Shown here: in pieces, positions 1 through 64,000 of the stretch
Layout of the letters: the number at the start of each line of letters is the position of its first letter
How positions within the stretch are numbered: position 1 is the first letter of the stretch
Assembly: GCA_963762565.1 (NCBI GenBank)
Contig: CAVXLD010000001.1
Coordinates: forward strand, 576,001-640,000
DNA: 64,000 nucleotides
Direction of reading: 5' to 3'
Source of the DNA: an uncultured Verrucomicrobiae bacterium
GTDB taxonomy: Bacteria > Verrucomicrobiota > Verrucomicrobiia > Chthoniobacterales > JAFAMB01
Notes under the pieces: model-generated
The model's input: only the letters and a program-made list of their open reading frames with translations
Told to the model about the DNA's origin: nothing
The model's database searches: none
Position numbers and translations under genes: made by a program

Positions 1-409
1 TCTCGTCGCTGCGGTGCAAGGGCAACCGTTGAGCCCCTCGTTAACAAAGACACGTGAGGAATTGAATGATCGAGTGCAGCGAGAGCCTGCCAACGCCGCC
101 CTGCTCAGTAGCTTGGCACTGGTTGATGCCTTGCTCGGAGATAAAGCAAAAGCTAATCCAGAGGCGGAACGCGCCCTGGAGCTGACACCGGTAGCAAAAG
201 ACGCGATGCATGGCCCAGACATCCTAAAAAATGTCGCCGCTGTGCATGTTTGGACTGGCGAGCTGGAAAAAGCGTTCGCGGAGCTAAGTTCCCTAGCGAA
301 AATACCAAAGGGGATTTCATACGGAGAATTGAAGTGCGATCAGTATTGGGGTCCCATCAGGAACGATCCGCGCTACAAAATGATCTTGGCCGACCTGACG
401 CCGAATTGA
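1..409 (+). CDS. 3' end of a TPR-repeat protein (C-terminus typical of kinase/adenylate-cyclase-TolB-like-TPR proteins); starts before the window
   Basis: Frame is open to the window edge. Helical TPR-like text (AEAERALELTP..DAMHGP) and a terminal 'SYGELK..YWGPIRNDPRY' resembling the DPxWDPLRxDPRF ending of that family. Confidence 0.65.
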   Translation, partial: LVAAVQGQPLSPSLTKTREELNDRVQREPANAALLSSLALVDALLGDKAKANPEAERALELTPVAKDAMHGPDILKNVAAVHVWTGELEKAFAELSSLAKIPKGISYGELKCDQYWGPIRNDPRYKMILADLTPN

Positions 410-504
410 GGAGTGAGAAGTGATTGGCCGAAAGTCCGATCGAACGGCTGTGTAAAAATTGGTCCAAGAAACCCGAGATGCTGAGACAAAGTTGCGGCGG
501 CCGA

Positions 505-3414
505 TTACCAAAGCGATAGCAGGAATCCTTGGCCCCGTGACTCGCTGCCTTTTTGTCTGCAATATTCCGCGTGGGTTCCTTTTGCGCGTGTTTCCAGTGA
601 AATCGAGTTCTGCTGATACGCGGTGCGGATAGCTTCGTGGAAAGAAGCCTCAATTTCGGCCTCGTCAGCGCCCTTAGCGGTGAGAAACACTGCCTTGAGC
701 CGATGCAGTTCAGCACACCACCAGCGCTCCTCAGAAGTTTCAACGACTGCTTGTGCCTCTCTGATCGCCTCGAGAGCTTCGGACGTCCGGCCGGCGAAGT
801 GGAAAGCTTCGGCCTTGAGCGCTAAGAAATAGGGCACGGCCCAAATCGATCCGATTGCGCGCCAGTCGGCCAATCCTTTCTCGATCCATGAGAGGCCCTC
901 TGGCGGGTTACCAGAAGCGCTGCGGGCCCAGCCCCGAAAAATCTCTCCTCCGGCCAGCCAAAGCGCAAAACTCTGACGGGTTGACAGTTCGACCAAATCG
1001 GCAGCATGGGCTTCCACTTCAGCAGGCTTATGCTCAAGGTGACAGAGGATTGCTGCATACCATAGTACCACGGCTAATCCATGCGTATCATTCAGTTCTT
1101 TTGCCAGCAAGATGGCTTCCGCCATTTTCGCTTGGCAAAAAGAGAGCTCTCCTAGATGCCACTCGGCTACCGCCTCACAGGAAAGACAAATAACCTCAGG
1201 CGTGCTGATCTCTTCGATCGAAAACTGTACGCCTACCGAGCGCCAGATCTGAACCCCTTCGCTCGCATATCGTCGCGCAGCCTCGAAATCGCCCAAAAAA
1301 AAGAGCGTGACGCTCAACTGTCGATAAGCTCGAATCATTAACGCGGAGTTATTCTGCTCCTGTGCCAACGAATAAGCTCGTTTGGCAATCTGCAGTGTTG
1401 TGGTGAACTTTTCGGTGACGCAGGAATAGCGCCATTGACCTTCGAGTGCAAAAATCAGGGCTAAAGGCCGGTTAAGCGAATGACATAGAGCCTCCGCGCG
1501 CTCATAACAAATTCGCGCCTCCGGCGCTGCGAATCCTCGCGTGTGTATCAGATATCGCCCCGCCTCCATAAGGATAAAGAGCTGATCTTCCGCGGTGAGA
1601 CTTTGCCCGGCGGCACTCACTTCCGCCAGTGATCCCCAGCGCTCCTTTTCAAAGAAATGGGCCAATGCCGAGAGCAATGCTCCTCTCAGCCCAAGAACGT
1701 TGGAAGCGAAGGAGGCATTTCCCCGCTGAATCCGGGGAATATAGACTTCATGGAGCGCCTTTCGAAACAGACCGGCGTTGCATCCACAGATCACCGCTAA
1801 GAAAAGCGGCTCCATCTCCCTAAAACTATCCGGCAGCTCAGGCGCAAGGGTTTGATAATAATTGTAAAGCCGCTTATTGCATTCCTGCCAGGCATCGGGG
1901 TTTTGATCCCGGAGTTGCCCGCCGAAATATTCACGAACGAGAGGATGCGTGTCTAGATGTCCACGATAATGCGGATCTTCGCCGGCCAGAAGCCTTGCTC
2001 TCCTTAACTTGGCAAGAATCCTTCTCCACTCGGTTGGGCTCAAACTCGTTAACGACTCAGTAAGGCCGGAGATCGCAGGCGGCTTCAGCAGTGCGCTCAG
2101 CGCCTTCTCGTCGGCAGGTCGATCAAATAGACCTAACATCCGCAGAACTGACATTTCAGGACCCTCGCCAAGCCAGCTCTGATAAGATGCCATGACCTTT
2201 CGGGCGTGGACTCCCTGGCGTACGTCGTCGACCAGACGCGCTGATACTTCTTCCCGACACCGAAGATCTCCGTCATAAGCGTCGGTCAGATAGCTGCCCA
2301 ACAGCGTTAAGGCGAGACAGTGGCCGGCGAATTCGTCACTGGTCGTTTGCAGCTCCGCCTCATGCCCTTTAACCCCCAATGCTCGGAGCAGCTTCGCACC
2401 GGCATCGCTGGATAATTGCTCCAATTCTAATCTTAGAGCTGAGGCACCCTCATGGTCCGCAATATCAGCGATTGGCGTTCGGGTGGTGATCAGGCAAAGC
2501 CCTGTGTTGAAAGCGGCGAGCTCGCGCAGAAGCGCCTGCAACGAAGGATCGCGTAACCGTCCTTCCTGTGGGCCAGGCGGGTTTTGCAGCGGCTCCAGGC
2601 CGTCCAGAACCATTAAAGTTCGACGATGCGCTATCAGTTTGGCTAATCGTTCGCCCTTTTCCCAGCCCGTTCCGATCCGCGGATCTGGATCGCCAAACCA
2701 ACTTAGAGCGGTGTCTAGGAATTGATCTGCAGACGGAGCCTCCCCACTCGTGCCCTGTCTGTAAAAGGACCAGCCGAAGACAAGCTCCGCAGCGCGATAA
2801 TGTTCGGTAGCCAGGCTTCGGAGCCAGTGGTTGATGAGCGTCGATTTACCGACACCGCCCCAGGCGACAATTGTGACGATGTTAACCTGCTGATTCGCCA
2901 ATGCAGCGTCCAGGAAAGATATGTCCTCTGTTCGCCCAAAAACATCGCTTCCGGTAATTGGCAGTCTGGCTATGGAAATCTTTTCGGGTCCCAGCGTTTT
3001 TGCCGGCCTGCGAGACGATTCAGTCACCAGCAACCTTCTAACACGCTCAGCTAGTGTACCCAGATGCTTTTCCAAAGGCGGAGCGGTTGCGTCTAGCCAT
3101 TGAACGGTGTCCAGGAAATAACTCAGATTTTGGTCCGGCGAAACATTCTTGATTCGGAAAGGGATGACTGCCAGGCCGGAAGAGAAAGCTTTAGCCACTT
3201 CTCGCTGAACATGATCGGAATCATCGGAATGCTCCGAGAAGACCAGAACGAACACTCGACAGGCTTCAAGAGCCTGTATGATTCCTTTTGTCCAAGACGT
3301 TCCTGGTTCGATATCACGGGGAGCGATCCAACATTTGATACCCGCGGACTCGAGATGGGCACAAATCGCGTCCGCAGTCGCCCGATCTTTACTCGAATGA
3401 CTGATGAAGACCAT
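505..3414 (-). CDS. TIR domain + STAND/NB-ARC-like NTPase + TPR-like C-terminus (NLR-like protein, ~969 aa)
   Basis: Start re-assigned to ATG 3414 (MVFISHSSKD...CWIAPRDI...HVQREV = TIR_2). Walker A GGVGKS, Walker B MVLDGLE, GHCLAL (GxPLAL-like), HPLVREY, helical repeats ending WWCAELHRLK. Confidence 0.85.
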   Translation of the reverse strand: MVFISHSSKDRATADAICAHLESAGIKCWIAPRDIEPGTSWTKGIIQALEACRVFVLVFSEHSDDSDHVQREVAKAFSSGLAVIPFRIKNVSPDQNLSYFLDTVQWLDATAPPLEKHLGTLAERVRRLLVTESSRRPAKTLGPEKISIARLPITGSDVFGRTEDISFLDAALANQQVNIVTIVAWGGVGKSTLINHWLRSLATEHYRAAELVFGWSFYRQGTSGEAPSADQFLDTALSWFGDPDPRIGTGWEKGERLAKLIAHRRTLMVLDGLEPLQNPPGPQEGRLRDPSLQALLRELAAFNTGLCLITTRTPIADIADHEGASALRLELEQLSSDAGAKLLRALGVKGHEAELQTTSDEFAGHCLALTLLGSYLTDAYDGDLRCREEVSARLVDDVRQGVHARKVMASYQSWLGEGPEMSVLRMLGLFDRPADEKALSALLKPPAISGLTESLTSLSPTEWRRILAKLRRARLLAGEDPHYRGHLDTHPLVREYFGGQLRDQNPDAWQECNKRLYNYYQTLAPELPDSFREMEPLFLAVICGCNAGLFRKALHEVYIPRIQRGNASFASNVLGLRGALLSALAHFFEKERWGSLAEVSAAGQSLTAEDQLFILMEAGRYLIHTRGFAAPEARICYERAEALCHSLNRPLALIFALEGQWRYSCVTEKFTTTLQIAKRAYSLAQEQNNSALMIRAYRQLSVTLFFLGDFEAARRYASEGVQIWRSVGVQFSIEEISTPEVICLSCEAVAEWHLGELSFCQAKMAEAILLAKELNDTHGLAVVLWYAAILCHLEHKPAEVEAHAADLVELSTRQSFALWLAGGEIFRGWARSASGNPPEGLSWIEKGLADWRAIGSIWAVPYFLALKAEAFHFAGRTSEALEAIREAQAVVETSEERWWCAELHRLKAVFLTAKGADEAEIEASFHEAIRTAYQQNSISLETRAKGTHAEYCRQKGSESRGQGFLLSLW

Positions 3415-3520
3415 CGGCGTATGGTTCCTCTGCGGTAACCTGAACTTTAGCCGATTTGATCGCCGATAGCTTGCAAAAAATCCCGTCGCCGAAGTGACGG
3501 GTAAGACACGCCACACCCCG

Positions 3521-3726
3521 CCCGTCGCCTGGAGGGGAGTTGCTTTGTAGCATGGCAGCTCTGCAGGTTGGAGGGGAGCCGCTTTGTAGTGTGGCAACTC
3601 TGCAGGTCGGCAGCAGGCGGCTCCCGCGAACGGCCCCACGCGTCACCATCGCCCAGCGCACCCTGGAGGGGAGCCGCTTCGTAACGTGGCAGCTCTGCAG
3701 GTCGGCAGCAGGCGGCTCCCGGGAAC
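3521..3726. repeat. REP/REPIN cluster left of the RAYT (three units of TGGAGGGGAGCCGC..GCAGGT[CGGCAGCAGGCGGCTCCCG])
   Basis: Direct repeats near 3530, 3569 and 3664. GGGAGCCGC/GCGGCTCCC form inverted pairs. Confidence 0.8.
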
Positions 3727-3807
3727 GTCTCCAGGCGTCGCCATCGCCCAACGTTTTCTGGTTTTTAATCGTTTGACGCTGAATATAACACACAATATTT
3801 ATAGGTT

Positions 3808-4269
3808 GTGATATTGCCAGAACGCGAGCACCCGCCACACCTAACATCTTTAGATCTTAAGGCGGTCGTTCTGCTCCTGACCATCTGTACAAAAAATCGC
3901 GGCAAGATTTTGGCGCACGACTGGGTCCACGAATTGGTTCGCGAGGCTTGGACCCTCTGCGCTGATTATCCAGTCGGCCGATACGTGATAATGCCGGATC
4001 ATATCCATGCGTTTGTTGGCGAGAGCAATCTAGCAAGGTATCCGTTAGCCAACTGGGTCGCCGCTTGGAAATCCTTCGTAGCGCTGCGCTGGCCATCGCC
4101 CAAGGACAAGCCAATTTGGCAGCGGAGCTTTTGGGATCGCCAAATCCGCAGCAGTGACGCGTACGATCAGAAGTGGTTGTATGTGCGGAACAATCCCGTC
4201 CGACATGGGTACGTTACGAACCCGGATGATTGGCCGTTCCAAGGATCCATGAATAGTCTATCGTGGTAG
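3808..4269 (+). mobile_element. REP-associated tyrosine transposase (RAYT, Y1/HUH TnpA family)
   Basis: LTICT, YVIMPDHIH (HUH), WQRSFWDRQIR, YVRNNPVRHG (catalytic Tyr), DWPF; flanked by inverted REP clusters. Confidence 0.9.
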
Positions 4270-4313
4270 AGAAAAAGCCAAATCCGCGATGGGTTATGGC
4301 GTGCCAGGGGTTA

Positions 4314-4410
4314 TTCCCGGGAGCCGCCTGCTGACAACCGATAGAACTAGAGACCTACAAAGCGGCTCCCCTCCGACCGATAGCCCCTCCAGGCCGCGGG
4401 CCGCGACGGG
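4314..4410. repeat. REP cluster right of the RAYT, inverted relative to the left cluster
   Basis: The reverse complement contains GGAGGGGAGCCGCTTTGTAG and CAGCAGGCGGCTCCCGGGAA, both found at 3570-3726. Confidence 0.8.
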
Positions 4411-4423
4411 CAGATTGTCCTCC

Positions 4424-5362
4424 TTATACCAACGGAAACTCGTCCAACCGCGCCTCCAGCCGTTTTCGCAGCGCTTCACGCGCGCTAGCGGTGGTTTCTT
4501 CCGCTGCCCCAATTGCGACGCAAAACGCAATCAGTCCTTCAAGGTCCCCAATATCGATAAACTCTGCATCGATCCGCCCGTCCGGCGTGCAGTTATGGTA
4601 GTTACCTAGAGCAATACAAAGCGCGGCCGATCGATATCCGTAGAGCTGAAATGCAGTTGCCTCGCAAGTTCCCCCAGGCATTAAACAACGTTGAAACCCG
4701 AATTTTTCTTTCTTTGCCACCTCAACAAGAAAGTCCGTGGTCTGCGGATCGAAAATCGACGTTCGATCTCCCACGCGGATGATCGGTCCCTCTCCCATCT
4801 TAGCCGGAGGGATTTCTTTGCTGGTCTCAAGTGAAATGATGGTTGTGTCAAATGGCAGCAGCTTCGATTTCGCCAGATGAATGGCGCCGATGAAACCGAC
4901 CTCTTCAGCCCGAGTGAAAACTCCTGCCACCGGTCCGGCAGATCCATTTGCAGACAACGTCCGCAGCATCGCTATAATCGTTGCACAGCCGATCAGATCG
5001 TCACAGGCGCGCGAATAAAGACGGTCGCCATCGAGCCTGAAACCCGGAAAATCCCACATTCCGAAATCGCCAAATTCACGCACTTGGCCCTTGTCCTGGA
5101 GGCTTTCCGGGACACCTCCCAGAAAGCGGCGGACCGGACGTAGCTGCCATCCGGGATGATCCATGTGCGCAACGAAGGCATATTTCGGCGCCTCGCCGAA
5201 GTACCAAGCAATGAGGTTGCCATAGGCGTCCGTTTGCAATTTTAGTCCGTTGATCCCGAGCAGTTGCCGCTCGATCTCATCCCCGACAGCGCCCTCATAC
5301 GTGGGGGCTGTTGGGCACTCGAGCAGGGGGTGAACGATTTGCAGGAGTTCATCGCGGTTCAT
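4424..5362 (-). CDS. M20/M28/M42-family zinc metallopeptidase
   Basis: Metal-ligand motifs AHMDH, RACDD, AEEVG, LET, GGTCEA, YHN. Confidence 0.8.
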   Translation of the reverse strand: MNRDELLQIVHPLLECPTAPTYEGAVGDEIERQLLGINGLKLQTDAYGNLIAWYFGEAPKYAFVAHMDHPGWQLRPVRRFLGGVPESLQDKGQVREFGDFGMWDFPGFRLDGDRLYSRACDDLIGCATIIAMLRTLSANGSAGPVAGVFTRAEEVGFIGAIHLAKSKLLPFDTTIISLETSKEIPPAKMGEGPIIRVGDRTSIFDPQTTDFLVEVAKKEKFGFQRCLMPGGTCEATAFQLYGYRSAALCIALGNYHNCTPDGRIDAEFIDIGDLEGLIAFCVAIGAAEETTASAREALRKRLEARLDEFPLV

Positions 5363-5369
5363 GAGGGGT

Positions 5370-5569
5370 AAGGAGTTCAGCGAGTTAGGAGTTCAGGAGT
5401 TCAAGGAGTTACAGGAGTTCAGGAGGGCGGACAACCGCGAATTCAGACAAATATCAGGCAGAGCTGAACCGCAGATGGACGCGGATTTAATTCTTGTCCG
5501 TTCGCGTGAATTCGAGGTTAAGAATTTCCTCCTGAACTCCTTGAACTCCTCGAACTCCTGAACTCCTTT
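5370..5569. repeat. Nested inverted-repeat element: (AGGAGTTC)n arms enclosing an AACCGCGAATTCA/TGAATTCGAGGTT pair
   Basis: Tandem GGAGTTCA at ~5371-5425 mirrored by TGAACTCC at ~5528-5568; inner pair at 5433-5445 and 5507-5519. Confidence 0.8.
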
Positions 5570-5588
5570 AGGATTTGGCCAATTTCGC

Positions 5589-6575
5589 ATGTTTAAGAAA
5601 ATCCGTTACTGGCTCGAATTTGTTGGTCTAGAAGCTGTGGCCCGCGTAGTTCCGATTTTTCCGCTGCCGGTTCTACGCTGGCTCGCACGGGGGGTCAGTT
5701 GGCCGGTTTTCTATCTCGATCGCAGGAGTCGATCGGTCGCGTTGGCAAACTTAGAGGCCGTCTTCGGCGATCGATATACACCGAAGGAACGGGAACGGAT
5801 TGCCCGAAAGTCGATGCAATTACTCGGACAAAGCTTCTTGGAACTCTTTTGGGCACCCAGAATCCGCCCGGAAAACTGTCAGCCCTACCTGCGCATGCAG
5901 AATGAAGAGTCTTATCAGGAAATCCTTCGACTGAAAGGGGATCGTCCCGTGATTGGTGTTACCTTTCACTTTGGCAACTTTGAATGGGGAAGTCTGCTGT
6001 TCGCTTTTCGTGGGATAGGCGGTTACGTACTAATGCAGCGTTTCAAAAACGACCGCTTGACCGGCCTTTTCCAACGGCTCAGAGAAAGCACGGGGCAGAA
6101 GGCGATTACTCAAGAAAAATCGATGGTGAAGTTCTTCAAATTATTGAAGCAAGGCACCAGTGTCGGGATGTTAGGCGACCTTACATTGAAAATGTCGGAA
6201 CCGGGCGTGCTCATCAAAACGTTCGGTCTTTGGATGCGCACAACGGTGATGCACGGAGCATTACAGCAGCGAACCGGGATGCCGATTTTATTATTTGTGA
6301 CGATACCGGTCCGGAACGGGTATGAGGTTCACATTCCCGGGCTAATCGAATACTCTCCAAGGGCGACGCCGGAGGAAATCGCCCAGACCTGTTGGGACCG
6401 ATTCGAACCACTGATAAGAGAACGCCCAGAGCTATGGCTCTGGTCTTATAAACATTGGCGATACCGGCCACCAGTCGAAGGCGACCGTTATCCGTTTTAC
6501 GCTAATCGAAACGAGTTCTTCGACGCGGAATTTAATAAGAGGCTCGGGACAGCGGCGCGTCAGCCCGGCGAGTAG
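5589..6575 (+). CDS. Lipid A late acyltransferase / lysophospholipid acyltransferase (LpxL/HtrB family)
   Basis: ALANLEAVFG, HFGNFE, GMLGD, PELWLWSYKHWR motifs. Confidence 0.85.
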   Translation: MFKKIRYWLEFVGLEAVARVVPIFPLPVLRWLARGVSWPVFYLDRRSRSVALANLEAVFGDRYTPKERERIARKSMQLLGQSFLELFWAPRIRPENCQPYLRMQNEESYQEILRLKGDRPVIGVTFHFGNFEWGSLLFAFRGIGGYVLMQRFKNDRLTGLFQRLRESTGQKAITQEKSMVKFFKLLKQGTSVGMLGDLTLKMSEPGVLIKTFGLWMRTTVMHGALQQRTGMPILLFVTIPVRNGYEVHIPGLIEYSPRATPEEIAQTCWDRFEPLIRERPELWLWSYKHWRYRPPVEGDRYPFYANRNEFFDAEFNKRLGTAARQPGE

Positions 6576-6646
6576 CCCGGGAGGGCTCGCGTCCTCGCGG
6601 CACCATGCGGCCTTGTTGTGTAAATGATTTTCGTTACCGTCCCATT

Positions 6647-7144
6647 GTGAGCAGACTATTTACCGACTTGGAAGAAAGGGACGTGCTTGCTCTGGCGATT
6701 TCACTCGAAGAAGAAGACAGTCGCATCTATCGAGATTACGCCGAGAGGATGAAAGAAAAGTATCCGGAAACCGCGTCGATTCTGCAATCGATGTCCGAAG
6801 TGGAACTCTCTCATCATCGCCGTCTGATTGAGGTTTTCCAAGGCCGGTTCGGAGATCATGTTCCTTATTTTCGACGACAGGACGTTAAGGGATTTATCAA
6901 ACGCAAACCAATCTGGTTGAATATCCACCTTAAACCTAAGCGGGTGCGCCAGGAGGTGATGGGTATGGAAGCAGAAAGCCGCCGTTTCTATCAGCAGGGT
7001 ATGGAGCAGGTTAAGTCCCCCGAAGTGCGTGTGCTCTTGGAAGAGCTCGCCGCCGTCGAAGAAGAGCACCAAGACATTTTTGTGGAAGAGGTCAGAAAGA
7101 AAAAGAAATCAGGAGCGCTGGAGAAGGAAGACGAAAGGAGCTAG
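6647..7144 (+). CDS. Rubrerythrin/ferritin-like protein matching the N-terminal domain of iron exporter MbfA
   Basis: VLALAISLEEEDSRIY, E..HHRRL, RRQDVKGF..RKPIWL, MEAESRRFY, LA..EEEH. Probable GTG start at 6647. No VIT1 membrane domain. Confidence 0.75.
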   Translation: MSRLFTDLEERDVLALAISLEEEDSRIYRDYAERMKEKYPETASILQSMSEVELSHHRRLIEVFQGRFGDHVPYFRRQDVKGFIKRKPIWLNIHLKPKRVRQEVMGMEAESRRFYQQGMEQVKSPEVRVLLEELAAVEEEHQDIFVEEVRKKKKSGALEKEDERS

Positions 7145-7168
7145 GAGCTAGAATCTAGCTCCTTTCCC

Positions 7169-7711
7169 ATGGGTAAAATCTACACCGCTATCGACGAGAA
7201 ACTGAAGGGCTGGCTTGCCGCGCAAAAAGTGTTTTTTGTTGCCAGCGCTCCCCTCTCTCCTAACGGACATATTAATTGTTCGCCAAAAAACGGCGCATCT
7301 TTCCGCATTCTCGACGAACAAACTGTGGCCTACCTGGATCTGACTGGGAGCGGAATTGAAACGATCGCCCATTTGAAAGAGAACGGCCGCATCGTTCTCA
7401 TGTTCTGCGCCATGGAAGGCGCGCCAAAGATTGTCCGCCTGCATGGACAAGGCGAAACGATTGAACCTGGGCATCCGGATTTTGAATCAATGCGAGCGCA
7501 GTACCAAGACGCAACCGGCTTGCGCGCATTTATCCGGATCCGTTTGACTCGAATCTCGGATTCCTGCGGGTTCGGTGTACCGCGGTATGAATTCCGCGGG
7601 GAACGATCGCAGTTAGAAGAATGGGCAGAACGCAAAGGCGAACCCAACTTAGCCGTCTATCGCCAGGAGAAAAACAGCCGCTCGATCGACGGATTGCCAG
7701 GGGTTGGTTAA
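7169..7711 (+). CDS. Pyridoxamine 5'-phosphate oxidase-related FMN-binding protein
   Basis: FFVASAP, HINCSPK, YLDLTGSGIETIAHL.ENGR, SCGFGVP, SIDGLPG. Confidence 0.85.
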   Translation: MGKIYTAIDEKLKGWLAAQKVFFVASAPLSPNGHINCSPKNGASFRILDEQTVAYLDLTGSGIETIAHLKENGRIVLMFCAMEGAPKIVRLHGQGETIEPGHPDFESMRAQYQDATGLRAFIRIRLTRISDSCGFGVPRYEFRGERSQLEEWAERKGEPNLAVYRQEKNSRSIDGLPGVG

Positions 7712-7744
7712 CGGAGAACGGCGACCGCGAATTGTCGGACATCG

Positions 7745-7962
7745 TCCCAAAGGGACTTGAGGACTCAGCCTGGGGTTTAACCCCAGGTACTGGTTTAACA
7801 ATACCCAGCCCTGAAGGGGCGGTAGAACCGTTGCATAGAATGTCGATGGGTTAGCCAAAAAAGCGTCGAGTACAACAATCTTCCGCCCCTACAGGGCGGG
7901 CCGTTATGCGAATGGATACCAGGGGTTAAAACCCCTGGCTGAGTCCTTTCATCCCTTCGGGA
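7745..7962. repeat. Symmetric multi-hairpin REPIN-like element between convergent genes
   Basis: TCCCAAAGGGA..AGGACTCAGCCTGGGGTTTAACCCCAGG..GCCCTGAAGGGGCGG mirrored by CCGCCCCTACAGGGC..CCAGGGGTTAAAACCCCTGGCTGAGTCCT..TCCCTTCGGGA. Confidence 0.75.
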
Positions 7963-7980
7963 TAAGTCCATTTCTGGTCC

Positions 7981-10900
7981 TTATTTCTTTACCACATCCA
8001 CCACGTTGTCTTCCGCGGTAAGATCGATGAGTTTGTTGAGCGGATCGATGCCGGCTTTAGCCGGCACCTTATCCACAACAATCTTGATTGTAGAATCACC
8101 GCTCTGAATTTGTTGTTTCTGCAGATAGATCGGATTCCCCTGCGCGTCTAACACCCCGATATCGATCCAATCGTTCATCCGTACTTCGGTTTCAGCCCCC
8201 AAGCCATCCGCGCGCAATTTTTTAGCTCTTACCTTCAACTCGACCTCATACTTACCGTCATCGACGGCGCGGTAACTCGCTTCGGTGGCTCGATTATCGA
8301 AGAGCGTGATCGTTTCGAACAGGTCCGTAATCAGATACTGCTTATCCGGCGGAGTGATTTTACGAAACTCAGCCAATAAATCGCGTGAAGTGGGATAAGG
8401 CGGCCCCTGAAATGCCCATTTACGATCAAAGGCAGCCAGGGCTTGATCGACTGCGTCCTCCCCAATGGCATCCTGGAGGGCGTAGATAGCGAGCGATCCC
8501 TTATTGTAATGCACGTAAGCGTCTCCATCTTCTCGCACGAGTGGCTGCTCCCGTTTGCTTTCAGTGCTCCGACCCAAGAGATACGTATTCAATTCAAACT
8601 GCAGAAAGCGATGCATCTTGGCGTCCCCGTACTTGTGCTTCAACACCAGTAGCGCGGAATATTCGGCCAGACTTTCCGTGATGAATTCCGCTCCTTGAAC
8701 GTTGGCCGGGTCCTCCTGGTGAGCCCACCATTGATGCGCAACTTCATGAGCGGTTACGAAATAGGGATAATCGATATCCTTCGAATCCTTATCATCCACC
8801 TTCGCAATGAAACCAATGGATTCACTGAACGGAACCGTATTTGGAAAATGACTCGGCGAATGATTTGTATCTTGGAAATTCAATGATCCGGAGAACCCGA
8901 TGTTGATACGGCCCGAAATGCGCCGTGTAATACGAGAGAGAGTCCTTCACTCCGGCGATCATCCGGTCCAGATCAAATTCATGACCGGGTTGATAGTCGA
9001 TCTCGATTGCAACCGACTGAGTCCCGTTACTCCATTGATCTCTTCTGACACTGTATTTACCCGACAGTATCGGAAAAATGTCCGCCATTTTTGCGTCCAT
9101 TCGATACCGGAAATAGCGGCGGTCATTTTCCGTCCAATCCTTCTCCAAATAGCCCGTGGTGATACCGATCTGATCTGGATCCGTGCTGATGGTCGCGGTG
9201 TAGTCAATCCAATCCGAGTCTCGACTGATAGCATTGATTTGCTGGTTCGCCTTATCGTCGAGGTCGTGCATCCGCTCTTTCGGCGGCAAACCGAATCGTT
9301 TGCGATCATAGTCAGAAACAATCTCAACCGCTTCGTTATAACCGAAACTTGGTATCAGGCTGGAATTCGGATCCAAACCGGCGTTAAGAAATGTCCCATT
9401 GTCGAGAATGGTATCAGCCGCGCCGTCGTTACGGAAACCGTGGACGGCATACTCCACATCAAACTTAAATGGCATGGTTGCTCCCGGCGCCAGTGGCTCG
9501 TCTAAGGTATAGTGATGCCAATAAAGCTCAGGTGCGGCGTCGGCCAATTGCCATGATCGATCTACTGCCAACTGATTTATTTTTGCGATAACTGGCAGAT
9601 TCACATAAAGATCGCGAATCGGTGCGTTGGTTTTGTTCTGCAACGTCAGTACACCATGGAGACGCGCTCGATATTCGTGCGGAACAATATCCGCGTTCAA
9701 ATCCACCGCGATAACTCTGGGCTGGCGCGCTCCGGTTAACGATTTGTACCGTTTTTCATATTCGGCTTGCAAACGTTCACGCTCCAGCTTGGGCAGATAG
9801 GGATTCAGGATATGAGTATTATAATAGATCCAACCCCCGGCGCCGGCGAAGCAGACCGCTGCAACAGCCAAAATACCGATGGATAAAGGAGTGATTGCCT
9901 TGCCGGCGGCCCGTAACCGGTTTTTCCAATCTGTGTCTTTGCCTCGAACCCAAAACCATCCGGCCACTACCAAAAGCAAAACCGCACAAGCACCCCAATA
10001 GAAACGAAACCAGGCTACTGCACTTAGGAAATGGCCGTAGCCGTTAACATCTGAGTACACCAGGTCGGGCGCCGAATCGTACAAGTAAAGCTTGTTCTCC
10101 AAGCCGAAATTCGGCAGCTGCAAGGTCACAAAATAAATCAGGATTACGAAGGTATGCCCGAGATACTTGTGGTTTATCAGAACATGAATTGTTAACGCGA
10201 GCGCGGCCAAGATCCAATACGCCGGCATCCGGACCACGAAAAGGTCGAACAAGTAGTGACCAAATTCGATTCGCGTAAAATGCTGGAACAACTGAATTCC
10301 GATCCCGCAGGCCATCACGACGATCAAAAGTAACCATTGAATGGCAAACAGGGTTAGAAGTTTCCCCAAGAAAAGCAGCCAGCCCGGCGCGGCAGTTCCA
10401 TCCACGATTTCGTCAATCTTGGCGTCGCGTTCCCTCCACACGAGGTCGCCCGCATAGATGGAGGTGACCGTGAGGATGATTATTCCAAAGAGCCGTCCCG
10501 TTATTTCTAATATCTTATAAGTGATCGGGTAAGTGTTAGTCCCATAGAACGATCCCAGGACATACGAATTCCCGACGATGAAGAGAACACCGGCCGCCAC
10601 CAGCACTAGAAACCGGGGACGCCGGACAGTTTCACGCAGATGCAGCCGGATCAACCCGGGCAGAAATCGCAGATAAGCAATCGTACTGTGATTTAGAAGA
10701 GCAGCCGGCGCCGCACTCAGCTTCCCGATGGGCGCTAATACGGCTTCGCTTAGTTCCCGCCGCCGGCGCTTGACCACAATGGCTCGGGCGCTATCGAAAC
10801 GAAAGAAGGTATACCCAAAAACCAAGGTCACGATCCCAATACCGCCCCAAATCAGCCGGTTCCATAAGAGCACTCCATCCAGCGAGATCTGACGGGTATT

Positions 10901-11602
10901 TTGTTCGGCTACGCTCCAATATTGGGTCTGAACGTTCAGAGCGGTCAAGCCGCTGGAGTCAAGCAACGCTGCCAATGTCTTGTTTTCAAAATTGGCTAGG
11001 AGATTCAGCGACAGAAAATACGCCACTAACGCCAAGGTACCCGTGATGTATACGGGCGCCATTTGCCGCGAGAAAGCACCAACCACCAGGAATACTCCCC
11101 CCAGCCAAAATATGTTCGGCAGTACTGAAAAAAGATAAGGTCGCGCGAAAGCTTCGACAGAATACGGACCGAGGCGAGTTGGATCATTGCCAGGCCAGTT
11201 CCCTCCAATCAATATCCCGGCGACTATACCAAGGAAAACAACGATTAACGTGACATAACTTCCAATGAATCGGCCGAAGAAATAGTCTCGCTTCGAGATT
11301 GGCGCGCTAAATAGAAGTGTGTAAGTGCCGTGTTCGAAATCTTGTTGGATTGATCTACCCATTACAGCCGCGATAGCTGTTACCCCCACAAAACCGAGAA
11401 TCGTGATGGCAAAACTAAGGCCTTCCGGGCCGTTGATTAAAATCTTCTCACTCCCAAAGCTAACTAGAGAACCTGGGATGGCTCCGGCAGCCGCTGCCAT
11501 CCAGAGACCCGCTAAGAGTCCGTAAATAGCGAAATAGATCCAGGTCGAGGTGGACCGCAGTCGGTTCCTGAATTCAAACCACGCGATGGTGAACAGATTC
11601 AT
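7981..11602 (-). CDS. ABC-2-type permease fused to M1 aminopeptidase; one +1 frameshift at ~8846
   Basis: Two membrane halves, then an M1 domain (AHEVAHQWW..ESLAEY, YNKG). Removing one base of the A4 run at 8845-8848 joins FAESF to PNTVPFSE. Start ATG 11602. Confidence 0.85.
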
Positions 11603-11652
11603 AAGTCTGACATAGAGCGGAAAATACAATCACCGGCAGAACAAGCGCTTCT

Positions 11653-12549
11653 TCATGTTTCCGCGGTCTCGAGCGCAGCCAGACGACCGGCAATCGCGCT
11701 GAAATAAACGTCTTCAAGGTCGGGCGCCGCGAGTTCGAATCCTGGGTCCGGTGCTTCGTCCGAATATGCCCGAACAAACGTTTTTCCCGCGTGTAGACGC
11801 CCCGAGATAATGGGTAACCTTGACCTCAGTGCCTCCACTTCGCTTTTCGCGACCGTCTTCGACCAGATTTTCCCGGCAAATGAATCCACCAGCGACCTGG
11901 GATCGCCGGTCATGAGCACGCGACCCTCGTTAATAATCGCCAGGTTCGAGCACAGATCTGAAACGTCGTCTACGATATGCGTCGACAGGATCACAATCAC
12001 GTTATCGGCAATATCGGCGAGCAAGTTATGGAACCGGACCCTTTCCTCAGGGTCAAGCCCGGCTGTTGGTTCGTCGACGATGACCAGCTTCGGGTCACCA
12101 ATTAACGCCTGAGCGATGCCGAACCGCTGGCGCATCCCGCCGGAAAAAGTGCCCAGTTTCTGGCGCCGAACCGAATACAGATTGGTTCGCTGTAATAGTT
12201 CTTCGATCACTTCCCGGCGGTTCTTGCCCTCGGTCAATCCTTTTAAACGAGCTAGATGATCGAGGAGATCATAGGCAGATACCTTCGGATAAACTCCGAA
12301 ATCCTGCGGAAGATACCCAAACAATTTTCGAATCTGCCGGGGTTGCCTTAGTAAGTTAATTTTCCCAAGCGTGACTTCGCCGCTGTCGGCTTCCTGCAAA
12401 GTAGCCAAGGTCCGCATCAAGGTTGATTTCCCGGCGCCATTTGGGCCCAATAATCCGAACATCCCCGGCGGGATGGTCAATGAAACCCCGTCCAAAGCCT
12501 GAACGCCATTCGGGTATCGCTTTGAAAGATCCTCAATAGCTAGCTTCAT
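11653..12549 (-). CDS. ABC transporter ATP-binding protein (partner of the permease-aminopeptidase)
   Basis: GPNGAGKST, FSGGMRQR, IVDEPTAGLD, STH; likely start ATG 12549. Confidence 0.92.
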   Translation of the reverse strand: MKLAIEDLSKRYPNGVQALDGVSLTIPPGMFGLLGPNGAGKSTLMRTLATLQEADSGEVTLGKINLLRQPRQIRKLFGYLPQDFGVYPKVSAYDLLDHLARLKGLTEGKNRREVIEELLQRTNLYSVRRQKLGTFSGGMRQRFGIAQALIGDPKLVIVDEPTAGLDPEERVRFHNLLADIADNVIVILSTHIVDDVSDLCSNLAIINEGRVLMTGDPRSLVDSFAGKIWSKTVAKSEVEALRSRLPIISGRLHAGKTFVRAYSDEAPDPGFELAAPDLEDVYFSAIAGRLAALETAET

Positions 12550-12777
12550 GAGTTTGTGTGGATAACACCAATCGACTGAAGGAAGTTTCAAGGCTCAAGA
12601 ATAAAACGCACAGAAGAACACAGAAAATCTTAACAGGAAGGACACAAAGGCCACGAAGACTGAACTTTTTTACAGAAGGCAACGCACGCTATAAAGATTT
12701 TGCTCCTAAGGAGCTTGATCCCTCCGGGACAACCTTTGTGTCTCCATGGTAATAATAGACTATAAATCGGAAACACC

Positions 12778-13803
12778 ATGAGCGAGACACGATCCACAAA
12801 TTCGGAGGTGAGAATTGGGATCCTGGGCAGCGGCTGGATGGGGTCGGTTCACGCTGAGTGTTATCAACGAATCAAGGGCGCTAAAGTCGTCGGCGTGTTT
12901 AGCCGCAACCGGGAGCGAGCAGAAGCCTTGGCCAAAATGTCTGGCGCCAACGCGGTCAGCGATGCGTCCGCACTCCTTGAAGACCCTACCGTCGACGCAA
13001 TCGATGTTTGTGTGCCGACAGCGAACCATGCGGAATTCGTGGTGGCGGCACTTCGACGCGGTAAGCATATCTTTTGCGAAAGTCCTCTTGCACTTCGGTT
13101 GACAGATTCAGAGGCAATGATCGAGGCAGCAAAACAGGCAAGCCGAATTTTTTTGGTTGGTCTACTGGAACGGTCCATCGCTCAATATGAACACGTGCAG
13201 GAGGCGGCTGCTGGCGGCCATCTAGGCAAGGTTTTAAGCATAACAACCTACCGGCTCGGCTCCTACCTACTGTCAGAAGAGACCAGAAAACATTACGCCG
13301 ATCCCGCGTTAGAGCTCATGACCTTAGATTTCGACTTCATCCGCTGGATGATTGGACTGCCGGCCTCGGTCTATGCAACAGCTGTATTGTGGAGCGGCCT
13401 CGCTTGCGAGGCCGACACTCCAGGCGAAATCTCGACAATCTTGAATTACGACTCCCGCGTTAGGGCAACAGTTTTGGCCAGCGGCATCATGCCGAGAGGA
13501 TTCCCGTTCTCGGTTGGCTTCCGTGTTCTTTTTGAGAAAGGTGCATTCGAGCTCAAGACCGTGTTCCAAGAAGCTGGTCCGCCGAAGAACCTGTTTCAGT
13601 TCTATTCCGAAGAGGGCGGGCAACTGTTAACGATCGAGGAGCACGATCCTTACGAGCAGGAACTCCGGCATTTTGTAAACGCGATCCGCGGCAATGCAGA
13701 CCCAGGATTACTCGATGCGCAGGATGCCGCTGAAGCCCTGAAGCTATCACTCGCCACCCTGCGATCAGCGAAAGAGGGCCGCGTCATAACACTGCCTCGC
13801 TAA
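12778..13803 (+). CDS. Gfo/Idh/MocA family oxidoreductase
   Basis: IGILGSGWMG Rossmann motif, DAIDVCVPT..H, GKHIFCESP. Confidence 0.88.
   Translation: MSETRSTNSEVRIGILGSGWMGSVHAECYQRIKGAKVVGVFSRNRERAEALAKMSGANAVSDASALLEDPTVDAIDVCVPTANHAEFVVAALRRGKHIFCESPLALRLTDSEAMIEAAKQASRIFLVGLLERSIAQYEHVQEAAAGGHLGKVLSITTYRLGSYLLSEETRKHYADPALELMTLDFDFIRWMIGLPASVYATAVLWSGLACEADTPGEISTILNYDSRVRATVLASGIMPRGFPFSVGFRVLFEKGAFELKTVFQEAGPPKNLFQFYSEEGGQLLTIEEHDPYEQELRHFVNAIRGNADPGLLDAQDAAEALKLSLATLRSAKEGRVITLPR
13389..13415 (+). repeat. GTGG-type REP copy inside the oxidoreductase CDS
   Basis: GTGGAG-CGGCCTCGC-TT-GCGAGGCCG; same core as the intergenic REPs at 51148, 57213 and 59906. Confidence 0.75.
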
Positions 13804-13830
13804 CCCTCAAACCCTAAAAACCAGTATAAC

Positions 13831-13976
13831 ATCCGCAGATTACACAGATTACGCAGATTACGTTTTGGGGTCACACGATGTCAGGGGAGTTAAGGGAACG
13901 CCTCATCCTTAGAAGCCGGTGTCTTTCTCCGATTCGTATATCGAACCTTTAACCGAAATCTGCGTAATCTGCGGAT
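13831..13976. repeat. Inverted-repeat element with 9-mer periodic arms
   Basis: ATCCGCAGATTACACAGATTACGCAGATT paired with AATCTGCGTAATCTGCGGAT. Confidence 0.75.
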
Positions 13977-14079
13977 ATTAAAAATCTACGGTTGTGTCGC
14001 GACCATGTCGTTTTCTGCCCAGCGACATGTCGCGAAAATTTGCTATTTGCTATTCCGGACGAGCCTCAGGCGAGTCCGG

Positions 14080-15456
14080 CTATGGTTGCGTCGTTACCAT
14101 ATCGCTGAAATCGAGCTTCCTATCGGGCGTGATAATATCCGGCGCCAAAGGCTTCTGCTCAAAATCAAAACAGGCCAACATATCATTCGACTCGGCGTCC
14201 CGATGCGTTAATGGTTTCAGGCCGAAGCGTTTCTCGATCAGCTTCAATGGGGATGTTAAATCGAAACGGGTGTGTATTACCTTCCCTGCCCTGGAATATG
14301 GAGAGATAATCAGACAAGGGACGCGTGGACCGAATCCATATCTATCCGTTTTCGGCGGAGGGACGTGATCATAAAAACCACCGTAGTCGTCCCACACCAA
14401 AATAATCGCACAGTCGTTCCAAAATTGGCTTTTCATCACGCGGTTGATCAGAGTCGTGACATACAACATCCCAACGGTGACATCATAAGGCGGGTGCTCA
14501 CTATTAAAAGCATTCGGCACTATCCAGGAAACTTCCGGAAGCGTGCCATCCTTCAAATCGTTGATGAATTGAGTCGTATAAACCAAGTGCGCCAAAAGAT
14601 CTGGGTCATCTTGGAACTGCTTAAAGGCGGGTAATGGATTCCAGACCGTATGTACCTGAGGTTCCGGCTTGCCCAAGACAGTGGTGAAACCAGAGTAAAA
14701 TTTCCAACTGACGTTCGCTGACTGCAACAGATCGCACATGGTCGGGAAATCATAAGTACCTGGTTCTTCACCTGTTACTTCCGATATCTGGGCTGGATTA
14801 AAAACGAGCCCTCCCGACTGAGCGGCAACCGCGTACAGATGGTTCGGTTGGCTAGGTCCCATCAGCGAAGAAAAAAAGTAATCGCACAAGGTGTATGACC
14901 GAGCATACTCCCAGTAGTTAGGAATCTGGTTATAATCCATGTACGACAAAGTATTCAGGACCCAACCCGGCGGCGGAAGCTGAGGCGGCGCAGTTGCCAC
15001 CGGCGACGGTGTTGGTGTAGGCACTCCTTGGATCTTATTCGGGTTAGGAGTCGGGTATGGTTTGGTGCCCCAATAGTAGGACAATGCGTCCGGCCATTCC
15101 GCCCAGATGAAACCGTCCATCGCTCCGTCATTCCAGGCGGTAATCGCCGATTGCCAACCATGAGCCAAGTCTCTGGGAACAGCGTTTCCAACAAAATGAA
15201 AGGGCTTATACTTTCGCGGACCGTTGGGATGATCGGCTAGCTTGGTTCCCGCTGGAATCCCGTTCGCGCCAGGATACGTTCCAAAGTAATTGTCGAACGA
15301 ATGATTCTCTTGGATGATGTAGATGAAATGATTGATCGGAATTTGAGACGACGACGTTGCGTCCTGCGCATAAACGTCGCCCGAAAACAAAAACACGGCG
15401 GGCGCACAAGTAAGTAATCCTAAGCACCAGGCTGCGGCTAATCGCGATTGGCACAT
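14080..15456 (-). CDS. Secreted phospholipase C / phosphoesterase family protein
   Basis: Signal-peptide-like N-terminus, QENHSFDNYFG, GPSQPNH, SEHPP, WDDYGGFYDHVPPP, GPRVP. Confidence 0.88.
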   Translation of the reverse strand: MCQSRLAAAWCLGLLTCAPAVFLFSGDVYAQDATSSSQIPINHFIYIIQENHSFDNYFGTYPGANGIPAGTKLADHPNGPRKYKPFHFVGNAVPRDLAHGWQSAITAWNDGAMDGFIWAEWPDALSYYWGTKPYPTPNPNKIQGVPTPTPSPVATAPPQLPPPGWVLNTLSYMDYNQIPNYWEYARSYTLCDYFFSSLMGPSQPNHLYAVAAQSGGLVFNPAQISEVTGEEPGTYDFPTMCDLLQSANVSWKFYSGFTTVLGKPEPQVHTVWNPLPAFKQFQDDPDLLAHLVYTTQFINDLKDGTLPEVSWIVPNAFNSEHPPYDVTVGMLYVTTLINRVMKSQFWNDCAIILVWDDYGGFYDHVPPPKTDRYGFGPRVPCLIISPYSRAGKVIHTRFDLTSPLKLIEKRFGLKPLTHRDAESNDMLACFDFEQKPLAPDIITPDRKLDFSDMVTTQP

Positions 15457-15506
15457 GGCAACTCTGACGATCGGGAACCGGGGGGCGTTACAAATTTAAC
15501 CGGGAA

Positions 15507-16247
15507 ATGAAAAATCTAGGGCTCGCTCTCGGCGTCTGTTGGTTGGTCTTAAGTAAAACAGTTGAGGCTGGACCACCATTTATAACGGATGATCCGGAGG
15601 TTCCTCCTGTGGGCGGCTGGGAAATCAATGTCCCGTTCACGTTGAATCGTAGCCCAGGGTCAACCCAGATGCAGGCGCCACTAGTCGACATGAACTATGG
15701 GTTGCCCCAACTGCAACTCGAGTTCGATATTCCCTTGGCGGTTGTTAGCGACGACCGGAAAGGGACTAATGCCGGACTAGGCGACCTCTTGTATGGGATC
15801 AAATGGCGATTTTACAAAGACGACAAAACCCAAACCCAAATCGGTGTTTATCCACAAATGTTCGCGCCAACCGGAGATTACCAGCGCGGGCTGGGCGGAG
15901 GCCGGCCGAACTACATCTTACCGTTACTGGCGGAAAAGAGCTGGGATAGATGGACGCTATACGGCAACATCGGTTATCGCTTACAAACTGCTCTCGGCCA
16001 ACAAAACTATTGGTACGCGGGCAGCGTCTTACAACGCGATATCACTGACCGGCTGAGTCTTGGGGTCGAGCTTTTTGGTAATACACCAACTGCCCCAAAC
16101 AGCCGACCCGACGTCGCCTTCAATATCGGGGGCAGCTTTAAGTTACAAGAGCACCTGAACTTCATTTTCACCGCTGGACGGGACATCGTGGGTGATACGC
16201 ACGCGACGCTATACCTGGGTCTGCAGATCGTGACGAATAAGGAATAG
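15507..16247 (+). CDS. Exported hypothetical protein, putative outer-membrane beta-barrel
   Basis: Signal peptide, GPPFITDDPE, GLGD..YGIKWRF, alternating beta-strand pattern. Confidence 0.55.
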   Translation: MKNLGLALGVCWLVLSKTVEAGPPFITDDPEVPPVGGWEINVPFTLNRSPGSTQMQAPLVDMNYGLPQLQLEFDIPLAVVSDDRKGTNAGLGDLLYGIKWRFYKDDKTQTQIGVYPQMFAPTGDYQRGLGGGRPNYILPLLAEKSWDRWTLYGNIGYRLQTALGQQNYWYAGSVLQRDITDRLSLGVELFGNTPTAPNSRPDVAFNIGGSFKLQEHLNFIFTAGRDIVGDTHATLYLGLQIVTNKE

Positions 16248-16292
16248 CCGCGAGAGATCAACCAGCGCCAAAGCCCAACCAAAAAGAAAAAC

Positions 16293-16493
16293 CTCACGCA
16301 AAAACGCAAAGGCGCAAAGGTTAAGACACAGGCAAGTATTGAGCAAAGTCCGGGGAGACCAGGGGAGACAACAATTCTGAACCAACGCGTTTCTTCGTAG
16401 CTCGGCCTATCTTCGCTAGCCAACCAGATCCATCGCTTCGAAATCGGAAACGCTCAGCCCTGCATGGTATTAACCTTTGCGTCTTTGCGTGAG
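16293..16493. repeat. Inverted-repeat element with 9-mer-like arms
   Basis: CTCACGCAAAAACGCAAAGGCGCAAAGGTTAA paired with TTAACCTTTGCGTCTTTGCGTGAG. Confidence 0.7.
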
Positions 16494-16550
16494 ATTTTCT
16501 GTGCTTGGGTTGCGGCTATGCCACGCTGTGTTCTCTTGCAGCTATTCAGT

Positions 16551-18980
16551 TTATTCGCGTAGGGCCGTGATCGGGTTAACTCGCACGGCCCGCAAGGCTG
16601 GCAGGAGACAGGCTAACAAAGCAGTCGTGCTAAGCACGACGATCGCAATCAATAGCGAGAGCGGATCAGTCGGCGATACCCCGTACAGCAGGGTGGTCAT
16701 TACACGGGACAGGGCCAGCGCGGCCATAACACCAATCACAAGCCCAATCCCGGCTAGTTTCAGTCCGCGGCGTATCACAAGCCGCAAAATGTCAGCCGGG
16801 CGAGCGCCAACCGCTTTTCGGATACCGATCTCGCGGGTTCGTTGGCTAACCGCGTACGCCAAAACTCCATACAAGCCAATCGCGGAGAGGAACAAGGTAG
16901 CCCCGGAAAAGAAGCCGACCATTAGGATGCCGAGGCGTCGAATTCCAAATTTCTTCGTGATCAACTCGCTCAATGTACCGATCTTGGCCAGAGGAACATC
17001 CGGGTCAGCGGACGCAATAGCAGAACGGATGCTAGACGTCAGTGCCAGAGGATCACCCGCTGAACGCACAGTCAGGATTCCAAAGCTATATTCGGTCTCT
17101 TGACCGGATGCCAAATACGCATGAAACGGCGCCGGCTGAAAGTCAGGAGCATTATATCGGACATCTGAGGCAACCCCGATAACGCTGTATGACCGGTCGC
17201 CGGTCCAACCACCAATTCTTATTTGTTTCCCAAGCGGATTCTCATTCCGAAAGAGTTTCTGGGCCAACGATTCACCCAAAATCACAACCGGCTGGCTGGA
17301 TAAGGTATCTTGGGTGTTGAAGTCGCGACCTTGCAACAGCGGAACTCTCAGCGTTCGAAAATAGCCCGGTGATACGCCATGTCCGTCTAGCGTGGGCCGA
17401 CGGCCAGGCCCCGGGTCGGGCTGGCCCACCACATAGAATGGACTAGCCCAATAAACGAAATTCCAATAAAAAGGCGGGTAATCGCTAACCGCCGCTTCCG
17501 TGACCCCCGGGAGCCGGCGAATCTTCTGTAATACCGAGTCCCAGAAGGCCTGCATCGCTCCATCGTTTCCTCGATATTTTGTGCTCGTGAGATAGAGTTC
17601 GCCGGTAAGAATATTCCCCGGATCAAAGCCGAGCGGCAAATCCTGCGTCGCTTTAAGACTACGGGCAAGCAACCCGGTACCAACCAGCAAGACGCAGGTT
17701 GCGGCCATCTGTGCGATTATCAAGATTGACTGCGCGTGTTGCCTCTGCGGCCCAGCCGTGCCAGTTCTACCGGTCTCTTGAGTCAGAGTTGAAGAAACAT
17801 TCGCCTTGGAAAGACTCCGAGCAGGCAAACAGCCGGAAATTAACGATGCCAGCGCAGTAACTCCCAGCACAAACAGCAACGCTTCACCATTGAGCGTTAC
17901 ACCTTCAAAGCGATACTGCATGTAATACAAGTCGTGCGGAACCAAAGCTTTGACGGCTCCAATTGTCCAAAAAGCAACTACTAGACCGCCAATTCCTCCG
18001 ATAAATGAGAGGCATATAGTCTCTCTGAGAAGCTCTGCTGCCAGCCGTAAACGGCTCGCACCGAGGGCGGCTCGAACCGCCATTTCTCTTCGCCGATCCA
18101 AGGCTCGAGCAAATAAAAGATTGGCAACGTTGGCGCATGAGACCAACAACAGGCCCGCAGCAGCTGCGCTAACCAACCAAATCGTTTGTGAGAATCCAGC
18201 CACCAGATTATCAATCGGCCTTATTACCCGTATGCCATAACCTTTATCGGTATCCGGATACTCACTACTTAGCCTAGCCTGGATAACGCTCAAGTCAGCC
18301 TCCGCATCAGCAACATTTATTCCGTCCTTTAGCCGACCGATCCCAGTCCCTATATGTCTGTCCCGTTTCCACGGGTCGGAGTCGACCCGTTCAATTGTAG
18401 TAATTGGAACGTATACGTCGCACGAAGCCCAATAGTTGACCTGGGCCGGCACGACTCCGATTACTTCGAAGCTCACACCGTCGAGGATTAGATTCTCACC
18501 CACGACCTTTGGATCGGAGTTGAATCGGGTTCGCCAGAATTGCTCGTTCAGGACCGCGACCAATGGCCCACCTTTCACTTCCTCCGCCGAGGTAAACACG
18601 CGGCCGAGAATTGGCGGAAGCGCGCTTACCTCAAACATGCTCGCCGATACAAAATCGGTGTTGAGCCGCTGAGCGTCGCCCTTACCCGTCAGGTCTACAA
18701 GTCCACTGCAGACGAACGCAAGGCTTTCACAGGTATGTTGAGCGGCAGCCATATCCAGGTAATCGGGATAATCGAGCGCGTTCTCCTTCCCTTGGTCCGT
18801 CAGATAATACTGTATGAGTCGATCTGGCTTTGGGTACGAGAATGGCCTTAGTAAAACCCCATCGATGACGCTAAACATGGCCGCGGTCGTACCAATACCG
18901 AGGCTTAAAACTAAGACCGCCGTAATGGTAAATCCCGGCGACTTGAGAAGTGGACGGATTGTGTGGCGAAGGGGGAACAT
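16551..18980 (-). CDS. Duplicated MacB/FtsX-type ABC permease (ADOP-like), array 1
   Basis: [56 protein letters not shown]; 809 aa. Confidence 0.92.
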   Translation of the reverse strand: MFPLRHTIRPLLKSPGFTITAVLVLSLGIGTTAAMFSVIDGVLLRPFSYPKPDRLIQYYLTDQGKENALDYPDYLDMAAAQHTCESLAFVCSGLVDLTGKGDAQRLNTDFVSASMFEVSALPPILGRVFTSAEEVKGGPLVAVLNEQFWRTRFNSDPKVVGENLILDGVSFEVIGVVPAQVNYWASCDVYVPITTIERVDSDPWKRDRHIGTGIGRLKDGINVADAEADLSVIQARLSSEYPDTDKGYGIRVIRPIDNLVAGFSQTIWLVSAAAAGLLLVSCANVANLLFARALDRRREMAVRAALGASRLRLAAELLRETICLSFIGGIGGLVVAFWTIGAVKALVPHDLYYMQYRFEGVTLNGEALLFVLGVTALASLISGCLPARSLSKANVSSTLTQETGRTGTAGPQRQHAQSILIIAQMAATCVLLVGTGLLARSLKATQDLPLGFDPGNILTGELYLTSTKYRGNDGAMQAFWDSVLQKIRRLPGVTEAAVSDYPPFYWNFVYWASPFYVVGQPDPGPGRRPTLDGHGVSPGYFRTLRVPLLQGRDFNTQDTLSSQPVVILGESLAQKLFRNENPLGKQIRIGGWTGDRSYSVIGVASDVRYNAPDFQPAPFHAYLASGQETEYSFGILTVRSAGDPLALTSSIRSAIASADPDVPLAKIGTLSELITKKFGIRRLGILMVGFFSGATLFLSAIGLYGVLAYAVSQRTREIGIRKAVGARPADILRLVIRRGLKLAGIGLVIGVMAALALSRVMTTLLYGVSPTDPLSLLIAIVVLSTTALLACLLPALRAVRVNPITALRE

Positions 18981-19156
18981 GGAGCAGTGAGAGGTGATTA
19001 GTGATTGGTGATTTGTGATTGGTAGAGGAGCTAGGATCTAGGAGCTAGGAGTCTTACTGTTCTAGTCGATCCTCTTCGCGATCTTCGCGGCCTTGTTGTG
19101 GTTGTATTTTTTTTTGCGCTTTTTGTGCCTTTTTGCGGCTATTCTTTCTGGCTTTG

Positions 19157-20587
19157 TTATTCACGCAGCGCGGTGATCGGGTTGGTTCTAGCAGCGCGCC
19201 ATGCTGGTAAGAGACACGCTAAGCCCCCGGTTAGAGTCAGTACGAGAATCGTCAAACCGAGTGTAACGGGATCATCCCCAGATACACCGTAAAGCAAGCT
19301 GTTAGTAAACCGTACTATCAGTAGTGAAATACAAAGCCCAGCGGCCAATCCTAAACCCACAATTTTTAATCCCTGCCCCATTACGAGCTGTACAATATTC
19401 AACGCCTGGGCCCCGACGGCGATGCGTACGCCGATTTCACGGCGTCGTTGGGTAACCGAGTAGGCTAGCACTCCATATAATCCGATTGCGGACAAAAAGA
19501 GTGCAAAACCAGAGAACGAACTCACTAACAAGGTACTGAGCCGTCGAGTCGTCAACTTAGCTTCGATCCAGTCATCAAAGGCGCCAACCTTGGATAGAGC
19601 CACGGTAGGATCGACCGACGCGACGGCCGCCCGAATAGCGGGTACCATCGCCAATGGATCACCCTCCGTCCGCACCAACAGCGTTCCGTCGCGTAACCAG
19701 GCAGGAAAAGGATGATAAGCTTGAAATTCCGTTACTCGCACGCCCGGACTATCATGAGCCACATGTTTGGTGACACCGACTATCGTAAAGTACTCTCTCG
19801 GGAAGCCGTAACGATCGCTAAAGTCGTGAATCTGTTTTCCGATTGGATCCTGGCCCGGGAAGAAGCGATCGGCGATGATCTGGTCGATAATCACGACATT
19901 CGGATCCTTTCGCATGTCGTTCTCTTCAAAATCGCGGCCGGCGATTAATGGTATCTTCAAGGTTTTGAAGTAGTCAGGGCTTACTACCTGCCATTCGTAA
20001 GCTGGTTCTTCGCCCGGTTTCGGATCTGGTTGTCCCGGGATGCCGAAGCGTACGACCTCGCTCCAGTTATTAAACGGGGGGTTTGGATTTAGGGCGGCGG
20101 CAGTAACTCCGGGCTGGCTGCGTACCGTAACGAGCAGGTCTTTAAAGAATTTGAGGCTTCGCCCGTCTTTACCGTAGCGGACACCGGCCAATTCAATTTT
20201 AGCCGCGAGCAGATGGTGCGGATCAAAGCCGAGCGACATCGTCTCCGATGCTTGAAGGCTCCGAGCCAGGAGCCCAGCTCCTATCATGAGAACGCAGGCA
20301 ATGCCTACTTGGGCTATTGCAGCCAGATCTTCGAAGCTGCTTTGAGTCCGACAGAAGTCCTGATAATCGGGATAGTCAAACCAGGTCCATGGTGCGTTAG
20401 GAATCTCTTGATAGATCTGTACTAACCGCTCCGCGTGCGGATAAGGCAGCGGTTTCAGCAGCACCGCGTCGACCAAACTGAAGATCGCCGTATTGGTGCC
20501 GATGCCGAAGCCGAGGATTAGGATCGCGGTGATCGAGAAGCCTGGCGATTTGAGTAGGAGGCGGAGTGTGTAGCGGAGGGGGAACAC
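19157..20587 (-). CDS. ADOP-like permease with a large in-frame internal deletion (476 aa; possible pseudogene)
   Basis: Jumps from SSFEDLAAI directly to AQVGIACVL, so ~330 aa present in paralogs are missing. Confidence 0.8.
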
Positions 20588-20783
20588 GGGGCAGTGAGAG
20601 GTGATTCGTGATTAGTGATTGGTCCAAGCGCTACGAGCCAGAGTCTAGGAGCTAGGAGTCGTACTGGTCTAGTTGGTCGTCTTCGCGATCTTTGTGGCCT
20701 TGCGGTGGTTAAATTCTTGCTCTTTTTGTGCCTTTTTGCGGCTGTTTCCTATTTGATTATTGGCTATTTGTCATGTGCTCGCG

Positions 20784-23228
20784 TCATTCGCGCAGCGCGG
20801 TAACCGGGTTAATGCGGATGGCTCGTAGGGCCGGTAATAGGCAAGCGGTCGCGGCTGCCAGACCAAGCACTAGAACTGTTACTCCCAACGTGACTGGATC
20901 AGCCGGCGATACCTGATAGAGCATGCTCTGAATTAGACGGGTTGAGAGCAGGGCAATGCCGACGCCCATCATTAGCCCTACGAGCACCAAACTGAATCCG
21001 CGCCGGGCGACTAATTTTAAGATATTGCTGGGTTGAGCACCCAGACTGATCCGGATTCCGATCTCACGCGTTTTCTGACGAACCGAATAAGCTAAGAGGC
21101 CGTACAGACCGATCGCAGACAAAAACAAGGCTACCCCGGAAAACAATCCGACTAACAAAACGCCGACTCGTCTGGTGCTAAACCGGCTGGCAATCCGTTC
21201 TTCGAATAGTCCTATCTTGGATACAGGAACATCGGGATCAATCGAAGCCGCCAATCTTCGTACGCCAGACACCAAAGCGGCTGGATCACCAGCCACTCTG
21301 ACTAGAAGTTGGCCATAGCGAGCGAAGCTATAGGGAAAATAGATTTGGAAAACGGCTTGCGGAACATCTGGGCTATCGTGGCGGCTGTTGGCGACGACCC
21401 CAACAATCGTGTAGTAATGGACGGGTTCACCGAATCGCGAGTAGGTATCGCGAATCTGTTTCCCGAGCGGATTTTCGCCTGGGAAAAAGCGCTCTGCCAG
21501 CGCCTGATCGACAATGGCGACCTTCTTTTCGTGATATTCGTCTTCCGCAGTGACGTCACGTCCGGTCAGCAAAGGAATCCCCATGGTTTGAAAGTATCCT
21601 GGAGTGATTGATTGGAATTCTGCCTTAGCAGCTTCTCCAAAATACGGATCAGGGTGACCGGCTATTCCGAAAGGTTCGACGATGTTCCAAGCTAAATTGA
21701 ACGGCGGATCATTGGCTATGGACGCACCGATCACCGCCGGCATCAGGCGAACCTTTTCTAGCAACTGATCAAAAAAACGAGCGCCACGAGCTGGATCAGA
21801 GTCAAAATGAGCATCTTCTTGGGAAATTTCCGCGACTAAGAGATGACCTGGGTTGAACCCGAGTGGCACGCTTTGGGCCGCCTGATAGCTCCGAACCAAC
21901 AAGCCTGCTCCCATCAAAAGCGCGCAGGTAAAAGCGACCTGCCCAGCAATCAACATCGATTGTAGCAGCTGCCGAGGCCGTCCTACCGTGCCGGTCCGCC
22001 CAGCATCACACCGAAGCGCAGAATCTAGCTCCCCACCGGATAATCCCCAGGCTGGGATTAATCCAAACAATAGCGATACCGCAAGCGTGGCGGCCAATAC
22101 GAAAAGGAACGCCAACGGATCCAGACTTATCCTATGAAACCGGGTTAGGTCATCTTGAGGACACATCGCTTTGACTATGGATATCGCGCAGGAGGCTACG
22201 ATCAGACCAGCCGCGCCACCGAGCAGAACCAGGAGGCCATTCTCCAGAAGCAACTGAACAAGCAATTGTGATCGGCTGGCTCCAAGGGCAACGCGGACAG
22301 CAATTTCTTGGGACCGGTCCAGCCCTCTCACTAGGAGTAAGCCGGCCACATTCGCACAAGCGATCAACAACATACAGGCCACGGCGCCACCTAACAGCCA
22401 GAGAGTGCTTGCATAGTCACTCACCTGAGAATCCAGAATCGAACTGACTGAGATACCGTACCATTGGTTAGTCGCTGGATATTGCTTCGCCAACCGAGTG
22501 TTGATCACCTCGAGATCTGCTTCGGCTTCTGCTGCGCTCACGGCCTGTTTAAGGCGGCCGTAACAACCAAATATGTGCAGATCGCGCTCCGGTTTACCCC
22601 GATGTGGATCGTGGAAAGGAGGATCCAGTCCCAGCGGAGTAAAGAAATCTATCCTGGCGCTCCAATCGTCGACTGTCTCCGCGACCACTCCGATCACTTC
22701 GTAAATCTGACCGTCCATCGTGATGTGGGCACCGAGGATATTGGGATCCGCATCGAAAATGGATCTCCATATACGCTCGTTAATCACGACGACTGACGGT
22801 CCGCCCGGCTTTGCCTCCTTTTCAGTAAAGGGTCTTCCGAGGAGGAAAGGAGCTTGCAAAACATCGAAGAAACTTCCAGTCGCGGATTCGCCGAATAGCT
22901 GTTCCGAACCCTCTTTCGTTCGAAGATGGAAGCTACGATAGTAAATCAGGCTAAGGCTCACGAAACTGTGCTGAGTTGCACAGATCTCCTCGTAGTCTGG
23001 GTAATCCATCCCTCCCCATTTAGCCCCCGGCGAGGGCATGTTGATCTGCAGCAACTGATCCGCGTCCGCAAATGGTAGAGGCCTAAGTAAAATCGCATTG
23101 ATCAGACTAAAGATCGCCGTATTAGCTCCGATACCAAAGCTAAGGATCAGGATCGCGGTGATGGTAAAACCCGGCGATTTGAGCAGGAGGCGGAGCGTGT
23201 GATGGAGATGTGAAGTTAGGCTTCGCAT
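20784..23228 (-). CDS. ADOP-like duplicated ABC permease, array 1
   Basis: Same motif set; 814 aa. Confidence 0.92.
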   Translation of the reverse strand: MRSLTSHLHHTLRLLLKSPGFTITAILILSFGIGANTAIFSLINAILLRPLPFADADQLLQINMPSPGAKWGGMDYPDYEEICATQHSFVSLSLIYYRSFHLRTKEGSEQLFGESATGSFFDVLQAPFLLGRPFTEKEAKPGGPSVVVINERIWRSIFDADPNILGAHITMDGQIYEVIGVVAETVDDWSARIDFFTPLGLDPPFHDPHRGKPERDLHIFGCYGRLKQAVSAAEAEADLEVINTRLAKQYPATNQWYGISVSSILDSQVSDYASTLWLLGGAVACMLLIACANVAGLLLVRGLDRSQEIAVRVALGASRSQLLVQLLLENGLLVLLGGAAGLIVASCAISIVKAMCPQDDLTRFHRISLDPLAFLFVLAATLAVSLLFGLIPAWGLSGGELDSALRCDAGRTGTVGRPRQLLQSMLIAGQVAFTCALLMGAGLLVRSYQAAQSVPLGFNPGHLLVAEISQEDAHFDSDPARGARFFDQLLEKVRLMPAVIGASIANDPPFNLAWNIVEPFGIAGHPDPYFGEAAKAEFQSITPGYFQTMGIPLLTGRDVTAEDEYHEKKVAIVDQALAERFFPGENPLGKQIRDTYSRFGEPVHYYTIVGVVANSRHDSPDVPQAVFQIYFPYSFARYGQLLVRVAGDPAALVSGVRRLAASIDPDVPVSKIGLFEERIASRFSTRRVGVLLVGLFSGVALFLSAIGLYGLLAYSVRQKTREIGIRISLGAQPSNILKLVARRGFSLVLVGLMMGVGIALLSTRLIQSMLYQVSPADPVTLGVTVLVLGLAAATACLLPALRAIRINPVTALRE

Positions 23229-23246
23229 TCAGTTTAGAATTGATTT

Positions 23247-23337
23247 ACCACAGAGACACGGAGGACACCGAGACAGATCTTCCAAATGGGTTAGATCTTG
23301 GGGTGTCCGATCTTTGCGCACTCTGTGTCTCTGTGGT
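23247..23337. repeat. Inverted repeat ACCACAGAGACAC / GTGTCTCTGTGGT
   Basis: 13-bp perfect arms in the intergenic region. Confidence 0.7.
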
Positions 23338-23354
23338 GAATTTTGGTTTTTCAA

Positions 23355-25781
23355 TCACTCGCGCAGGACTGTGACTGGGTTGACTCGGATGGCTCGCAGC
23401 GCTGGCAACAAGCATGCGAGTAGCGCAGCGAAAGAGAGCACGACGATGCTGGCGGCAATCGTGATTGGATCGTTACCGCTAACGCCATAGAGCAGACTTC
23501 CCAGGAATTGGCTCAAGACCGACGCAGTGAGTACACCGGCAACGACTCCTATCCCAACCATTTTGAAGCCCTGTTTCAGGACGAGGTTCACGATATGATG
23601 CCGCAAGGCGCCTACCGCAATTCGCACCCCAATTTCAGGAGTTTGGCGAGTCACTGAATAAGCCAAAACTCCGTACAAGCCGACGGCGGCCAAAAGTAAA
23701 GCAGTCCCGGAAAAGATGCTCACTACGAGCGCCACTAATTTTCGCATCGAAAGTGCCCGTGAAATGAAGTTAGAAAAAGTATCGACTCTTGCCAACGGCA
23801 CGTCAGGATCGATTGAGGCAACGGCTTGTCGCAAGGCCGGCAGTAATCCTGACGGATCTCCATCTGATCGTACGAGTAAGATTTCGTAATGAGTGAACTG
23901 CTGATAACAAGGGAAATAACCAGCGAACTTGCGCGAATGATTCGGGCCGCCGTGTCGCATGTCTTGTACAACACCGACGATCGTGTACCGCTTTTGCGAC
24001 ATGTAAGAACCGGGTACCTCGATCTGTTCGCCGATCGCGCTCTGGCCTGGGAAAAAGGTGCCGGCCAGTGCGTGATTAACTATGACTACCCCTTGGCTAT
24101 TGCGCGCGTCGCCTTCGTTGAAATCCCGCCCCTCAATTATCGGGGTCTCTACCGTATGAAAATACCCAGGCGAAATGTTTTGGGCGTTCAAAGTCGGTTC
24201 ATGACCGGGCTCAACTTGCGTCTGTTCAGGAACGATGAACGGGTCATACCCGCCGCCCTCCGAGTTAACAAAGGGCGGGTCGTCACTTAACGCTGCAGAC
24301 GTAACGCCCGGCACCTGCGACACTTTTTGTAAGACGGCTTTAAAGAAAGCGTCCGCTTGCGATTGTTCTTTATACTTCGCGTTCCCCAGGTTGATTTCGG
24401 CAGCAAGCAAGTAATCGGGATTGAACCCCAGCGGAATGCTCTGCGCTGCCTCGAAACTCCGAACCAGTAGCCCAGTACCAATTAGCAATACGCAAGCCAA
24501 TGCTACCTGGCTCATCATCATCACTGATTGCATTCGGCTGCGCTGCGGCCCGGCCGTGCGGTTTCGGCTGCCTGAACCCCTAAGCACCGCCGCTACCTCT
24601 GTCTTTGACGAAATAAAGGCCGGGAAGAGCCCCGATAAAAGAGCGGTCAGCGTAATAGCCCCGGCACAGAACAAAAGTGCTTGGGAACTAAGAGAAAGAT
24701 CAGAGACCCGGTTTAAGTCCGCAGGGCTGATCCGCTTTATCAATTGGATTGCCCCTACCGCTAAGGGTATCCCAACCCATCCGCCGGCCAGTGAAAGAAG
24801 TGCGCTCTCGAGGATTAAATGACTAATGAGGCGGAAGCGAGACGCTCCCATGGCGGCTCGAATGGTTAGATCGCGTTGTCGATCCGATGCTCTGGACACA
24901 AGTAGAGTTGCGACGTTTGTGCTCGAAAGCAGAAGCAGGAAAGCCGCTGCCGCGCCCAAAACCCAAAGAGTCGTCGCATAGTCAGATACCTCAGCTTGCA
25001 GAATGCTCTCCAGACGAACCCCGTTACCCTTGTCTTCTGGGTACCGAGCGGCCAGGTCATTGGTGATTATTTTAAGATCCGCCTCAGCCTGCGCCAGCGT
25101 GACGCCCTCCTTCAGCCGACCGAAACACGTAAAGACACCATAGTCACGGTTCCGCCACGCGTCCCAGCCAGAAATGACGTCAGCCGTATTCAGCGGCAAC
25201 AAAATTCTCGGAGGCTCGCTGTATTCGCTATAGAATGCTTTTATCACTCCGACGACCTCAAAGCCGACACCATTGAGAACAATGTTCTTGCCAAGGATAT
25301 TGGGATCGGCGTTAAATCGGCTCCTCCAGAGCGGTTCCGTGAGCACCGCTACGGCTGGTCCTCCGGGCTGATCCTCCTCGGCGGTAAATGGTCTCCCTAA
25401 AATGAACGGCAGGCCGTAAGCTTGAAACGCGCTTGCGGTATCAAATGCAGCCCTAACCTGTTCTGTTCTGCCGTCGGCACTCAGGTTGATCGAGTCCCAA
25501 TGTTCCAGCGCCAGCGTAACGAAAGAGTTCTGTGCCCGGCAGTAATCAAGAAAATCGGGATAGCCGAAGTACCCATAGTAGACGTTTTGAGCCGGGTTCG
25601 TCCTAATCACTTCTACTAACCTGTCCGGTTCTGGATACGGCAGAGGCTTCAGCAGCACAGCATCGATTAGACTAAAGATGGCTGTGTTCGCCCCGATACC
25701 GAACCCGAGCACCAGCACTGCGGTGATAGTGAACCCGGGTGATTTGAGCAGAAGTCGGAGCGTGTGGCGCAAGGCAGACAT
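23355..25781 (-). CDS. ADOP-like duplicated ABC permease, array 1
   Basis: Same motif set; 808 aa; close paralog of 25949-28387. Confidence 0.92.
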
Positions 25782-25948
25782 GGTGAAAGGTGAGAAGTGA
25801 AAGGTGAAAGGAAAGTAGTCAGTAGGTCAGTAATCAGTAACAGACAGGAGCTAGGAGTTAGCAGTCGTATTTCTTTGCGATCTTTGCACTCTTTCGCGGC
25901 TATTCCTTCTTGGCTATCGGCTATTGGCTATTGGTCATGCGCGCAGCG

Positions 25949-28387
25949 CTATTCGCGCAGTGCTGTTACAGGGTTAATTCGGATGGCACGTAGCGCCGGC
26001 AACAAGCACGCGAGTAACGCAGCGAAAGAGAGCACGACGATGCTGGCGGCAATCGTGATTGGATCGTTACCGCTAACGCCATAGAGCAGACTTCCCAGGA
26101 ATTGGCTCAAGACCGACGCAGTGAGTACACCGGCAACGACTCCTATCCCAACCATTTTGAAGCCCTGTTTCAGGACGAGGTTCACGATATGATGCCGCAA
26201 GGCGCCTACCGCAATTCGCACCCCAATCTCAGGAGTTTGCCGAGTGACTGAATAAGCCAAAACTCCGTACAAGCCCACGGCGGCCAAAAGTAACGCAGTC
26301 CCGGAGAAGATGCTCACTAAGAGCGCAGCTAATTGTCGCGTCGAAAATCGCTGCGAAATGAAGTTAGAGAAATTGTCGACTCTGGCCAACGGCACGTCAG
26401 GATCGATTGAAGCAACGGCTTGTCGTAAAGCCGGTAGTAATCCTGACGGATCTCGGGCTGATCGGACAAGTAAGATTTCGTAATGAGTAAACTGCTGATA
26501 AAAAGGAAAATAACCGCTGAACTTGGGCGAGTTATTTGGTCCGCCATGTCGCATGTCTTGTACAACACCGACGATCGTCAACCGCTTCTGTGCCATGTAA
26601 GAGCCGGGCAAATCTATTTGTTTGCCGATGGCACTCTGCCCGGGGAAAAAAATATCGGCCAGCCCGCGATTGACAATGACCACCCCTTGCTTATTGCGAG
26701 TGTCACCGTAATTAAAATCTCGTCCCTCCACGATCGAGGCTTTTAGCGTACGGAAATAGCCGGGTGAAATGTTTTGGCCGTTCAAAGTTGGTTCATGTCC
26801 GGGCTCAACCGGCGGCTGAGAAGGAACGATGAACGGCGAATATTCCCCGCCCTCCGAGTTAACAAAGGGTGGGTCATCGCTTAGCGCTGCCGCTGTCACG
26901 CCAGGCACCTGCGACACTTTTTCTAGGACGGATTTGAAGAAGGCGTCGGCTTGCGATTGTTCTTTATACTTCGCGTTCGCCAGGTTGATCTCCACAGCGA
27001 GCACGTTTTGGGGTTCGAACCCTAGCGGGATATTCTGCGCAGCCTCGAAGCTCCGGACGAGCAATCCAGTACCAATTAACAAGACGCAAGCAAGCGCTAC
27101 TTGTCCTGTCGTCATTATTGATTGTGTCCGGGTTCGCTGCGGGCCCGCAGTCCGGTTTCGGCTGCCGGCACTCCTTAGCACCGTCGCTACATCAGTCTTC
27201 GACGAGATAAAGGCCGGGAAGAGCCCGGATAGAAGAGCGGTAAGGCTAATAGCGCCGCCACAGAACAAAAGCGCTTGGGGACTAAGAGAAAGATCAGGGA
27301 CGCGAATTATATCTGCTGGGCTGATCAGTTTTATCAATTCGATCGCCGCTAACGCTATCGGTATCCCAACCAGTCCGCCCACGAGCGAAAGAAGCGTACT
27401 CTCGATGATTAAGTGACCAATCAAGCGGAAGCGAGAGGCTCCTATGGCAGCTCGAATGGTTAGGTCCCGTTGTCGATCCGATGCTCTGGCAACAATAAGA
27501 GTCGCTACGTTTGTGCTCGAAAGCAGAAGCAGGAAAGCGGCAGCGGCGCCCAAGACCCAAAGAGTCGACGCATAATCCGATACCTCGATTTGCTGGGCGC
27601 TCTCCACGTGAACGCCGTAGCCTTTATCTTCCGGGTATCGAGCAGCTAAGTTATCTGCGATTACCTTAAGATCCGCCTCAGCTTGCGCCGGTGTGACGCC
27701 CTCCTTCAGGCGCCCCCAACCCATCAGAAATCGGTTGTCACGAGCCCTCCACGTGTCCCAGCCTGCAATCACGTCAGCTGTATTTAACGGCACCAGAATT
27801 TTTACAGGTTCTCTGGACTCGGTCTCGAGTGCTTCTACCACTCCGATAACCTGAAAACCGGCGCCATTCAGAACGATATTTTTCCCAAGAATGTTGGGAT
27901 CGGCATTAAAGCGATTCCTCCAAAACGGTTCCGTCAGGACCGCGACCCGCGGGCCGCCCGGCTGGTCTTCCTCGGACGTAAACGGTCTCCCTAAAATGAA
28001 AGGGAGGCCATAAGCTTGAAATGCGCTTGCCGTAGCAAAGGCAGCCTTGACCTGTTCTGTTCTGCCTCCGGCACTCAGGCCAATCGAATCCCAATGTTCC
28101 AGCGCGAACGAAGCGAATGAGTGTTGCGCTCGGCAGAAATCAAGAAAATCAGGATAGTCAAAGCTCCCGTAATAGACGTTTTGTGCCGGGTTCGGCGTAA
28201 GCACTGTTACTAACCTGTCCGGCTCCGGATACGGCATGGGTCTCAGCAGCACGGTATCGATTAGACTAAAGATGGCAGTGTTTGCCCCGATACCGAACCC
28301 GAGCACGAGCACTGCGGTGATGGTGAAGCCGGGCGACTTTAGCAAAAGTCGGAGGCTGTAGCGCACAGATGCCAGGAAGCCGTGCAT
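25949..28387 (-). CDS. ADOP-like duplicated ABC permease, first gene of array 1
   Basis: Same motif set; start re-assigned to ATG 28387 ([21 protein letters not shown]). Confidence 0.9.
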   Translation of the reverse strand: MHGFLASVRYSLRLLLKSPGFTITAVLVLGFGIGANTAIFSLIDTVLLRPMPYPEPDRLVTVLTPNPAQNVYYGSFDYPDFLDFCRAQHSFASFALEHWDSIGLSAGGRTEQVKAAFATASAFQAYGLPFILGRPFTSEEDQPGGPRVAVLTEPFWRNRFNADPNILGKNIVLNGAGFQVIGVVEALETESREPVKILVPLNTADVIAGWDTWRARDNRFLMGWGRLKEGVTPAQAEADLKVIADNLAARYPEDKGYGVHVESAQQIEVSDYASTLWVLGAAAAFLLLLSSTNVATLIVARASDRQRDLTIRAAIGASRFRLIGHLIIESTLLSLVGGLVGIPIALAAIELIKLISPADIIRVPDLSLSPQALLFCGGAISLTALLSGLFPAFISSKTDVATVLRSAGSRNRTAGPQRTRTQSIMTTGQVALACVLLIGTGLLVRSFEAAQNIPLGFEPQNVLAVEINLANAKYKEQSQADAFFKSVLEKVSQVPGVTAAALSDDPPFVNSEGGEYSPFIVPSQPPVEPGHEPTLNGQNISPGYFRTLKASIVEGRDFNYGDTRNKQGVVIVNRGLADIFFPGQSAIGKQIDLPGSYMAQKRLTIVGVVQDMRHGGPNNSPKFSGYFPFYQQFTHYEILLVRSARDPSGLLPALRQAVASIDPDVPLARVDNFSNFISQRFSTRQLAALLVSIFSGTALLLAAVGLYGVLAYSVTRQTPEIGVRIAVGALRHHIVNLVLKQGFKMVGIGVVAGVLTASVLSQFLGSLLYGVSGNDPITIAASIVVLSFAALLACLLPALRAIRINPVTALRE

Positions 28388-28417
28388 AAGTTCCAGGGGG
28401 ATTCCGTGAAGTAGATG

Positions 28418-28432
28418 GCAGGTTACATGCCA
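28418..28432 (-). promoter_or_regulatory. Putative sigma-54 (-24/-12) promoter for ADOP array 1
   Basis: Minus strand TGGCATGTAACCTGC = GG-N10-GC, ~30 bp before ATG 28387. Confidence 0.65.
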
Positions 28433-28597
28433 GGTGGAGGGGGGAAGAGGTGATTGGTGATTGGTGATTGGTGGGAGCACCGCGTCAGGCCGAACTGTGG
28501 GTGGACGGTAACTAGGGATCAGTTCGGGGCTGGTGGTCGCCGTATAGCGGTTTGAAGGCAGGTGCGTGCCGCGCGGATGTCGGTTGTGTGGACAACC

Positions 28598-28632
28598 GTC
28601 TCAAAATGAGAAACGGCGTCTCAACTTGAGAC
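28598..28632. promoter_or_regulatory. Tandem palindromic site, putative enhancer-binding-protein UAS
   Basis: GTCTCAAAATGAGAAACGGCGTCTCAACTTGAGAC; near-identical copy at 39635. Confidence 0.65.
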
Positions 28633-28669
28633 GGTTGCCGAGACAGCCGAGTAACGTAGTGTGCTGGTC

Positions 28670-29275
28670 ATGCCAAGGTTTTTGCTGGGCATTGTCTTTC
28701 TGTTTATGGCCGTTAATTTCGATCCTGTTGTGCATGCCGAAGACAACCGTACAATCCCGAGTACTGGGGGAGAATATTTCGACCACCGCGTGGAAATTCC
28801 GGTACCGGCCTTTGCGCAGGATGATCCGCGGTGGAGCAATGTTCGGCTTGGGCCATCTACGGACACGCTGGGCGACCAGGGCTGCGCGGTGACCTCGGCC
28901 GCGATGGTCGTCGCTTTTTACGGGATCAAAACCGATCCGCAGCAGCTGAATAGTTTCCTTACAAAAGCAGGCGGACTCTCCGATGATGGACTTATTCAGT
29001 GGAGCCGGGTGCCGGCGATCGCGCCCTCCCATTTAGAATTGGCTTACAATGGCTACGCGGCGTACGACCTGATCGACTCGAATTTGCTGACAAAAAATCC
29101 CGTCATTGCGATCATCCATCTGCGGGACGGCGCTTATCATTTCGTTGTGATCGTGGGTAAGGAAGGCCGCAACTACTTGATCCGTGATCCGGCGGCTCCT
29201 GTTTTTCGCCGACCCTACCCGCTGTCCTACCTGACCGATCGGATTGACGGTATCTGCTTTTTTCGGACGATATAG
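28670..29275 (+). CDS. Exported C39-like cysteine peptidase
   Basis: Signal peptide, AQDDPRW..LG, GCAVTSAAMV (Cys), HFVVI (His), IRDP (Asp). Confidence 0.8.
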   Translation: MPRFLLGIVFLFMAVNFDPVVHAEDNRTIPSTGGEYFDHRVEIPVPAFAQDDPRWSNVRLGPSTDTLGDQGCAVTSAAMVVAFYGIKTDPQQLNSFLTKAGGLSDDGLIQWSRVPAIAPSHLELAYNGYAAYDLIDSNLLTKNPVIAIIHLRDGAYHFVVIVGKEGRNYLIRDPAAPVFRRPYPLSYLTDRIDGICFFRTI

Positions 29276-29289
29276 CGGGACTCGCCATA

Positions 29290-29397
29290 GGCGTTTGGCG
29301 TTTGGCGTTTGGCGTTTGCGTTTGGCGTTCGGCGTTCGGCGTTTGGCGTTTGGCGTTTGGCGTTCGGCGTCGGAAATAGCAAATCGCAAATAGCAGA
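29290..29397 (+). repeat. Heptamer tandem repeats (GGCGTTY) x ~12 followed by (AAATAGC) x ~3
   Basis: Read directly from the sequence. Confidence 0.9.
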
Positions 29398-29830
29398 TGC
29401 GTTCTGTACGCGATGAATGAATGGCGGTGCCGACACCTTTATGCATCGTCGCGCTCGGTAGGGGGCGATAAAAAAAGGGGTTTCGCCTGGAATAAAAGAG
29501 TTCCCAGGAATCTCGGAACAACGACAGATCCTTCTGCGCAGGATTCGCGCAAAATGCATCACATCCGGCTAGCGACGCAGTTTGCAGGTAAAGCAATTGT
29601 AATCCTCGCCGATACAATTTGACCTACCCCGCCGTCCAATGAACCAAGCAAATAGCACACAAAAAATGCTCCGCAACGCGGCGTTGTTACATCGGCTATC
29701 GGCTATTGGCTATCGGCTATTCGGAGCGAGCTTCAGGCGAGTCTCCGCGGTAAACCAAGGTGGAATAGCTCGTTTGTCGAAATACTGCCAACTTCCACGC
29801 GGCAAAGACCCGAAGATGAATACAAAATTT

Positions 29831-30006
29831 CACAACAAGGCATCAAAGGCCGCAGTGCAGCGAGACAGAGGATCCACAATACGGAAAGATCACAAAGGAC
29901 ACAAAGACTGAAACTGCAAATCGAATTCCTAAGTTCAGTCCTTGTGACCTTTCCGTATTGTGATCTCTGGTTCCGGTCTTCGGGAATTTTCTGCGAACTT
30001 GTTGTG
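29831..30006. repeat. Nested inverted-repeat element
   Basis: Outer CACAACAAG/CTTGTTGTG; inner CACAATACGGAAAGATCACAA..GACTGAA / TTCAGTC..TTGTGACCTTTCCGTATTGTG. Confidence 0.7.
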
Positions 30007-30127
30007 TCATTAGCTCACGATGAGGATGATGAGTCGCTTTCTTCGTTTCGTTGGATCCGAAAGTTTCGGCATGATCGCCTCTTCCTCAATTCATGATACC
30101 TTTAGCCCCCCAGGAGTCTTTTTCCCC

Positions 30128-30689
30128 ATGAACAAGCTAATATCCCTCCTCACTATCGGCGCCATCTTCGGCTGCATATCGCCGTCAATGGCGCAGCAGC
30201 ACAAGCGCATCAGCCCCCACGAAACTGTCAGCAAGGTTATTGACGGAAATCGGGTCATGGTTGTTTATGGCCGGCCTTACACCAAAGATCCGAAGAGCGG
30301 CCAAAATCGGAAAATCTGGGGTGAACTCGTTCCTTACGGCGAAGTCTGGCGCACCGGTGCTGACGAAGCCACACTCCTGATCACACAAAAACCGATTGTG
30401 ATGGGCAGTCCACGATTCCGGCCGGCGCTTACACCTTGTGGACTTTGCCAAATGAAGACGGCACCGCCAAACTGATCATCAATAAACAGATTGGCCAATG
30501 GGGAATAGGTCCCGGATCTTATGACGAGAAAGAGGATCTTGCGCGCGTTGATCTGAAGAAAGAAGCACTGGATGCGCCCGTCGATCAATTCACGATGGAG
30601 GTTTCCAAAAAATCGTCTGGTGTGGCGGCGTATTGAGAATGATGTGGGAGAAAACCGCGTTTTCAGTACCGTTCACCGTCCAGAAATAG
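30128..30689 (+). CDS. DUF2911 family exported protein (frameshifts near 30410 and 30620)
   Basis: Signal peptide, R.SP, V.YGRP, IWGELVPYGEVWRTGADEAT; continues in other frames as WTLP..LIINKQ.GQWG and MMWEKTAFSVPF. Confidence 0.8.
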
Positions 30690-30832
30690 CGCCGATCATT
30701 GGACGTGGCAGGATCGTGCCGATGACCGGATGCGTTCACCGGTTCAGTCCAGGGACTGCAGATCGATTCGTGTTGATTCGCTGGCCATTCGCAGTTGATG
30801 AATCAAGTCGTTTCGAATCTTTTATCAGTATC

Positions 30833-33389
30833 AATGTGTAGACTACCGCATCCACCGGTCAGTCTGGCCTGTGGAATTGCCATGCTCAGCCTGCCAATAG
30901 GCGGATTCTCGCAACCGGTTCCCGGGGCAGAGATTTTACGACAGTTGCGCGGCTTCCGCGAAATGGGCAGCGTGCTTTATATTGCGGCGCATCCCGATGA
31001 TGAAAACACAGAATTGATCACCTATTTCGCCCGGGGCAGAAATTATCGCACCGCCTATCTTTCGCTTACACGCGGCGATGGCGGACAAAATGTGCTCGGC
31101 CCCGAATTTGGCAGTGAGATCGGCGTGATTCGCACCCAGGAATTGCTCGCCGCTCGACGCATTGATGGCGGCCGGCAATTCTTTTCCCGGGCGGTTGATT
31201 TCGGTTTTTCCAAGGATTACCGCGAGACCTTGAGAATTTGGGATCGGCAAGAGGTATTGAGCGACATCGTGCGGGTCATCCGCCAGTTTCGACCCGACGT
31301 CCTGATCACGCGTTTTTCTCCCATTCCGGGCCGCACGCACGGACACCACACAGCGTCAACGGTGCTGGCCCTGGAAGCCTTTAAACTTGCCGGCGATCCG
31401 AAGGCTTTTCCAGAACAGGGACTGAAGCCGTGGCAACCAAAACGCATTGTTTGGAATGAATCAATTTATCAAAAGGATGATATCGGTGGAGCTCAACAAG
31501 TACGCATTGACGTCGGCGGCAAAGATCCGGTAACCGGGGAGCCATTCACGGTTCTCGCCGGCCGGAGCCGTTCCATGCACAAGACTCAAGGCTTTGGCAA
31601 CTTCGCCATTCCTGTCAGGCCGGGACCGAGATTTGAAACATTCCAACTTCTGGATGGCGCGCCGATGCAAATGATGTGCTCGACGGCGTTGATACTACTT
31701 GGGGCCGCGTACCTGGCGGCGCTGAAATTGGGAAATCGGTTGACGAAATTATTGCTCAATTCGATTCACAAAATCCGGCCGCAAGCGTGCCCGCATTATT
31801 AAAATTGCGGAGCGAACTGGCTGCATTGCCAATCGGCGATTCTGTGGTGACCGAAAAACGGGCTCAGCTTGACCGTATTTTGCAGGCTTGTCTCGGTCTG
31901 GAAGTGCAGACCACAATTTCAGCGGCCGAAGTAGTGCCAGGCGAAACGATGAAGCTGCATCACTCTGTGGTGATTCATTCCAGCATTCCAGTCCGTTGGG
32001 TCGCGGTACATTATCCTGCAATAAAACAGCAAATCGACCAAGGGAAGGACCCAAGTGTGTCCCGGCCCCCAGAATATTGAACTCCTCCCGAATCAATCCA
32101 GAACGTTGGACTCGACGCCAACCCTGCCCGCCGGCACGCCTTTAAGTCAGCCCTATTGGCTGCGCGAAGAAGGTACTGCAGGAATGTTCCGAGTTGATGA
32201 TCCTTCATTGATCGGTCGCCCGGAGAATCCGCGCCCTTTCCCCATCGAATACGTTTTCGAAGTTGGCGGCCAGACACTGGTCATTCCGGACGAGCCAGTG
32301 CAGATCACTACGAATTCCGAGAATAGTGAAGTTCACCGTCGCATGGAGGTGATTCCGCCGGTCTCGCTTGATTTTGCTTCTGACATTGCGCTGTTCGCTC
32401 CGGGAACATCTCATCCGGTTGAAGTTGAAATCGTCGCGTCTCGCGCGGATTCGAACGGCACTTTGCGATTGGAAGCGCCTCAAGGCTGGAAGGTTTCACC
32501 TGCCGAGCAATCATTCCATCTAAAGACCATCGGCGAACGGGCGCAGTTCACATTCACCATCACTGCCCCAGCGCAATCGGACACAGCCAAGATTATCGCC
32601 GATGCGGAAATCGGGAAGGCGCATTACCAACCGGCCGCATCGAAATCAATTACCCACATATCCCGCCAATTTTGCTTCAGCCGCTGGCCAGTTTGAAAGC
32701 CATCAGTCTCGAACTCGCAACTCGCGGTCACACGGTTGGCTATCTGCCGGGCGCAGGCGACAGCGTGGCTGAAAACCTGAAACAAATGGGTTATGCCGTC
32801 AGGACGTTTGGACGATACGAATCTCACGCCGGAAGAATTGCACGGGCTCGATGCCGTGGTGATTGGCGTTCGCGCTTTCAATGTCCGCAACAATATTGGG
32901 TCAGAATTGCCGGTGCTGTTTCGCTATGTCGAAAATGGCGGCACCATCGTTGCCCAATACAACCGGCCGGACGGGTTGAAAACGAACGAACTCGCGCCAT
33001 TTGAATTGCATCTGTCGGCCGATCGCGTCACAGACGAAACCGCGGCCGCCACATTTCTCGCCCCGGATAATCCGGTGTTGAACACACCGAACAAAATCAC
33101 CAGCGCGGATTTTGACGGTTGGGTGCAGGAGCGCGGAATTTATTTCCCGGACCAATGGGACGACCATTTCACGCCGATTCTCGCCTTCAATGATCCCGGC
33201 GAGTCGCCGCTCAAAGGCGGGCTCTTGGTCGCGCAATATGGCAAAGGTTATTTCGTTTATACCGGTCTGGTGTTTTTTCGGGAGCTTCCCGCCGGCGTGC
33301 CCGGAGCTTTCCGTTTATTTGCCAATCTGATTTCACTCGGCGTGGCCGACGAAGTGAAAGGCGGAGATGCGGCGAAGTCTGCCAAATGA
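30833..33389 (+). CDS. Large exported PIG-L/LmbE-family deacetylase with NEW3-like and C-terminal GATase-like domains (about four frameshifts)
   Basis: AAHPDDENT, TRGDGGQN, RTQELLAARRIDG, HGHH, SRSMHKTQGFG, GYLPGAGD, GWVQERG.YF, FFRELPAGVPGAFRLFANLIS across ORFs 30795/31676/32055/32672/32793. Start uncertain. Confidence 0.8.
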
Positions 33390-33527
33390 AACGTCCACAG
33401 TTGAACCTGAAAGTGACGAGACCGGCCTGCCGTGGTTGCGCACCTGGAAAGCGTCTATCTTTTGGTGATCATCCACTTCGTTCTTTGGATCGTTTTGCTG
33501 GTCGCCTTGACGGATTTCTTTTCATGA
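33386..33527 (+). CDS. Small single-TM protein preceding the symporter (frameshifted)
   Basis: DETGLPWLRTW then VYLLVIIHFVLWIVLLVALTDFFS*; the stop overlaps the symporter ATG (ATGA). Confidence 0.5.
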
Positions 33528-35237
33528 GCGCGCTGGATTTCGTTGTTCTCATCGGCTCGATGCTCGGCATCGCCGTCTATGGGATCTGGCGCACCCGAGG
33601 AAATCGCGGACTGAACACATACTTGAAGGGCGATAGCAAGACCGCGTGGTTCGCCATTGGTCTTTCGGTCATGGCCACTCAAGCCAGCGCCATCACTTTT
33701 CTATCGACCCCTGGGCAGGGATACCTGGGCGGACTTGGGTTTCGTGCAAATTTATTTCGGAATGCCGGTTGCCTTGATTATTATTGCCGCCGTTTTCCTG
33801 CCGATTTTTCGGCGGCTTAATGTTTATACCGCCTACGAATATCTTGGACGGCGTTTCGACACCAAAACCCGTCTGCTTGGGGCAGCTTTATTTCTTGTCC
33901 AACGCGGACTGGGCGCAGGGCTGACGATTTACGCGCCCTCGATTGTGCTCGCGACTGTCTTTGGCTGGCCGCTCGATTTGACGATTATCAGCAGCGGATT
34001 GGTCGTGATTATCTATACCGTGATGGGTGGGAGCAGCGCCGTCACCGTAACGCAAAAATATCAACTGGCCGTCATCTTCGCGGGCATGGTCACCGCATTT
34101 TGCCTGGTGGTGGCGAAGTTGCCCGCCGGGCTCTCCTTTACGGACACCTTTGCCCTGGCGGGTGGGTTTCAGAAACTCAACGCCGTGAATTTTTCAACCA
34201 ATGTTCATGAGCGCTATACATTTTGGTCGGGCTTGCTTGGTGGAACATTCCTGATGCTGGCGTATTTCGGCACTGATCAATCGCAGGTTCAGCGCTATCT
34301 TTCAGGCGCTTCTTTGCGCGAAGGCCGGCTTGGCCTCATGTTCAACGCCGTCTGCAAGATCCCGATGCAGTTCTTTATTCTGCTGCTCGGCGTGCTGATT
34401 TTTGTCTTTTATCAATTCGAACAACCGCCGTTGTTTTTCAATGCAGCCTTAAGCCATTATCTCGCGGAGCATCGCTCTGACGAACAGTTGCACGCTTATG
34501 AAACGGATTTCCATTCGCTCCACGATCAGGCAAACCAGCGGCTCAAAGAGTGGTTAAAAGCGAGACACGACGGCGACCGATCCGCAGCGGCTGCGGCATT
34601 CGCCGGCGCGCTGACCGCGCATCAACAGGGCGAGAAAATCCGCGAGGAGGCTGAGAAATCGTTGTCGCAGATAAGTTCCAGCACCACGGCGACCGACGCC
34701 GATTATGTGTTTATCACTTTTATCCTGCAACAATTGCCGCACGGTGTCATCGGTCTGCTGGTGGCGGCATTTTTCGCCGCTGCACTTTCCTCAAAGGCCG
34801 CCGAACTCAACGCGCTCGGTTCCAGCACCACCGTTGACTTTTATCGGCAAATCATCAAACGCGACGCAACGGATCAACACTGCTTGGTAGCCTCAAAATG
34901 GTTCACCGCATTTTGGGGACTGGTCGCAATTGCCTTCGCCCTCTACGCTCATCTGGTCGAGAATTTGATTCAGGCGGTGAACATTCTCGGCTCGATTTTT
35001 TACGGCGTGATGCTCGGTCTTTTTGTCGTGGCATTTTTCATACGGCACGTTGGCGGCACGGCCGTTTTTTGGTCGGCGCTGGTATCGCAGACACTCGTCT
35101 TTGTCCTCTACTTCACTCTCACCATTTCCTATCTCTGGTATCCGCTGATCGGCTGCGCCGCGTGCGTGATTTTAAGCATCATTCTGCAGAGCTTTTTTAA
35201 CGCCGTTGGAGAAACCGGTAAGAAAAGCAGGACATGA
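33524..35237 (+). CDS. Sodium:solute symporter (frameshift near 33735)
   Basis: SVMATQASAITFLSTPGQ, TAYEYL..RF, YFGTDQSQVQRYL, many TM segments. Confidence 0.88.
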
Positions 35238-36004
35238 CGGCTCCAATCATTTGTTTTGGCCAGCAGCCGTGCGGGTTTTTCCCGAAGCGTTTTCTATTTG
35301 CAAAAATTCAAACTGCGCGCCGGCTGCAAAGTGAAATCGGTGGTGAGATCGTTTTCTTCTTTCACGACAGTGATCATGATCCGCGCGAAACCAGAACCAT
35401 CCTGCGCCACCGTAAAACCAATGAGCCGGCGCAACTTAACTTTGCTTTTAAGAATAACATTCAGCGCAGATTTTCACCGCTTTATCTCAAAGAAATTCCC
35501 GACGGTTGGCAGGATAAAACCGCGCGACAATTGCCAAATTATATCCGCCCTGATCTGACGGCGGTTTTTAGAAGAGTATCTGCCGCGAATGTCGCGGACT
35601 TCTGCCTGGAGATGTATCGATCTCTGGGCTTGCTCGATAATATTCGCGTCGTGCGTTCGAGTACCCCGGATTTTCGCCAGGCGGCTTGTAACATCCCGGA
35701 TTTTTTTGTGGACGTTCCACACGAAGATGAAATTGTCCGTGCCCGTTTTATCGACGGCGCTTTGAAACTGCACAAAGGCGGAGGCTCATTCTTGACCCTG
35801 CCGCTGACGGCATTCACCAAGCAGCAAATCAGTCCAACCCGCGATACCCGGTTGCGCTGGATGCAGTCTGTGGTGAATTGCAGCCATTACATTGCCGGCG
35901 CGGGCGAAAAGGATTATCTTTGTCCGGAGGAAACTCCGGAAATCAATTTTATCAATCGAGACCCCATTGACCGATCCGATGAAGCCTACACTGAACTCCC
36001 CTAA
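35234..36004 (+). CDS. Short BshC-like protein (256 aa)
   Basis: GQQP.GFFP..F.KIQTA, VFFFHDSDHD and YIAGAGE resemble BshC GQQ / EDHD / YIGGPGE motifs; overlaps bshB1. Confidence 0.55.
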   Translation: MTAPIICFGQQPCGFFPKRFLFAKIQTARRLQSEIGGEIVFFFHDSDHDPRETRTILRHRKTNEPAQLNFAFKNNIQRRFSPLYLKEIPDGWQDKTARQLPNYIRPDLTAVFRRVSAANVADFCLEMYRSLGLLDNIRVVRSSTPDFRQAACNIPDFFVDVPHEDEIVRARFIDGALKLHKGGGSFLTLPLTAFTKQQISPTRDTRLRWMQSVVNCSHYIAGAGEKDYLCPEETPEINFINRDPIDRSDEAYTELP

Positions 36005-36714
36005 ACTTGCGCCATCACTGGCCTTTGGCGCGCACCCCGACGACATCGAATTTGGCTGTGGCGGTATCGCCGCCGCCGAAACGCAGGCCAGACGCCAGGT
36101 GCATTTTGTCGTTTGTTCGCGCGGCGAATCTGGAACGCATGGCACGCCGAGACAACGGATGGCTGAAGCAAAAAAATCCGCCGCCCTGCTCGGTGCGACG
36201 ATTGAATTCATCAAATTGGCCGGTGATGCGCACCTTGAAATTCGCGTTTCCTACACCATTCGATTGGCAGAAATCTTCCGGCGTATCCGTCCGGAAGTTG
36301 TGCTGGCGCCGAGCCCCGTCGAAAACCAGCATCCCGATCATGCCCGTCTGGGAAAATTAGTGCGGGATGCCGCGAGACTCGCCCGTTTCGGTGGTTTGCA
36401 GGAGTTGCGCGGTCAACCACCCCATGCCATCAAACAATTATTTTTTTATGCCATCACCCCAGAAGCTGAGCCGGCCAATATTACTCCGGTGCTGATTGAT
36501 GTTTCGGCGCCTGAAATTGTTGCTGCGTGGACCGCAGCCATGAAGGCGCATGCGTCGCAAATGCTCGACCCGCAATTACATCGATTTGCAACTCACCCGC
36601 GCCCGTTTGTTCGGTGCCCGCGCCGGAGTTGAGTATGCCATCGCTCTTTTTCCAAACGAGCCACTCGTCTTTGAGTCGCTAGCCCAGGCGGGACGAGGCG
36701 CGCGACGATTTTGA
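35979..36714 (+). CDS. bshB1: Bacillithiol biosynthesis deacetylase BshB1-like (frameshift near 36570)
   Basis: [36 protein letters not shown]; adjacent to bshA. Confidence 0.72.
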
Positions 36715-36715
36715 T

Positions 36716-37853
36716 ATGGATTCAGCCGGCGGCCGATTGAGAATCGGCATCACTTGTTATCCCTCGGTTGGCGGGAGCGGCATTCTTGCCTCGGCGCTAG
36801 GAGAAGAACTGGCCGATCGAGGGCATGAGGTGCATTTCATCAGCTACGAACGTCCGTTTCGCATGCAGCGGAAAGTCTCCCCGGATCTTTTTTCATCCGG
36901 TAGTGATCAACGATTACGGATTGTTCAAGTATCCCGATTATACTTTGCCGCTGTCGGTGAAAATGGCCGAAGTCAGTCGGGACTATCACCTCGACATTCT
37001 GCATGTTCATTACGCTGTGCCCCATGCCACGGCAGCGATTCTTGCGCGGTCGATGTTGCCTCCTGAGCAACAGCCCCGCGTGGTGACCACCTTGCATGGC
37101 ACTGACACTACATTGCTCGGTCGCGATCCCGGTTATCGTCCGGCCATCCACCACGCATTGACTCACTCAGACGCGGTCACGGTCGTTTCGGAGTTTCTGA
37201 GACGGGAGACGCAGCGAGTGCTCAGTTTTGACGGACCGATGGAAGTCATCCACAATTTTTTTGAACCGCAAGCACCCCTGCGTTCGCGCGAAGAAGTGCG
37301 GCAGGAACTCGGGTTGCGCGAAGAAGTGCTGCTGTTTCATTCCTCTAATCTGCGGCCCCTGAAACGAATCGATTTGCTGCTTGAAACCGTCGCGCGCATC
37401 CGCCCGCGCGAGTCGTGGAAACTCGTCATTCTAGCGGGCGGAGATTTTTCACCATATCGCAGCGAGGTGCGCCGGCTAGGATTGGAAGACCGAGTGATCG
37501 TGCGGGAAAACGTCAGACAGATTGAAGATTACTTGCAAGCTGCCGACATCGGATTGTTCACCTCCGAAACGGAGAGTTTTTGTTTGAGCATTCTCGAAGC
37601 GATGTGTTTTGCCTGCCCAAGTATCGCGCCACAGGTGGGAGGAATTCCCGAAGTTGTTCAGGACAACATAACCGGACTGCTCGTCCCGTTCGGTGATACC
37701 GAAAAAATGGCGCTTGCCGCCGAGGATCTCATTCAGAATCCGGCGCGGCGCAAGACGCTTGGCCGTGCCGCTCAGTTACGTGCCCGGAAGGAGTTTTCCG
37801 CAAGCGTCATCGTGCCTCGTTACGAAGCACTGTACCATCGACTCTGTGGTTAA
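36716..37853 (+). CDS. bshA: N-acetyl-alpha-D-glucosaminyl L-malate synthase BshA (frameshift near 36870)
   Basis: [60 protein letters not shown]. Confidence 0.88.
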
Positions 37854-37931
37854 TTACGTTTCTGTTGGCCGCGACTGCTAACTCGGATTGGCGCCCAAAA
37901 AGAGAAGTCACGTCTCATCTTGAGGCTTCCA

Positions 37932-38252
37932 CTACTCAACGACGTTCACCATCCCGGTCTGAATGTATGGCAGAGCTTGCAAAAGTTTAGGCATGAGCGG
38001 CCTGGTGTCGGCCAAGCGGTTGCTCGGTGCTCGCAGCACAATCACCTTTATTGGAGACGCGGCGAGATTCTGCTGGAAGGCGATGTTAGTGTCCATCGTC
38101 ACAAGAACCTCATAGCCGGATTCGCTAGCCTTTATAAGCAGTAGGCCATTCTGAACTCCGGCCCATCCTAGCCGCACAACCGACTCCACGTCATGCCCAA
38201 GCAATTCTCTGCCTAGCCGCCAATCCAGGTTTTCATCGAGTAAAATACGCAT
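37932..38252 (-). CDS. DUF5615 PIN-like toxin
   Basis: MRILLDENL, GWAG..NG.L, VLVTMD.NI.FQQN. Confidence 0.85.
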   Translation of the reverse strand: MRILLDENLDWRLGRELLGHDVESVVRLGWAGVQNGLLLIKASESGYEVLVTMDTNIAFQQNLAASPIKVIVLRAPSNRLADTRPLMPKLLQALPYIQTGMVNVVE

Positions 38253-38458
38253 CAGTCATGCGCCAGCGCATGCACCTTCGCTTCCTCGAGCAAAACGAGA
38301 ACCTGTTCCCGCTTTACGCTCGGAAAACCTTCGAGAAAATCTTCGATCGAATCTCCGGCTTCTAGATGGTCAAAGAAGCTTCTAATCGGCACCCTAGTCC
38401 CTGCGAAGACCGGTTCGCCGCCGAGAATATTCGGGTCACGCAAAACGACTTTAGCCAT
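38252..38458 (-). CDS. DUF433 antitoxin
   Basis: DPNILGGEPVFAGTRVP, G.SIEDFLEGFPSV; stop overlaps the toxin ATG. Confidence 0.88.
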   Translation of the reverse strand: MAKVVLRDPNILGGEPVFAGTRVPIRSFFDHLEAGDSIEDFLEGFPSVKREQVLVLLEEAKVHALAHD

Positions 38459-38571
38459 CAAGAGAACTTAGTGCGGCGGTCGGTCTTTTTCGAGTCTTAA
38501 CTCTAGAACCTGATTTTTGTTTGTTCCAAAGCCGATTATTGGCTGCCCAGGGTCCCAAATTGAAACGTTAC

Positions 38572-39438
38572 TCAAGGTGCAGCGATATCGACGAACGCCT
38601 TAACGAGGTCTGGCACTGCAGATTTCGCTAAACTCAGAAACAGATATGGCTCGATCAGTTCCAGCTCCATCAGAGTGAACTTTCCGCCAACAGCTACACC
38701 GTCGACGCGGGCAAACAGAAGCGGTCCCTCAATCGCGTTTACGACATTTTGTGCAGCCTCAATATGATCTGGAGGCGGTATGGCTAAATCGAAACTTCCT
38801 CCATGCTCTATTTGGGTCCGGAATTCGCCTGATTTCGGCCGCTTCAATACCGCATGGCTATATTTCTTGTTAAAGAACAAGAGAGACCATTCCCCTTCGG
38901 TTTCAACCACGTCGAGATACTCCTGGATCAGGCCCCCCGACACACGAAATATTCGATCGATCTGCTCCTGGTCGAGGTGCTCGCCTCCGACCAGTACAGT
39001 GCGGTGGCCGGATGCTGAGACCCTCGGTTTCACTACGGCGCGCTGCCAACCTTGACTTCGCAGTACCTCTCTTAGGTCGATGCGGTCGCCCTTCTCGACC
39101 CAAACCGTGGGCGGTACCTTAAAACCGTTTTCGTGAAGTTCGCGTAGATAAATTTTATCGATGTTCCAGCGAATTAAGTTTGGACGGTTCCAGATTGAGA
39201 GTCCGAGCTCTTCGATTTTGGTGAGCCATTGCAGAAAGGCTTCATGCCGATGTTGATAATCCCAGCAGGATCGGATCACGATCGAACTAAACCTCGACCA
39301 ATCGACTGAGCCGTCGGACCAAACCGCCGCCTCGGCGGTGAGGCCAAGGCGGGCGAGCTCACGCAAAAGAAGTTGATCGTCAGGGCTCAGATCAGGCAGT
39401 CGTTCAAATGTGACAATCGCCAGGCGATTCCTCGTCAT
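38572..39438 (-). CDS. RimK/glutathione-synthetase-like ATP-grasp protein
   Basis: IRSCWDY, WNIDK.YL, VVKP..SA, GEWSL, F.RVD, MELELIEPYLF. Confidence 0.8.
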   Translation of the reverse strand: MTRNRLAIVTFERLPDLSPDDQLLLRELARLGLTAEAAVWSDGSVDWSRFSSIVIRSCWDYQHRHEAFLQWLTKIEELGLSIWNRPNLIRWNIDKIYLRELHENGFKVPPTVWVEKGDRIDLREVLRSQGWQRAVVKPRVSASGHRTVLVGGEHLDQEQIDRIFRVSGGLIQEYLDVVETEGEWSLLFFNKKYSHAVLKRPKSGEFRTQIEHGGSFDLAIPPPDHIEAAQNVVNAIEGPLLFARVDGVAVGGKFTLMELELIEPYLFLSLAKSAVPDLVKAFVDIAAP

Positions 39439-39504
39439 GTTTCAAAGATGAAGGGAATTATTGCACAACAAGAAGGCTAAGGTCACGAAAGGCGAAAACA
39501 AAAA

Positions 39505-39576
39505 TTTCACAGCAAAGGCCCGAAGATACGAGACAGAAGATCCGTCTTTGTGGCCTTTGCGGCCTGTGCTGTGAAA
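39505..39576. repeat. Inverted-repeat element
   Basis: TTTCACAGCAAAGGCC paired with GGCCTGTGCTGTGAAA. Confidence 0.6.
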
Positions 39577-39634
39577 AATCATTACTGTGGCTGTCTTAGT
39601 TGCCTTTGCGTGAGACGACTCTGGGGTCACCGCC

Positions 39635-39669
39635 GTCTCAAAATGAGAAAAGACGTCTCAACTTGGGAG
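39635..39669. promoter_or_regulatory. Second copy of the tandem palindromic UAS
   Basis: GTCTCAAAATGAGAAAAGACGTCTCAACTTGGGAG, ~105 bp upstream of a sigma-54 motif. Confidence 0.65.
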
Positions 39670-39773
39670 GTGTTCGTAAGCCTCGAGATCGACCGAAATC
39701 GTTTTTGTTGCCAAGCATGCGCTCGAGTGGCGGGTAATTCTCCAGAGATAACTCAGAAAGGTGCCGCATCGGT

Positions 39774-39788
39774 TGGCAGACAACTTGC
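39774..39788 (+). promoter_or_regulatory. Putative sigma-54 (-24/-12) promoter
   Basis: TGGCAGACAACTTGC = GG-N10-GC with canonical TTGC, 36 bp before ATG 39825. Confidence 0.75.
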
Positions 39789-39824
39789 TCTGTGATTACC
39801 AGACCAGTTTGGGGTCTAGGCTCC

Positions 39825-42293
39825 ATGCGAACCTTGTTTCACGATCTCCGCTTTGCTTTTCGTCAGCTCAGAAGGACGCCGGGGTTTGCAGTGACCGCGG
39901 TGCTGACGCTGGCGCTCGGCATCGGCGCCAACACGGCAATTTTCAGCCTGGTGAACGCCGTCCTGTTCAAACCGCTTCCAGTAACGGATCCCCAACAAAT
40001 AACGACCCTGACCTTCCGCCAGAACCACGGAGCCTTGCAGCGTCCTTTCTCTCTGCCGGAATTCGAAGCGATCCGCGCCCAAAGCCAGACCTCGTTCAGC
40101 GACGTCATGGCAGTCACGGCCGGCATAGACGGGTTTGCCGTCGAAGGGCGGAAGCCGGAACGCATCACGACAGCCTATGTCAGCGGTAATTTCTTCGATG
40201 CGCTTGGAGTGCCGCCGGCGGCAGGTCGGCTTTTTCTGCGGAGCGAAGGCGAGGTTCTCGATAGCGACCCGGTGGTGGTTCTTGACTACAACTTCTGGAA
40301 GAAGCGATTCAACGGGGATCCAAATGTGGTTGGACGGCACGTCACGATAGATGGGCATCCCCTCTCGGTTATCGGGGTAGCGCCTGAGGGATTTCATGGC
40401 TTGCCCAGTGTAGCTCTTAGAGTCGCGGCGTATTTGCCGCTGTCCCAGTTGACCCTCGAGGGGACTCCCGCAGATGTTCTGAATAGCTGGCAGACTCGGA
40501 GCGTTCTTCTCTACGGACGGCTCCGGCCAGGATTCAGCCTGACCCAGGCGGACGCTGAGCTGAATGTCGTTGCTCGCAACCTGACGCGCGAACAACCGGA
40601 TGATGAGCCCCAGCTGGAGTTGGCCGCTTATCCCGAGCAAAGTCTTCGCATCGGAACCAACCCGAGCGCGATCGTCCTGATATCCGCGATATTCCTTGGC
40701 CTGGCCGGTATGATTCTACTGCTGGCCTGCGTGAACGTGGCTAACCTGGTGCTCGTGCGAGCGACTGTGCGTGAACGCGAGATGGCGATTCGCGCAGCGC
40801 TTGGCGCCAAGGGTTCCCGGCTCCTGCAACAGATGATCACAGAGAGCGTAACCTTAGCACTGATTGGCGGCGCGGTGGGCGTGGTTCTCGGTATGTGGGC
40901 CAGCACAGCGCTTGGTCACGTCAACCTGCATCTCGATGTTCCGTTTTCGCTATCGGTAGAATTCGATTGGCGAATCTTTCTTTACGCTCTGGGGATAGCG
41001 GTGCTGGCGGGGATTGTGGTCGGGATAGTGCCTGCCCTTCGAATGGCCAAGGCTAATGTGAATGCGGTTTTGCACACAGGCGGCCGCGGCACGACCGGAG
41101 GACGTCATTGGATGCGGGACACTCTGATTATCCTGCAGATTACCGGTTCTCTGGTAATGCTGGTCGTGGCCGGCCTTTTCGTACGCAGTCTGGGAGCTCT
41201 CCAGGCAACAGATTTCGGTTTTGAACCGGGTCACGTGCTCAATCTCTCCCTCGCTACCAATTTGATTGGGATCAACGATTCGCATACCCAAGATCTGACG
41301 GACAACATCCGGGCACGCCTCCACCAACTTCCTGAGGTAATCGCCGTAAGCCAGGCCACCGAGGTTCCCATGGGCTATTTCAATGGGAATACCGCGATGC
41401 TAACGATTGATGGCGTCCCGGCTCCCGAAGATGCTCCGGCATTAACCGCAGGGTACAATGTGGTTTCACCCGAATACTTCGAAGTGATGGGGATCAGTCT
41501 ACTGAGTGGGCGCAGCTTCACAGACGGAGACGATGCACGCAGCAGAGATGTAGCGGTGATCAGCAAGGGTATGGCCAAGAAGTACTGGCCGAATGAAGAT
41601 CCCATCGGCCATACCTTCCGCCTAGCGAGCGAGAAAGCGCGCGGGCTGGAAGTGGTAGGAATCGCACCCGACGTGGAAATTTCGTCTACCCGCGGCGACA
41701 AATCGCAGCCCTACTTTTACCTCCCGTATGCACAACACGTTAAAGGAAATGGGTTCCTTACCCTGCAGTTGAAAACGCGAGGGGACCCACTGGTGCTAGC
41801 GCCAACCGCCGAAAAAGCGATCCACGAGATTTCTCCCGAGCTTCCCCTGTTTCAAGTGCAAACCATGCATGAAGCGCTCTATTCAATGAATGGATTTTTG
41901 CCTTTTCAGTTGGGAGCTAGCCTGGCGGCAACCATGGGTGGTCTCGGCTTAACGCTTGCCGTGATTGGCCTTTATGGCCTGATCTCGTACGCGGTAAGCC
42001 AGCGAGTACAAGAGATCGGCGTACGTATGGCACTGGGCGCTACCCGGGGATCGGTGTTTGGCATGATCTACCGTCAATCGATGCGGATCGTGGCAGTTGG
42101 CCTTGGGATTGGTCTGGTGGTCGCACTGCTAGTTGCGCAAACCGTCAGCAGCTTAGTGATGGTCAGCCCATGGGACCCTGTGACATTCGCCACCGTAATC
42201 TCAGCCTTGATTTTTGCCGCTCTCGCTTCCTGCTATCTGCCGGCACGCCGCGCCATGACCGTCGAACCGATGGTCGCGCTCCGCCAGGACTGA
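39825..42293 (+). CDS. ADOP-like duplicated ABC permease (singleton)
   Basis: MRTLFHDLRFAFRQLRRTPGF, ACVNVANL, QRVQEIGVRMALGA, EPMVALRQD. Confidence 0.92.
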   Translation: MRTLFHDLRFAFRQLRRTPGFAVTAVLTLALGIGANTAIFSLVNAVLFKPLPVTDPQQITTLTFRQNHGALQRPFSLPEFEAIRAQSQTSFSDVMAVTAGIDGFAVEGRKPERITTAYVSGNFFDALGVPPAAGRLFLRSEGEVLDSDPVVVLDYNFWKKRFNGDPNVVGRHVTIDGHPLSVIGVAPEGFHGLPSVALRVAAYLPLSQLTLEGTPADVLNSWQTRSVLLYGRLRPGFSLTQADAELNVVARNLTREQPDDEPQLELAAYPEQSLRIGTNPSAIVLISAIFLGLAGMILLLACVNVANLVLVRATVREREMAIRAALGAKGSRLLQQMITESVTLALIGGAVGVVLGMWASTALGHVNLHLDVPFSLSVEFDWRIFLYALGIAVLAGIVVGIVPALRMAKANVNAVLHTGGRGTTGGRHWMRDTLIILQITGSLVMLVVAGLFVRSLGALQATDFGFEPGHVLNLSLATNLIGINDSHTQDLTDNIRARLHQLPEVIAVSQATEVPMGYFNGNTAMLTIDGVPAPEDAPALTAGYNVVSPEYFEVMGISLLSGRSFTDGDDARSRDVAVISKGMAKKYWPNEDPIGHTFRLASEKARGLEVVGIAPDVEISSTRGDKSQPYFYLPYAQHVKGNGFLTLQLKTRGDPLVLAPTAEKAIHEISPELPLFQVQTMHEALYSMNGFLPFQLGASLAATMGGLGLTLAVIGLYGLISYAVSQRVQEIGVRMALGATRGSVFGMIYRQSMRIVAVGLGIGLVVALLVAQTVSSLVMVSPWDPVTFATVISALIFAALASCYLPARRAMTVEPMVALRQD

Positions 42294-42498
42294 GAAAGCG
42301 ACGCGACTAGGGTCACGCGGACGGAGACCCGGGATCGTGTAGTGTTGCTATCTTTTCAGAATCGCGAATCGCCCTCGCCGCGCAATTACCTTGTGTTTAT
42401 GCTCGTTCGGAGCTAGAGATCCGGTCTAATATGTAGTGTCACTACGTCGTCCGACGCGCTCCAATTGAACGTCGGCCTTCCCCAGCCCCCATCCACCC

Positions 42499-43536
42499 AT
42501 GAAAAAGATTCCGTTCCCCTCGGTCCTCCTCCTCTTGTTGATGTTCGCGGCCGAAAATCTTCGCGCAGCGACATCGACCACGCTCGCGATCTCAATTCGA
42601 ACTTTATCCAGTCCTTATCAAGTCATGTACAAGGTCGGGGCTGAAGCGTACGCCAAACAGGTCGGTCTCCCGCTTGATGTCTTGACCACGGAAGCCAATA
42701 GCCAAAAAGGATTGACCGACATTAAAGCCGAAGTCGCCCGCACCGGAGCCAATCTGGCTTTTTACATTGATCCGAACGACGCGGCAGATGCAGTTCCGAT
42801 CGCGAAGACGCTGGATGCGGCCGGCGTTTATTTCGTCACTTGGTGGAGTAAACCCGCGGACGTAAAGGTTTGGGATTATCCGCATTGGATTGCGCATATC
42901 TCATTCGACGGCGTTGCCGCAGGGACTTACACGGCGACGGAGCTCTTCAAGACGTTTAAAACACCAGGGCAAGGCAAGATTATCGCTTTACAAGGACGCC
43001 TCGGCGACACGCCGAATGCCGAACGTTGGCAAGGTCTGCAACAGGTGCTTGCGCAAAACCCGGGAGTGAAATTGCTGCAGTGGGAATCTGCCATGTGGGA
43101 CCGAACAAAAGCTTATAACAGCACGAAAGCCATGTTGGTGGCTCACCCCGATATCGATGGGATTTGGACAGCGAATGACGACATGGCGATGGGCGCCATT
43201 CAAGCGCTCAAAGAGGCGAATTTAGCAGGCAAGGTTCTGGTTACAGGTTGCGACGGGATCCCGGAAATGTTCGATGCGATCAAGAGTGGCCTTGCGGCAG
43301 CGACGATTTTTAACGATGGCAAGTATCAAGCCGAATTAGGCCTCGCGATGTCTTTAGCGGCTAAACAAGGGAAACTCGACGTGAAATCGTTGCCGCATGA
43401 CCGCCGGCAATTCGAAATTCCGGCCGTTAATGTGAATCGCGAAAATGTAAATCAGGTGGTGCACGACTATATTGAGAACACCCCGACTTACGACCTCAGC
43501 GACTTTTTCGCGAAGTGGTCAAAAGCGATTCCTTGA
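42499..43536 (+). CDS. Sugar ABC transporter substrate-binding protein (RbsB-like)
   Basis: Signal peptide, ER..G, WDR, ANDDMAMGA, TGCDG. Confidence 0.88.
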   Translation: MKKIPFPSVLLLLLMFAAENLRAATSTTLAISIRTLSSPYQVMYKVGAEAYAKQVGLPLDVLTTEANSQKGLTDIKAEVARTGANLAFYIDPNDAADAVPIAKTLDAAGVYFVTWWSKPADVKVWDYPHWIAHISFDGVAAGTYTATELFKTFKTPGQGKIIALQGRLGDTPNAERWQGLQQVLAQNPGVKLLQWESAMWDRTKAYNSTKAMLVAHPDIDGIWTANDDMAMGAIQALKEANLAGKVLVTGCDGIPEMFDAIKSGLAAATIFNDGKYQAELGLAMSLAAKQGKLDVKSLPHDRRQFEIPAVNVNRENVNQVVHDYIENTPTYDLSDFFAKWSKAIP

Positions 43537-43576
43537 GACAATTGAGGGGAAGAACAAAAGAAAGAGCCAACCGCAG

Positions 43577-44581
43577 ATGTACGCAGATGCTACCGCTAGC
43601 CCGGCGTCTTCGGTCAAGAAGGTGCAACAATGGTTGCGGCGAAGCGGAATCAGTGGCCAGTTATTTTGCCTGGTCTTGATAATGGCCATCTTCGGCATTG
43701 GCACTGGTGGCAAATATCTTTCCTGGGCAAATCTGCAGGTGATCCTCAGCCTGGCCGCTATCCCGGCTATCATTGCGGTCGGGGTACATCAGGTTGTCAT
43801 TCTGGGGGGAATCGATCTTTCCGTGGAAGGAGTGGTGGCGCTATGCGTCGTCGTCGTGGGAACGCTGGAGCAGAATCAATTCAACTCGAACAACGTCGGT
43901 CTTTGGATTATCCCGATCACCCTAATTCTCGGTGGCCTGGCGGGCACCGTGAACGGCCTGCTGAACACGAAATTGAAAATACCGTCTTTCATTGGGACGC
44001 TCGGCATGAGCTGGGTCCTTTGGGGGCTGGCGGTATTCGCGAGCAAAGGCCAAACGATTCCCTTGGTCGACAGTCCCCTGAGCGGCATGGTTAATGGCTC
44101 GTTGTTCGGGATTCCAGATCTGGCGCTAGTGGCGTTGGTGCTCGTCATCATCGTGCAGACGATTGAAGATCGGACCCGGTTTGGGCGTTATCTTTATGCC
44201 ATTGGCGGGGACGAAGTTCTTTCCGGACAGGCTGGTGTCAAAGTCGCTACCACCAAGATCATGGTGTTTGCGCTGGCCGGAATGTTCTACGGTCTGTCGG
44301 CGCTGTTTCTGGTGGTGAAACTCAACAGCGCTCAGGCTATCACTGGCAACAATCTGCTTTTTCCCGCGATCACGGCGGTGGCGGTAGGCGGAGTCGCGTT
44401 GACCGGTGGAATCGGCGGCGCCAAGAACGCAGCTCTCGGCGCCCTAATTGTAACCGCGCTAAACGACGGATTAATCCTTCTCGACGTGAATCCCTACGCG
44501 CAAGAAGCAGTCAACGGAGTTGTCCTGGTGATCGCCGTGGCGTTGACCATCGATCGGAAAAAGCTGGGCTTTATCAAGTAA
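43577..44581 (+). CDS. Sugar ABC transporter permease
   Basis: GGIDLSV, KIPSFIGTLG, T.FGR.LYAIGG, AVAVGG..L.GG.G; start uncertain. Confidence 0.88.
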   Translation: MYADATASPASSVKKVQQWLRRSGISGQLFCLVLIMAIFGIGTGGKYLSWANLQVILSLAAIPAIIAVGVHQVVILGGIDLSVEGVVALCVVVVGTLEQNQFNSNNVGLWIIPITLILGGLAGTVNGLLNTKLKIPSFIGTLGMSWVLWGLAVFASKGQTIPLVDSPLSGMVNGSLFGIPDLALVALVLVIIVQTIEDRTRFGRYLYAIGGDEVLSGQAGVKVATTKIMVFALAGMFYGLSALFLVVKLNSAQAITGNNLLFPAITAVAVGGVALTGGIGGAKNAALGALIVTALNDGLILLDVNPYAQEAVNGVVLVIAVALTIDRKKLGFIK

Positions 44582-44593
44582 CACAGTCCGATC

Positions 44594-46138
44594 ATGCAGG
44601 AAGGACCCAAACAATTAGACCCCAACGATCTCGTTCTTGAATTACGCCGGATTACAAAATCGTATCCCGGGGTAATTGCGCTGGATGGAGTTGATTTAAG
44701 CATCTATCACCACGAACTGGTCGGGCTCGTCGGCGAGAATGGCGCCGGTAAATCGACTCTGATGAAGATCCTGATCGGCGTAGTGCAGCCAGATGAAGGC
44801 TCTTATAAGATCCGAGGAAAGGTGGTCAGATTAAAAGATGCAAGTCATGCCATTCGCCTCGGCGTAGGTATGGTCTTTCAAGAGGGTTCTCTGATTCCGA
44901 ACCTCTCGATCATGGAGAATTTGTTTCTCTGCCATGAGACCGAGTTTCAAAAGTTCGGAGTTCTGTCGAAGCGAGCGATGCGCCAAGCCGCCCTGGCTGC
45001 GCTAGCCCCGGTTAAAGTAACGGACGACCTGGATCAGCCGATTTCAGAGACCACGCCTGCGACCCGGCAGATGGTGGAGATCGCCCGTCTGCTTTGGCTC
45101 TCCCGGTTATACGGGCAAAAAAATCCCGTGCTTATTTTGGACGAACCGACCACGGTTCTGACCGACCAGGAGCGCGAAACTCTGTTCACGATCCTGCATG
45201 AGATCACGAATCAAGCTTCCATCATTCTCATCTCTCATCGGTTACAGGAAATCGTAGAGAACTCGGACCGGATTGTGATTCTGAAAGACGGCAAGAATGT
45301 AACCGAGTTCAGCTCCGCCAACGCCAGGATCCCTGAGATCGAGAACTTGATGGTGGGACACACTTTCTCGGAGGACCGCTACCGGGAGAGCGAACAAATC
45401 GAGCCGGGGACACAGATAGTTCTCAAGGTGGAGAAGCTTAGTAGAAAGGGGAAATTTCAACCCATCGATTTCGTGGTGAAAGCGGGCGAGATCCTGAGTT
45501 TGGTGGGACTGGTCGGCTCAGGCAAAGAAGAGTTATGCCGATGTATTACCGGATTAGACAAACCGGATACCGGTTCAGTTAGCATTAAAGGGAAACGATT
45601 TACACCAGGTTTTCCGAGCGAAGCGGTTCGTCTCGGAATCGGTCACGTCCCAATTGATCGGCGAAACGACGGGCTGGCATTAGGGATGAGCATTGCCCAG
45701 AATGTGAACTTGCTGGTGTTGGAAGAGCTCAAGACTGGAGGCTTTGTCAACCCGCTGCGAGAAAGACAGAACGCCTTAAGGTGGATCAACGAATGTAGGA
45801 TTAAATGCCCCTCCCCAGCGACCGTGTGCGGAAACTTGAGCGGGGGTAACCAACAAAAAGCGGTGATCGCCAAGTGGCTGACATCCCAAGTTCAGTTGCT
45901 GGTACTCGACCATCCAACGCGGGGCGTCGACGTGGGAGCGAAAGCAGAGATCTATCGACTGATTCGCAAACTCGCGGATGACGGCCTCGGAATGATCACT
46001 ATGTGCGATACGTTAGAAGAAGATATCGGCCTCTGCAGTCGAATGCTGATCATGAAAGATGGCCGGTTAGTCCGCGAAATTAACTGCCCCTCCTTCCAAA
46101 AACCTACCCCAAGCGAAATTATTAGTTCGATCGTGTAA
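44594..46138 (+). CDS. Sugar ABC transporter ATP-binding protein (two NBDs, RbsA-like)
   Basis: GENGAGKST, ILDEPT, SHRL, LSGGNQQK, PTRGVDVGAK. Confidence 0.92.
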   Translation: MQEGPKQLDPNDLVLELRRITKSYPGVIALDGVDLSIYHHELVGLVGENGAGKSTLMKILIGVVQPDEGSYKIRGKVVRLKDASHAIRLGVGMVFQEGSLIPNLSIMENLFLCHETEFQKFGVLSKRAMRQAALAALAPVKVTDDLDQPISETTPATRQMVEIARLLWLSRLYGQKNPVLILDEPTTVLTDQERETLFTILHEITNQASIILISHRLQEIVENSDRIVILKDGKNVTEFSSANARIPEIENLMVGHTFSEDRYRESEQIEPGTQIVLKVEKLSRKGKFQPIDFVVKAGEILSLVGLVGSGKEELCRCITGLDKPDTGSVSIKGKRFTPGFPSEAVRLGIGHVPIDRRNDGLALGMSIAQNVNLLVLEELKTGGFVNPLRERQNALRWINECRIKCPSPATVCGNLSGGNQQKAVIAKWLTSQVQLLVLDHPTRGVDVGAKAEIYRLIRKLADDGLGMITMCDTLEEDIGLCSRMLIMKDGRLVREINCPSFQKPTPSEIISSIV

Positions 46139-46151
46139 CCGCGAAAACTTT

Positions 46152-46404
46152 CCAACCGCAGATGAACGCAGATTTACGCAGATAAAGATTAAAGCATTAA
46201 CCGCGAATGGACACGAATGAACGCGAATATGCAGGGCGCTAAAGCAGTAACGGATTCATCTGCCGTTTGCTTTTTCTTTGCTTCCAAATCGCAGCCTGTC
46301 CGACGAAGCATCAGCTCCGCGATCTCGTTAGTTCCACACGTCGCGACGTCGGATGCATTCGCGGTTGATTCTTCCGTCTCTTATCTGCGTTCATCTGCGG
46401 TTGG
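46152..46404. repeat. Nested inverted-repeat element inside the sugar ABC operon
   Basis: Outer CCAACCGCAGATGAACGCAGAT / ATCTGCGTTCATCTGCGGTTGG; inner AACCGCGAATG / CATTCGCGGTT. Confidence 0.8.
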
Positions 46405-46422
46405 CTTGATTCTTTTGTCTGA

Positions 46423-47442
46423 GTGATGCAGAAGAAAATGATTGAGGTGCAAAGGCAAGAACCAGGTGGGATAGCAGGCACATCTCGAACTGCTGGCGCT
46501 CGACGTAAGCGGGCCCGGGTTCCGGCGATTTATTTTTCGCTCGGGTTGTTGTTACTGCTGGTCGTGGTTTTCACTATCGGCAATGGGAATTTTATTTCCC
46601 CCTACAATCTCAATACCATTGCCAGTTACAGCGCGATTCTGTTGATGGTTGGTCTCGGCCAAATGAACCCGATTTTGATCGGGGGAATTGATCTCGCCGT
46701 GGGTGGTCTGATCTCGTTCATTTCGGTGATCTTTATTACCTTGTTGAAGATAATCGGACCCTGGGCGTTTCCCATCTGCTTGGTCATCGCCGTGGCGTTC
46801 GGATTCGTGAACGGCAATATTCTTACCCGGATCAAAATCCCCTCTTTTATTGCTACCCTTGGCACCGGAGGAATCCTCACCAGTCTGGCCCTTTTGATTT
46901 CGCCTTTGCCAGTCGACCTACCGCCCGCTGATTACGGGTTGTTGGGACTGGTTAATGGAAACATTCTGGGAGTGCCGAACCTGCTGCTACTGATGGTAGC
47001 CGGTTTCTTGTTTTTCTATCTGGTTCTGCGGTTCACCGTGTCCGGCCGCAGAATTTACTACACCGGCAGCAACATCAAGATGTCTTGGATGTCAGGAATC
47101 GACATCGTTAAAACGCGTAACCTGGCTTTCGCACTTTCGGGTCTGGGAGCAGGGATTGCTGCTATCATGTTATCTTGTACGCAGTTCGGCGGCGACCCGA
47201 CCTCGGGCAATGTCTATATCCTGCAATCCATCGCCGCGGTCGTGGTGGGTGGGACCGCCCTGACCGGCGGCACCGGCGGACCGATTAATACGGTCATTGG
47301 AACCTTGATTCTCGCGGTCATGGAAAACGGGATGAACGTGATCGGAGTAGACGCCTACTTCCAGCAGAGCATTCTGGGGCTCGTCATCATCATCAGTGTG
47401 GCCCTAACCTTCGACCGTAGTAAAACGGCGACGATTAAGTAA
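46423..47442 (+). CDS. Second sugar ABC transporter permease
   Basis: GGIDLAVG, KIPSFIATLG, SIAAVVVGGTAL.GG.G. Confidence 0.9.
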   Translation: MMQKKMIEVQRQEPGGIAGTSRTAGARRKRARVPAIYFSLGLLLLLVVVFTIGNGNFISPYNLNTIASYSAILLMVGLGQMNPILIGGIDLAVGGLISFISVIFITLLKIIGPWAFPICLVIAVAFGFVNGNILTRIKIPSFIATLGTGGILTSLALLISPLPVDLPPADYGLLGLVNGNILGVPNLLLLMVAGFLFFYLVLRFTVSGRRIYYTGSNIKMSWMSGIDIVKTRNLAFALSGLGAGIAAIMLSCTQFGGDPTSGNVYILQSIAAVVVGGTALTGGTGGPINTVIGTLILAVMENGMNVIGVDAYFQQSILGLVIIISVALTFDRSKTATIK

Positions 47443-47462
47443 CGAAAAGATCACAACGACGG

Positions 47463-47628
47463 GAATAGCCGCCAAAAGGCTAGAGCCTCGCGCAGAGGAC
47501 GCAAAGGACGCTACGAAAAGCAAGGAGGGAATGTGGGTTCTCCTGCCTTTCGTTGCGTCCTTTGCGTCCTCTGCGCGAGGTTTACTTCTCTTTCCTTTGC
47601 AATCTTTGCGCCTTTTTTGCGGCTATTC
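47463..47628. repeat. Nested inverted-repeat element between convergent genes
   Basis: Outer GAATAGCCGC / GCGGCTATTC; inner CCTCGCGCAGAGGACGCAAAGGACGC / GCGTCCTTTGCGTCCTCTGCGCGAGG. Confidence 0.8.
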
Positions 47629-47715
47629 TGTCCTGGCTCTGCTTTTGGACTCCAGGTTACTGGCTCCTCTCCCGCTATCCCCCTCGAATTCTCCGACTTC
47701 GCAAAGCCGCAAAAA

Positions 47716-50700
47716 TCACTCCTTGATGAAATCGAAGATGCCGGCTCGGGAACCTATCCGTTTGCCTGTGCCGCGATTGCCCTTGAATTGGGCGGCTATA
47801 TCATAACTATACGGCGTTCCCGGCCGTGCGTTGTTCATACTGTACTGCTGTGGCCCCGTGGTACCGGCGAGATGTAAGATAGCGTTCCCATCCGGTTTTA
47901 TTTCCCCCCTGATTTGGAAGTGGCTGTGAACGTTGTACTCCGCGTATAGAACTCCGTTCTTAATCGTAGCTGCAAAATTAATGTGATAGCCCTTCGCAAC
48001 CGCACCGGTAACAGGATCTTTGTAATCGGACGTTTCCATTGTGACTGACCACAGGCCATCGAAATTGCCGGTTGCCCGCTGCTCAGTTGGGGTTGCGACG
48101 GGGCGACTTGGAGTTGGCGCCACTAACGCTAGTTTCCGCGAAGGTGTTGGCGTCGCGACACGAGTGGAGTTGGCTGTGGGGGTGGCAACCACTAAGGGAC
48201 TCGGCGTGGAGATGGGGCTGGGAGCCGAAGTTGTGGTCGCAACCGAAGGAGTCGGCATCGCGACTACGAGTGGAGTGGTTGTCGGGGGTAGCGACAACCA
48301 CGGGACTCGGCGACGGTGCTGTCGGAGCAGGGGTCGGAGTGGCAAGCGCCACCGGCGGCGGAGCTTCGGGAGCGATCGGCGATGGTGTTGCCGTCAGAAC
48401 CAAAGGAGCCTGGGTTTCAGGTGTGGTCGGTCGAGGACCTAAAAAGCGAATCGCGCCGGCAATCCCGAGCGCCACAAGGAAGAGGGCCCCAACGATCGTC
48501 CAAATGAGCACCCTTCGTTTTGGACGGGGCGCAGCAACCGGCGCCGGAGAAAGCTGGACGGCAGACGGCTCCGCGGATGCTGATACCGAATTGGTGGTTG
48601 GTCGGGCCGGTGTAGCGATGCTGTCATTCAGCGCATTCCAGAACTCCTGGCAGGTGCGATACTTGCCGTCGCGGCCGACGCACGCGAGTCGCAGGATCTC
48701 ATTACTGGCCTGATCCAGGACAGGCAAAGGCGTATAGGTTTGCGCATCGATTCTCCGAGCCGGGGCCCGGCCCCCGAGCAGTTCGTACACCAGCCTACCA
48801 TAAAGACGCACTGCTTTGGTCCCCTGGATCCCCGCCTCTGCCTGCGTCATAGAAAGAACTCGGCTGGCAGGAACGATGGTCTGACGATCCCAGCCGTTCC
48901 GGCTCCGGAACAGCAACGGAGCTACACTCAAAGGGTTCAGTTTCAAATGGCATTTACTCAATCCTTCGGCGTCACCCTTGGCTACAGCCTCAAACCCCTC
49001 GCCTTCGACCGGGCAGACGACCAAGATTTTTCGAACACTGACATCCACCAGCCCCAGCCCTTGACCAGCAACGAAATCGAGGGTCTCGGCCAATGGGTTA
49101 AGTAGGGCTCGCAGCTCAACCGGCTTTAACGACTGCCGCCATCGGAGGAGGTCGTAGAGCCCAAAGCCATGGACCCATTCACGCACAATGCAGGGGCCCT
49201 GCGAGGAGCGCTCCAGCCGGTAATAACGAATTAGATGCGGGTGCGTGCCTTGTTGGATCACGCCCAGCTCGTTCTCCACCAAATCAAGCAGCGCCGGGTC
49301 GGCGGCGATGCCCGGATGCAACAGTTTAATGCCCACTTCCGAGGGTTGATTGCTTGTGTTCTGCTCATCCATCGCCCGAAAAAGGCGCCCTCCGTTTCCC
49401 TCCCGCTCCTCCGACATCAGCCGATACCGGTCAGCCAGCAGGGTTCCCGTCTGCACCGCCAGGTAATTATCAAACAACGGCGAAGCCAGGGGTGCTCGGG
49501 CAATTGGTTCCAGATCCTCTTTTTGTTTCTCGCCGGGCAAAGCCTCCTTCTCGGCTTCGCTAACCACGGATCGCGAGGACGCGATCCCTCCCGGGGTTAT
49601 GATCCGTTCAGGCACGGCTCCGAACTCGGCTGAAAGCCGAGTCGCCGCTGCCTCAATCGCCTCTTGCAGTTCCGCAGGCGTTTGGAACCGGTCATTCGGA
49701 CTCTTTTCCAGCATCCGGCGAAGCACTGAAATCACCGGTTCCGGTACCTGAGTCAATTGATCGAACGGCGGAGGTTTGATCATCTGTGCGACCATCACTT
49801 CTCCGACTGAGCCGGAGAAAGGCCGCTTCCCGCTGAGCAGATACCAAAGCGTTACCCCAAGAGAGTAGATATCAGATCGGACATCGAGTTTTTTCGCTTC
49901 GCATTGCTCCGGGCTGGCAAACGCTGGGCTACCGACGAAGTCCTGGGTTCGAGTGATTTTCGCGGCATCCAAGGTGTCCGCTCCTGCGCCTTTGGCGAGA
50001 CCGAAATCAATGAGTTTAACGTCCAGAGAGCCTGACCGGTTCGCGATCGCCATGATATTGGACGGTTTGATGTCTCGGTGAATCAGCTCATGGGCCTGGG
50101 CCGCTTCCAAGGCTTGAGCAACTTGCAACGCCACTCGGAGCGCGGTCGCCGGTGAGACGGGACCATGCCCGGCGATATAACGTTCCAGATCTTCACCCTC
50201 GACAAACTCCATGGCGTAGAAGTAGGCATCTTGCTCTTCCCCGAATTGAAAGATGGTCGCGACATGGGGGTGATGAATTAAGGCGGCGGCTTGGGCTTCT
50301 CGCAGAAACCGATGTTTGGCTTGCCGGCTTTGCAATAGCTCGCCTGCGATCACCTTCAGCGCGACCGGCCGATTCAGCACTGTGTCGATCGCCTTGTAGG
50401 TAACACCCATACCGCCCTTGCCCAGCCGGAACAGGGACCCATCCGGGTGGCGCAGGATCCGGAAATGCGCAAACGTTTCTGGAGTCGCCTCCTCTGCCTC
50501 CTCGTCTTCGGGTTGCCTTGAAGAGTCCTTTAGTAATGCGCGCGCATGTTGGAGCAGAGTCGGGAAATGTTGGGAAGGGGGCAGAGGCCGAAAGCCGTCG
50601 ACCCATTGGTCAGCTCCCAGAAAATAGGCTAGATCGTCCGCGGGTGCGATCGGTTCGACTCGGAACGTTAACAGATGGTTCTGGCAATGAGCCGCCCGTT

Positions 50701-50977
50701 CCACCTCTCGCAACACATGCTTGGAGCGATTGGATGCCTGGGTTAGGACGAGAAGCAAGATGCGAGCCTCGCGAATTGCCTGGGTGATTTGCCCGGAGTA
50801 AGGGCGACCACCTTGTACATCACGGGGCGCAATCCAACAACGGACATCGCCGGCTTCGAACGACGCGCAGATGGCATCAGCGATAACCTGGTTTTCGCTG
50901 GCATAAGAAATAAAAACCGTATGTGGCCATCTGCCTATGTTCGCTGGACGCGCCAACGGCGTATTCGCTTCGCTCAT
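47716..50977 (-). CDS. TIR - Ser/Thr kinase - pseudokinase - TM - Pro/Thr linker - extracellular domain (one +1 frameshift at 48284-48288)
   Basis: TIR (VFISYAS..CWIAPRDV..HVLREV); kinase (LGKGGMG, VALK, HRDIKPSN, DFG, SPE); second kinase-like fold lacking HRD/DFG; TM VLIWTIVGALFLVALGIAGAI. Removing one base of the G5 run joins ORF 47716-48345. Confidence 0.82.
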
Positions 50978-51123
50978 GAATCGAAGTCTTTGTTAATAGA
51001 CGACAGAACAGAACGCGCTTGCGTTGAAAGATGTTCAGCCTCTGGCTCATGAGGTTAGCGACTAGGCCCAAAAGATTCAATATCTTACACCACTCGATCC
51101 ACGGCTGTAACCGGGTGATAACG

Positions 51124-51225
51124 GAGGCCGATGAGGGGTCGCCACCCGTGGAGCGCTGCCTCGCTTGCGAGGCCGATGAGGGGTCGCCAACCGTGAGAGC
51201 ACTGCCTCGCTTGCGAGGCCGATGG
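51124..51225 (+). repeat. Tandem ~45-bp units containing the GTGG REP
   Basis: GAGGCCGATGAGGGGTCGCCA.CCGTG..GC.CTGCCTCGCTTGC repeated. Confidence 0.8.
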
Positions 51226-51278
51226 TGATCAGAGAGACTTTGTCGCCTTCCGGGATCTTAGGGATTGTTTTCCATGCC

Positions 51279-51298
51279 GTGACACGCTACCGTGTCAC
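51279..51298. promoter_or_regulatory. Palindromic operator upstream of the TA pair
   Basis: GTGACACG-CTAC-CGTGTCAC, perfect 8-bp arms. Confidence 0.6.
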
Positions 51299-51303
51299 AC
51301 ATC

Positions 51304-51627
51304 ATGGATGTTAAAAAAGACACACCGAAAAGGCGGCTCCGCATGCCAAAGACATCGGTAGGCAGCACGAATCTCAAGGCCGTGAAATCGGTCAGCATTC
51401 GGGCGCTTCGAACGGATTGGCGCCGCGTGAAAGCCATGGTCACGCGAGGAGCGAAGGTTGTGGTTACCGACAATGGGGTCCCCATCATGCAACTTGTTCC
51501 ACTCGAGCAGCCTGTCGGCGCCGAAATCGATTGGCTCGCACACCTGGAGAAGATCCGAGCAATCGCGGGAGGCAAAACCACAGGTGGAAACGCTGTCTTG
51601 GAGGAGAGAGCGTCTTATAAGTCGTGA
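51304..51627 (+). CDS. Phd/YefM-family antitoxin
   Basis: VSIRALR......V..G..VVVTDNGVPI.QLVP; stop overlaps the toxin start; start uncertain. Confidence 0.75.
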   Translation: MDVKKDTPKRRLRMPKTSVGSTNLKAVKSVSIRALRTDWRRVKAMVTRGAKVVVTDNGVPIMQLVPLEQPVGAEIDWLAHLEKIRAIAGGKTTGGNAVLEERASYKS

Positions 51628-52064
51628 CCTACTTCGATACAAGTGTTCTGGTAGCCTTTTACGCAAACGAAAGGTCCGCGCTGGAAGCAGCGAGGTCCCT
51701 GGCTGGCAGCCACCATCCGGCGCCATTTAATCGTATCTTGGAGCTCGAGCTCCGAAATGCGATCCGGCGCAAGGTTCCCAGGAGGGAAGCGACACCCACT
51801 CAAGTCCGCGGTTTTCTACGCCAGTTAGTTTCTGATTTGACTCAAGGAATTCTCGCGTGGCAGGTATTCGACTTCGACCGAGTATTTGATCGGGCTGAGA
51901 CCCTTGGCACCCGATTCACCGAGCAGCTCGACACTCGCTCATTCGATATACTTCATGTCTCGATTGCAATCGAGACCGGCTGTGACGCGTTTCATACTTT
52001 TGACCACGACCAGAGACGACTCGCTGCCGCCGCTGGCCTCACCACCAATCCGATTACTCGGTAG
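51624..52064 (+). CDS. vapC: VapC-family PIN toxin
   Basis: YFDTSVLV, ELE..NA, RSFDILHV, F.TFD..Q..LA...GL. Confidence 0.85.
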   Translation: MTYFDTSVLVAFYANERSALEAARSLAGSHHPAPFNRILELELRNAIRRKVPRREATPTQVRGFLRQLVSDLTQGILAWQVFDFDRVFDRAETLGTRFTEQLDTRSFDILHVSIAIETGCDAFHTFDHDQRRLAAAAGLTTNPITR

Positions 52065-52102
52065 GAAAGCTGCCGGATCATGCGCTTCGTCTTGGCTATT
52101 GG

Positions 52103-54529
52103 TTATTCGCGAAGCGCGATCACCGGGTTAATTCTGATGGCGCGTACGGTGGGAATTAGACAGGCTAAAACAGCGGCTAGCGTAAGCGCGGCGATAACGA
52201 ACGCGATGGTCGCCGGATCATAACTAGTTATCCCGTAGAGCAAGCCCGATAGGGATTGACCCAGAACCAGGGCTGACACGATTCCCAACGTTAAACCGAC
52301 AAAAACGATCTTCATCCCCTGCCAGAACACGATCTGGACAACATCGATGATTTGCGCTCCAACCGCGACCCGGATCCCGATCTCCCGTGTACGCAGGCTG
52401 ACTGAACGCGCTAGTATTGCATACACACCGACCAGCGAAAGAGTCAGAGCAAACATCGAGAATAAGGTCACCACTAGCAGGGTTACCTGACGAGTCTCGA
52501 ACGATTTGGAGATGAGATCATCCAGCGTACCTGAAGCAGACAACGGCACATCCGGGTCCAGCGATGCCACCGCCTTTTGAATCGCGGGCAGCAGCGAAAT
52601 AGCATTACCGGCGTTGCGAACGACTAAGGTGCAGTCATTTTGCTCCTGTCGATAAGGATGCGGTTGCCCCAGTGGAAAATAAGTCTGAAACAAGATGTAT
52701 TGCCGTGCCGGATTCAGCTGATAGACCGTCGGAACCACTCCTACGATGGTGTAATTCGTACGGGTCAGCCCGAGGGTTTCACCAAAATCATGGATCTGTT
52801 TCCCGATGGGGTTTTGTCCGGGGAAATAGGTGTTGGCCAACGTTTGGTTAACAATCACAACTTTATTCCGGCCCAGCTGATCCTGAGCATCAAATGCGCG
52901 CCCTTGTAATAGCGGGATTTGGAGTGCCCGAAAGTAATCGGGCGAAATAACCTCTAAAGTAAATCTCGGTTTATGGCCGCTGTCAGGCTCGGGCTGGCCG
53001 ACAACCGCAAACGGTCCCGCAAAGCCCTCGTTATCTTCCAGTGAGAAAGGTAACACATCGGCGGTACCGACCGCCGTCACCCCGGGTAGTTTAAGGACTT
53101 TTTCAATAATGACAGCGAAGAAGGTTTTCCAGTCCGCTAGGGTTCGGTATTTAGACTCCGGAAGATAGATGTCGGTTATTAATAAATTGTTAGGATTGAA
53201 TCCTAATGGAACCTGGCGCAGCGCTTGAAGACTTCGAGCCAACAAGATACAGCCAAACAGTAAAATCGATGCGATCGCCACTTGACACACAATCAGTACA
53301 AACTGGGTTCTTTGCCGCTGCGGGCTACGCGTGCCGCCGAATGTTCCTTTAGTTCGGAGCGCGGAAGTGAGATCAACCCTGGATTGGGCAAAGGCCGGAA
53401 ACGAGCCGGCCAGGAGCGAGACGAAAACGGTGGTTCCAAGTACCAGCACAAAGGCGAGGTTGTCGAACTCGAGCTCTTCAAACCGGGGAATACCGGACGG
53501 GGCAAGGATCCTTATCAAACTAACGCCCCAGTGCCCCAGAATGAAGCCGGCAGCTCCGCCGGCCAATGAAAGGACCATCGTCTCACCCATTAGTTGCAGA
53601 ACGAGACGGGTTTTGCTGGCTCCGAGAGACGCCCGGATCATCATTTCTTTCTGACGCTCCAGACTTCTCGCGAGATGTAGCCCGGCGACATTGGCGCAGG
53701 CAATCACTAAAAGCAGAGCAACCGACCCTCCAATCAGCCAAAGTGTAGAAGGAAAATCGCCCACCACACTGTCCAGCAAGGGAGCAACCCGGACCGTGAT
53801 GGTCTTATGGTTATCGGGAAACCGGGCAGCCAAGCTCTTGGCGGTGATTTCAAGATCCGCCTGCGCCTGTCGGAGAGTCACCCCCTCGGCCAACCTTCCG
53901 ATGCACCAGCAGCCATGGTTTGCGCGATCGGTTCGAAGCTCGTCCAGCTCCGGCAACAGGTTAAACGGCAGATAAACGCTCGCAATTTCGTCGGACCGTT
54001 GACGGCATACACCGATTATTTCGTAGCTAACTTGGTTAAGCTGCACCTTGGCGCCTACAACTGTGGGATCAGCCCGGAAACGTTCGCGCCAGAAACGTTC
54101 ACCCAGAATGACGACCGTTGCTGTGTCCGCCCGGTCTTCACCGGGCCCGAACGGCCGCCCCGCCAGCAAAGGTCTACCTAGTGTTTGGAAATAATTTGCG
54201 GTAACAAAGCTTCCAGTGAGATGCACTGGATCACCTTGGCCAGTGAGAACCAGATCATTATTGTAACTAACCGCTAAGTTTTGGAACGAATGTTGATTGG
54301 CACAAAAATCCAGGTAGTCCGGATAACACATCCGAAACGTCTGTAAATTCCGTAGCGGCTGAAAGACCTCCACTAGTTGATCCGCCCGCGGATAAGGCAA
54401 CGGCTTTAGTAAGACCGACTCAATCAAACTAAAGATTGCCGTGTTAGCGCCGATCCCGAGGGCGAGGATTGCTATCGCGGTGATGGTGAAGGCGGGGGAC
54501 TTGAGGAGGAGGCGGAGCGTGTGGCGCAT
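52103..54529 (-). CDS. ADOP-like duplicated ABC permease, array 2
   Basis: Start ATG 54529 ([14 protein letters not shown]); same motifs; NPVIALRE. Confidence 0.9.
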   Translation of the reverse strand: MRHTLRLLLKSPAFTITAIAILALGIGANTAIFSLIESVLLKPLPYPRADQLVEVFQPLRNLQTFRMCYPDYLDFCANQHSFQNLAVSYNNDLVLTGQGDPVHLTGSFVTANYFQTLGRPLLAGRPFGPGEDRADTATVVILGERFWRERFRADPTVVGAKVQLNQVSYEIIGVCRQRSDEIASVYLPFNLLPELDELRTDRANHGCWCIGRLAEGVTLRQAQADLEITAKSLAARFPDNHKTITVRVAPLLDSVVGDFPSTLWLIGGSVALLLVIACANVAGLHLARSLERQKEMMIRASLGASKTRLVLQLMGETMVLSLAGGAAGFILGHWGVSLIRILAPSGIPRFEELEFDNLAFVLVLGTTVFVSLLAGSFPAFAQSRVDLTSALRTKGTFGGTRSPQRQRTQFVLIVCQVAIASILLFGCILLARSLQALRQVPLGFNPNNLLITDIYLPESKYRTLADWKTFFAVIIEKVLKLPGVTAVGTADVLPFSLEDNEGFAGPFAVVGQPEPDSGHKPRFTLEVISPDYFRALQIPLLQGRAFDAQDQLGRNKVVIVNQTLANTYFPGQNPIGKQIHDFGETLGLTRTNYTIVGVVPTVYQLNPARQYILFQTYFPLGQPHPYRQEQNDCTLVVRNAGNAISLLPAIQKAVASLDPDVPLSASGTLDDLISKSFETRQVTLLVVTLFSMFALTLSLVGVYAILARSVSLRTREIGIRVAVGAQIIDVVQIVFWQGMKIVFVGLTLGIVSALVLGQSLSGLLYGITSYDPATIAFVIAALTLAAVLACLIPTVRAIRINPVIALRE

Positions 54530-54736
54530 GGTGGTGAAAGGTGATTGGTGATCGGTGAGTCGTGATTGGTAGGGCGAGGCTCCCGACTCGAGTCTAGGAC
54601 GTCTTCGCAAGGCGTCATAGTGCTTTTCTTGAAATGATTAGTTGCGCCCAAGACTGCCGAGCCGGTTCCAACGCGTGCAATCTCCTAGCGTTATTTGTCA
54701 GTTGTCATTTGTCATGCGCTTCGCCTTGGCTATTGG

Positions 54737-57161
54737 TCATTCGCGTAGCGCCGTGATCGGGTTGACGCGCGCGGCTCGAAGCGCGGGGATAAGGCATGCC
54801 ACTATGCCGGACAGGCCTAAAACCAGGATCGTTACGCCGAGCGTCATCGGATCAAGTGGACTGACTCCGTAAAGTAGGTTTGCGATGGCACGTGCAAAAC
54901 CTGCTGCACCAACTATACCAATTATCATGCCAAGGCCGATGAGCTTGACGCCGCGGAGAACCACCCAGTTTAAATGTTCATCTGATCAGCGCCCAGCGCC
55001 ATGCGGACACCGATCTCTTTCGTTTGCCGAGCAACATAACCGGCTAGAAGGGCATAAATGCCGACTACCGATAGCGATAAGGCCACAGCGGAAAAGCTGC
55101 CGGCAACCGTTAACTCCATCTTCCGGGTTACGAATTTACCTGCCAGCGTTTGGTCGAATGTCGTTAGCTGACCAATAGGGACATCTGGGTCGACCAAAGC
55201 CATTGCTTTTTTAAGCTGAGGTAGCAGGCGACTGGGATCGGCCTTAGAGCGCAAAAGCAGTTGTTCGGCGTACGCCGGGTCCTGCGTGTACGGGTAGTAT
55301 TCCTGAAATGGGGTATCACTATAGTCAGCCGTGTTCTGTCGCACGTGCGGTACAACTCCGACGATGGTAAAGATTGTGACCCCTCTCCCATCCGCTGTAG
55401 GAGAGCTAATTTGCTTTCCCAACGGGTCCATACCGGGGAAATAGCGATCAACCAGAGCCTGATCGACGATGATCACTTTCTGGCGATCCGACTTATCGTT
55501 CGCGTTGAAGTCCCGTCCTCGTAAGATCGGTATACCCATGGTCTGGAAATAACCCGGCGAAATCCGATAGGTATTGAATTTAGCGGTATGGGCGGGATCT
55601 GGTTCTGTTTGTCCGGTGACCCAGAACGGCGAAGACCAGCCATTACTACTTAAGAACGGAGGTCTGTCGTTCAACGCTGCGTCAGTGATCTCAGGAATTT
55701 GCCGCGTCTCCTCCAGCAGTCTGTCGAAGAAAAGGCGCATCCGACCTAGATCTGCGGTATAGTTGCGGTTGGTTAGTATAATCGGGACTGAGATAAGCCG
55801 GTTTAGATCGAACCCCGTGGGAGTATTCGCAACTGCTTGAAAACTGGAGATGAGCAGCCCTACTCCAAAGAGCAGGACAAATGCTAGCGCAACTTGGGCG
55901 ACCACCAACCAGGAATGCATTTGTTGCTGCGGCTTAGAAGCTCCACCACTATGGCCCTTTGGCAGCGATGCCAGGTTGATGCTAGACAGGTTCCACGCCG
56001 GCAATAATCCCGCCAGCACCGCAACCAAAACCGTGAGGCCAAGTACAAAGAGGAGCGCCGTCACGACCTAGATGAGCCTCTTGAAAACGATACAGATCTT
56101 GCGGACTTAAGCTTTTTATTACGCTCAAGGCCCACGAGCCTAGAACCATTCCGAAGAGCGCGCCGGCCGTTGTGAGAACGGTCGTTTCTATGAGCACCTC
56201 ACTAATAAGCCGGCGACGAGATGCGCCGACCGAAGCTTTGATGACCATCTCGCGTCGCCGCTCAAGTGATCTAGTAAACAGGAGGCAGCCCACGTTTACG
56301 CTCGATATCGCAAGCAGACCGACCGCAGCTGCAGCGAGCAGCCAAATAGTCGAATGATAGTCACTCCGTCATTGCATCCAACAACGGAACAATCCGAAGT
56401 ACGTATCCCTGCTCCGTTACAGGGTATCGACTGGCCACTTGCGAGTAGATACGACCCAAGTCTGCCTCTGCTTGAGCCGCATTGATTCCGTCTTTTAACC
56501 TACCAAAACAATCTATCCAGTGGGAGCTTCGATCCCACAGGTTAAGATTCAAAGTAGTTACTAAATTGTTAATGGGCGCATAGGCATCGATTGGAGGAGG
56601 TCCCCAATCATCGACTTGAGATTGCGAAACGCCGATGATCCGAAAGCTCTGACCGCTAAGCACGATACTTTTGCCAATAACGCCGGGATCCGAGTTAAAA
56701 CGCTTTCGCCAAAATTGTTCGCTCAGCACAATCAATAACGGACCGTTCGGAATATCCTCTTCTTCCGTGAACGATCTCCCAAGAATCAAAGGACGGCCCG
56801 TGACGCGAAATATTCCGGGTGACGCAAAGTCCACGTTGACGCGCGTGGAATAATCCCCTTCGCGCCAATCAAGCCAGTCGCCTCCATCACTAACGCACAA
56901 AGTATCGAAACTCCGTTGATCAGCAGCGAGGTCAATAAAATCAGGATAGTCGAAATTCGTTCGGCCACTGTTGGGAGCCCGCAGCACCACTTTGACCAAT
57001 CGATTCGGGTCGGGATATGGCAAAGGCTTGAGCAGAACTCCATCGATCAGACTGAAAACCGCGGTATTAGCGCCAATACCGAAGGCCAGGATTACGATCG
57101 CGGTGATGGTGAACGCTGGGGACTTAAGTAGGATGCGGAGCGTGTGGCGAAGCCCGAGCAT
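54737..57161 (-). CDS. ADOP-like permease, array 2, split by three frameshifts (~56360, ~56065, ~54965)
   Basis: ORFs 56361-57161, 55982-56293, 54970-56064 and 54737-54964 are collinear parts of one paralog. Confidence 0.8.
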
Positions 57162-57212
57162 GGTGAAAGGTGAGAAGTGAAAGGTGAAAGGTGAAGGAGC
57201 TAGGAGCTACCC

Positions 57213-57396
57213 GTGGAGCGCGCCTCGCTTGCGAGGCCGTGGTAAGCAGGGCTGAAGATTGGTCAGGGGCATCGTCGAGCTGCGCTCTGGGGTATGAAAA
57301 GGCAGACGTTCGTAACATAGAGTGATGAGCGTAATAAGGTGATGCGTTACTAGGTCCTTTGTTCACCACGGCCTCGCAAGCGAGGCAGCGCTCCAC
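57213..57396. repeat. REPIN (inverted pair of GTGG REPs), copy 1
   Basis: GTGGAGCGCGCCTCGCTTGCGAGGCCGTGGT ... ACCACGGCCTCGCAAGCGAGGCAGCGCTCCAC. Confidence 0.85.
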
Positions 57397-57410
57397 GTTT
57401 GCGCTATTGG

Positions 57411-59867
57411 TCATTCGCGAAGCGCAGTGATCGGGTTAATGCGCACGGCTCGTAGTGCAGGCAACAGGCAGGCCAAGACTGTGGCTATTCCAAGAACGAA
57501 CACCGCCAGGGAAAGCGCCAGGGGATCACTAGCGGAGACATTATAAAGGGCGCTCTCGAAGAATCGGACCAGGAGCAAAGCGGACATTAGTCCGATCGCT
57601 AACCCGAGTCCCGCTAACTTCAGGCCTCTCAGGATCACGAGCCTTAGGATATTGGACGATTGAGCTCCAAGAGCGATACGAACCCCTAGCTCACGTCTCC
57701 GTTGGCTGACAGAATAGGCGAGTACACCGTACAGACCCACTGCAGAGAGGCAGAGCGCAGCGCCGGAGATAATGCTGACTAAGAAAGCGCTGAATCGCCT
57801 GGTGGCTGACCGTCCAGCAATCAAGTCATCGAATTTTTGGATTCGATCCGCCGGAACATCCGGATCGATGGAAGCCACAATCTTTTGAATAGCGGGAGCC
57901 AGGGTGGCCGGCTCTCGATCGGTACGTAAAAGCAGGAATGCACGATACAGATTGTCACGTTGGCTATACGGGAAATAAGCTTGATAGGGTGCCAAGCTGT
58001 GATCAGGGGCATTGTGTCTGACTTGTCCGACCACACCAACAATCGTCCACGTCTTCTGGTCGTCACGCGTCGCCCAGAGATCTTCTATTTGCTTTCCGAT
58101 CGGATCTCCGCCTGGGAAAAACCGTTGTGCTAGAGCTACATCAACGATGACAACATGTTGGGTGTCTGCCCGATCGTCGGCGTCAAAATCGCGCCCGGCA
58201 ACGATCGGAATCTGCATGGTTTTGAAATAGTCCGGAGAAATATCTTGGGAGCAGAGACGTTGGCTCTTTACCGGGCTCCGTAACTGGCTGACCTGGAATG
58301 TGAAACGGTGCGTTCAAGTCACCGAACGTCCATTCAAAGGGTTGTTCTTGATTCATGGCGGCATCAGTCACTCCCGGAAGTTCCTTCGCCTTCTCGAGAA
58401 CGGCAGCAAACAGACGCCGGATTTGAGGCATATCGTTATATTTCTTACCGGTAGGATTGATGTTCGCGCTAACGAGATGATCCGGCGTTGAATCCAAGGG
58501 GGATTTCCTGGAAAACCTGGAAGCTACGGACTAACAACCCGGCTCCGATCAATAGTACACAAGCGGCCGCTACTTGACCGGTCACCAGGATAGATTGAGT
58601 GCGTTGCCGGTGCAGCCCGGTGGTGCCACCCCGATTACCTTCTTCTCGGAGGACCGTTTCCAAATTGATCTTCGAAAGACTGAGTCCAGGAAGTAATCCC
58701 GGACAACAAGGTGACAAAGGCGGTGATTAAGAAAATGAAAATTAGAGATGCGCTATCTAAATGGACGTCTTGAAATCGGTTCAGGTAATCCGGGCTTAAC
58801 CACTTAATCAATCCAATCGACCAAAACGCAATAATACAGCCGGTGACACCGCCTAACATCGAAAGGAATGCGGTCTCCAATAACAGTTTTCTAACCAGAC
58901 GAAAACGCGAGGCGCCTAAGGTCGAACGAATTGTCATTTCTTTGCGGCGTTCCAATCCGCGAGCAAAAATCAAGTTCGCCACATTGGCGCAAGAAATGAG
59001 CAAGAGGCATCCAACAGCCCCTCCTAGTAACCAGACCGTCGCTGAATAAGTGGCGGCTGTGCTGTCAAAGAGTGAAGCCACCCGAATAATGTAGTTCTTG
59101 TCGGCGTCAGGATACCGGGCATCGAGGTTGCTTTGAATGATGTTCAAGTCGGCGTTGGTCTGTGCCGGAGTTGCAGCCTGCTGCAAGCGTCCGAAACAGA
59201 GCAGACCGTGCGACGCCCGTTTGTTCGTCCATGGACCTCCAAAGTACTCCGATACATGGATTGGCACATACACAGCGTCGTCCGAAGGAGTGCTGACATC
59301 TTCGACCTGTCTTGGGCAAACCCCAACTACCTGGAAGCTTTCCCCGCTTAGAATGATGTTTTGACCGATGACATTTGCATCGGCATTAAAGTGATCCCGC
59401 CAGAGCGCCTCGCTGAGCACAGCGACCATGGGGCCGCCGGTTTTATCTTCGGCCTCAGTAAATGGGCGGCCTAATACGAACGGCAAATTCGTGACCTTGA
59501 ACAGGCTGGGCGACGCATAGATCGCGGTCAGCCGTTGCGGAAGCTGACGAGTCCCCAAATCTAGATAATCCCAGTACTCCACCGCGATGTTACTCAAGGT
59601 CTTCTGATCATCGCGAAGATCCAGATAATCCGGGTAACTTACCCCACCCCAATCCGACCGGTCCAACACAGAGTTGCTTGTTCTCGATTCAAAGATCTGC
59701 ATCAGCCGATCCGCTTGAGGAAACGGTAATGGATTTAGCAACACGGTACTAATCAGGCTGAAAACGGCGGTGTTCGTCCCGATACCGAAGCCGAGGATTA
59801 GTACCGCGGTGATGGTGAAGCCGGGCGACTTTAGCAGGAGGCGGAGGGTGTGGCGCAGGGGGGACAC
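57411..59867 (-). CDS. ADOP-like permease, array 2, split by three frameshifts (~58700, ~58490, ~58255)
   Basis: ORFs 58635-59867, 58469-58717, 58183-58497 and 57411-58217 are collinear. Confidence 0.8.
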
Positions 59868-59905
59868 GGGGTGATTAGTGATTAGTGATTGGTGATCGGT
59901 GATCG

Positions 59906-60088
59906 GTGGAGCGCGCCTCGCTTGCGAGGCCGTGGTAAGCAGGGCTGATGGTAGGTCAGGGGCATCTTGGAGCTGCGCTCTGGGTTATGAAAGGGCAGAC
60001 GTTCCTAACATAGGGCCTTGAGCGTAATAAGGTATGCATTACTAGGTCCTTTGTTCACCACGGCCTCGCAAGCGAGGCAGCGCTCCAC
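59906..60088. repeat. REPIN, copy 2 (spacer similar to copy 1)
   Basis: Same arms and largely the same internal sequence as 57213-57396. Confidence 0.85.
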
Positions 60089-60102
60089 GTTTGCGCTATT
60101 GC

Positions 60103-62562
60103 TCATTCGCGTAGCGCCGTGATTGGGTTAACTCGGGTAGCGCGCAAGGCTGGTACGAGACAGGCGATCGCCGCGGCTACGGCTAGAATCAGGACGGCGG
60201 CCGCCAGCGATATCGGATCACCTCCGGAAACGCCGTATAAAGTGGTCTCCATAAAGCGGACAAGCAGTAACGCCGTTATCATTCCAATCGTCAGGCCGAT
60301 CATCACTAAGTTTAGTCCCTGCCGGACGACCAATCTGAGGATGTTCGACGACTGTGCTCCTAAAGCGATACGCACACCGATCTCTCGCCGGCGCTGAGCA
60401 ACGAAATAGGCGAGCACTGCGTATAGCCCGACCGCGGATAAAAAGAGAGCAACTCCGGAGAAGATAGTAGCCAATAGTGCCGTCAGCCTTCCGAGGGCGA
60501 ACTTTTCCGTTATATGATCGTCGAAGCGCATGACTTGCGTAACCGGCACATCCGGATCAAGCTCAGCCACAATTCGTCGGACCTCGGGAATTAGAGCGAG
60601 CGGATCGCCCGAAGTACGCAACAGCAAGAACTCCGTTCCAAGGACTGTCCTTTCATTATAGGGAAAGTAAGCCTGAAATAGCGGCATAGGGGTTTGAGGC
60701 CCGTTGTGGCGCGAATTCTGTACTACACCGACAATCGTCCAAGTGTCCTTTTTATCCCAAGCTCCTAACCATTGTATTTGTTTCCCGATGGGATTCTGGT
60801 TCGGGAAAAAATGTTCCGCTAAAGCTCTATCTACGATAACGTCCCTCTCGCTATCCGCGCGATCCGCAGAATTAAAGTCCCGACCTTGCAACAGCGGTAT
60901 TTGCATGGTCTCGAAATAGCCGGGCGAGATATTCTGAGCAATGAAGGTTGGTTCGTGACCGGGTTCAGGTGGAGGCACTCCAATCACCCGAAACGGAATA
61001 GTGAAGTCACCAACGGTCCATTCAAAAGGTACTTGATCATTCATCGCGGCCGCGGTGACTCCGGGTAAGTGGCGCGCCTTCTCCAAAACGGCGTCAAATA
61101 ATCGCTGGCAAGGTGCCGTATCGATATATTTCCGGCTGGTCGGGCTTATGTTCGCGCTCAGCAAATGATGCGGGTTATAACCGAGAGGCAGATCCTGGGT
61201 GGCTTTGAAACTGCGGATAAATAGTCCGGAGCCGACCAAAAGCACGCAAGCTAACGCGACCTGGCCCACCACCAGGAATGATTGGATTCGCTGTTGTTGT
61301 GGTCCCGCGGTGCCCGCGGTGCCGGACCGGCCGCCTTCATCTCGAAGAGCTAAACCCAATTTCAAATCGGAAAGGTTAAACGCCGGCGGCAGACCGGCAA
61401 GGAGCGCTACCAGCGTCGTAATCCCTAGTACAAACAACAGCGCGACCGGGTTGAACTCAACCTTTTGGAACGCGTAAAGGTAGACTGGGCTACCCCATTT
61501 GATGAAATCGATCGACCAATGCGCAATCAACACCCCAAGCGCTCCGCCGAGTAAAGAAACCAAGATTATTTCGAGAAGGATTCGAGCGATCAGCCTCAAC
61601 CGCGATGCTCCCAACGTCGCTCTGATCATGGTTTCCTTGCGACGTTCGAGTGCTCGAGCGAAAAATAGGTTCGCCACATTGGCGCTCGAGACGAGCAAGA
61701 GGCACCCTACCCCAGCCGCCAACGACCAAACAAAATTCGAGTAGTCACCCACCATCACGTCCGAAAGTTGAACAATGCGGGTGGTGTTGTTCCTGTCAGT
61801 GTCCGGGTAAAGAAAGTCCAGGTTATTCTGAATCGACGTCAGATCTGCCCCGGCCTGGGCGAGGCTGATACCTTCCTTTAATCGACCCGTACAGGCAGTG
61901 CCCTGCAGGGCACGGTCTTGCAGTGTTCCGCCCCACAACTCGGTAACATGGATCGGGACATACAACAGATCATCAGGCGGGGTACTAACTTCTTCCACTT
62001 GTCTGGGGCAAACTCCAATCACCTGAAAACTTTCCCCACTTAACAGCAAATTCTTCCCGATAATATTAGGATCAGCGTTGAACCGGTGTCTCCATAATTG
62101 TTCACTCAAAACCACGACCAATGGACCGCCGGTTTTATCCTCTTCTTCAGTAAATGGCCGGCCAAGAACAAACGGTAAACCAGTTACCTTAAATAAACTC
62201 GGCGTTGTGCAAACTCCGCTAAGGCGCTCGGGATATCTTTGACCTTGACCACCCAAATCCCAAAAAGTCCAGAATGACGCAGAGAGGCTTTCGAAGGTGT
62301 GCTGGCTTCTGCAAAAATCGAGGTAGTCGGGAAAGTCCACGAATTGGTCCGTGCCATCGGTCGTCGTTCCTTTTGACCGTGACTGATAAATCCTGACTAG
62401 CCGGTCGGTCTTTGGATAAGGAGTTACGTTAAGAATGACGGCTTCAATCAAACTAAAGACCGCAGTGTTTGCGCCGATGCCAAACCCGAGGATTAGGACC
62501 GCGGTGATGGTGAAGCCCGGCGACTTTAGCAGTAGGCGGATTGTCTGGCGGAGATGGCGCAC
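60103..62562 (-). CDS. ADOP-like duplicated ABC permease, array 2
   Basis: 819 aa, GTG start, same motifs. Confidence 0.92.
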   Translation of the reverse strand: MRHLRQTIRLLLKSPGFTITAVLILGFGIGANTAVFSLIEAVILNVTPYPKTDRLVRIYQSRSKGTTTDGTDQFVDFPDYLDFCRSQHTFESLSASFWTFWDLGGQGQRYPERLSGVCTTPSLFKVTGLPFVLGRPFTEEEDKTGGPLVVVLSEQLWRHRFNADPNIIGKNLLLSGESFQVIGVCPRQVEEVSTPPDDLLYVPIHVTELWGGTLQDRALQGTACTGRLKEGISLAQAGADLTSIQNNLDFLYPDTDRNNTTRIVQLSDVMVGDYSNFVWSLAAGVGCLLLVSSANVANLFFARALERRKETMIRATLGASRLRLIARILLEIILVSLLGGALGVLIAHWSIDFIKWGSPVYLYAFQKVEFNPVALLFVLGITTLVALLAGLPPAFNLSDLKLGLALRDEGGRSGTAGTAGPQQQRIQSFLVVGQVALACVLLVGSGLFIRSFKATQDLPLGYNPHHLLSANISPTSRKYIDTAPCQRLFDAVLEKARHLPGVTAAAMNDQVPFEWTVGDFTIPFRVIGVPPPEPGHEPTFIAQNISPGYFETMQIPLLQGRDFNSADRADSERDVIVDRALAEHFFPNQNPIGKQIQWLGAWDKKDTWTIVGVVQNSRHNGPQTPMPLFQAYFPYNERTVLGTEFLLLRTSGDPLALIPEVRRIVAELDPDVPVTQVMRFDDHITEKFALGRLTALLATIFSGVALFLSAVGLYAVLAYFVAQRRREIGVRIALGAQSSNILRLVVRQGLNLVMIGLTIGMITALLLVRFMETTLYGVSGGDPISLAAAVLILAVAAAIACLVPALRATRVNPITALRE

Positions 62563-62817
62563 GGGGGGAGAGAGGTGAAAAGTGAAAGGTGAGAGGTGAA
62601 AGGTGAGAGGCTAGTAAGCAGTAATCAGTAGGTCAGTAATCAGTGTAGGAGCTAGAATCTAAGAGTTAGGAGTATGTTTTTCTTTGCGATCTTTGCGTTC
62701 TTCCGCCTTCGCCAAGCCTACGGCGCGACAGGTTTTGCAGCTATCTGTCATTTGGGATTTGTTCCGGCGGCTGCCGGATCATGCGCTTCGCCTTGGCTAT
62801 CGGCTATTGGCTATTGG

Positions 62818-62917
62818 TCATTCGCGTAGCGTGTCATTCGCGTAGCGTGATCGCGAGTTTCGCGTAGCGTGTCATGCGCGTAGCGTGTCATGCGCGTAGC
62901 GCCTTATTCGCGTAGCG
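62818..62917. repeat. Tandem ~16-mer TCATKCGCGTAGCGTG running into the stop codon of the adjacent permease
   Basis: About six units; the last one encodes the gene's ALRE* on the minus strand. Confidence 0.8.
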
Positions 62918-64000
62918 CGGTGATCGGGTTAATCCGGGCCGCGCGTAGCGCCGGTAATAAACAGGCTAAGGTCCCAGCCAGCCCAAGAACAAGAATGGCG
63001 AGCCCCAGTGTAATCGGATCTGCTGGGGAGACTCCATAGAGTAGTCCTGCGATCAAGGGCGCTGCCACCAGCGCGGCGCCGATTCCTATCACCAGCCCGA
63101 CGCAGACGATCTTGAGTCCTTGTTCGGTGATTAGTCTTAGGATATTGCGGGATTGCGCTCCCAATGCGACACGGATGCCAATCTCGCGTGTCCGCTGGCC
63201 GACGGCATACGCTAGAATACCATAGAGCCCCGTTGCCGATAGGAAAAGCGCGGCGCCGGAAAACAAAGTTACCAGCAGCATGCATAATTTTCGAGTCGCG
63301 AAGTTTTTGGCAATGACATCGTCGTAAGTGCTCACTTCGTAGACCGGCACCCCTGGATCGATCGAACTGACTACTTTGCGAACCGCCGGAACCAAGACGC
63401 CTGGATCAAGGTCCGAACGCAAGATCAGGTACTCAGAATCAAAATTCCATTGGTTATAGGGGAAATAGGCTTGGAATGCGGTCTCCGTCTGACCGGGGCT
63501 TTTGTAACGAAGATGCGGCACGACCCCGACGATGGTGCAATTCTGCGTGCCCTGCATTTGCTGAACGGTGATGTCCTTGCCGAGAGGATTTTGACCCGGG
63601 AAATAATGTTCCGCCAGAGCAGCGTCGACAATAACGACGTCCGATTTATTCACGGTATCTTGCGAATTAAAATCGCGCCCCTGAAGAAGGGGAACCTGCA
63701 GCGTGCGAAAGTAATCCGAAGAAACCATCTGCCAAGCCAGAACCGGCTGGCGACCCGGGCCAGGGTCTGGTTGCCCGTCGATGGTGAAACGGAACAGGAG
63801 CTCCGTATTGTCTTTCAGCGGCGGAAAGTCATTTAGCGCCGCGTCGGTCACCCCGGGTAGCTGGCGGACCTTCGTGCTTACCGCATCCCAGAAGGCCCGG
63901 GTCCGGGCACCGTCGTTCTCGTATTTAGCGCTGGTAATAGAAATCCCTGCGGTAAGCAGATGATGCGGGTTGAAACCGAGCGGGATATTTTGGGCGGCTT
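62904..64000 (-). CDS. ADOP-like permease, C-terminal part (continues beyond the window)
   Basis: [31 protein letters not shown]; frame open to the window edge. Confidence 0.88.
   Translation of the reverse strand, partial: AAQNIPLGFNPHHLLTAGISITSAKYENDGARTRAFWDAVSTKVRQLPGVTDAALNDFPPLKDNTELLFRFTIDGQPDPGPGRQPVLAWQMVSSDYFRTLQVPLLQGRDFNSQDTVNKSDVVIVDAALAEHYFPGQNPLGKDITVQQMQGTQNCTIVGVVPHLRYKSPGQTETAFQAYFPYNQWNFDSEYLILRSDLDPGVLVPAVRKVVSSIDPGVPVYEVSTYDDVIAKNFATRKLCMLLVTLFSGAALFLSATGLYGILAYAVGQRTREIGIRVALGAQSRNILRLITEQGLKIVCVGLVIGIGAALVAAPLIAGLLYGVSPADPITLGLAILVLGLAGTLACLLPALRAARINPITALRE

What the first reader, a model, noticed from the sequence alone, without database searches (positions are those of the whole stretch)
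30128..37853. Bacillithiol-like genes joined to a DUF2911 / exported PIG-L / sodium symporter module
Seen: co-oriented DUF2911, large PIG-L, small TM protein, SSS, BshC-like, bshB1 and bshA, with overlapping or abutting stops/starts from PIG-L onward. Known: BshA/B/C make bacillithiol, and PIG-L enzymes include thiol-S-conjugate amidases (Mca/Bca). Inference: the poorly characterised PIG-L/SSS/DUF2911 module is an extracytoplasmic salvage route that hydrolyses conjugates and re-imports GlcN-malate or the thiol, in a lineage where I know of no established bacillithiol pathway.
Basis: partly seen in the sequence, partly recalled or inferred. Interest (0 to 1): 0.7.

Follow-up and report, generated by a model that had tools for sequence, protein, structure and literature searches.

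The report
Bacillithiol operon with mini-BshC, frameshifted copy
A soil Verrucomicrobium carries a widely conserved seven-gene cluster that joins bacillithiol-type thiol synthesis genes, including a half-size structural relative of the last enzyme BshC, to an exported hydrolase and a sodium symporter that would likely recover the thiol's sugar-malate core, but in this assembly six of the seven genes are interrupted by single-base indels that are probably sequencing errors.

Summary
Two things need correcting.

- **Broken genes.** Six of the seven genes are not open in this sequence. Ten window-specific single-base indels break DUF2911, the large PIG-L, a 51-codon membrane peptide, the symporter, BshB and BshA. 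Only the 256-aa gene is intact. There are no in-frame stops in 2,491 corrected codons, dN/dS is 0.09-0.15, and relatives are intact, so I favour assembly error (about 0.7) over real decay.
- **"BshC-like".** No Pfam or NCBIfam model and no solved-structure sequence matches the 256-aa protein. Fold (PDB 4WBD, Z 20.2), profile-profile alignment (92%) and gene distribution do show a half-size BshC homologue.

In two lineage samples (201 and 101 genomes), the 19 genomes with the mini-BshC are exactly the 19 BshA genomes that lack canonical BshC. The one BshA genome with canonical BshC lacks the mini form.

The cluster order is kept in Verrucomicrobiota, Obscuribacterales and Melainabacteria, Armatimonadota and Acidobacteriota: 43 of 52 long-enough loci are complete.

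The salvage reading (exported PIG-L frees GlcN-malate, the symporter re-imports it) remains inference. This scan has noted the same operon on eight other genomes. My four literature searches found no paper describing it.

The parts
30128..30686 (+). DUF2911 gene with a signal-peptide-like N-terminus. It is broken here by two single-base deletions (about 30406-30410 and 30620-30624).
   Evidence: In the window's ORF 30020-30475, Pfam PF11138 matches only profile positions 1-60 of 145 (57.4 bits). The intact G002 orthologue scores 141.6 bits over the whole profile. Indels. The end coordinate is derived from the G002 alignment.
30798..33389 (+). Large (~860 aa) exported PIG-L/LmbE-type hydrolase. 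It is broken here by four single-base indels (31667-31670 -1, 32059 +1, 32627-32629 -1, 32807 +1).
   Evidence: PF02585 56.9 bits, NPCBM_assoc 26.7 bits. The best NCBIfam hit is Mca at 59.6 bits against a cut-off of 277. Intact relatives have 837-874 aa. The AHPDDEN motif is invariant in 20 of 20 aligned sequences. Model pLDDT is 81; the PIG-L domain matches MshB, diacetylchitobiose deacetylase and BC1534. N-termini look like signal peptides.
33386..33527 (+). About 47-51-codon membrane peptide gene (conserved ETGLPW..TW..VY motif, then one hydrophobic helix). Here its frame is lost at a 13-nt gap (33399) and a single-base deletion (33449-33452).
   Evidence: Small ORFs of 45-60 codons with the same motif lie between PIG-L and the symporter in G002 and eight further loci read. 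tblastn finds it in 46 of 69 loci with room for it. Junctions were read.
33524..35237 (+). Sodium:solute symporter (SSS/SLC5 family, ~570 aa). It is broken here by a single-base insertion at 33742.
   Evidence: PF00474 and TIGR00813. The intact G002 orthologue scores 219.6 bits against a cut-off of 184. The nearest solved relatives are SMVT, SMCT1, NIS and chain 5nv9. Indel.
35234..36004 (+). 256-aa mini-BshC, a half-size homologue of the bacillithiol cysteine-adding enzyme. It is the only intact gene of the cluster in this window.
   Evidence: No Pfam, NCBIfam or PDB sequence hit. AF2 pLDDT 95.1. Foldseek top hit is 4WBD BshC, E 3.7e-9. VIA Z 20.2, rmsd 2.5 A, 238 residues aligned. hhalign against 18 canonical BshC gives 92.4%, E 5.3e-7. 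The distribution is complementary to canonical BshC.
35967..36714 (+). BshB1-like small PIG-L deacetylase. It is broken here by a single-base insertion at 36563-36567. The start codon is uncertain.
   Evidence: TIGR04001 is the best family at 125.8 bits, or 128.2 bits for the intact G002 orthologue; both are below the cut-off of 182.5. PF02585 84.5 bits. Indel.
36716..37853 (+). BshA (GT4 N-acetylglucosaminyl-L-malate synthase family). It is broken here by a single-base insertion at 36872-36878.
   Evidence: The C-terminal piece alone scores 322.5 bits on TIGR03999 and the N-terminal piece 66.8 bits. The intact G002 orthologue scores 401.7 bits against a cut-off of 273.7. Indel.

Best explanation
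This is one copy of a conserved seven-gene operon (DUF2911, large exported PIG-L hydrolase, ~50-residue membrane peptide, sodium:solute symporter, 256-aa mini-BshC, BshB1-like deacetylase, BshA) that likely makes bacillithiol or a close analogue and would likely recover its glucosamine-malate core from outside the cytoplasm; in this assembly six of the seven genes are interrupted by single-base indels, which are probably consensus errors.

Shown:
- Gene content, order and conservation across phyla.
- The structural and profile homology of the 256-aa protein to BshC.
- Its one-to-one co-occurrence with BshA wherever canonical BshC is missing.
- The ten window-only indels.

Inferred:
1. BshA makes GlcNAc-malate, the BshB-like enzyme deacetylates it, and the mini-BshC adds cysteine.
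2. The exported PIG-L acts in the periplasm as an amidase or deacetylase on bacillithiol, its disulfide, its S-conjugates or GlcNAc-malate.
3. The symporter, probably with the small peptide as a partner, imports the carboxylated sugar product to feed the translationally coupled mini-BshC.
4. The indels are artefacts.

My odds for the separate steps:
- The operon is identified correctly: 0.95.
- The 256-aa protein is a BshC homologue: 0.9.
- It is the cysteine ligase: 0.6.
- The exported module recycles or salvages the thiol core: 0.4.
- The indels are artefacts: 0.7.
For: **Identity of the genes.**. The BshA orthologue scores 401.7 bits against a cut-off of 273.7.

**Mini-BshC.**
- AF2 model pLDDT 95.1.
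- BshC 4WBD is the top Foldseek hit (E 3.7e-9).
- It stands clear in VIA-align: Z 20.2, rmsd 2.5 A, 238 of 256 residues, against Z 14.6 for class I LysRS and about 10 for TyrRS.
- hhalign of 14 family members against 18 canonical BshC gives 92.4%, E 5.3e-7. It aligns the GQQ, DHD..E, SP..R..Q and G.GE..Y motifs, which are invariant or nearly so in both alignments.
- In the ESM Atlas, the next family after its own is PF10079 BshC at 0.91.

**Distribution.**
- In 201 genomes of the phylum: BshA in 11, mini-BshC in 10, canonical BshC in 1. That one is the BshA genome without the mini form.
- In 101 genomes of the class of G229: mini-BshC in 9, BshA in the same 9, BshC in 0.
- No canonical BshC in G000 (best 11.7 bits).
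- No GshB or GCS2 in G000, so this is the only thiol pathway I found with these models.

**Exported module.**
- The large PIG-L occurs in the same 10 of 201 genomes.
- Signal-like N-termini in 18 of 18.
- The AHPDDEN and HGHH motifs are invariant.
- The symporter's nearest solved relatives carry carboxylates or anions (SMVT 152.9, SMCT1 150.9, NIS 144.9, 5nv9 135.7 bits), ahead of the sugar carriers vSGLT (~100) and SGLT1/2 (64-74).
- Natural variants keep one deacetylase. G016 has DUF2911, peptide, symporter, mini-BshC, BshB and BshA but no large PIG-L. G023 and six Obscuribacterales loci have the large PIG-L but no BshB in the cluster.

**Indels as artefacts.**
- All ten are single-base (net), with six deletions and four insertions.
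- No in-frame stop in 2,491 corrected codons, and dN/dS of 0.09-0.15 against G002.
- Contigs of close relatives in four soil runs from three studies carry the intact state at each of eight sites in at least one run. Sites 31671, 36566 and 36872 are intact in all four runs.
Against: - No enzyme activity or metabolite is known for any gene of this cluster.
- G000 lacks the known bacillithiol redox helpers. The best YpdA/Bdr hit is 53.6 bits against a cut-off of 339.9, and there is no YtxJ/BrxC and no BrxA/B. How such a thiol would be kept reduced is open, and the product may differ.
- The BshB-like protein is below the BshB1 equivalog cut-off (128.2 against 182.5).
- The mini-BshC is missed by TIGR03998, Pfam and a single-sequence hhalign. 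It lacks the first ~85 residues and the C-terminal coiled-coil domain of BshC.
- The biochemical activity of canonical BshC itself has, as I recall, never been reconstituted in vitro.
- The symporter's substrate is only guessed from distant relatives.
- Clusters without BshB do have another small PIG-L elsewhere in 4 of 5 genomes checked, and in G023. The complementary-loss argument is therefore weak.
- Against the artefact reading, the rest of the genome is clean. Of 125 G002 ORFs with an orthologue, only 3 outside the operon show frame switches. Nine flanking ORFs of 808-1044 aa in the window are open. An error process would have to be very local.
- At 33740, contigs of run X6 that cover the place do not show the intact state.
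- Kin are not independent: 8 of the 9 other carriers in the phylum sample belong to one family. Four of the nine carriers in the second sample were genomes I already knew to hold the cluster.
Confidence: 0.5

Rival explanations
1. The operon is truly decayed in this organism. After a first inactivating hit the whole unit drifted and collected ten frameshifts, so this population no longer makes the thiol.
For: - The breaks are tightly clustered: 10 in about 6.5 kb. Nine flanking ORFs of 808-1044 aa are open, and only 3 of about 120 other orthologous genes are broken.
- Another broken gene in the genome (an S9 peptidase at C5:365237-367068) also carries four switches, as dead genes do.
- The operon is dispensable in the order. 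BshA orthologues were found in only 7 of 30 relatives.
Against: - Every lesion is a single-base indel, with insertions nearly as common as deletions.
- There are no nonsense codons in 2,491 codons and no larger deletions, and dN/dS is 0.09-0.15. With ten neutral indels I would expect several stops. That expectation rests on my recollection of indel-to-substitution ratios.
- No relative's contig is reported as sharing any of the eight indels listed.
- No other thiol pathway was found in G000.
- Among related loci, frame switches are commoner in records with 'MFD..contig_' names (2 of 7) than in the rest (2 of 73). I recall that naming style as typical of long-read assemblers; I did not test this.
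Confidence: 0.3
2. The cytoplasmic half does not make bacillithiol itself. BshA and BshB would make GlcN-malate, and the mini-BshC would attach something other than cysteine or act on another acceptor, giving a different small molecule.
For: - The known bacillithiol redox partners are missing in G000.
- The BshB-like protein is below the BshB1 cut-off.
- The mini-BshC shares only 15% identity with 4WBD and lacks two BshC regions.
Against: - BshA scores well above the equivalog cut-off.
- The conserved BshC motifs are kept.
- The mini form replaces canonical BshC one-for-one next to BshA.
Confidence: 0.2
3. The exported PIG-L, DUF2911 and the symporter are a general scavenging unit for environmental N-acetylated amino sugars, for example chitin- or cell-wall-derived. 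They sit beside the bsh genes only to supply precursors.
For: - The PIG-L domain resembles diacetylchitobiose deacetylases as closely as it resembles MshB.
- The middle of the protein is made of beta-sandwich domains of a kind common in carbohydrate-active enzymes.
Against: - The module is found with bsh genes in all 10 carriers among 201 genomes, and in 50 of 52 loci.
- The symporter is translationally coupled to the mini-BshC.
- Its nearest solved relatives carry carboxylates or anions rather than neutral sugars.
- G016 keeps DUF2911, peptide and symporter with the bsh genes even without the large PIG-L.
Confidence: 0.15
4. The large PIG-L is the pathway's own deacetylase. GlcNAc-malate would be exported, deacetylated outside and re-imported, so the exported module is biosynthetic rather than a salvage route.
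For: Six Obscuribacterales loci and G023 have the large PIG-L but no BshB in the cluster.
Against: - Four of five such genomes, and G023, hold another small PIG-L elsewhere.
- G016 lacks the large PIG-L yet keeps BshB.
- An export-and-reimport loop for an intermediate is costly, and no exporter is in the cluster.
Confidence: 0.1

Closest known systems
Bacillithiol biosynthesis BshA / BshB1 / BshC of Bacillus subtilis (TIGR03999, TIGR04001, TIGR03998; BshC structure PDB 4WBD)
   Same: - BshA meets the equivalog cut-off.
- A small PIG-L deacetylase with BshB1 as its best family lies next to it.
- A protein with the BshC Rossmann-like core fold and the conserved BshC motifs lies in the same operon.
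   Different: - The BshC counterpart has 256 instead of about 520-570 residues. It lacks the N-terminal ~85 residues and the coiled-coil domain PF24850, and no BshC sequence model detects it.
- The BshB-like protein is below the cut-off.
- The genes are fused into one operon with four envelope genes.
- The YpdA/Brx helpers were not found in G000.
Thiol-conjugate amidases and deacetylases of the PIG-L/LmbE family (Mca, MshB, Bca/BshB2, BC1534) and diacetylchitobiose deacetylase
   Same: The N-terminal domain of the large protein has the PIG-L fold and the AHPDD zinc-site motif. Mca is its best NCBIfam hit, and MshB is its best PDB hit by sequence and by fold.
   Different: - It is three to four times larger.
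- It has a signal-like N-terminus, tandem beta-sandwich domains and a C-terminal alpha/beta domain.
- Its scores are far below every equivalog cut-off (55-60 bits against 277).
- All the known enzymes are cytoplasmic, as I recall.
Periplasmic glutathione turnover by gamma-glutamyltranspeptidase followed by re-import of the pieces (recalled from textbook knowledge of E. coli)
   Same: It works like this in outline: an exported hydrolase next to an importer, tied to the synthesis genes of a low-molecular-weight thiol.
   Different: The protein families are unrelated. No step is demonstrated here, so this is an analogy, not a membership.
SLC5/SSS transporters for carboxylated substrates (SMVT, SMCT1, NIS, chain 5nv9, which I recall as the sialic-acid carrier SiaT)
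   Same: They are the best solved relatives of the symporter by sequence, at 136-153 bits over the first ~300 residues.
   Different: Only the N-terminal half aligns well. The partner micropeptide and the genomic context differ, and the substrate is unknown.

Membership tests
BshA (TIGR03999 equivalog) | Whole-protein score above the curated cut-off of 273.7 bits | tested here: met
   The window's C-terminal piece scores 322.5 bits and its N-terminal piece 66.8 bits. The intact G002 orthologue scores 401.7 bits.
BshA (TIGR03999 equivalog) | One uninterrupted reading frame in this window | tested here: not met
   The gene is split into 36716-37066 and 36825-37853 by a +1 insertion at 36872-36878.
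BshA (TIGR03999 equivalog) | Transfers GlcNAc from UDP-GlcNAc to L-malate | not testable with these tools
   This needs an enzyme assay.
BshB1 (TIGR04001 equivalog) | Score above the curated cut-off of 182.5 bits | tested here: not met
   The window copy scores 125.8 bits and the intact G002 orthologue 128.2 bits. It is still the best-scoring family.
BshB1 (TIGR04001 equivalog) | PIG-L domain with the AHPDD motif | tested here: met
   PF02585 scores 84.5 bits. AHPDDIEFG can be read in the translation.
BshC (TIGR03998; Pfam PF10079 + PF24850) | Match to the family's sequence models | tested here: not met
   No Pfam hit even at E 10. TIGR03998 does not hit the gene in G000 at E 10. phmmer against PDB finds nothing related.
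BshC (TIGR03998; Pfam PF10079 + PF24850) | BshC Rossmann-like core fold | tested here: met
   4WBD is the top hit: Foldseek E 3.7e-9 and VIA Z 20.2, rmsd 2.5 A, 238 residues aligned. The next entry is at Z 14.6.
BshC (TIGR03998; Pfam PF10079 + PF24850) | Conserved motifs GQQ, DHD..E, SP..R..Q and G.GE..Y | tested here: met
   hhalign (92.4%, E 5.3e-7) aligns these motifs, which are invariant or nearly invariant in both alignments.
BshC (TIGR03998; Pfam PF10079 + PF24850) | Full length of about 520-570 aa with the C-terminal coiled-coil domain | tested here: not met
   The family is 250-290 aa long throughout. Nearly all of the 120 canonical BshC hits listed carry PF24850; a few carry PF10079 only.
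BshC (TIGR03998; Pfam PF10079 + PF24850) | Occurs with BshA, as the cysteine-adding step would | tested here: met
   19 of 19 genomes with the mini form have BshA and no canonical BshC. The one BshA genome with canonical BshC lacks the mini form.
BshC (TIGR03998; Pfam PF10079 + PF24850) | Adds cysteine to GlcN-malate | not testable with these tools
   This needs genetics or an enzyme assay.
Mca/Bca-type thiol-conjugate amidase | Equivalog-level similarity to Mca (TIGR03446, cut-off 277.15) or BshB2 (TIGR04000, cut-off 195.25) | tested here: not met
   The large PIG-L scores 55-60 bits on Mca and 20-22 bits on BshB2.
PIG-L/LmbE superfamily (PF02585) | Domain match above the gathering score, with the zinc-site motif | tested here: met
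   The window copy scores 56.9 bits and the G002 orthologue 53.1 bits against a cut-off of 28.2. H63, P64, D65, D66, H179 and H182 are invariant in 20 sequences.
Sodium:solute symporter family (TIGR00813 / PF00474) | Score above the cut-off | tested here: met
   The G002 orthologue scores 219.6 bits against a cut-off of 184. The window's larger piece scores 180.2 bits, just under, because the frame is broken.
DUF2911 (PF11138) | Full-length domain match | tested here: met
   The G002 orthologue scores 141.6 bits over profile positions 1-145. In the window only positions 1-60 stay in frame.
Pseudogene (true decay) | Lesions supported by reads of the same population, with mixed lesion types | tested here: inconclusive
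   No run holds the same strain; the best share of sampled words is 0.13. The lesions are all single-base indels with no stop codons.

The most novel reading that the evidence does not exclude
Verrucomicrobiota, the non-photosynthetic cyanobacterial relatives (Obscuribacterales and Melainabacteria), Armatimonadota and some Acidobacteriota make bacillithiol with a half-size BshC that annotation and published surveys miss. They also run a periplasmic turnover-and-reuptake cycle for it, the bacillithiol counterpart of the gamma-glutamyl cycle of glutathione. This would give these lineages their missing redox thiol and give the field a compact BshC that may be easier to study than the long form.
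Probability: 0.3. Interest if true: 0.8.

Novelty: new variant of a known kind. Interest (0 to 1): 0.6.

Why it matters
**A gap in the thiol map.** Hiras et al. 2018 (PMC6282198, passages read) list Verrucomicrobia among major lineages with no documented or predicted low-molecular-weight thiol. The 2025 survey in PMC12719100 (passages read) required a full-length BshC, with similar length and over 80% coverage. It would therefore not count these genomes.

**What the mini-BshC would add.** A 256-residue BshC that always travels with BshA would extend bacillithiol-type chemistry to several poorly studied soil and freshwater phyla. It would also offer a minimal scaffold for working out the cysteine-adding reaction.

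**What the exported module would add.** If the exported PIG-L, membrane peptide, symporter and DUF2911 act on bacillithiol-derived compounds, they would be the first extracytoplasmic branch of bacillithiol metabolism.

**This window specifically.** The practical lesson is a caution. The copy is unreadable as deposited, and gene callers will report fragments.

Tried and rejected
- **Plain sequence searches for BshC.** Pfam at E 10, NCBIfam, phmmer against PDB, TIGR03998 over the genome and hhalign against a single BshC sequence (probability 0.2%) all failed to link the 256-aa protein to BshC. Only the profile-profile and fold comparisons did.
- **My first reading of the 'small TM protein'.** I took it for the severed N-terminus of the symporter and dropped that after finding the conserved 51-codon gene.
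- **Raw gap counts.** Counting non-multiple-of-3 gaps in blastn alignments with G002 gave about 2 per kb everywhere, because of compensating alignment gaps. It was useless as a control, so I replaced it with frame switches between tblastn pieces.
- **Promoter and terminator scan of 29200-38600.** It found 4 promoter-like sites (shuffles 5.8 ± 2.5) and 19 terminator-like sites (12.9 ± 4.0). Nothing usable.
- **Public runs.** No run holds half of the sampled words; the best share is 0.13. The indels could therefore not be checked against reads of the same strain. What was laid are contigs of relatives 90-99% alike.
- **DUF2911.** It has no solved relative by sequence.
- **Large PIG-L fold search.** The Foldseek list is filled by the PIG-L and beta-sandwich domains, so the C-terminal alpha/beta domain (about 634-837 of the model) remains unassigned.
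- **The idea that clusters without BshB lack any small deacetylase.** This did not hold. Four of five such genomes, and G023, have another PIG-L gene elsewhere.
- **The search of earlier findings by sequence** found nothing. The search by words did.

Full report
**What is in the window**

The stretch 30128-37853 lies in a 6.1-Mb, 15-contig genome (93.7% complete). Names attached to near-identical proteins place it in Verrucomicrobiota, Chthoniobacterales.

On the + strand, Pfam and NCBIfam find in this order:
- DUF2911
- a PIG-L domain protein with an NPCBM_assoc/NEW3 domain
- a sodium:solute symporter
- a 256-aa protein with no family
- a small PIG-L protein whose best family is BshB1
- a GT4 glycosyltransferase that passes the BshA equivalog cut-off

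The flanks are unrelated: MacB/FtsX-type permeases, a C39-like peptidase and a DUF5615/DUF433 pair.

**The copy is frameshifted**

The ORF list shows fragments rather than genes. I aligned the DNA with a same-genus genome (G002, 83% identical) and with three further relatives (L049, L050, L053). This shows ten frame-breaking differences that only the window has:
- two in DUF2911
- four in the large PIG-L
- one in a small gene between PIG-L and the symporter, plus a 13-nt gap in that gene's variable start
- one each in the symporter, BshB and BshA

The 256-aa gene has none. G002 has open frames of 874, 582, 256, 248 and 382 aa for the same genes.

The breaks are local:
- Nine flanking ORFs of 808-1044 aa in the window are open.
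- I took 182 ORFs of at least 250 aa from 22 stretches of G002. Of these, 125 had a match of at least 70% identity in G000, and seven of the 125 showed frame switches. Four are operon genes. One is a TIR-kinase gene at about 48,280 in this window. Two lie elsewhere: an S9 peptidase with four switches and a beta-lactamase-family gene with one.

After frame correction there is no stop codon in 2,491 codons. dN/dS against G002 is 0.09-0.15 for all six genes compared.

I laid contigs from four soil metagenome runs (three studies, 90-99% alike). They carry the intact state at eight of the sites in at least one run:
- 31671, 36566 and 36872 in all four runs
- 30408 and 33740 in three runs
- 32629 in two runs
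- 32059 and 32811 in one run

At 33740, the contigs of run X6 that cover the place do not show it. No run holds the same strain; the best share of sampled words is 0.13.

Among 80 related loci, four have frame switches in operon genes. Two of these are among seven records with 'MFD..contig_' names, and one of those two has five switches. The other two are among the remaining 73.

The spectrum is purely single-base, mixes insertions and deletions, has no nonsense codons, and sits on otherwise constrained sequence. That reads to me as local consensus error (about 0.7) rather than decay (about 0.3). I cannot settle it.

**The 256-aa protein is a half-size BshC**

- It belongs to a compact family. 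There are 6,911 hits at 90% clustering (the 120 best listed are 254-257 aa) but only 239 representatives at 50% clustering. All named ones are called hypothetical.
- Sequence models do not connect it to BshC.
- A 14-sequence alignment gave an AlphaFold model with pLDDT 95.1.
- BshC of B. subtilis (4WBD) is the best Foldseek match (E 3.7e-9). In VIA-align it stands clear of the class I aminoacyl-tRNA synthetases that follow: Z 20.2, rmsd 2.5 A, 238 residues, chain range 82-520, with the next entry at Z 14.6.
- I built a profile of 18 canonical BshC proteins, found starting from the one BshC in the phylum sample. It aligns to the family profile with 92.4% probability (E 5.3e-7, 219 columns). The GQQ, DHD..E, SP..R..Q and G.GE..Y motifs are in register.
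- The ESM Atlas lists PF10079 BshC clusters right after the protein's own family, at 0.91.
- The short form lacks the first ~85 residues and the coiled-coil domain PF24850 of BshC.

**Distribution**

| Sample | Genomes | BshA | Mini-BshC | Canonical BshC |
|---|---|---|---|---|
| Phylum of the window | 201 | 11 | 10 | 1 |
| Class of G229 | 101 | 9 | 9 (same genomes) | 0 |

- In the phylum sample, the ten mini-BshC genomes are ten of the eleven BshA genomes, with the two genes adjacent. The single canonical BshC is in the eleventh BshA genome.
- The class of G229 is a Melainabacteria genome reached through locus L096. Four of its nine carriers were already known to me, and five were new.
- Kinship inflates these counts. 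Eight of the nine other carriers in the phylum sample belong to one family.
- G000 has no canonical BshC, and no GshB or GCS2.

**The envelope half**

- The large PIG-L is in the same ten of 201 genomes. It lies next to the bsh genes in nine, G000 among them, and far from them in G208.
- A scan of one genome per species found 150 relatives, and I kept the best 80. By record title, 37 are Verrucomicrobiota, 36 are Cyanobacteria, Melainabacteria or Obscuribacterales, 4 are Armatimonadota, 2 are Acidobacteriota and 1 is labelled Proteobacteria.
- Of 52 loci with at least 5.6 kb downstream, 43 have symporter, mini-BshC, BshB and BshA. Six lack BshB. Two lack a full BshA hit, one of which is cut by the locus end. 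One has a fragmentary symporter. DUF2911 lies upstream in 77 of 77.
- A ~51-codon gene with an ETGLPW..TW motif and one hydrophobic helix sits between PIG-L and the symporter.
- I tried 19 homologues of the large PIG-L. One was read in the wrong frame. The other 18 all begin with a basic stretch and a hydrophobic segment 40-72 residues before the AHPDD motif. Two carry SRRDLL. I judged this by hydropathy and by eye; no signal-peptide predictor was available.
- The model (pLDDT 81) shows a disordered N-terminus, a PIG-L domain, a helical linker, tandem beta-sandwiches and a C-terminal alpha/beta domain. The PIG-L domain matches MshB, diacetylchitobiose deacetylase, LnmX and BC1534.
- The symporter's nearest solved relatives are SMVT, SMCT1, NIS and 5nv9, ahead of the glucose carriers.
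- Variants exist. G016 keeps everything except the large PIG-L. G023 keeps everything except BshB. Genomes without a BshB in the cluster mostly have another small PIG-L elsewhere.

**How it most likely works**

- *Cytoplasmic steps (inferred from family membership and context).* BshA makes GlcNAc-malate, the BshB-like enzyme removes the acetyl group, and the mini-BshC adds cysteine.
- *Envelope steps (inferred from location, family and linkage only).* The exported PIG-L would cleave or deacetylate a bacillithiol-derived compound in the periplasm. The symporter, perhaps with the small peptide, would bring the GlcN-malate core back to the mini-BshC, whose start codon overlaps the symporter's stop.
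- *What this does not explain.* I cannot assign a role to DUF2911. G000 also lacks the YpdA/Bdr, YtxJ and BrxA/B proteins that serve bacillithiol in Firmicutes.

**Literature**

- Four full-text searches found no paper that links bacillithiol to these lineages, describes a short BshC, or describes this module. The library omits most subscription journals.
- I read passages of PMC6282198, PMC12719100 and PMC9324843 (not relevant).
- I did not see the supplementary datasets of PMC12719100. They might list some of these genomes.

**Earlier notes of this scan**

A word search returned eight earlier findings of the same operon on other genomes, with the same reading. One of them also reports a copy peppered with single-base insertions. 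The tests reported above are my own.

**Verdict**

- 'BshC-like' is right at the level of fold and profile.
- The linkage of the envelope module to the bsh genes is strong.
- The salvage mechanism is plausible and untested.

Noticed in passing
window 47716-50977 (- strand): A ~1,090-aa TIR plus Ser/Thr-kinase gene is split by a frame switch near 48,280. In G002 the orthologue is one 1,096-aa frame and lies directly beside bshA. Here it lies 10 kb further downstream.
   Followed up: partly
window 29290-29370: A heptamer tandem repeat GGCGTTT (11.7 copies, 93% matches) lies in the spacer upstream of the operon. Shorter 7-nt arrays lie at 28449-28473, 29374-29395 and 29691-29720. On the opposite strand it produces a spurious ORF with a repeated RQTPNAKR peptide.
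   Followed up: no
window 16551-28480 and 39792-42293, 52103-54610, 60103-62562: There are many paralogous ~810-840-aa MacB_PCD/FtsX duplicated permease genes. Several lie in tandem on the - strand, and all are open.
   Followed up: no
window 37932-38461 (- strand): A DUF5615 (106 aa) and DUF433 (69 aa) pair lies directly downstream of bshA. It has the layout of a toxin-antitoxin module.
   Followed up: no
G000:C5:365237-367068: An S9 prolyl-oligopeptidase-family gene carries four frame switches within 2 kb. It is a second local patch of breaks in an otherwise clean genome.
   Followed up: partly
L073 (7928-12240) and L058 (12525-14220): Two related records with 'MFD..contig_' names also have frame switches in the same operon: five in L073 and one in L058.
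   Followed up: partly
L102 and L104, N-termini of the large PIG-L: The Armatimonadota copies carry an SRRDLL twin-arginine-like motif instead of the Sec-like leader seen elsewhere. This hints at export of the folded, metal-loaded enzyme.
   Followed up: no

Follow-up and report, generated by a model that had tools for sequence, protein, structure and literature searches.

Judged by comparison with its intact relatives, 47716..50977 on the minus strand of the window (the whole 64,000-nucleotide stretch of DNA that was analysed) holds a single gene, which an extra C interrupts in this assembly. The source is a soil bacterium, probably of the Verrucomicrobiota (order Chthoniobacterales). The predicted product of the gene is a single-chain membrane protein with a TIR domain, an intact kinase and a pseudokinase inside the cell and a small beta-rich domain outside, and our analysis supports this architecture, which a sequence-only reading of the same DNA had proposed. 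We hold with moderate confidence that the protein is a type-I surface receptor kinase with a TIR output, in which the barrel would act as an exchangeable sensor and the TIR-kinase-pseudokinase cassette as the transducer. The features of the gene are as follows.

47716..50977, minus strand: whole gene, one ORF of about 1086 codons plus stop once one C is ignored
48083..50977, minus strand: long ORF, 964 aa, overlapping the short ORF in a different frame
47716..48345, minus strand: short ORF, 209 aa
50591..50917, minus strand: TIR_2 domain, aa 21-129 (Pfam PF13676, E 1.9e-16)
50705-50707, minus strand: conserved TIR glutamate E91 of HVLREV (profile alignment to solved TIRs)
49673..50428, minus strand: active-looking Hanks-type Ser/Thr kinase, aa 184-435 (Pkinase, E 7.2e-52)
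49556..49587, minus strand: in-frame insertion of 27 bases in the linker between kinase and pseudokinase, which the G033 and G007 orthologs lack
49568-49587, minus strand: REP-like hairpin GGATCGCG-loop-CGCGATCC, carried by the linker insertion
48608..49435, minus strand: pseudokinase domain, aa ~515-790 (kinase fold, HRD changed to LVD, DFG to NPL)
48455..48511, minus strand: single transmembrane helix, aa 823-841 (Kyte-Doolittle, 19-residue window, peak 2.46)
48091..48454, minus strand: stalk rich in Pro, Thr, Ala, Val and Ser (by composition), containing the frameshift
48284..48288, minus strand: C5 run (G5 on the plus strand), one base longer than in intact relatives; ORF break point
47719..48090, minus strand: ectodomain, 124-aa eight-stranded beta-barrel (AlphaFold2 pLDDT 90.6)
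47716-47718, minus strand: stop codon

One gene and its frameshift

The 964-aa and 209-aa frames meet at the C5 run (48284-48288), where the sequence-only reading had suspected an indel. The indel was confirmed by a close relative, by orthologs and by soil sequencing runs. The relative, P0003, is a single ORF of 1074 aa and 97% identical; the long ORF aligns with its residues 1-888, the short one with residues 888-1074, and P0003 passes from ...VVVATP to TTTPLVV... without interruption. The orthologs in G033 and G007 are also single ORFs, of 1067 aa and, as called, 1203 aa, so that all three genes include the ectodomain. Contigs from soil runs X5 and X6 were one base short at 48284 and a contig from run X1 at 48282; all three runs with a contig over the C5 run thus read one base fewer. 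Run X2 did not show the deletion near 48284, but had little or no depth over that stretch.

Three other accounts of the break were set aside. Two separate genes, one for a kinase and one for a small secreted protein, were ruled out because the intact relatives are fused exactly at the C5 run and the 209-aa ORF lacks a signal peptide. Programmed frameshifting was rejected since the relatives require no shift; ACC-CCC-GAC is, to our knowledge, no recognised +1 shift context. Phase variation at the run was disfavoured, a run of five being short for it.

The most likely cause of the break is an error in the assembly or a very recent lesion confined to this strain. If the extra C is real, the product would lack its sensor, and the gene could be a true pseudogene that yields either a 964-aa protein without the sensor or no protein at all. 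The assembly itself reads C5, and other genes are split as well, namely MacB/FtsX-type permease genes at 54737-57161 and 57411-59867 in the window and, elsewhere in the genome, a TIR-TM-TPR gene (L022) that falls into two overlapping frames. However, an indel-prone assembly explains several split genes within 64 kb no worse than repeated, independent decay would. Both frames are clean but for the single base, free of stops and 97% (long) and 92% (short) identical to intact P0003, and the soil contigs also speak against decay. We consider a pseudogene unlikely, though a possibility to be reckoned with. A promoter and terminator scan of 47400-51350 gave counts within shuffled expectation, and a sequencing-run search listed no RNA sequencing runs holding the gene.

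TIR, kinase and pseudokinase domains

The TIR_2 match passes the cut-off of 28 bits with 61.1 bits for the protein and 65.2 bits in the genomic search. The glutamate of HVLREV, which the sequence-only reading had pointed out, is E91, and in the profile alignment it falls on the WxxxE glutamate of Cat1 (WCWDE), TLR6 (WCHYE) and TIR-STING (WSKFE), which we take to be the catalytic residue in these proteins. Among 121 family sequences the column holds E in 95, Q in 15, R in 4 and a gap in 7, so that 95 of the 114 sequences with a residue there keep the Glu. The Q and R entries appear to come from a mostly FGE-sulfatase-bearing subgroup that the motif pattern missed, an assignment checked directly in a single protein, the own-genome paralog L002, in which Gln takes the place of the catalytic Glu. 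His87 replaces the WxxxE Trp (family column of 121 sequences: H 54, Q 40, E 9, D 8, gap 8), and because of this replacement the competence of the domain as an NADase is uncertain.

The kinase is the intact Hanks kinase that had been proposed, scoring 176.8 bits against a Pkinase cut-off of 31.7. Its G-loop, VALK Lys, alphaC Glu, HRD, catalytic-loop Asn, DFG and SPE are all present, and K208, E227, D302, N307, D324 and E357 are each conserved in 119-120 of the 121 family sequences.

That the second domain is also a kinase fold, with HRD turned to LVD and DFG lost, held up in structural comparison. Its N-lobe matches PK_Tyr_Ser-Thr (E 3.2e-6), its AlphaFold2 model is of good quality by pLDDT (84) and pTM (0.82), and Foldseek aligned both lobes of the model over about 300 columns to the kinase domains of PknA, PknB and PknI (E 2.8e-11 to about 1e-9, TM 0.6-0.74). 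The nucleotide pocket is partly retained: the beta3 Lys (K551) and alphaC Glu (E570) are invariant (121/121) and the Gly-rich loop is kept. The DFG Asp has become Asn (N681 of NPL) in 116/116 aligned sequences, the catalytic-loop Asn has become Lys (K650) in 116/121, and the His and Arg of HRD are replaced by Leu and Val while its Asp persists in 89/121. The domain has thus lost the metal-binding Asp and Asn. Since this Asp and the Lys-Glu pair remain, the pseudokinase may have weak or atypical catalysis. A complex prediction between the kinase and pseudokinase domains, run without controls, scored 0.00 and gave no verdict.

Membrane topology and the ectodomain

The helix at aa 823-841 is the sole segment above 1.6 in the Kyte-Doolittle profile and is preceded by RPKRR on its N-terminal, cytoplasmic side. 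With one hydrophobic helix and positive residues N-terminal to it, the protein is predicted to be an N-in/C-out type-I membrane protein, with TIR, kinase and pseudokinase inside and the barrel outside. The Pro/Thr stalk noted earlier along with the single helix is likewise real in composition: Pro or Thr makes up 56 of 112 residues, and P, T, A, V or S 84% of the equivalent 112 residues in P0003. Its length differs among strains.

The small beta-rich extracellular domain of the sequence-only reading was recovered as the confidently modelled eight-stranded barrel listed above. It has no family in Pfam or NCBIfam, where the only match was a sub-cut-off Pfam fn3 (E 0.066); ESM Atlas returned unnamed clusters only, Foldseek against the PDB gave nothing at E <=0.001, and a single-sequence word search found 4 short matches. 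In size and as an eight-stranded soluble barrel it resembles the LbpB/TbpB lobes, hemophilin, HphA, HpuA, fHbp and NHBA, with Z 8.3-9.9 over 94-113 aligned residues (VIA-align against the LbpB, TbpB, hemophilin, HphA and PmSLP barrels gave Z 8.7-9.9), at an identity of 7-14% and a Foldseek E of 2.6e-3 at best. Unlike these surface-lipoprotein and haemophore barrels, it has neither handle domain nor lipobox. De novo designed and OmpA-type barrels score almost as high against it, so the likeness reflects a shared topology, with kinship not demonstrated. The same module occurs in other bacteria, where it is fused to caspase-like peptidases in 10 of 24 matches and also to CsgG/FlgO-like proteins and a nucleotide cyclase; it also stands alone, apparently secreted.

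A family with exchangeable sensors

The cassette forms a large unnamed family with interchangeable C-terminal sensors. As we read their Pfam entries, 111 of the 120 best database matches carry TIR_2 and Pkinase. Their C-termini are FGE-sulfatase (20), TPR (16), Sel1 (14), beta-helix (8), deacetylase (1) and solute-binding (1), with nothing recognised in the remainder; the barrel studied here adds another. Named homologs of the cassette are labelled Verrucomicrobia or Chthoniobacterales. The own genome encodes paralogs of the cassette with FGE, with TPR and with the same barrel, as well as a TIR-less kinase-pseudokinase-TM-Sel1 protein. That relatives join the cassette to other sensor modules points to the barrel as an exchangeable input and to the cassette as transducer and output. 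Identity to the G033/G007 orthologs falls from the inside out (TIR 93/83%, kinase 92/85%, pseudokinase 86/68%, barrel 76/54%), as expected for a surface sensor.

Copy number and composition vary. G007 has 7 family copies, a paralog expansion. Of 43 family genomes, 9 have only kinase-pseudokinase proteins without a TIR and 9 have the form with a TIR. The pseudokinase was matched by 188 cluster representatives at E <=1e-10, and most of the weaker matches listed begin near residue 300, too early for a TIR to fit ahead of a kinase. In the own-genome paralog L002 no membrane helix was seen by eye; with this and the Gln noted above, the cassette cannot be regarded as a surface receptor, or as catalytic, in every case. 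A search of 300 genomes outside the family, sampled across the phylum, gave nothing at E <=1e-120; it used a stricter first filter, scored about 2 candidates per genome and missed a known own-genome paralog, so its weight is slight.

The own genome has 10 TIR_2 loci, including TIR-TM-TPR and TIR-TM-TolB-like-TPR proteins, and a kinase-TM-TolB-like-TPR protein has the same kind of body as the latter. TIR and kinase heads are thus seen to be interchangeable on ordinary TolB-like/TPR receptor bodies.

Comparison with known systems

A close likeness in layout is to receptor kinases of the PknB/PknA/StkP type, which share the cytoplasmic N-terminal Hanks kinase, the single helix and an extracytoplasmic sensor. 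PknB and PknA are also of the type that best matches the pseudokinase in structure, and the best NCBIfam match of the first kinase is NF033483 (PknB/Stk1 PASTA kinases; 264.6 bits, below the cut-off of 450). The present protein differs in having a TIR before the kinase, a pseudokinase after it and an unnamed beta-barrel as sensor, and the Pfam scan found no PASTA domain.

The TIR domain shares its fold family, and a Glu at the catalytic position, with ThsB, Cat1, TIR-STING and SpbK; among solved structures, Cat1 (E 6.5e-7) and TIR-STING (E 1.6e-7) matched the TIR profile best. Unlike these bacterial TIR NADase defence proteins, the domain is here fused to a kinase-pseudokinase pair and anchored in the membrane, has no adjacent partner effector gene and has His for the motif Trp.

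Likeness to eukaryotic systems is one of logic. The TLR/IL-1R-MyD88-IRAK pathway also couples a surface receptor and a cytoplasmic TIR to a kinase and a pseudokinase, IRAK2 and IRAK3 being pseudokinases. The bacterial protein, however, is one chain, has no LRR/Ig ectodomain and no death domain, and carries its TIR at the far N-terminus, not next to the membrane; the likeness is an analogy, with no homology beyond shared domain superfamilies. Plant tandem kinases (WTK1/Yr15, Sr62) and JAKs likewise hold an active and a degenerate kinase in one polypeptide. The plant proteins are soluble and lack a TIR, and the bacterial pseudokinase retains the beta3 Lys and alphaC Glu. The comparison with JAKs made in the sequence-only reading stands for the tandem itself but is loose, as JAKs have the pseudokinase before the kinase and the order here is the reverse.

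MAD6 (NF047741) may share the arrangement of a kinase and a second N-lobe-like part, since the profile match extends past the kinase: in P0003 it runs from residue 278 to residue 626 (profile positions 300-606 of 612), and the pseudokinase N-lobe alone matches positions 482-608 (E 2.4e-6). The score of 173.7 bits lies below the cut-off of 460, the profile includes neither a TIR nor a membrane helix nor an ectodomain, and there are no MADS genes nearby.

The cassette is a recurrent design. Full-text literature searches yielded no description of a bacterial TIR-kinase-pseudokinase protein, and with it no published characterisation of the architecture. The family tables of a bioRxiv kinase atlas may place the kinase domain in one of its families.

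Possible function

We infer that the protein relays signals from the cell surface and that immunity is one purpose it may serve. As a receptor kinase with a TIR output, it could work as follows. Ligand binding by the barrel would bring receptors together, and the clustered kinase domains would then trans-autophosphorylate, with the pseudokinase as a dimerisation or allosteric partner. Clustering would also juxtapose the N-terminal TIR domains, which might cleave NAD+, either depleting it or producing an ADP-ribose-derived signal, or might recruit partners.

The protein could instead be an ordinary receptor Ser/Thr kinase that senses the envelope, nutrients or other cells. Its TIR would then be a non-catalytic device for self-association or docking, and phosphorylation the sole output. 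The kinase is the best conserved catalytic unit, TIR-less kinase-pseudokinase proteins are as common as those with a TIR (9/43 each), and most of the weaker listed pseudokinase matches leave no space for a TIR. The WxxxE Trp is absent and some family members carry Q or R in place of the Glu; many animal TIRs, moreover, are pure scaffolds. What is hard to explain for a pure scaffold is a Glu kept in 95/114 TIR-bearing sequences despite free variation nearby, and we regard this alternative as tenable but not probable.

An immune receptor against phage or competitors would detect an invader cue with its sensor, and the kinase-pseudokinase switch would license the TIR to deplete NAD+ or make a signal nucleotide, leading to abortive infection or growth arrest. 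Characterised bacterial TIRs are mostly defensive (Thoeris, CBASS, Pycsar, SPARTA, SpbK), in agreement with the literature titles, and the conserved Glu is in keeping with such a role. A TIR-NACHT-TPR STAND protein in the window has a head of the same TIR subtype, 40% identical. The pairing of a variable sensor with a constant transducer-effector would resemble NLR-type logic, and the paralog expansion in G007 and the fusion of the barrel module to caspase-like peptidases elsewhere point in the same direction.

The surroundings of the gene, however, count against immunity. The gene is not in a defence island: its neighbours in the window are sugar ABC transporter and MacB/FtsX-type permease genes, and the flanking genes that were scanned include a single other defence-like gene, a PIN toxin. 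At the G033 locus (L019) there is no space for the PIN toxin pair, and in a second species of the genus the orthologs are kept beside a related MacB/FtsX-type permease gene. We found no conserved neighbouring partner gene, and no SIR2, SLOG or Macro gene (ThsA-type effector) among the scanned neighbours. The 25 of 37 PADLOC matches listed for P0003 were to generic kinase models only (PD-T4-6, mad6, MkoA), and no TIR model, ThsB included, was among them. The PD-T4-6 match (E 4.9e-88, from a model with no curated cut-off) covers the generic kinase domain only (residues 184-455), and an unrelated paralog scores equally. An extracellular sensor would also be unusual for phage sensing, the paralog L002 has neither a visible helix nor the catalytic Glu, and in this genome TIR and kinase heads also sit interchangeably on ordinary receptor bodies. 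We regard an immune receptor of this kind as rather improbable.

The boldest reading, which we rate as quite speculative, is that the cassette is a prokaryotic single-chain counterpart of the TLR/IRAK axis, providing surface and, in the helix-less paralog, cytosolic pattern receptors in which phosphorylation gates a TIR NADase. If true, it would mean that the envelope is used to sense phage, predators or competitors, with a response through NAD+-derived signals or NAD+ depletion.

For the receptor kinase with a TIR output that we favour, the interest lies in regulation. Most of what is known of bacterial TIRs comes from soluble defence proteins, and bacterial Hanks kinases are familiar chiefly as stand-alone receptor kinases. 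A widespread and conserved fusion of TIR, kinase and a pseudokinase that retains its nucleotide pocket would be a new form of TIR control, by phosphorylation and receptor clustering at the membrane. The family would offer a bacterial model for kinase-pseudokinase regulation, and the ectodomain defines an unnamed barrel module. The exchangeable sensors make the question directly testable, as both the kinase and the TIR output lend themselves to in vitro measurement, with forced dimerisation in place of the ligand.

A repeat in the linker

The linker insertion appears as a gap of 9 residues in the alignment with P0003. The REP-like hairpin that it carries occurs in 198 copies genome-wide (<=2 mismatches), compared with 0 for a reversed control, and in four soil runs the summed contig depth over the insertion was approximately 30-150x that of its flanks.

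Gene structure and frameshift

The receptor gene (47716-50977, minus strand) appears in the assembly as two overlapping ORFs:

48083..50977, minus: long ORF, 964 aa
47716..48345, minus: short ORF, 209 aa, overlapping the long ORF in a different frame
48284-48288, minus: run of five C, where the two frames meet

The 66-residue tail at the end of the long ORF resembles nothing else in the protein, and the Pro/Thr-rich start of the short ORF continues the stalk of the long ORF. When one C is removed from the run, the sequence reads ...SPVVVATP-TTTPLVVAMPTPS... A 97% identical relative of 1074 aa on a 34.5-kb metagenome contig (P0003) matches the long ORF over residues 1-888 and the short ORF over 888-1074, with the junction exactly at the C run. 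The orthologs are also single ORFs, of 1067 aa in a congeneric genome (G033) and, called with an upstream start, 1203 aa in a genome of another genus of the family (G007). Soil-metagenome contigs, from runs belonging to three different studies, were aligned to the window. One base is missing at 48284 in the contigs of runs X5 and X6 and at 48282 in X1; X2 has no such deletion, but its depth over that stretch is little or none. The remaining stalk indels in X5 and X6 add up to multiples of three. Judged against these relatives, the break is a one-base insertion. This confirms the suspected indel and places the ectodomain in the same gene as the kinase domains.

Other genes are split as well. 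In the source genome, a TIR-TM-TolB-like-TPR gene (L022, G000:C3:416500-420500, 198-2385, minus) lies in two overlapping ORFs of 356 and 396 aa, probably through another one-base break; a gene of the same type (L024) is apparently unbroken. Within the window, two permease genes are divided by frame changes:

54737-57161, minus: MacB/FtsX-type permease gene, in two or three pieces
57411-59867, minus: MacB/FtsX-type permease gene, in two or three pieces

Such splits again point either to an assembly prone to indels or to decay of genes in the region. Since the relatives are intact, the soil contigs carry one base fewer and other genes in the window and genome are split, we favour an assembly indel over real decay of the receptor gene.

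TIR, kinase and pseudokinase domains

The TIR_2 domain was found at aa 21-129 (E 1.9e-16; 61.1 bits, cut-off 28). Nine TIRs from the source genome and the orthologs were combined in a profile, which matched 27 solved sequences with E-values of 0.01 or below, led by TIR-STING (1.6e-7), with Cat1 at 6.5e-7. E91, in SKHVLRE, aligns to the Glu of WCWDE (Cat1), WCHYE (TLR6) and WSKFE (TIR-STING), which we take to be the catalytic residue of the TIR family; the Trp position of the WxxxE motif is His. In a family alignment of 121 sequences (the query and its 120 best database matches), the Glu column holds E in 95, Q in 15, R in 4 and a gap in 7. The Q and R residues appear to stem from a subgroup missed by the motif pattern, with mostly FGE-sulfatase-bearing members, an attribution for which only the own-genome paralog L002 was looked at directly. 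We consider a TIR serving purely as a non-catalytic scaffold rather unlikely.

The Pkinase domain at aa 184-435 (E 7.2e-52) has, as far as motifs can tell, an intact active site: the G-loop, VALK Lys208, Glu227, HRD Asp302, Asn307, DFG Asp324 and SPE are kept in 119-120 of the 121 sequences.

By sequence, the N-lobe alone of the second domain is recognisable (PK_Tyr_Ser-Thr, E 3.2e-6, 27.1 bits, cut-off 23.1); its Pkinase score of 21.8 bits is under the cut-off, and among PDB sequences it matches the StkP kinase at 6e-4. AlphaFold2, given a 28-row alignment (A1), returned a model with pLDDT 84 and pTM 0.82. Foldseek matched both lobes of the model to kinase domains, those of PknA, PknB and PknI (E 2.8e-11 to approximately 1e-9, TM 0.6-0.74), which bears out the proposed kinase fold. 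The Rv3910 pseudokinase domain was also among the matches.

Motif states of the second domain in the 121 aligned sequences
beta3 Lys551: kept in 121/121
alphaC Glu570: kept in 121/121
Gly-rich EGxGGRLF: conserved
HRD position: L-V-D; Asp 89, Glu 16, Asn 12
Catalytic-loop Asn: replaced by Lys in 116/121
DFG position: N-P-L; Asn in 116/116 aligned

As usually defined, the second domain is a pseudokinase; it may still bind nucleotide. In six distant relatives in A1 (P0156, P0158, P0178, P0180, P0186 and P0230), a segment that by eye looks FHA-like follows the pseudokinase-like domain.

Membrane helix, stalk and ectodomain

A single hydrophobic segment (aa 823-841) is preceded by RPKRR, which by the positive-inside rule makes the N-terminus cytoplasmic. 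The next 112 residues form a stalk that is 84% P, T, A, V or S. The last 124 residues were modelled with eight strands (pLDDT 90.6). Foldseek matches to this model were weak (best E 2.6e-3), while in VIA-align the LbpB, TbpB, hemophilin, HphA and PmSLP barrels scored Z 8.7-9.9, with designed and OmpA-type barrels near-equal (Z 8.5-9.0). Pfam, NCBIfam and the ESM Atlas gave no name for the ectodomain, which, from the model, we call an eight-stranded barrel outside named families.

The barrel module occurs once in the source genome and is present in 13 of the 43 genomes of the taxonomic family. Stand-alone copies also exist (L012-L018), as open frames of approximately 160 aa with signal-peptide-like N-termini. 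Among longer proteins, a barrel profile search returned 24 matches: 6 orthologs, 1 TIR-kinase-TPR, 10 caspase-like (PF00656), 5 CsgG/FlgO-like, 1 nucleotide cyclase and 1 without a Pfam domain (fusions with other domains are proteins P0268-P0284). The G033 and G007 orthologs are 93/83% identical to the receptor in the TIR, 92/85% in the kinase, 86/68% in the pseudokinase and 76/54% in the barrel, an inside-to-outside drop that fits a surface-exposed sensor.

Family and distribution

A word-seeded database search with residues 1-880 scored 8000 candidates, of which 6809 proteins had an E-value of 0.001 or below. Pfam columns place TIR_2 and Pkinase together in 111 of the 120 best matches, whose C-termini carry FGE-sulfatase (20), TPR (16), Sel1 (14), parallel beta-helix (8), polysaccharide deacetylase (1), solute-binding (1) or else nothing recognised. 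TIR-kinase-pseudokinase is a fixed cassette with interchangeable sensors. Hundreds of members are already in public databases, with no annotation more specific than Ser/Thr kinase, and the few matches with names are called 'protein kinase' and come from Verrucomicrobia or Chthoniobacterales bacteria.

With the pseudokinase domain as query, 188 cluster representatives had E-values of 1e-10 or below, 42 of them 1e-30 or below. The strongest matches to full-length rows begin around residue 470-510; most of the weaker ones begin around residue 300, behind a kinase without TIR. The source genome has three TIR-kinase-pseudokinase paralogs: the receptor gene, a second that has FGE-sulfatase at its C-terminus and in which no hydrophobic helix was seen by eye, and a third with TM and TPR. 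It also encodes a kinase-pseudokinase-TM-Sel1 protein. A TIR-into-pseudokinase match was found in 9 of the 43 family genomes, the source genome counted, with seven copies in G007; nine further genomes hold the TIR-less form alone. None was found at 1e-120 in 300 other genomes of the phylum, but the initial filter there was stricter and failed to pick up a known paralog as well.

No description of a TIR-kinase-pseudokinase fusion was found by full-text literature searches or in passages of Kaur et al. 2020 (PMC7159879), Toshchakov and Neuwald 2020 (PMC7075850), PMC11350192 and the bacterial STK atlas preprint (10.1101/2025.01.12.632604). The atlas defines pseudokinase families; 'TIR' and 'tandem' are absent from its main text, and its supplements might place the receptor's domains. 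The fusion is a variant on two known kinds, the receptor Hanks kinase and the TIR effector.

Proposed mechanism and possible role

The sequence-only reading had proposed a bacterial surface receptor in which ligand clustering activates TIR NADase and/or kinase output. That reading is borne out in part: the TIR-kinase-pseudokinase-TM-stalk-ectodomain architecture stands as claimed, from domain matches, models and motif states, NADase and kinase activity are putative, and an immune role is a possibility. The topology is N-in/C-out, the pseudokinase Lys-Glu pair is preserved and the TIR Glu is conserved. Ligand would drive clustering, the kinases would trans-autophosphorylate with the pseudokinase as a putative dimerisation or allosteric element, and proximity would activate the TIR for NAD+ cleavage or signal-nucleotide synthesis, or instead the TIR would be pure scaffolding.

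An immune receptor would suit the conserved TIR Glu, the variable-sensor logic like that of immune receptors, the paralog expansion in the family, the barrel's tie to caspase-like proteins elsewhere and a nearby STAND protein headed by the same TIR subtype. Against this role, the gene lies outside any defence island at a conserved chromosomal position, its sensor is extracellular, TIR-less siblings are just as common, and PADLOC gave generic kinase matches alone among the 25 rows listed. We consider an immune role unlikely.

Genomic context and other TIR loci

42499-47442: sugar-type ABC transporter operon, convergent with the receptor gene
51292-52064, plus: small ORF and PIN-domain gene (VapBC-like pair), upstream, between the receptor gene and a MacB/FtsX-type permease gene
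505-3639, minus: TIR_2-NACHT-TPR (STAND, NLR-like) protein, 1044 aa

No phosphatase, FHA or nucleotide-sensing gene adjoins the receptor gene. In G033 (locus L019), the permease gene ends approximately 330 bases from the ortholog start, leaving no room for the PIN pair, which therefore looks like an insertion in the source genome.

The source genome has ten TIR_2 loci. Among the nine examined, three are kinase fusions and one is the STAND protein in the window. The TIR of the STAND protein is 40% identical to the receptor TIR, and PADLOC gave this protein weak TIR-type matches (SAVED-TIR, ThsB). By eye, four loci (L021-L024) have a TIR and a hydrophobic stretch, then TPR, TolB-like plus TPR, or a CxxCH-containing domain. 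At L026 (G000:C3:845000-853500), a soluble TIR protein with a TolB-like/TPR body has the canonical SDWVCSE motif and no helix seen; two genes away lies a kinase-TM-TolB-like-TPR protein. These neighbours, with their similar bodies, indicate that one and the same type of receptor body can carry either a TIR or a kinase as its cytoplasmic head.

Within the receptor gene, the kinase-pseudokinase linker (49556-49587) holds a 27-base in-frame insertion absent from P0003 and the G033 and G007 orthologs. Its hairpin, GGATCGCG-AGGA-CGCGATCC, has 198 copies (at most 2 mismatches) in the source genome versus 0 for a reversed control; in four soil metagenomes, unrelated contigs align to it by the hundreds. 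The hairpin has the look of a REP-like palindromic element able to sit in-frame within coding sequence.
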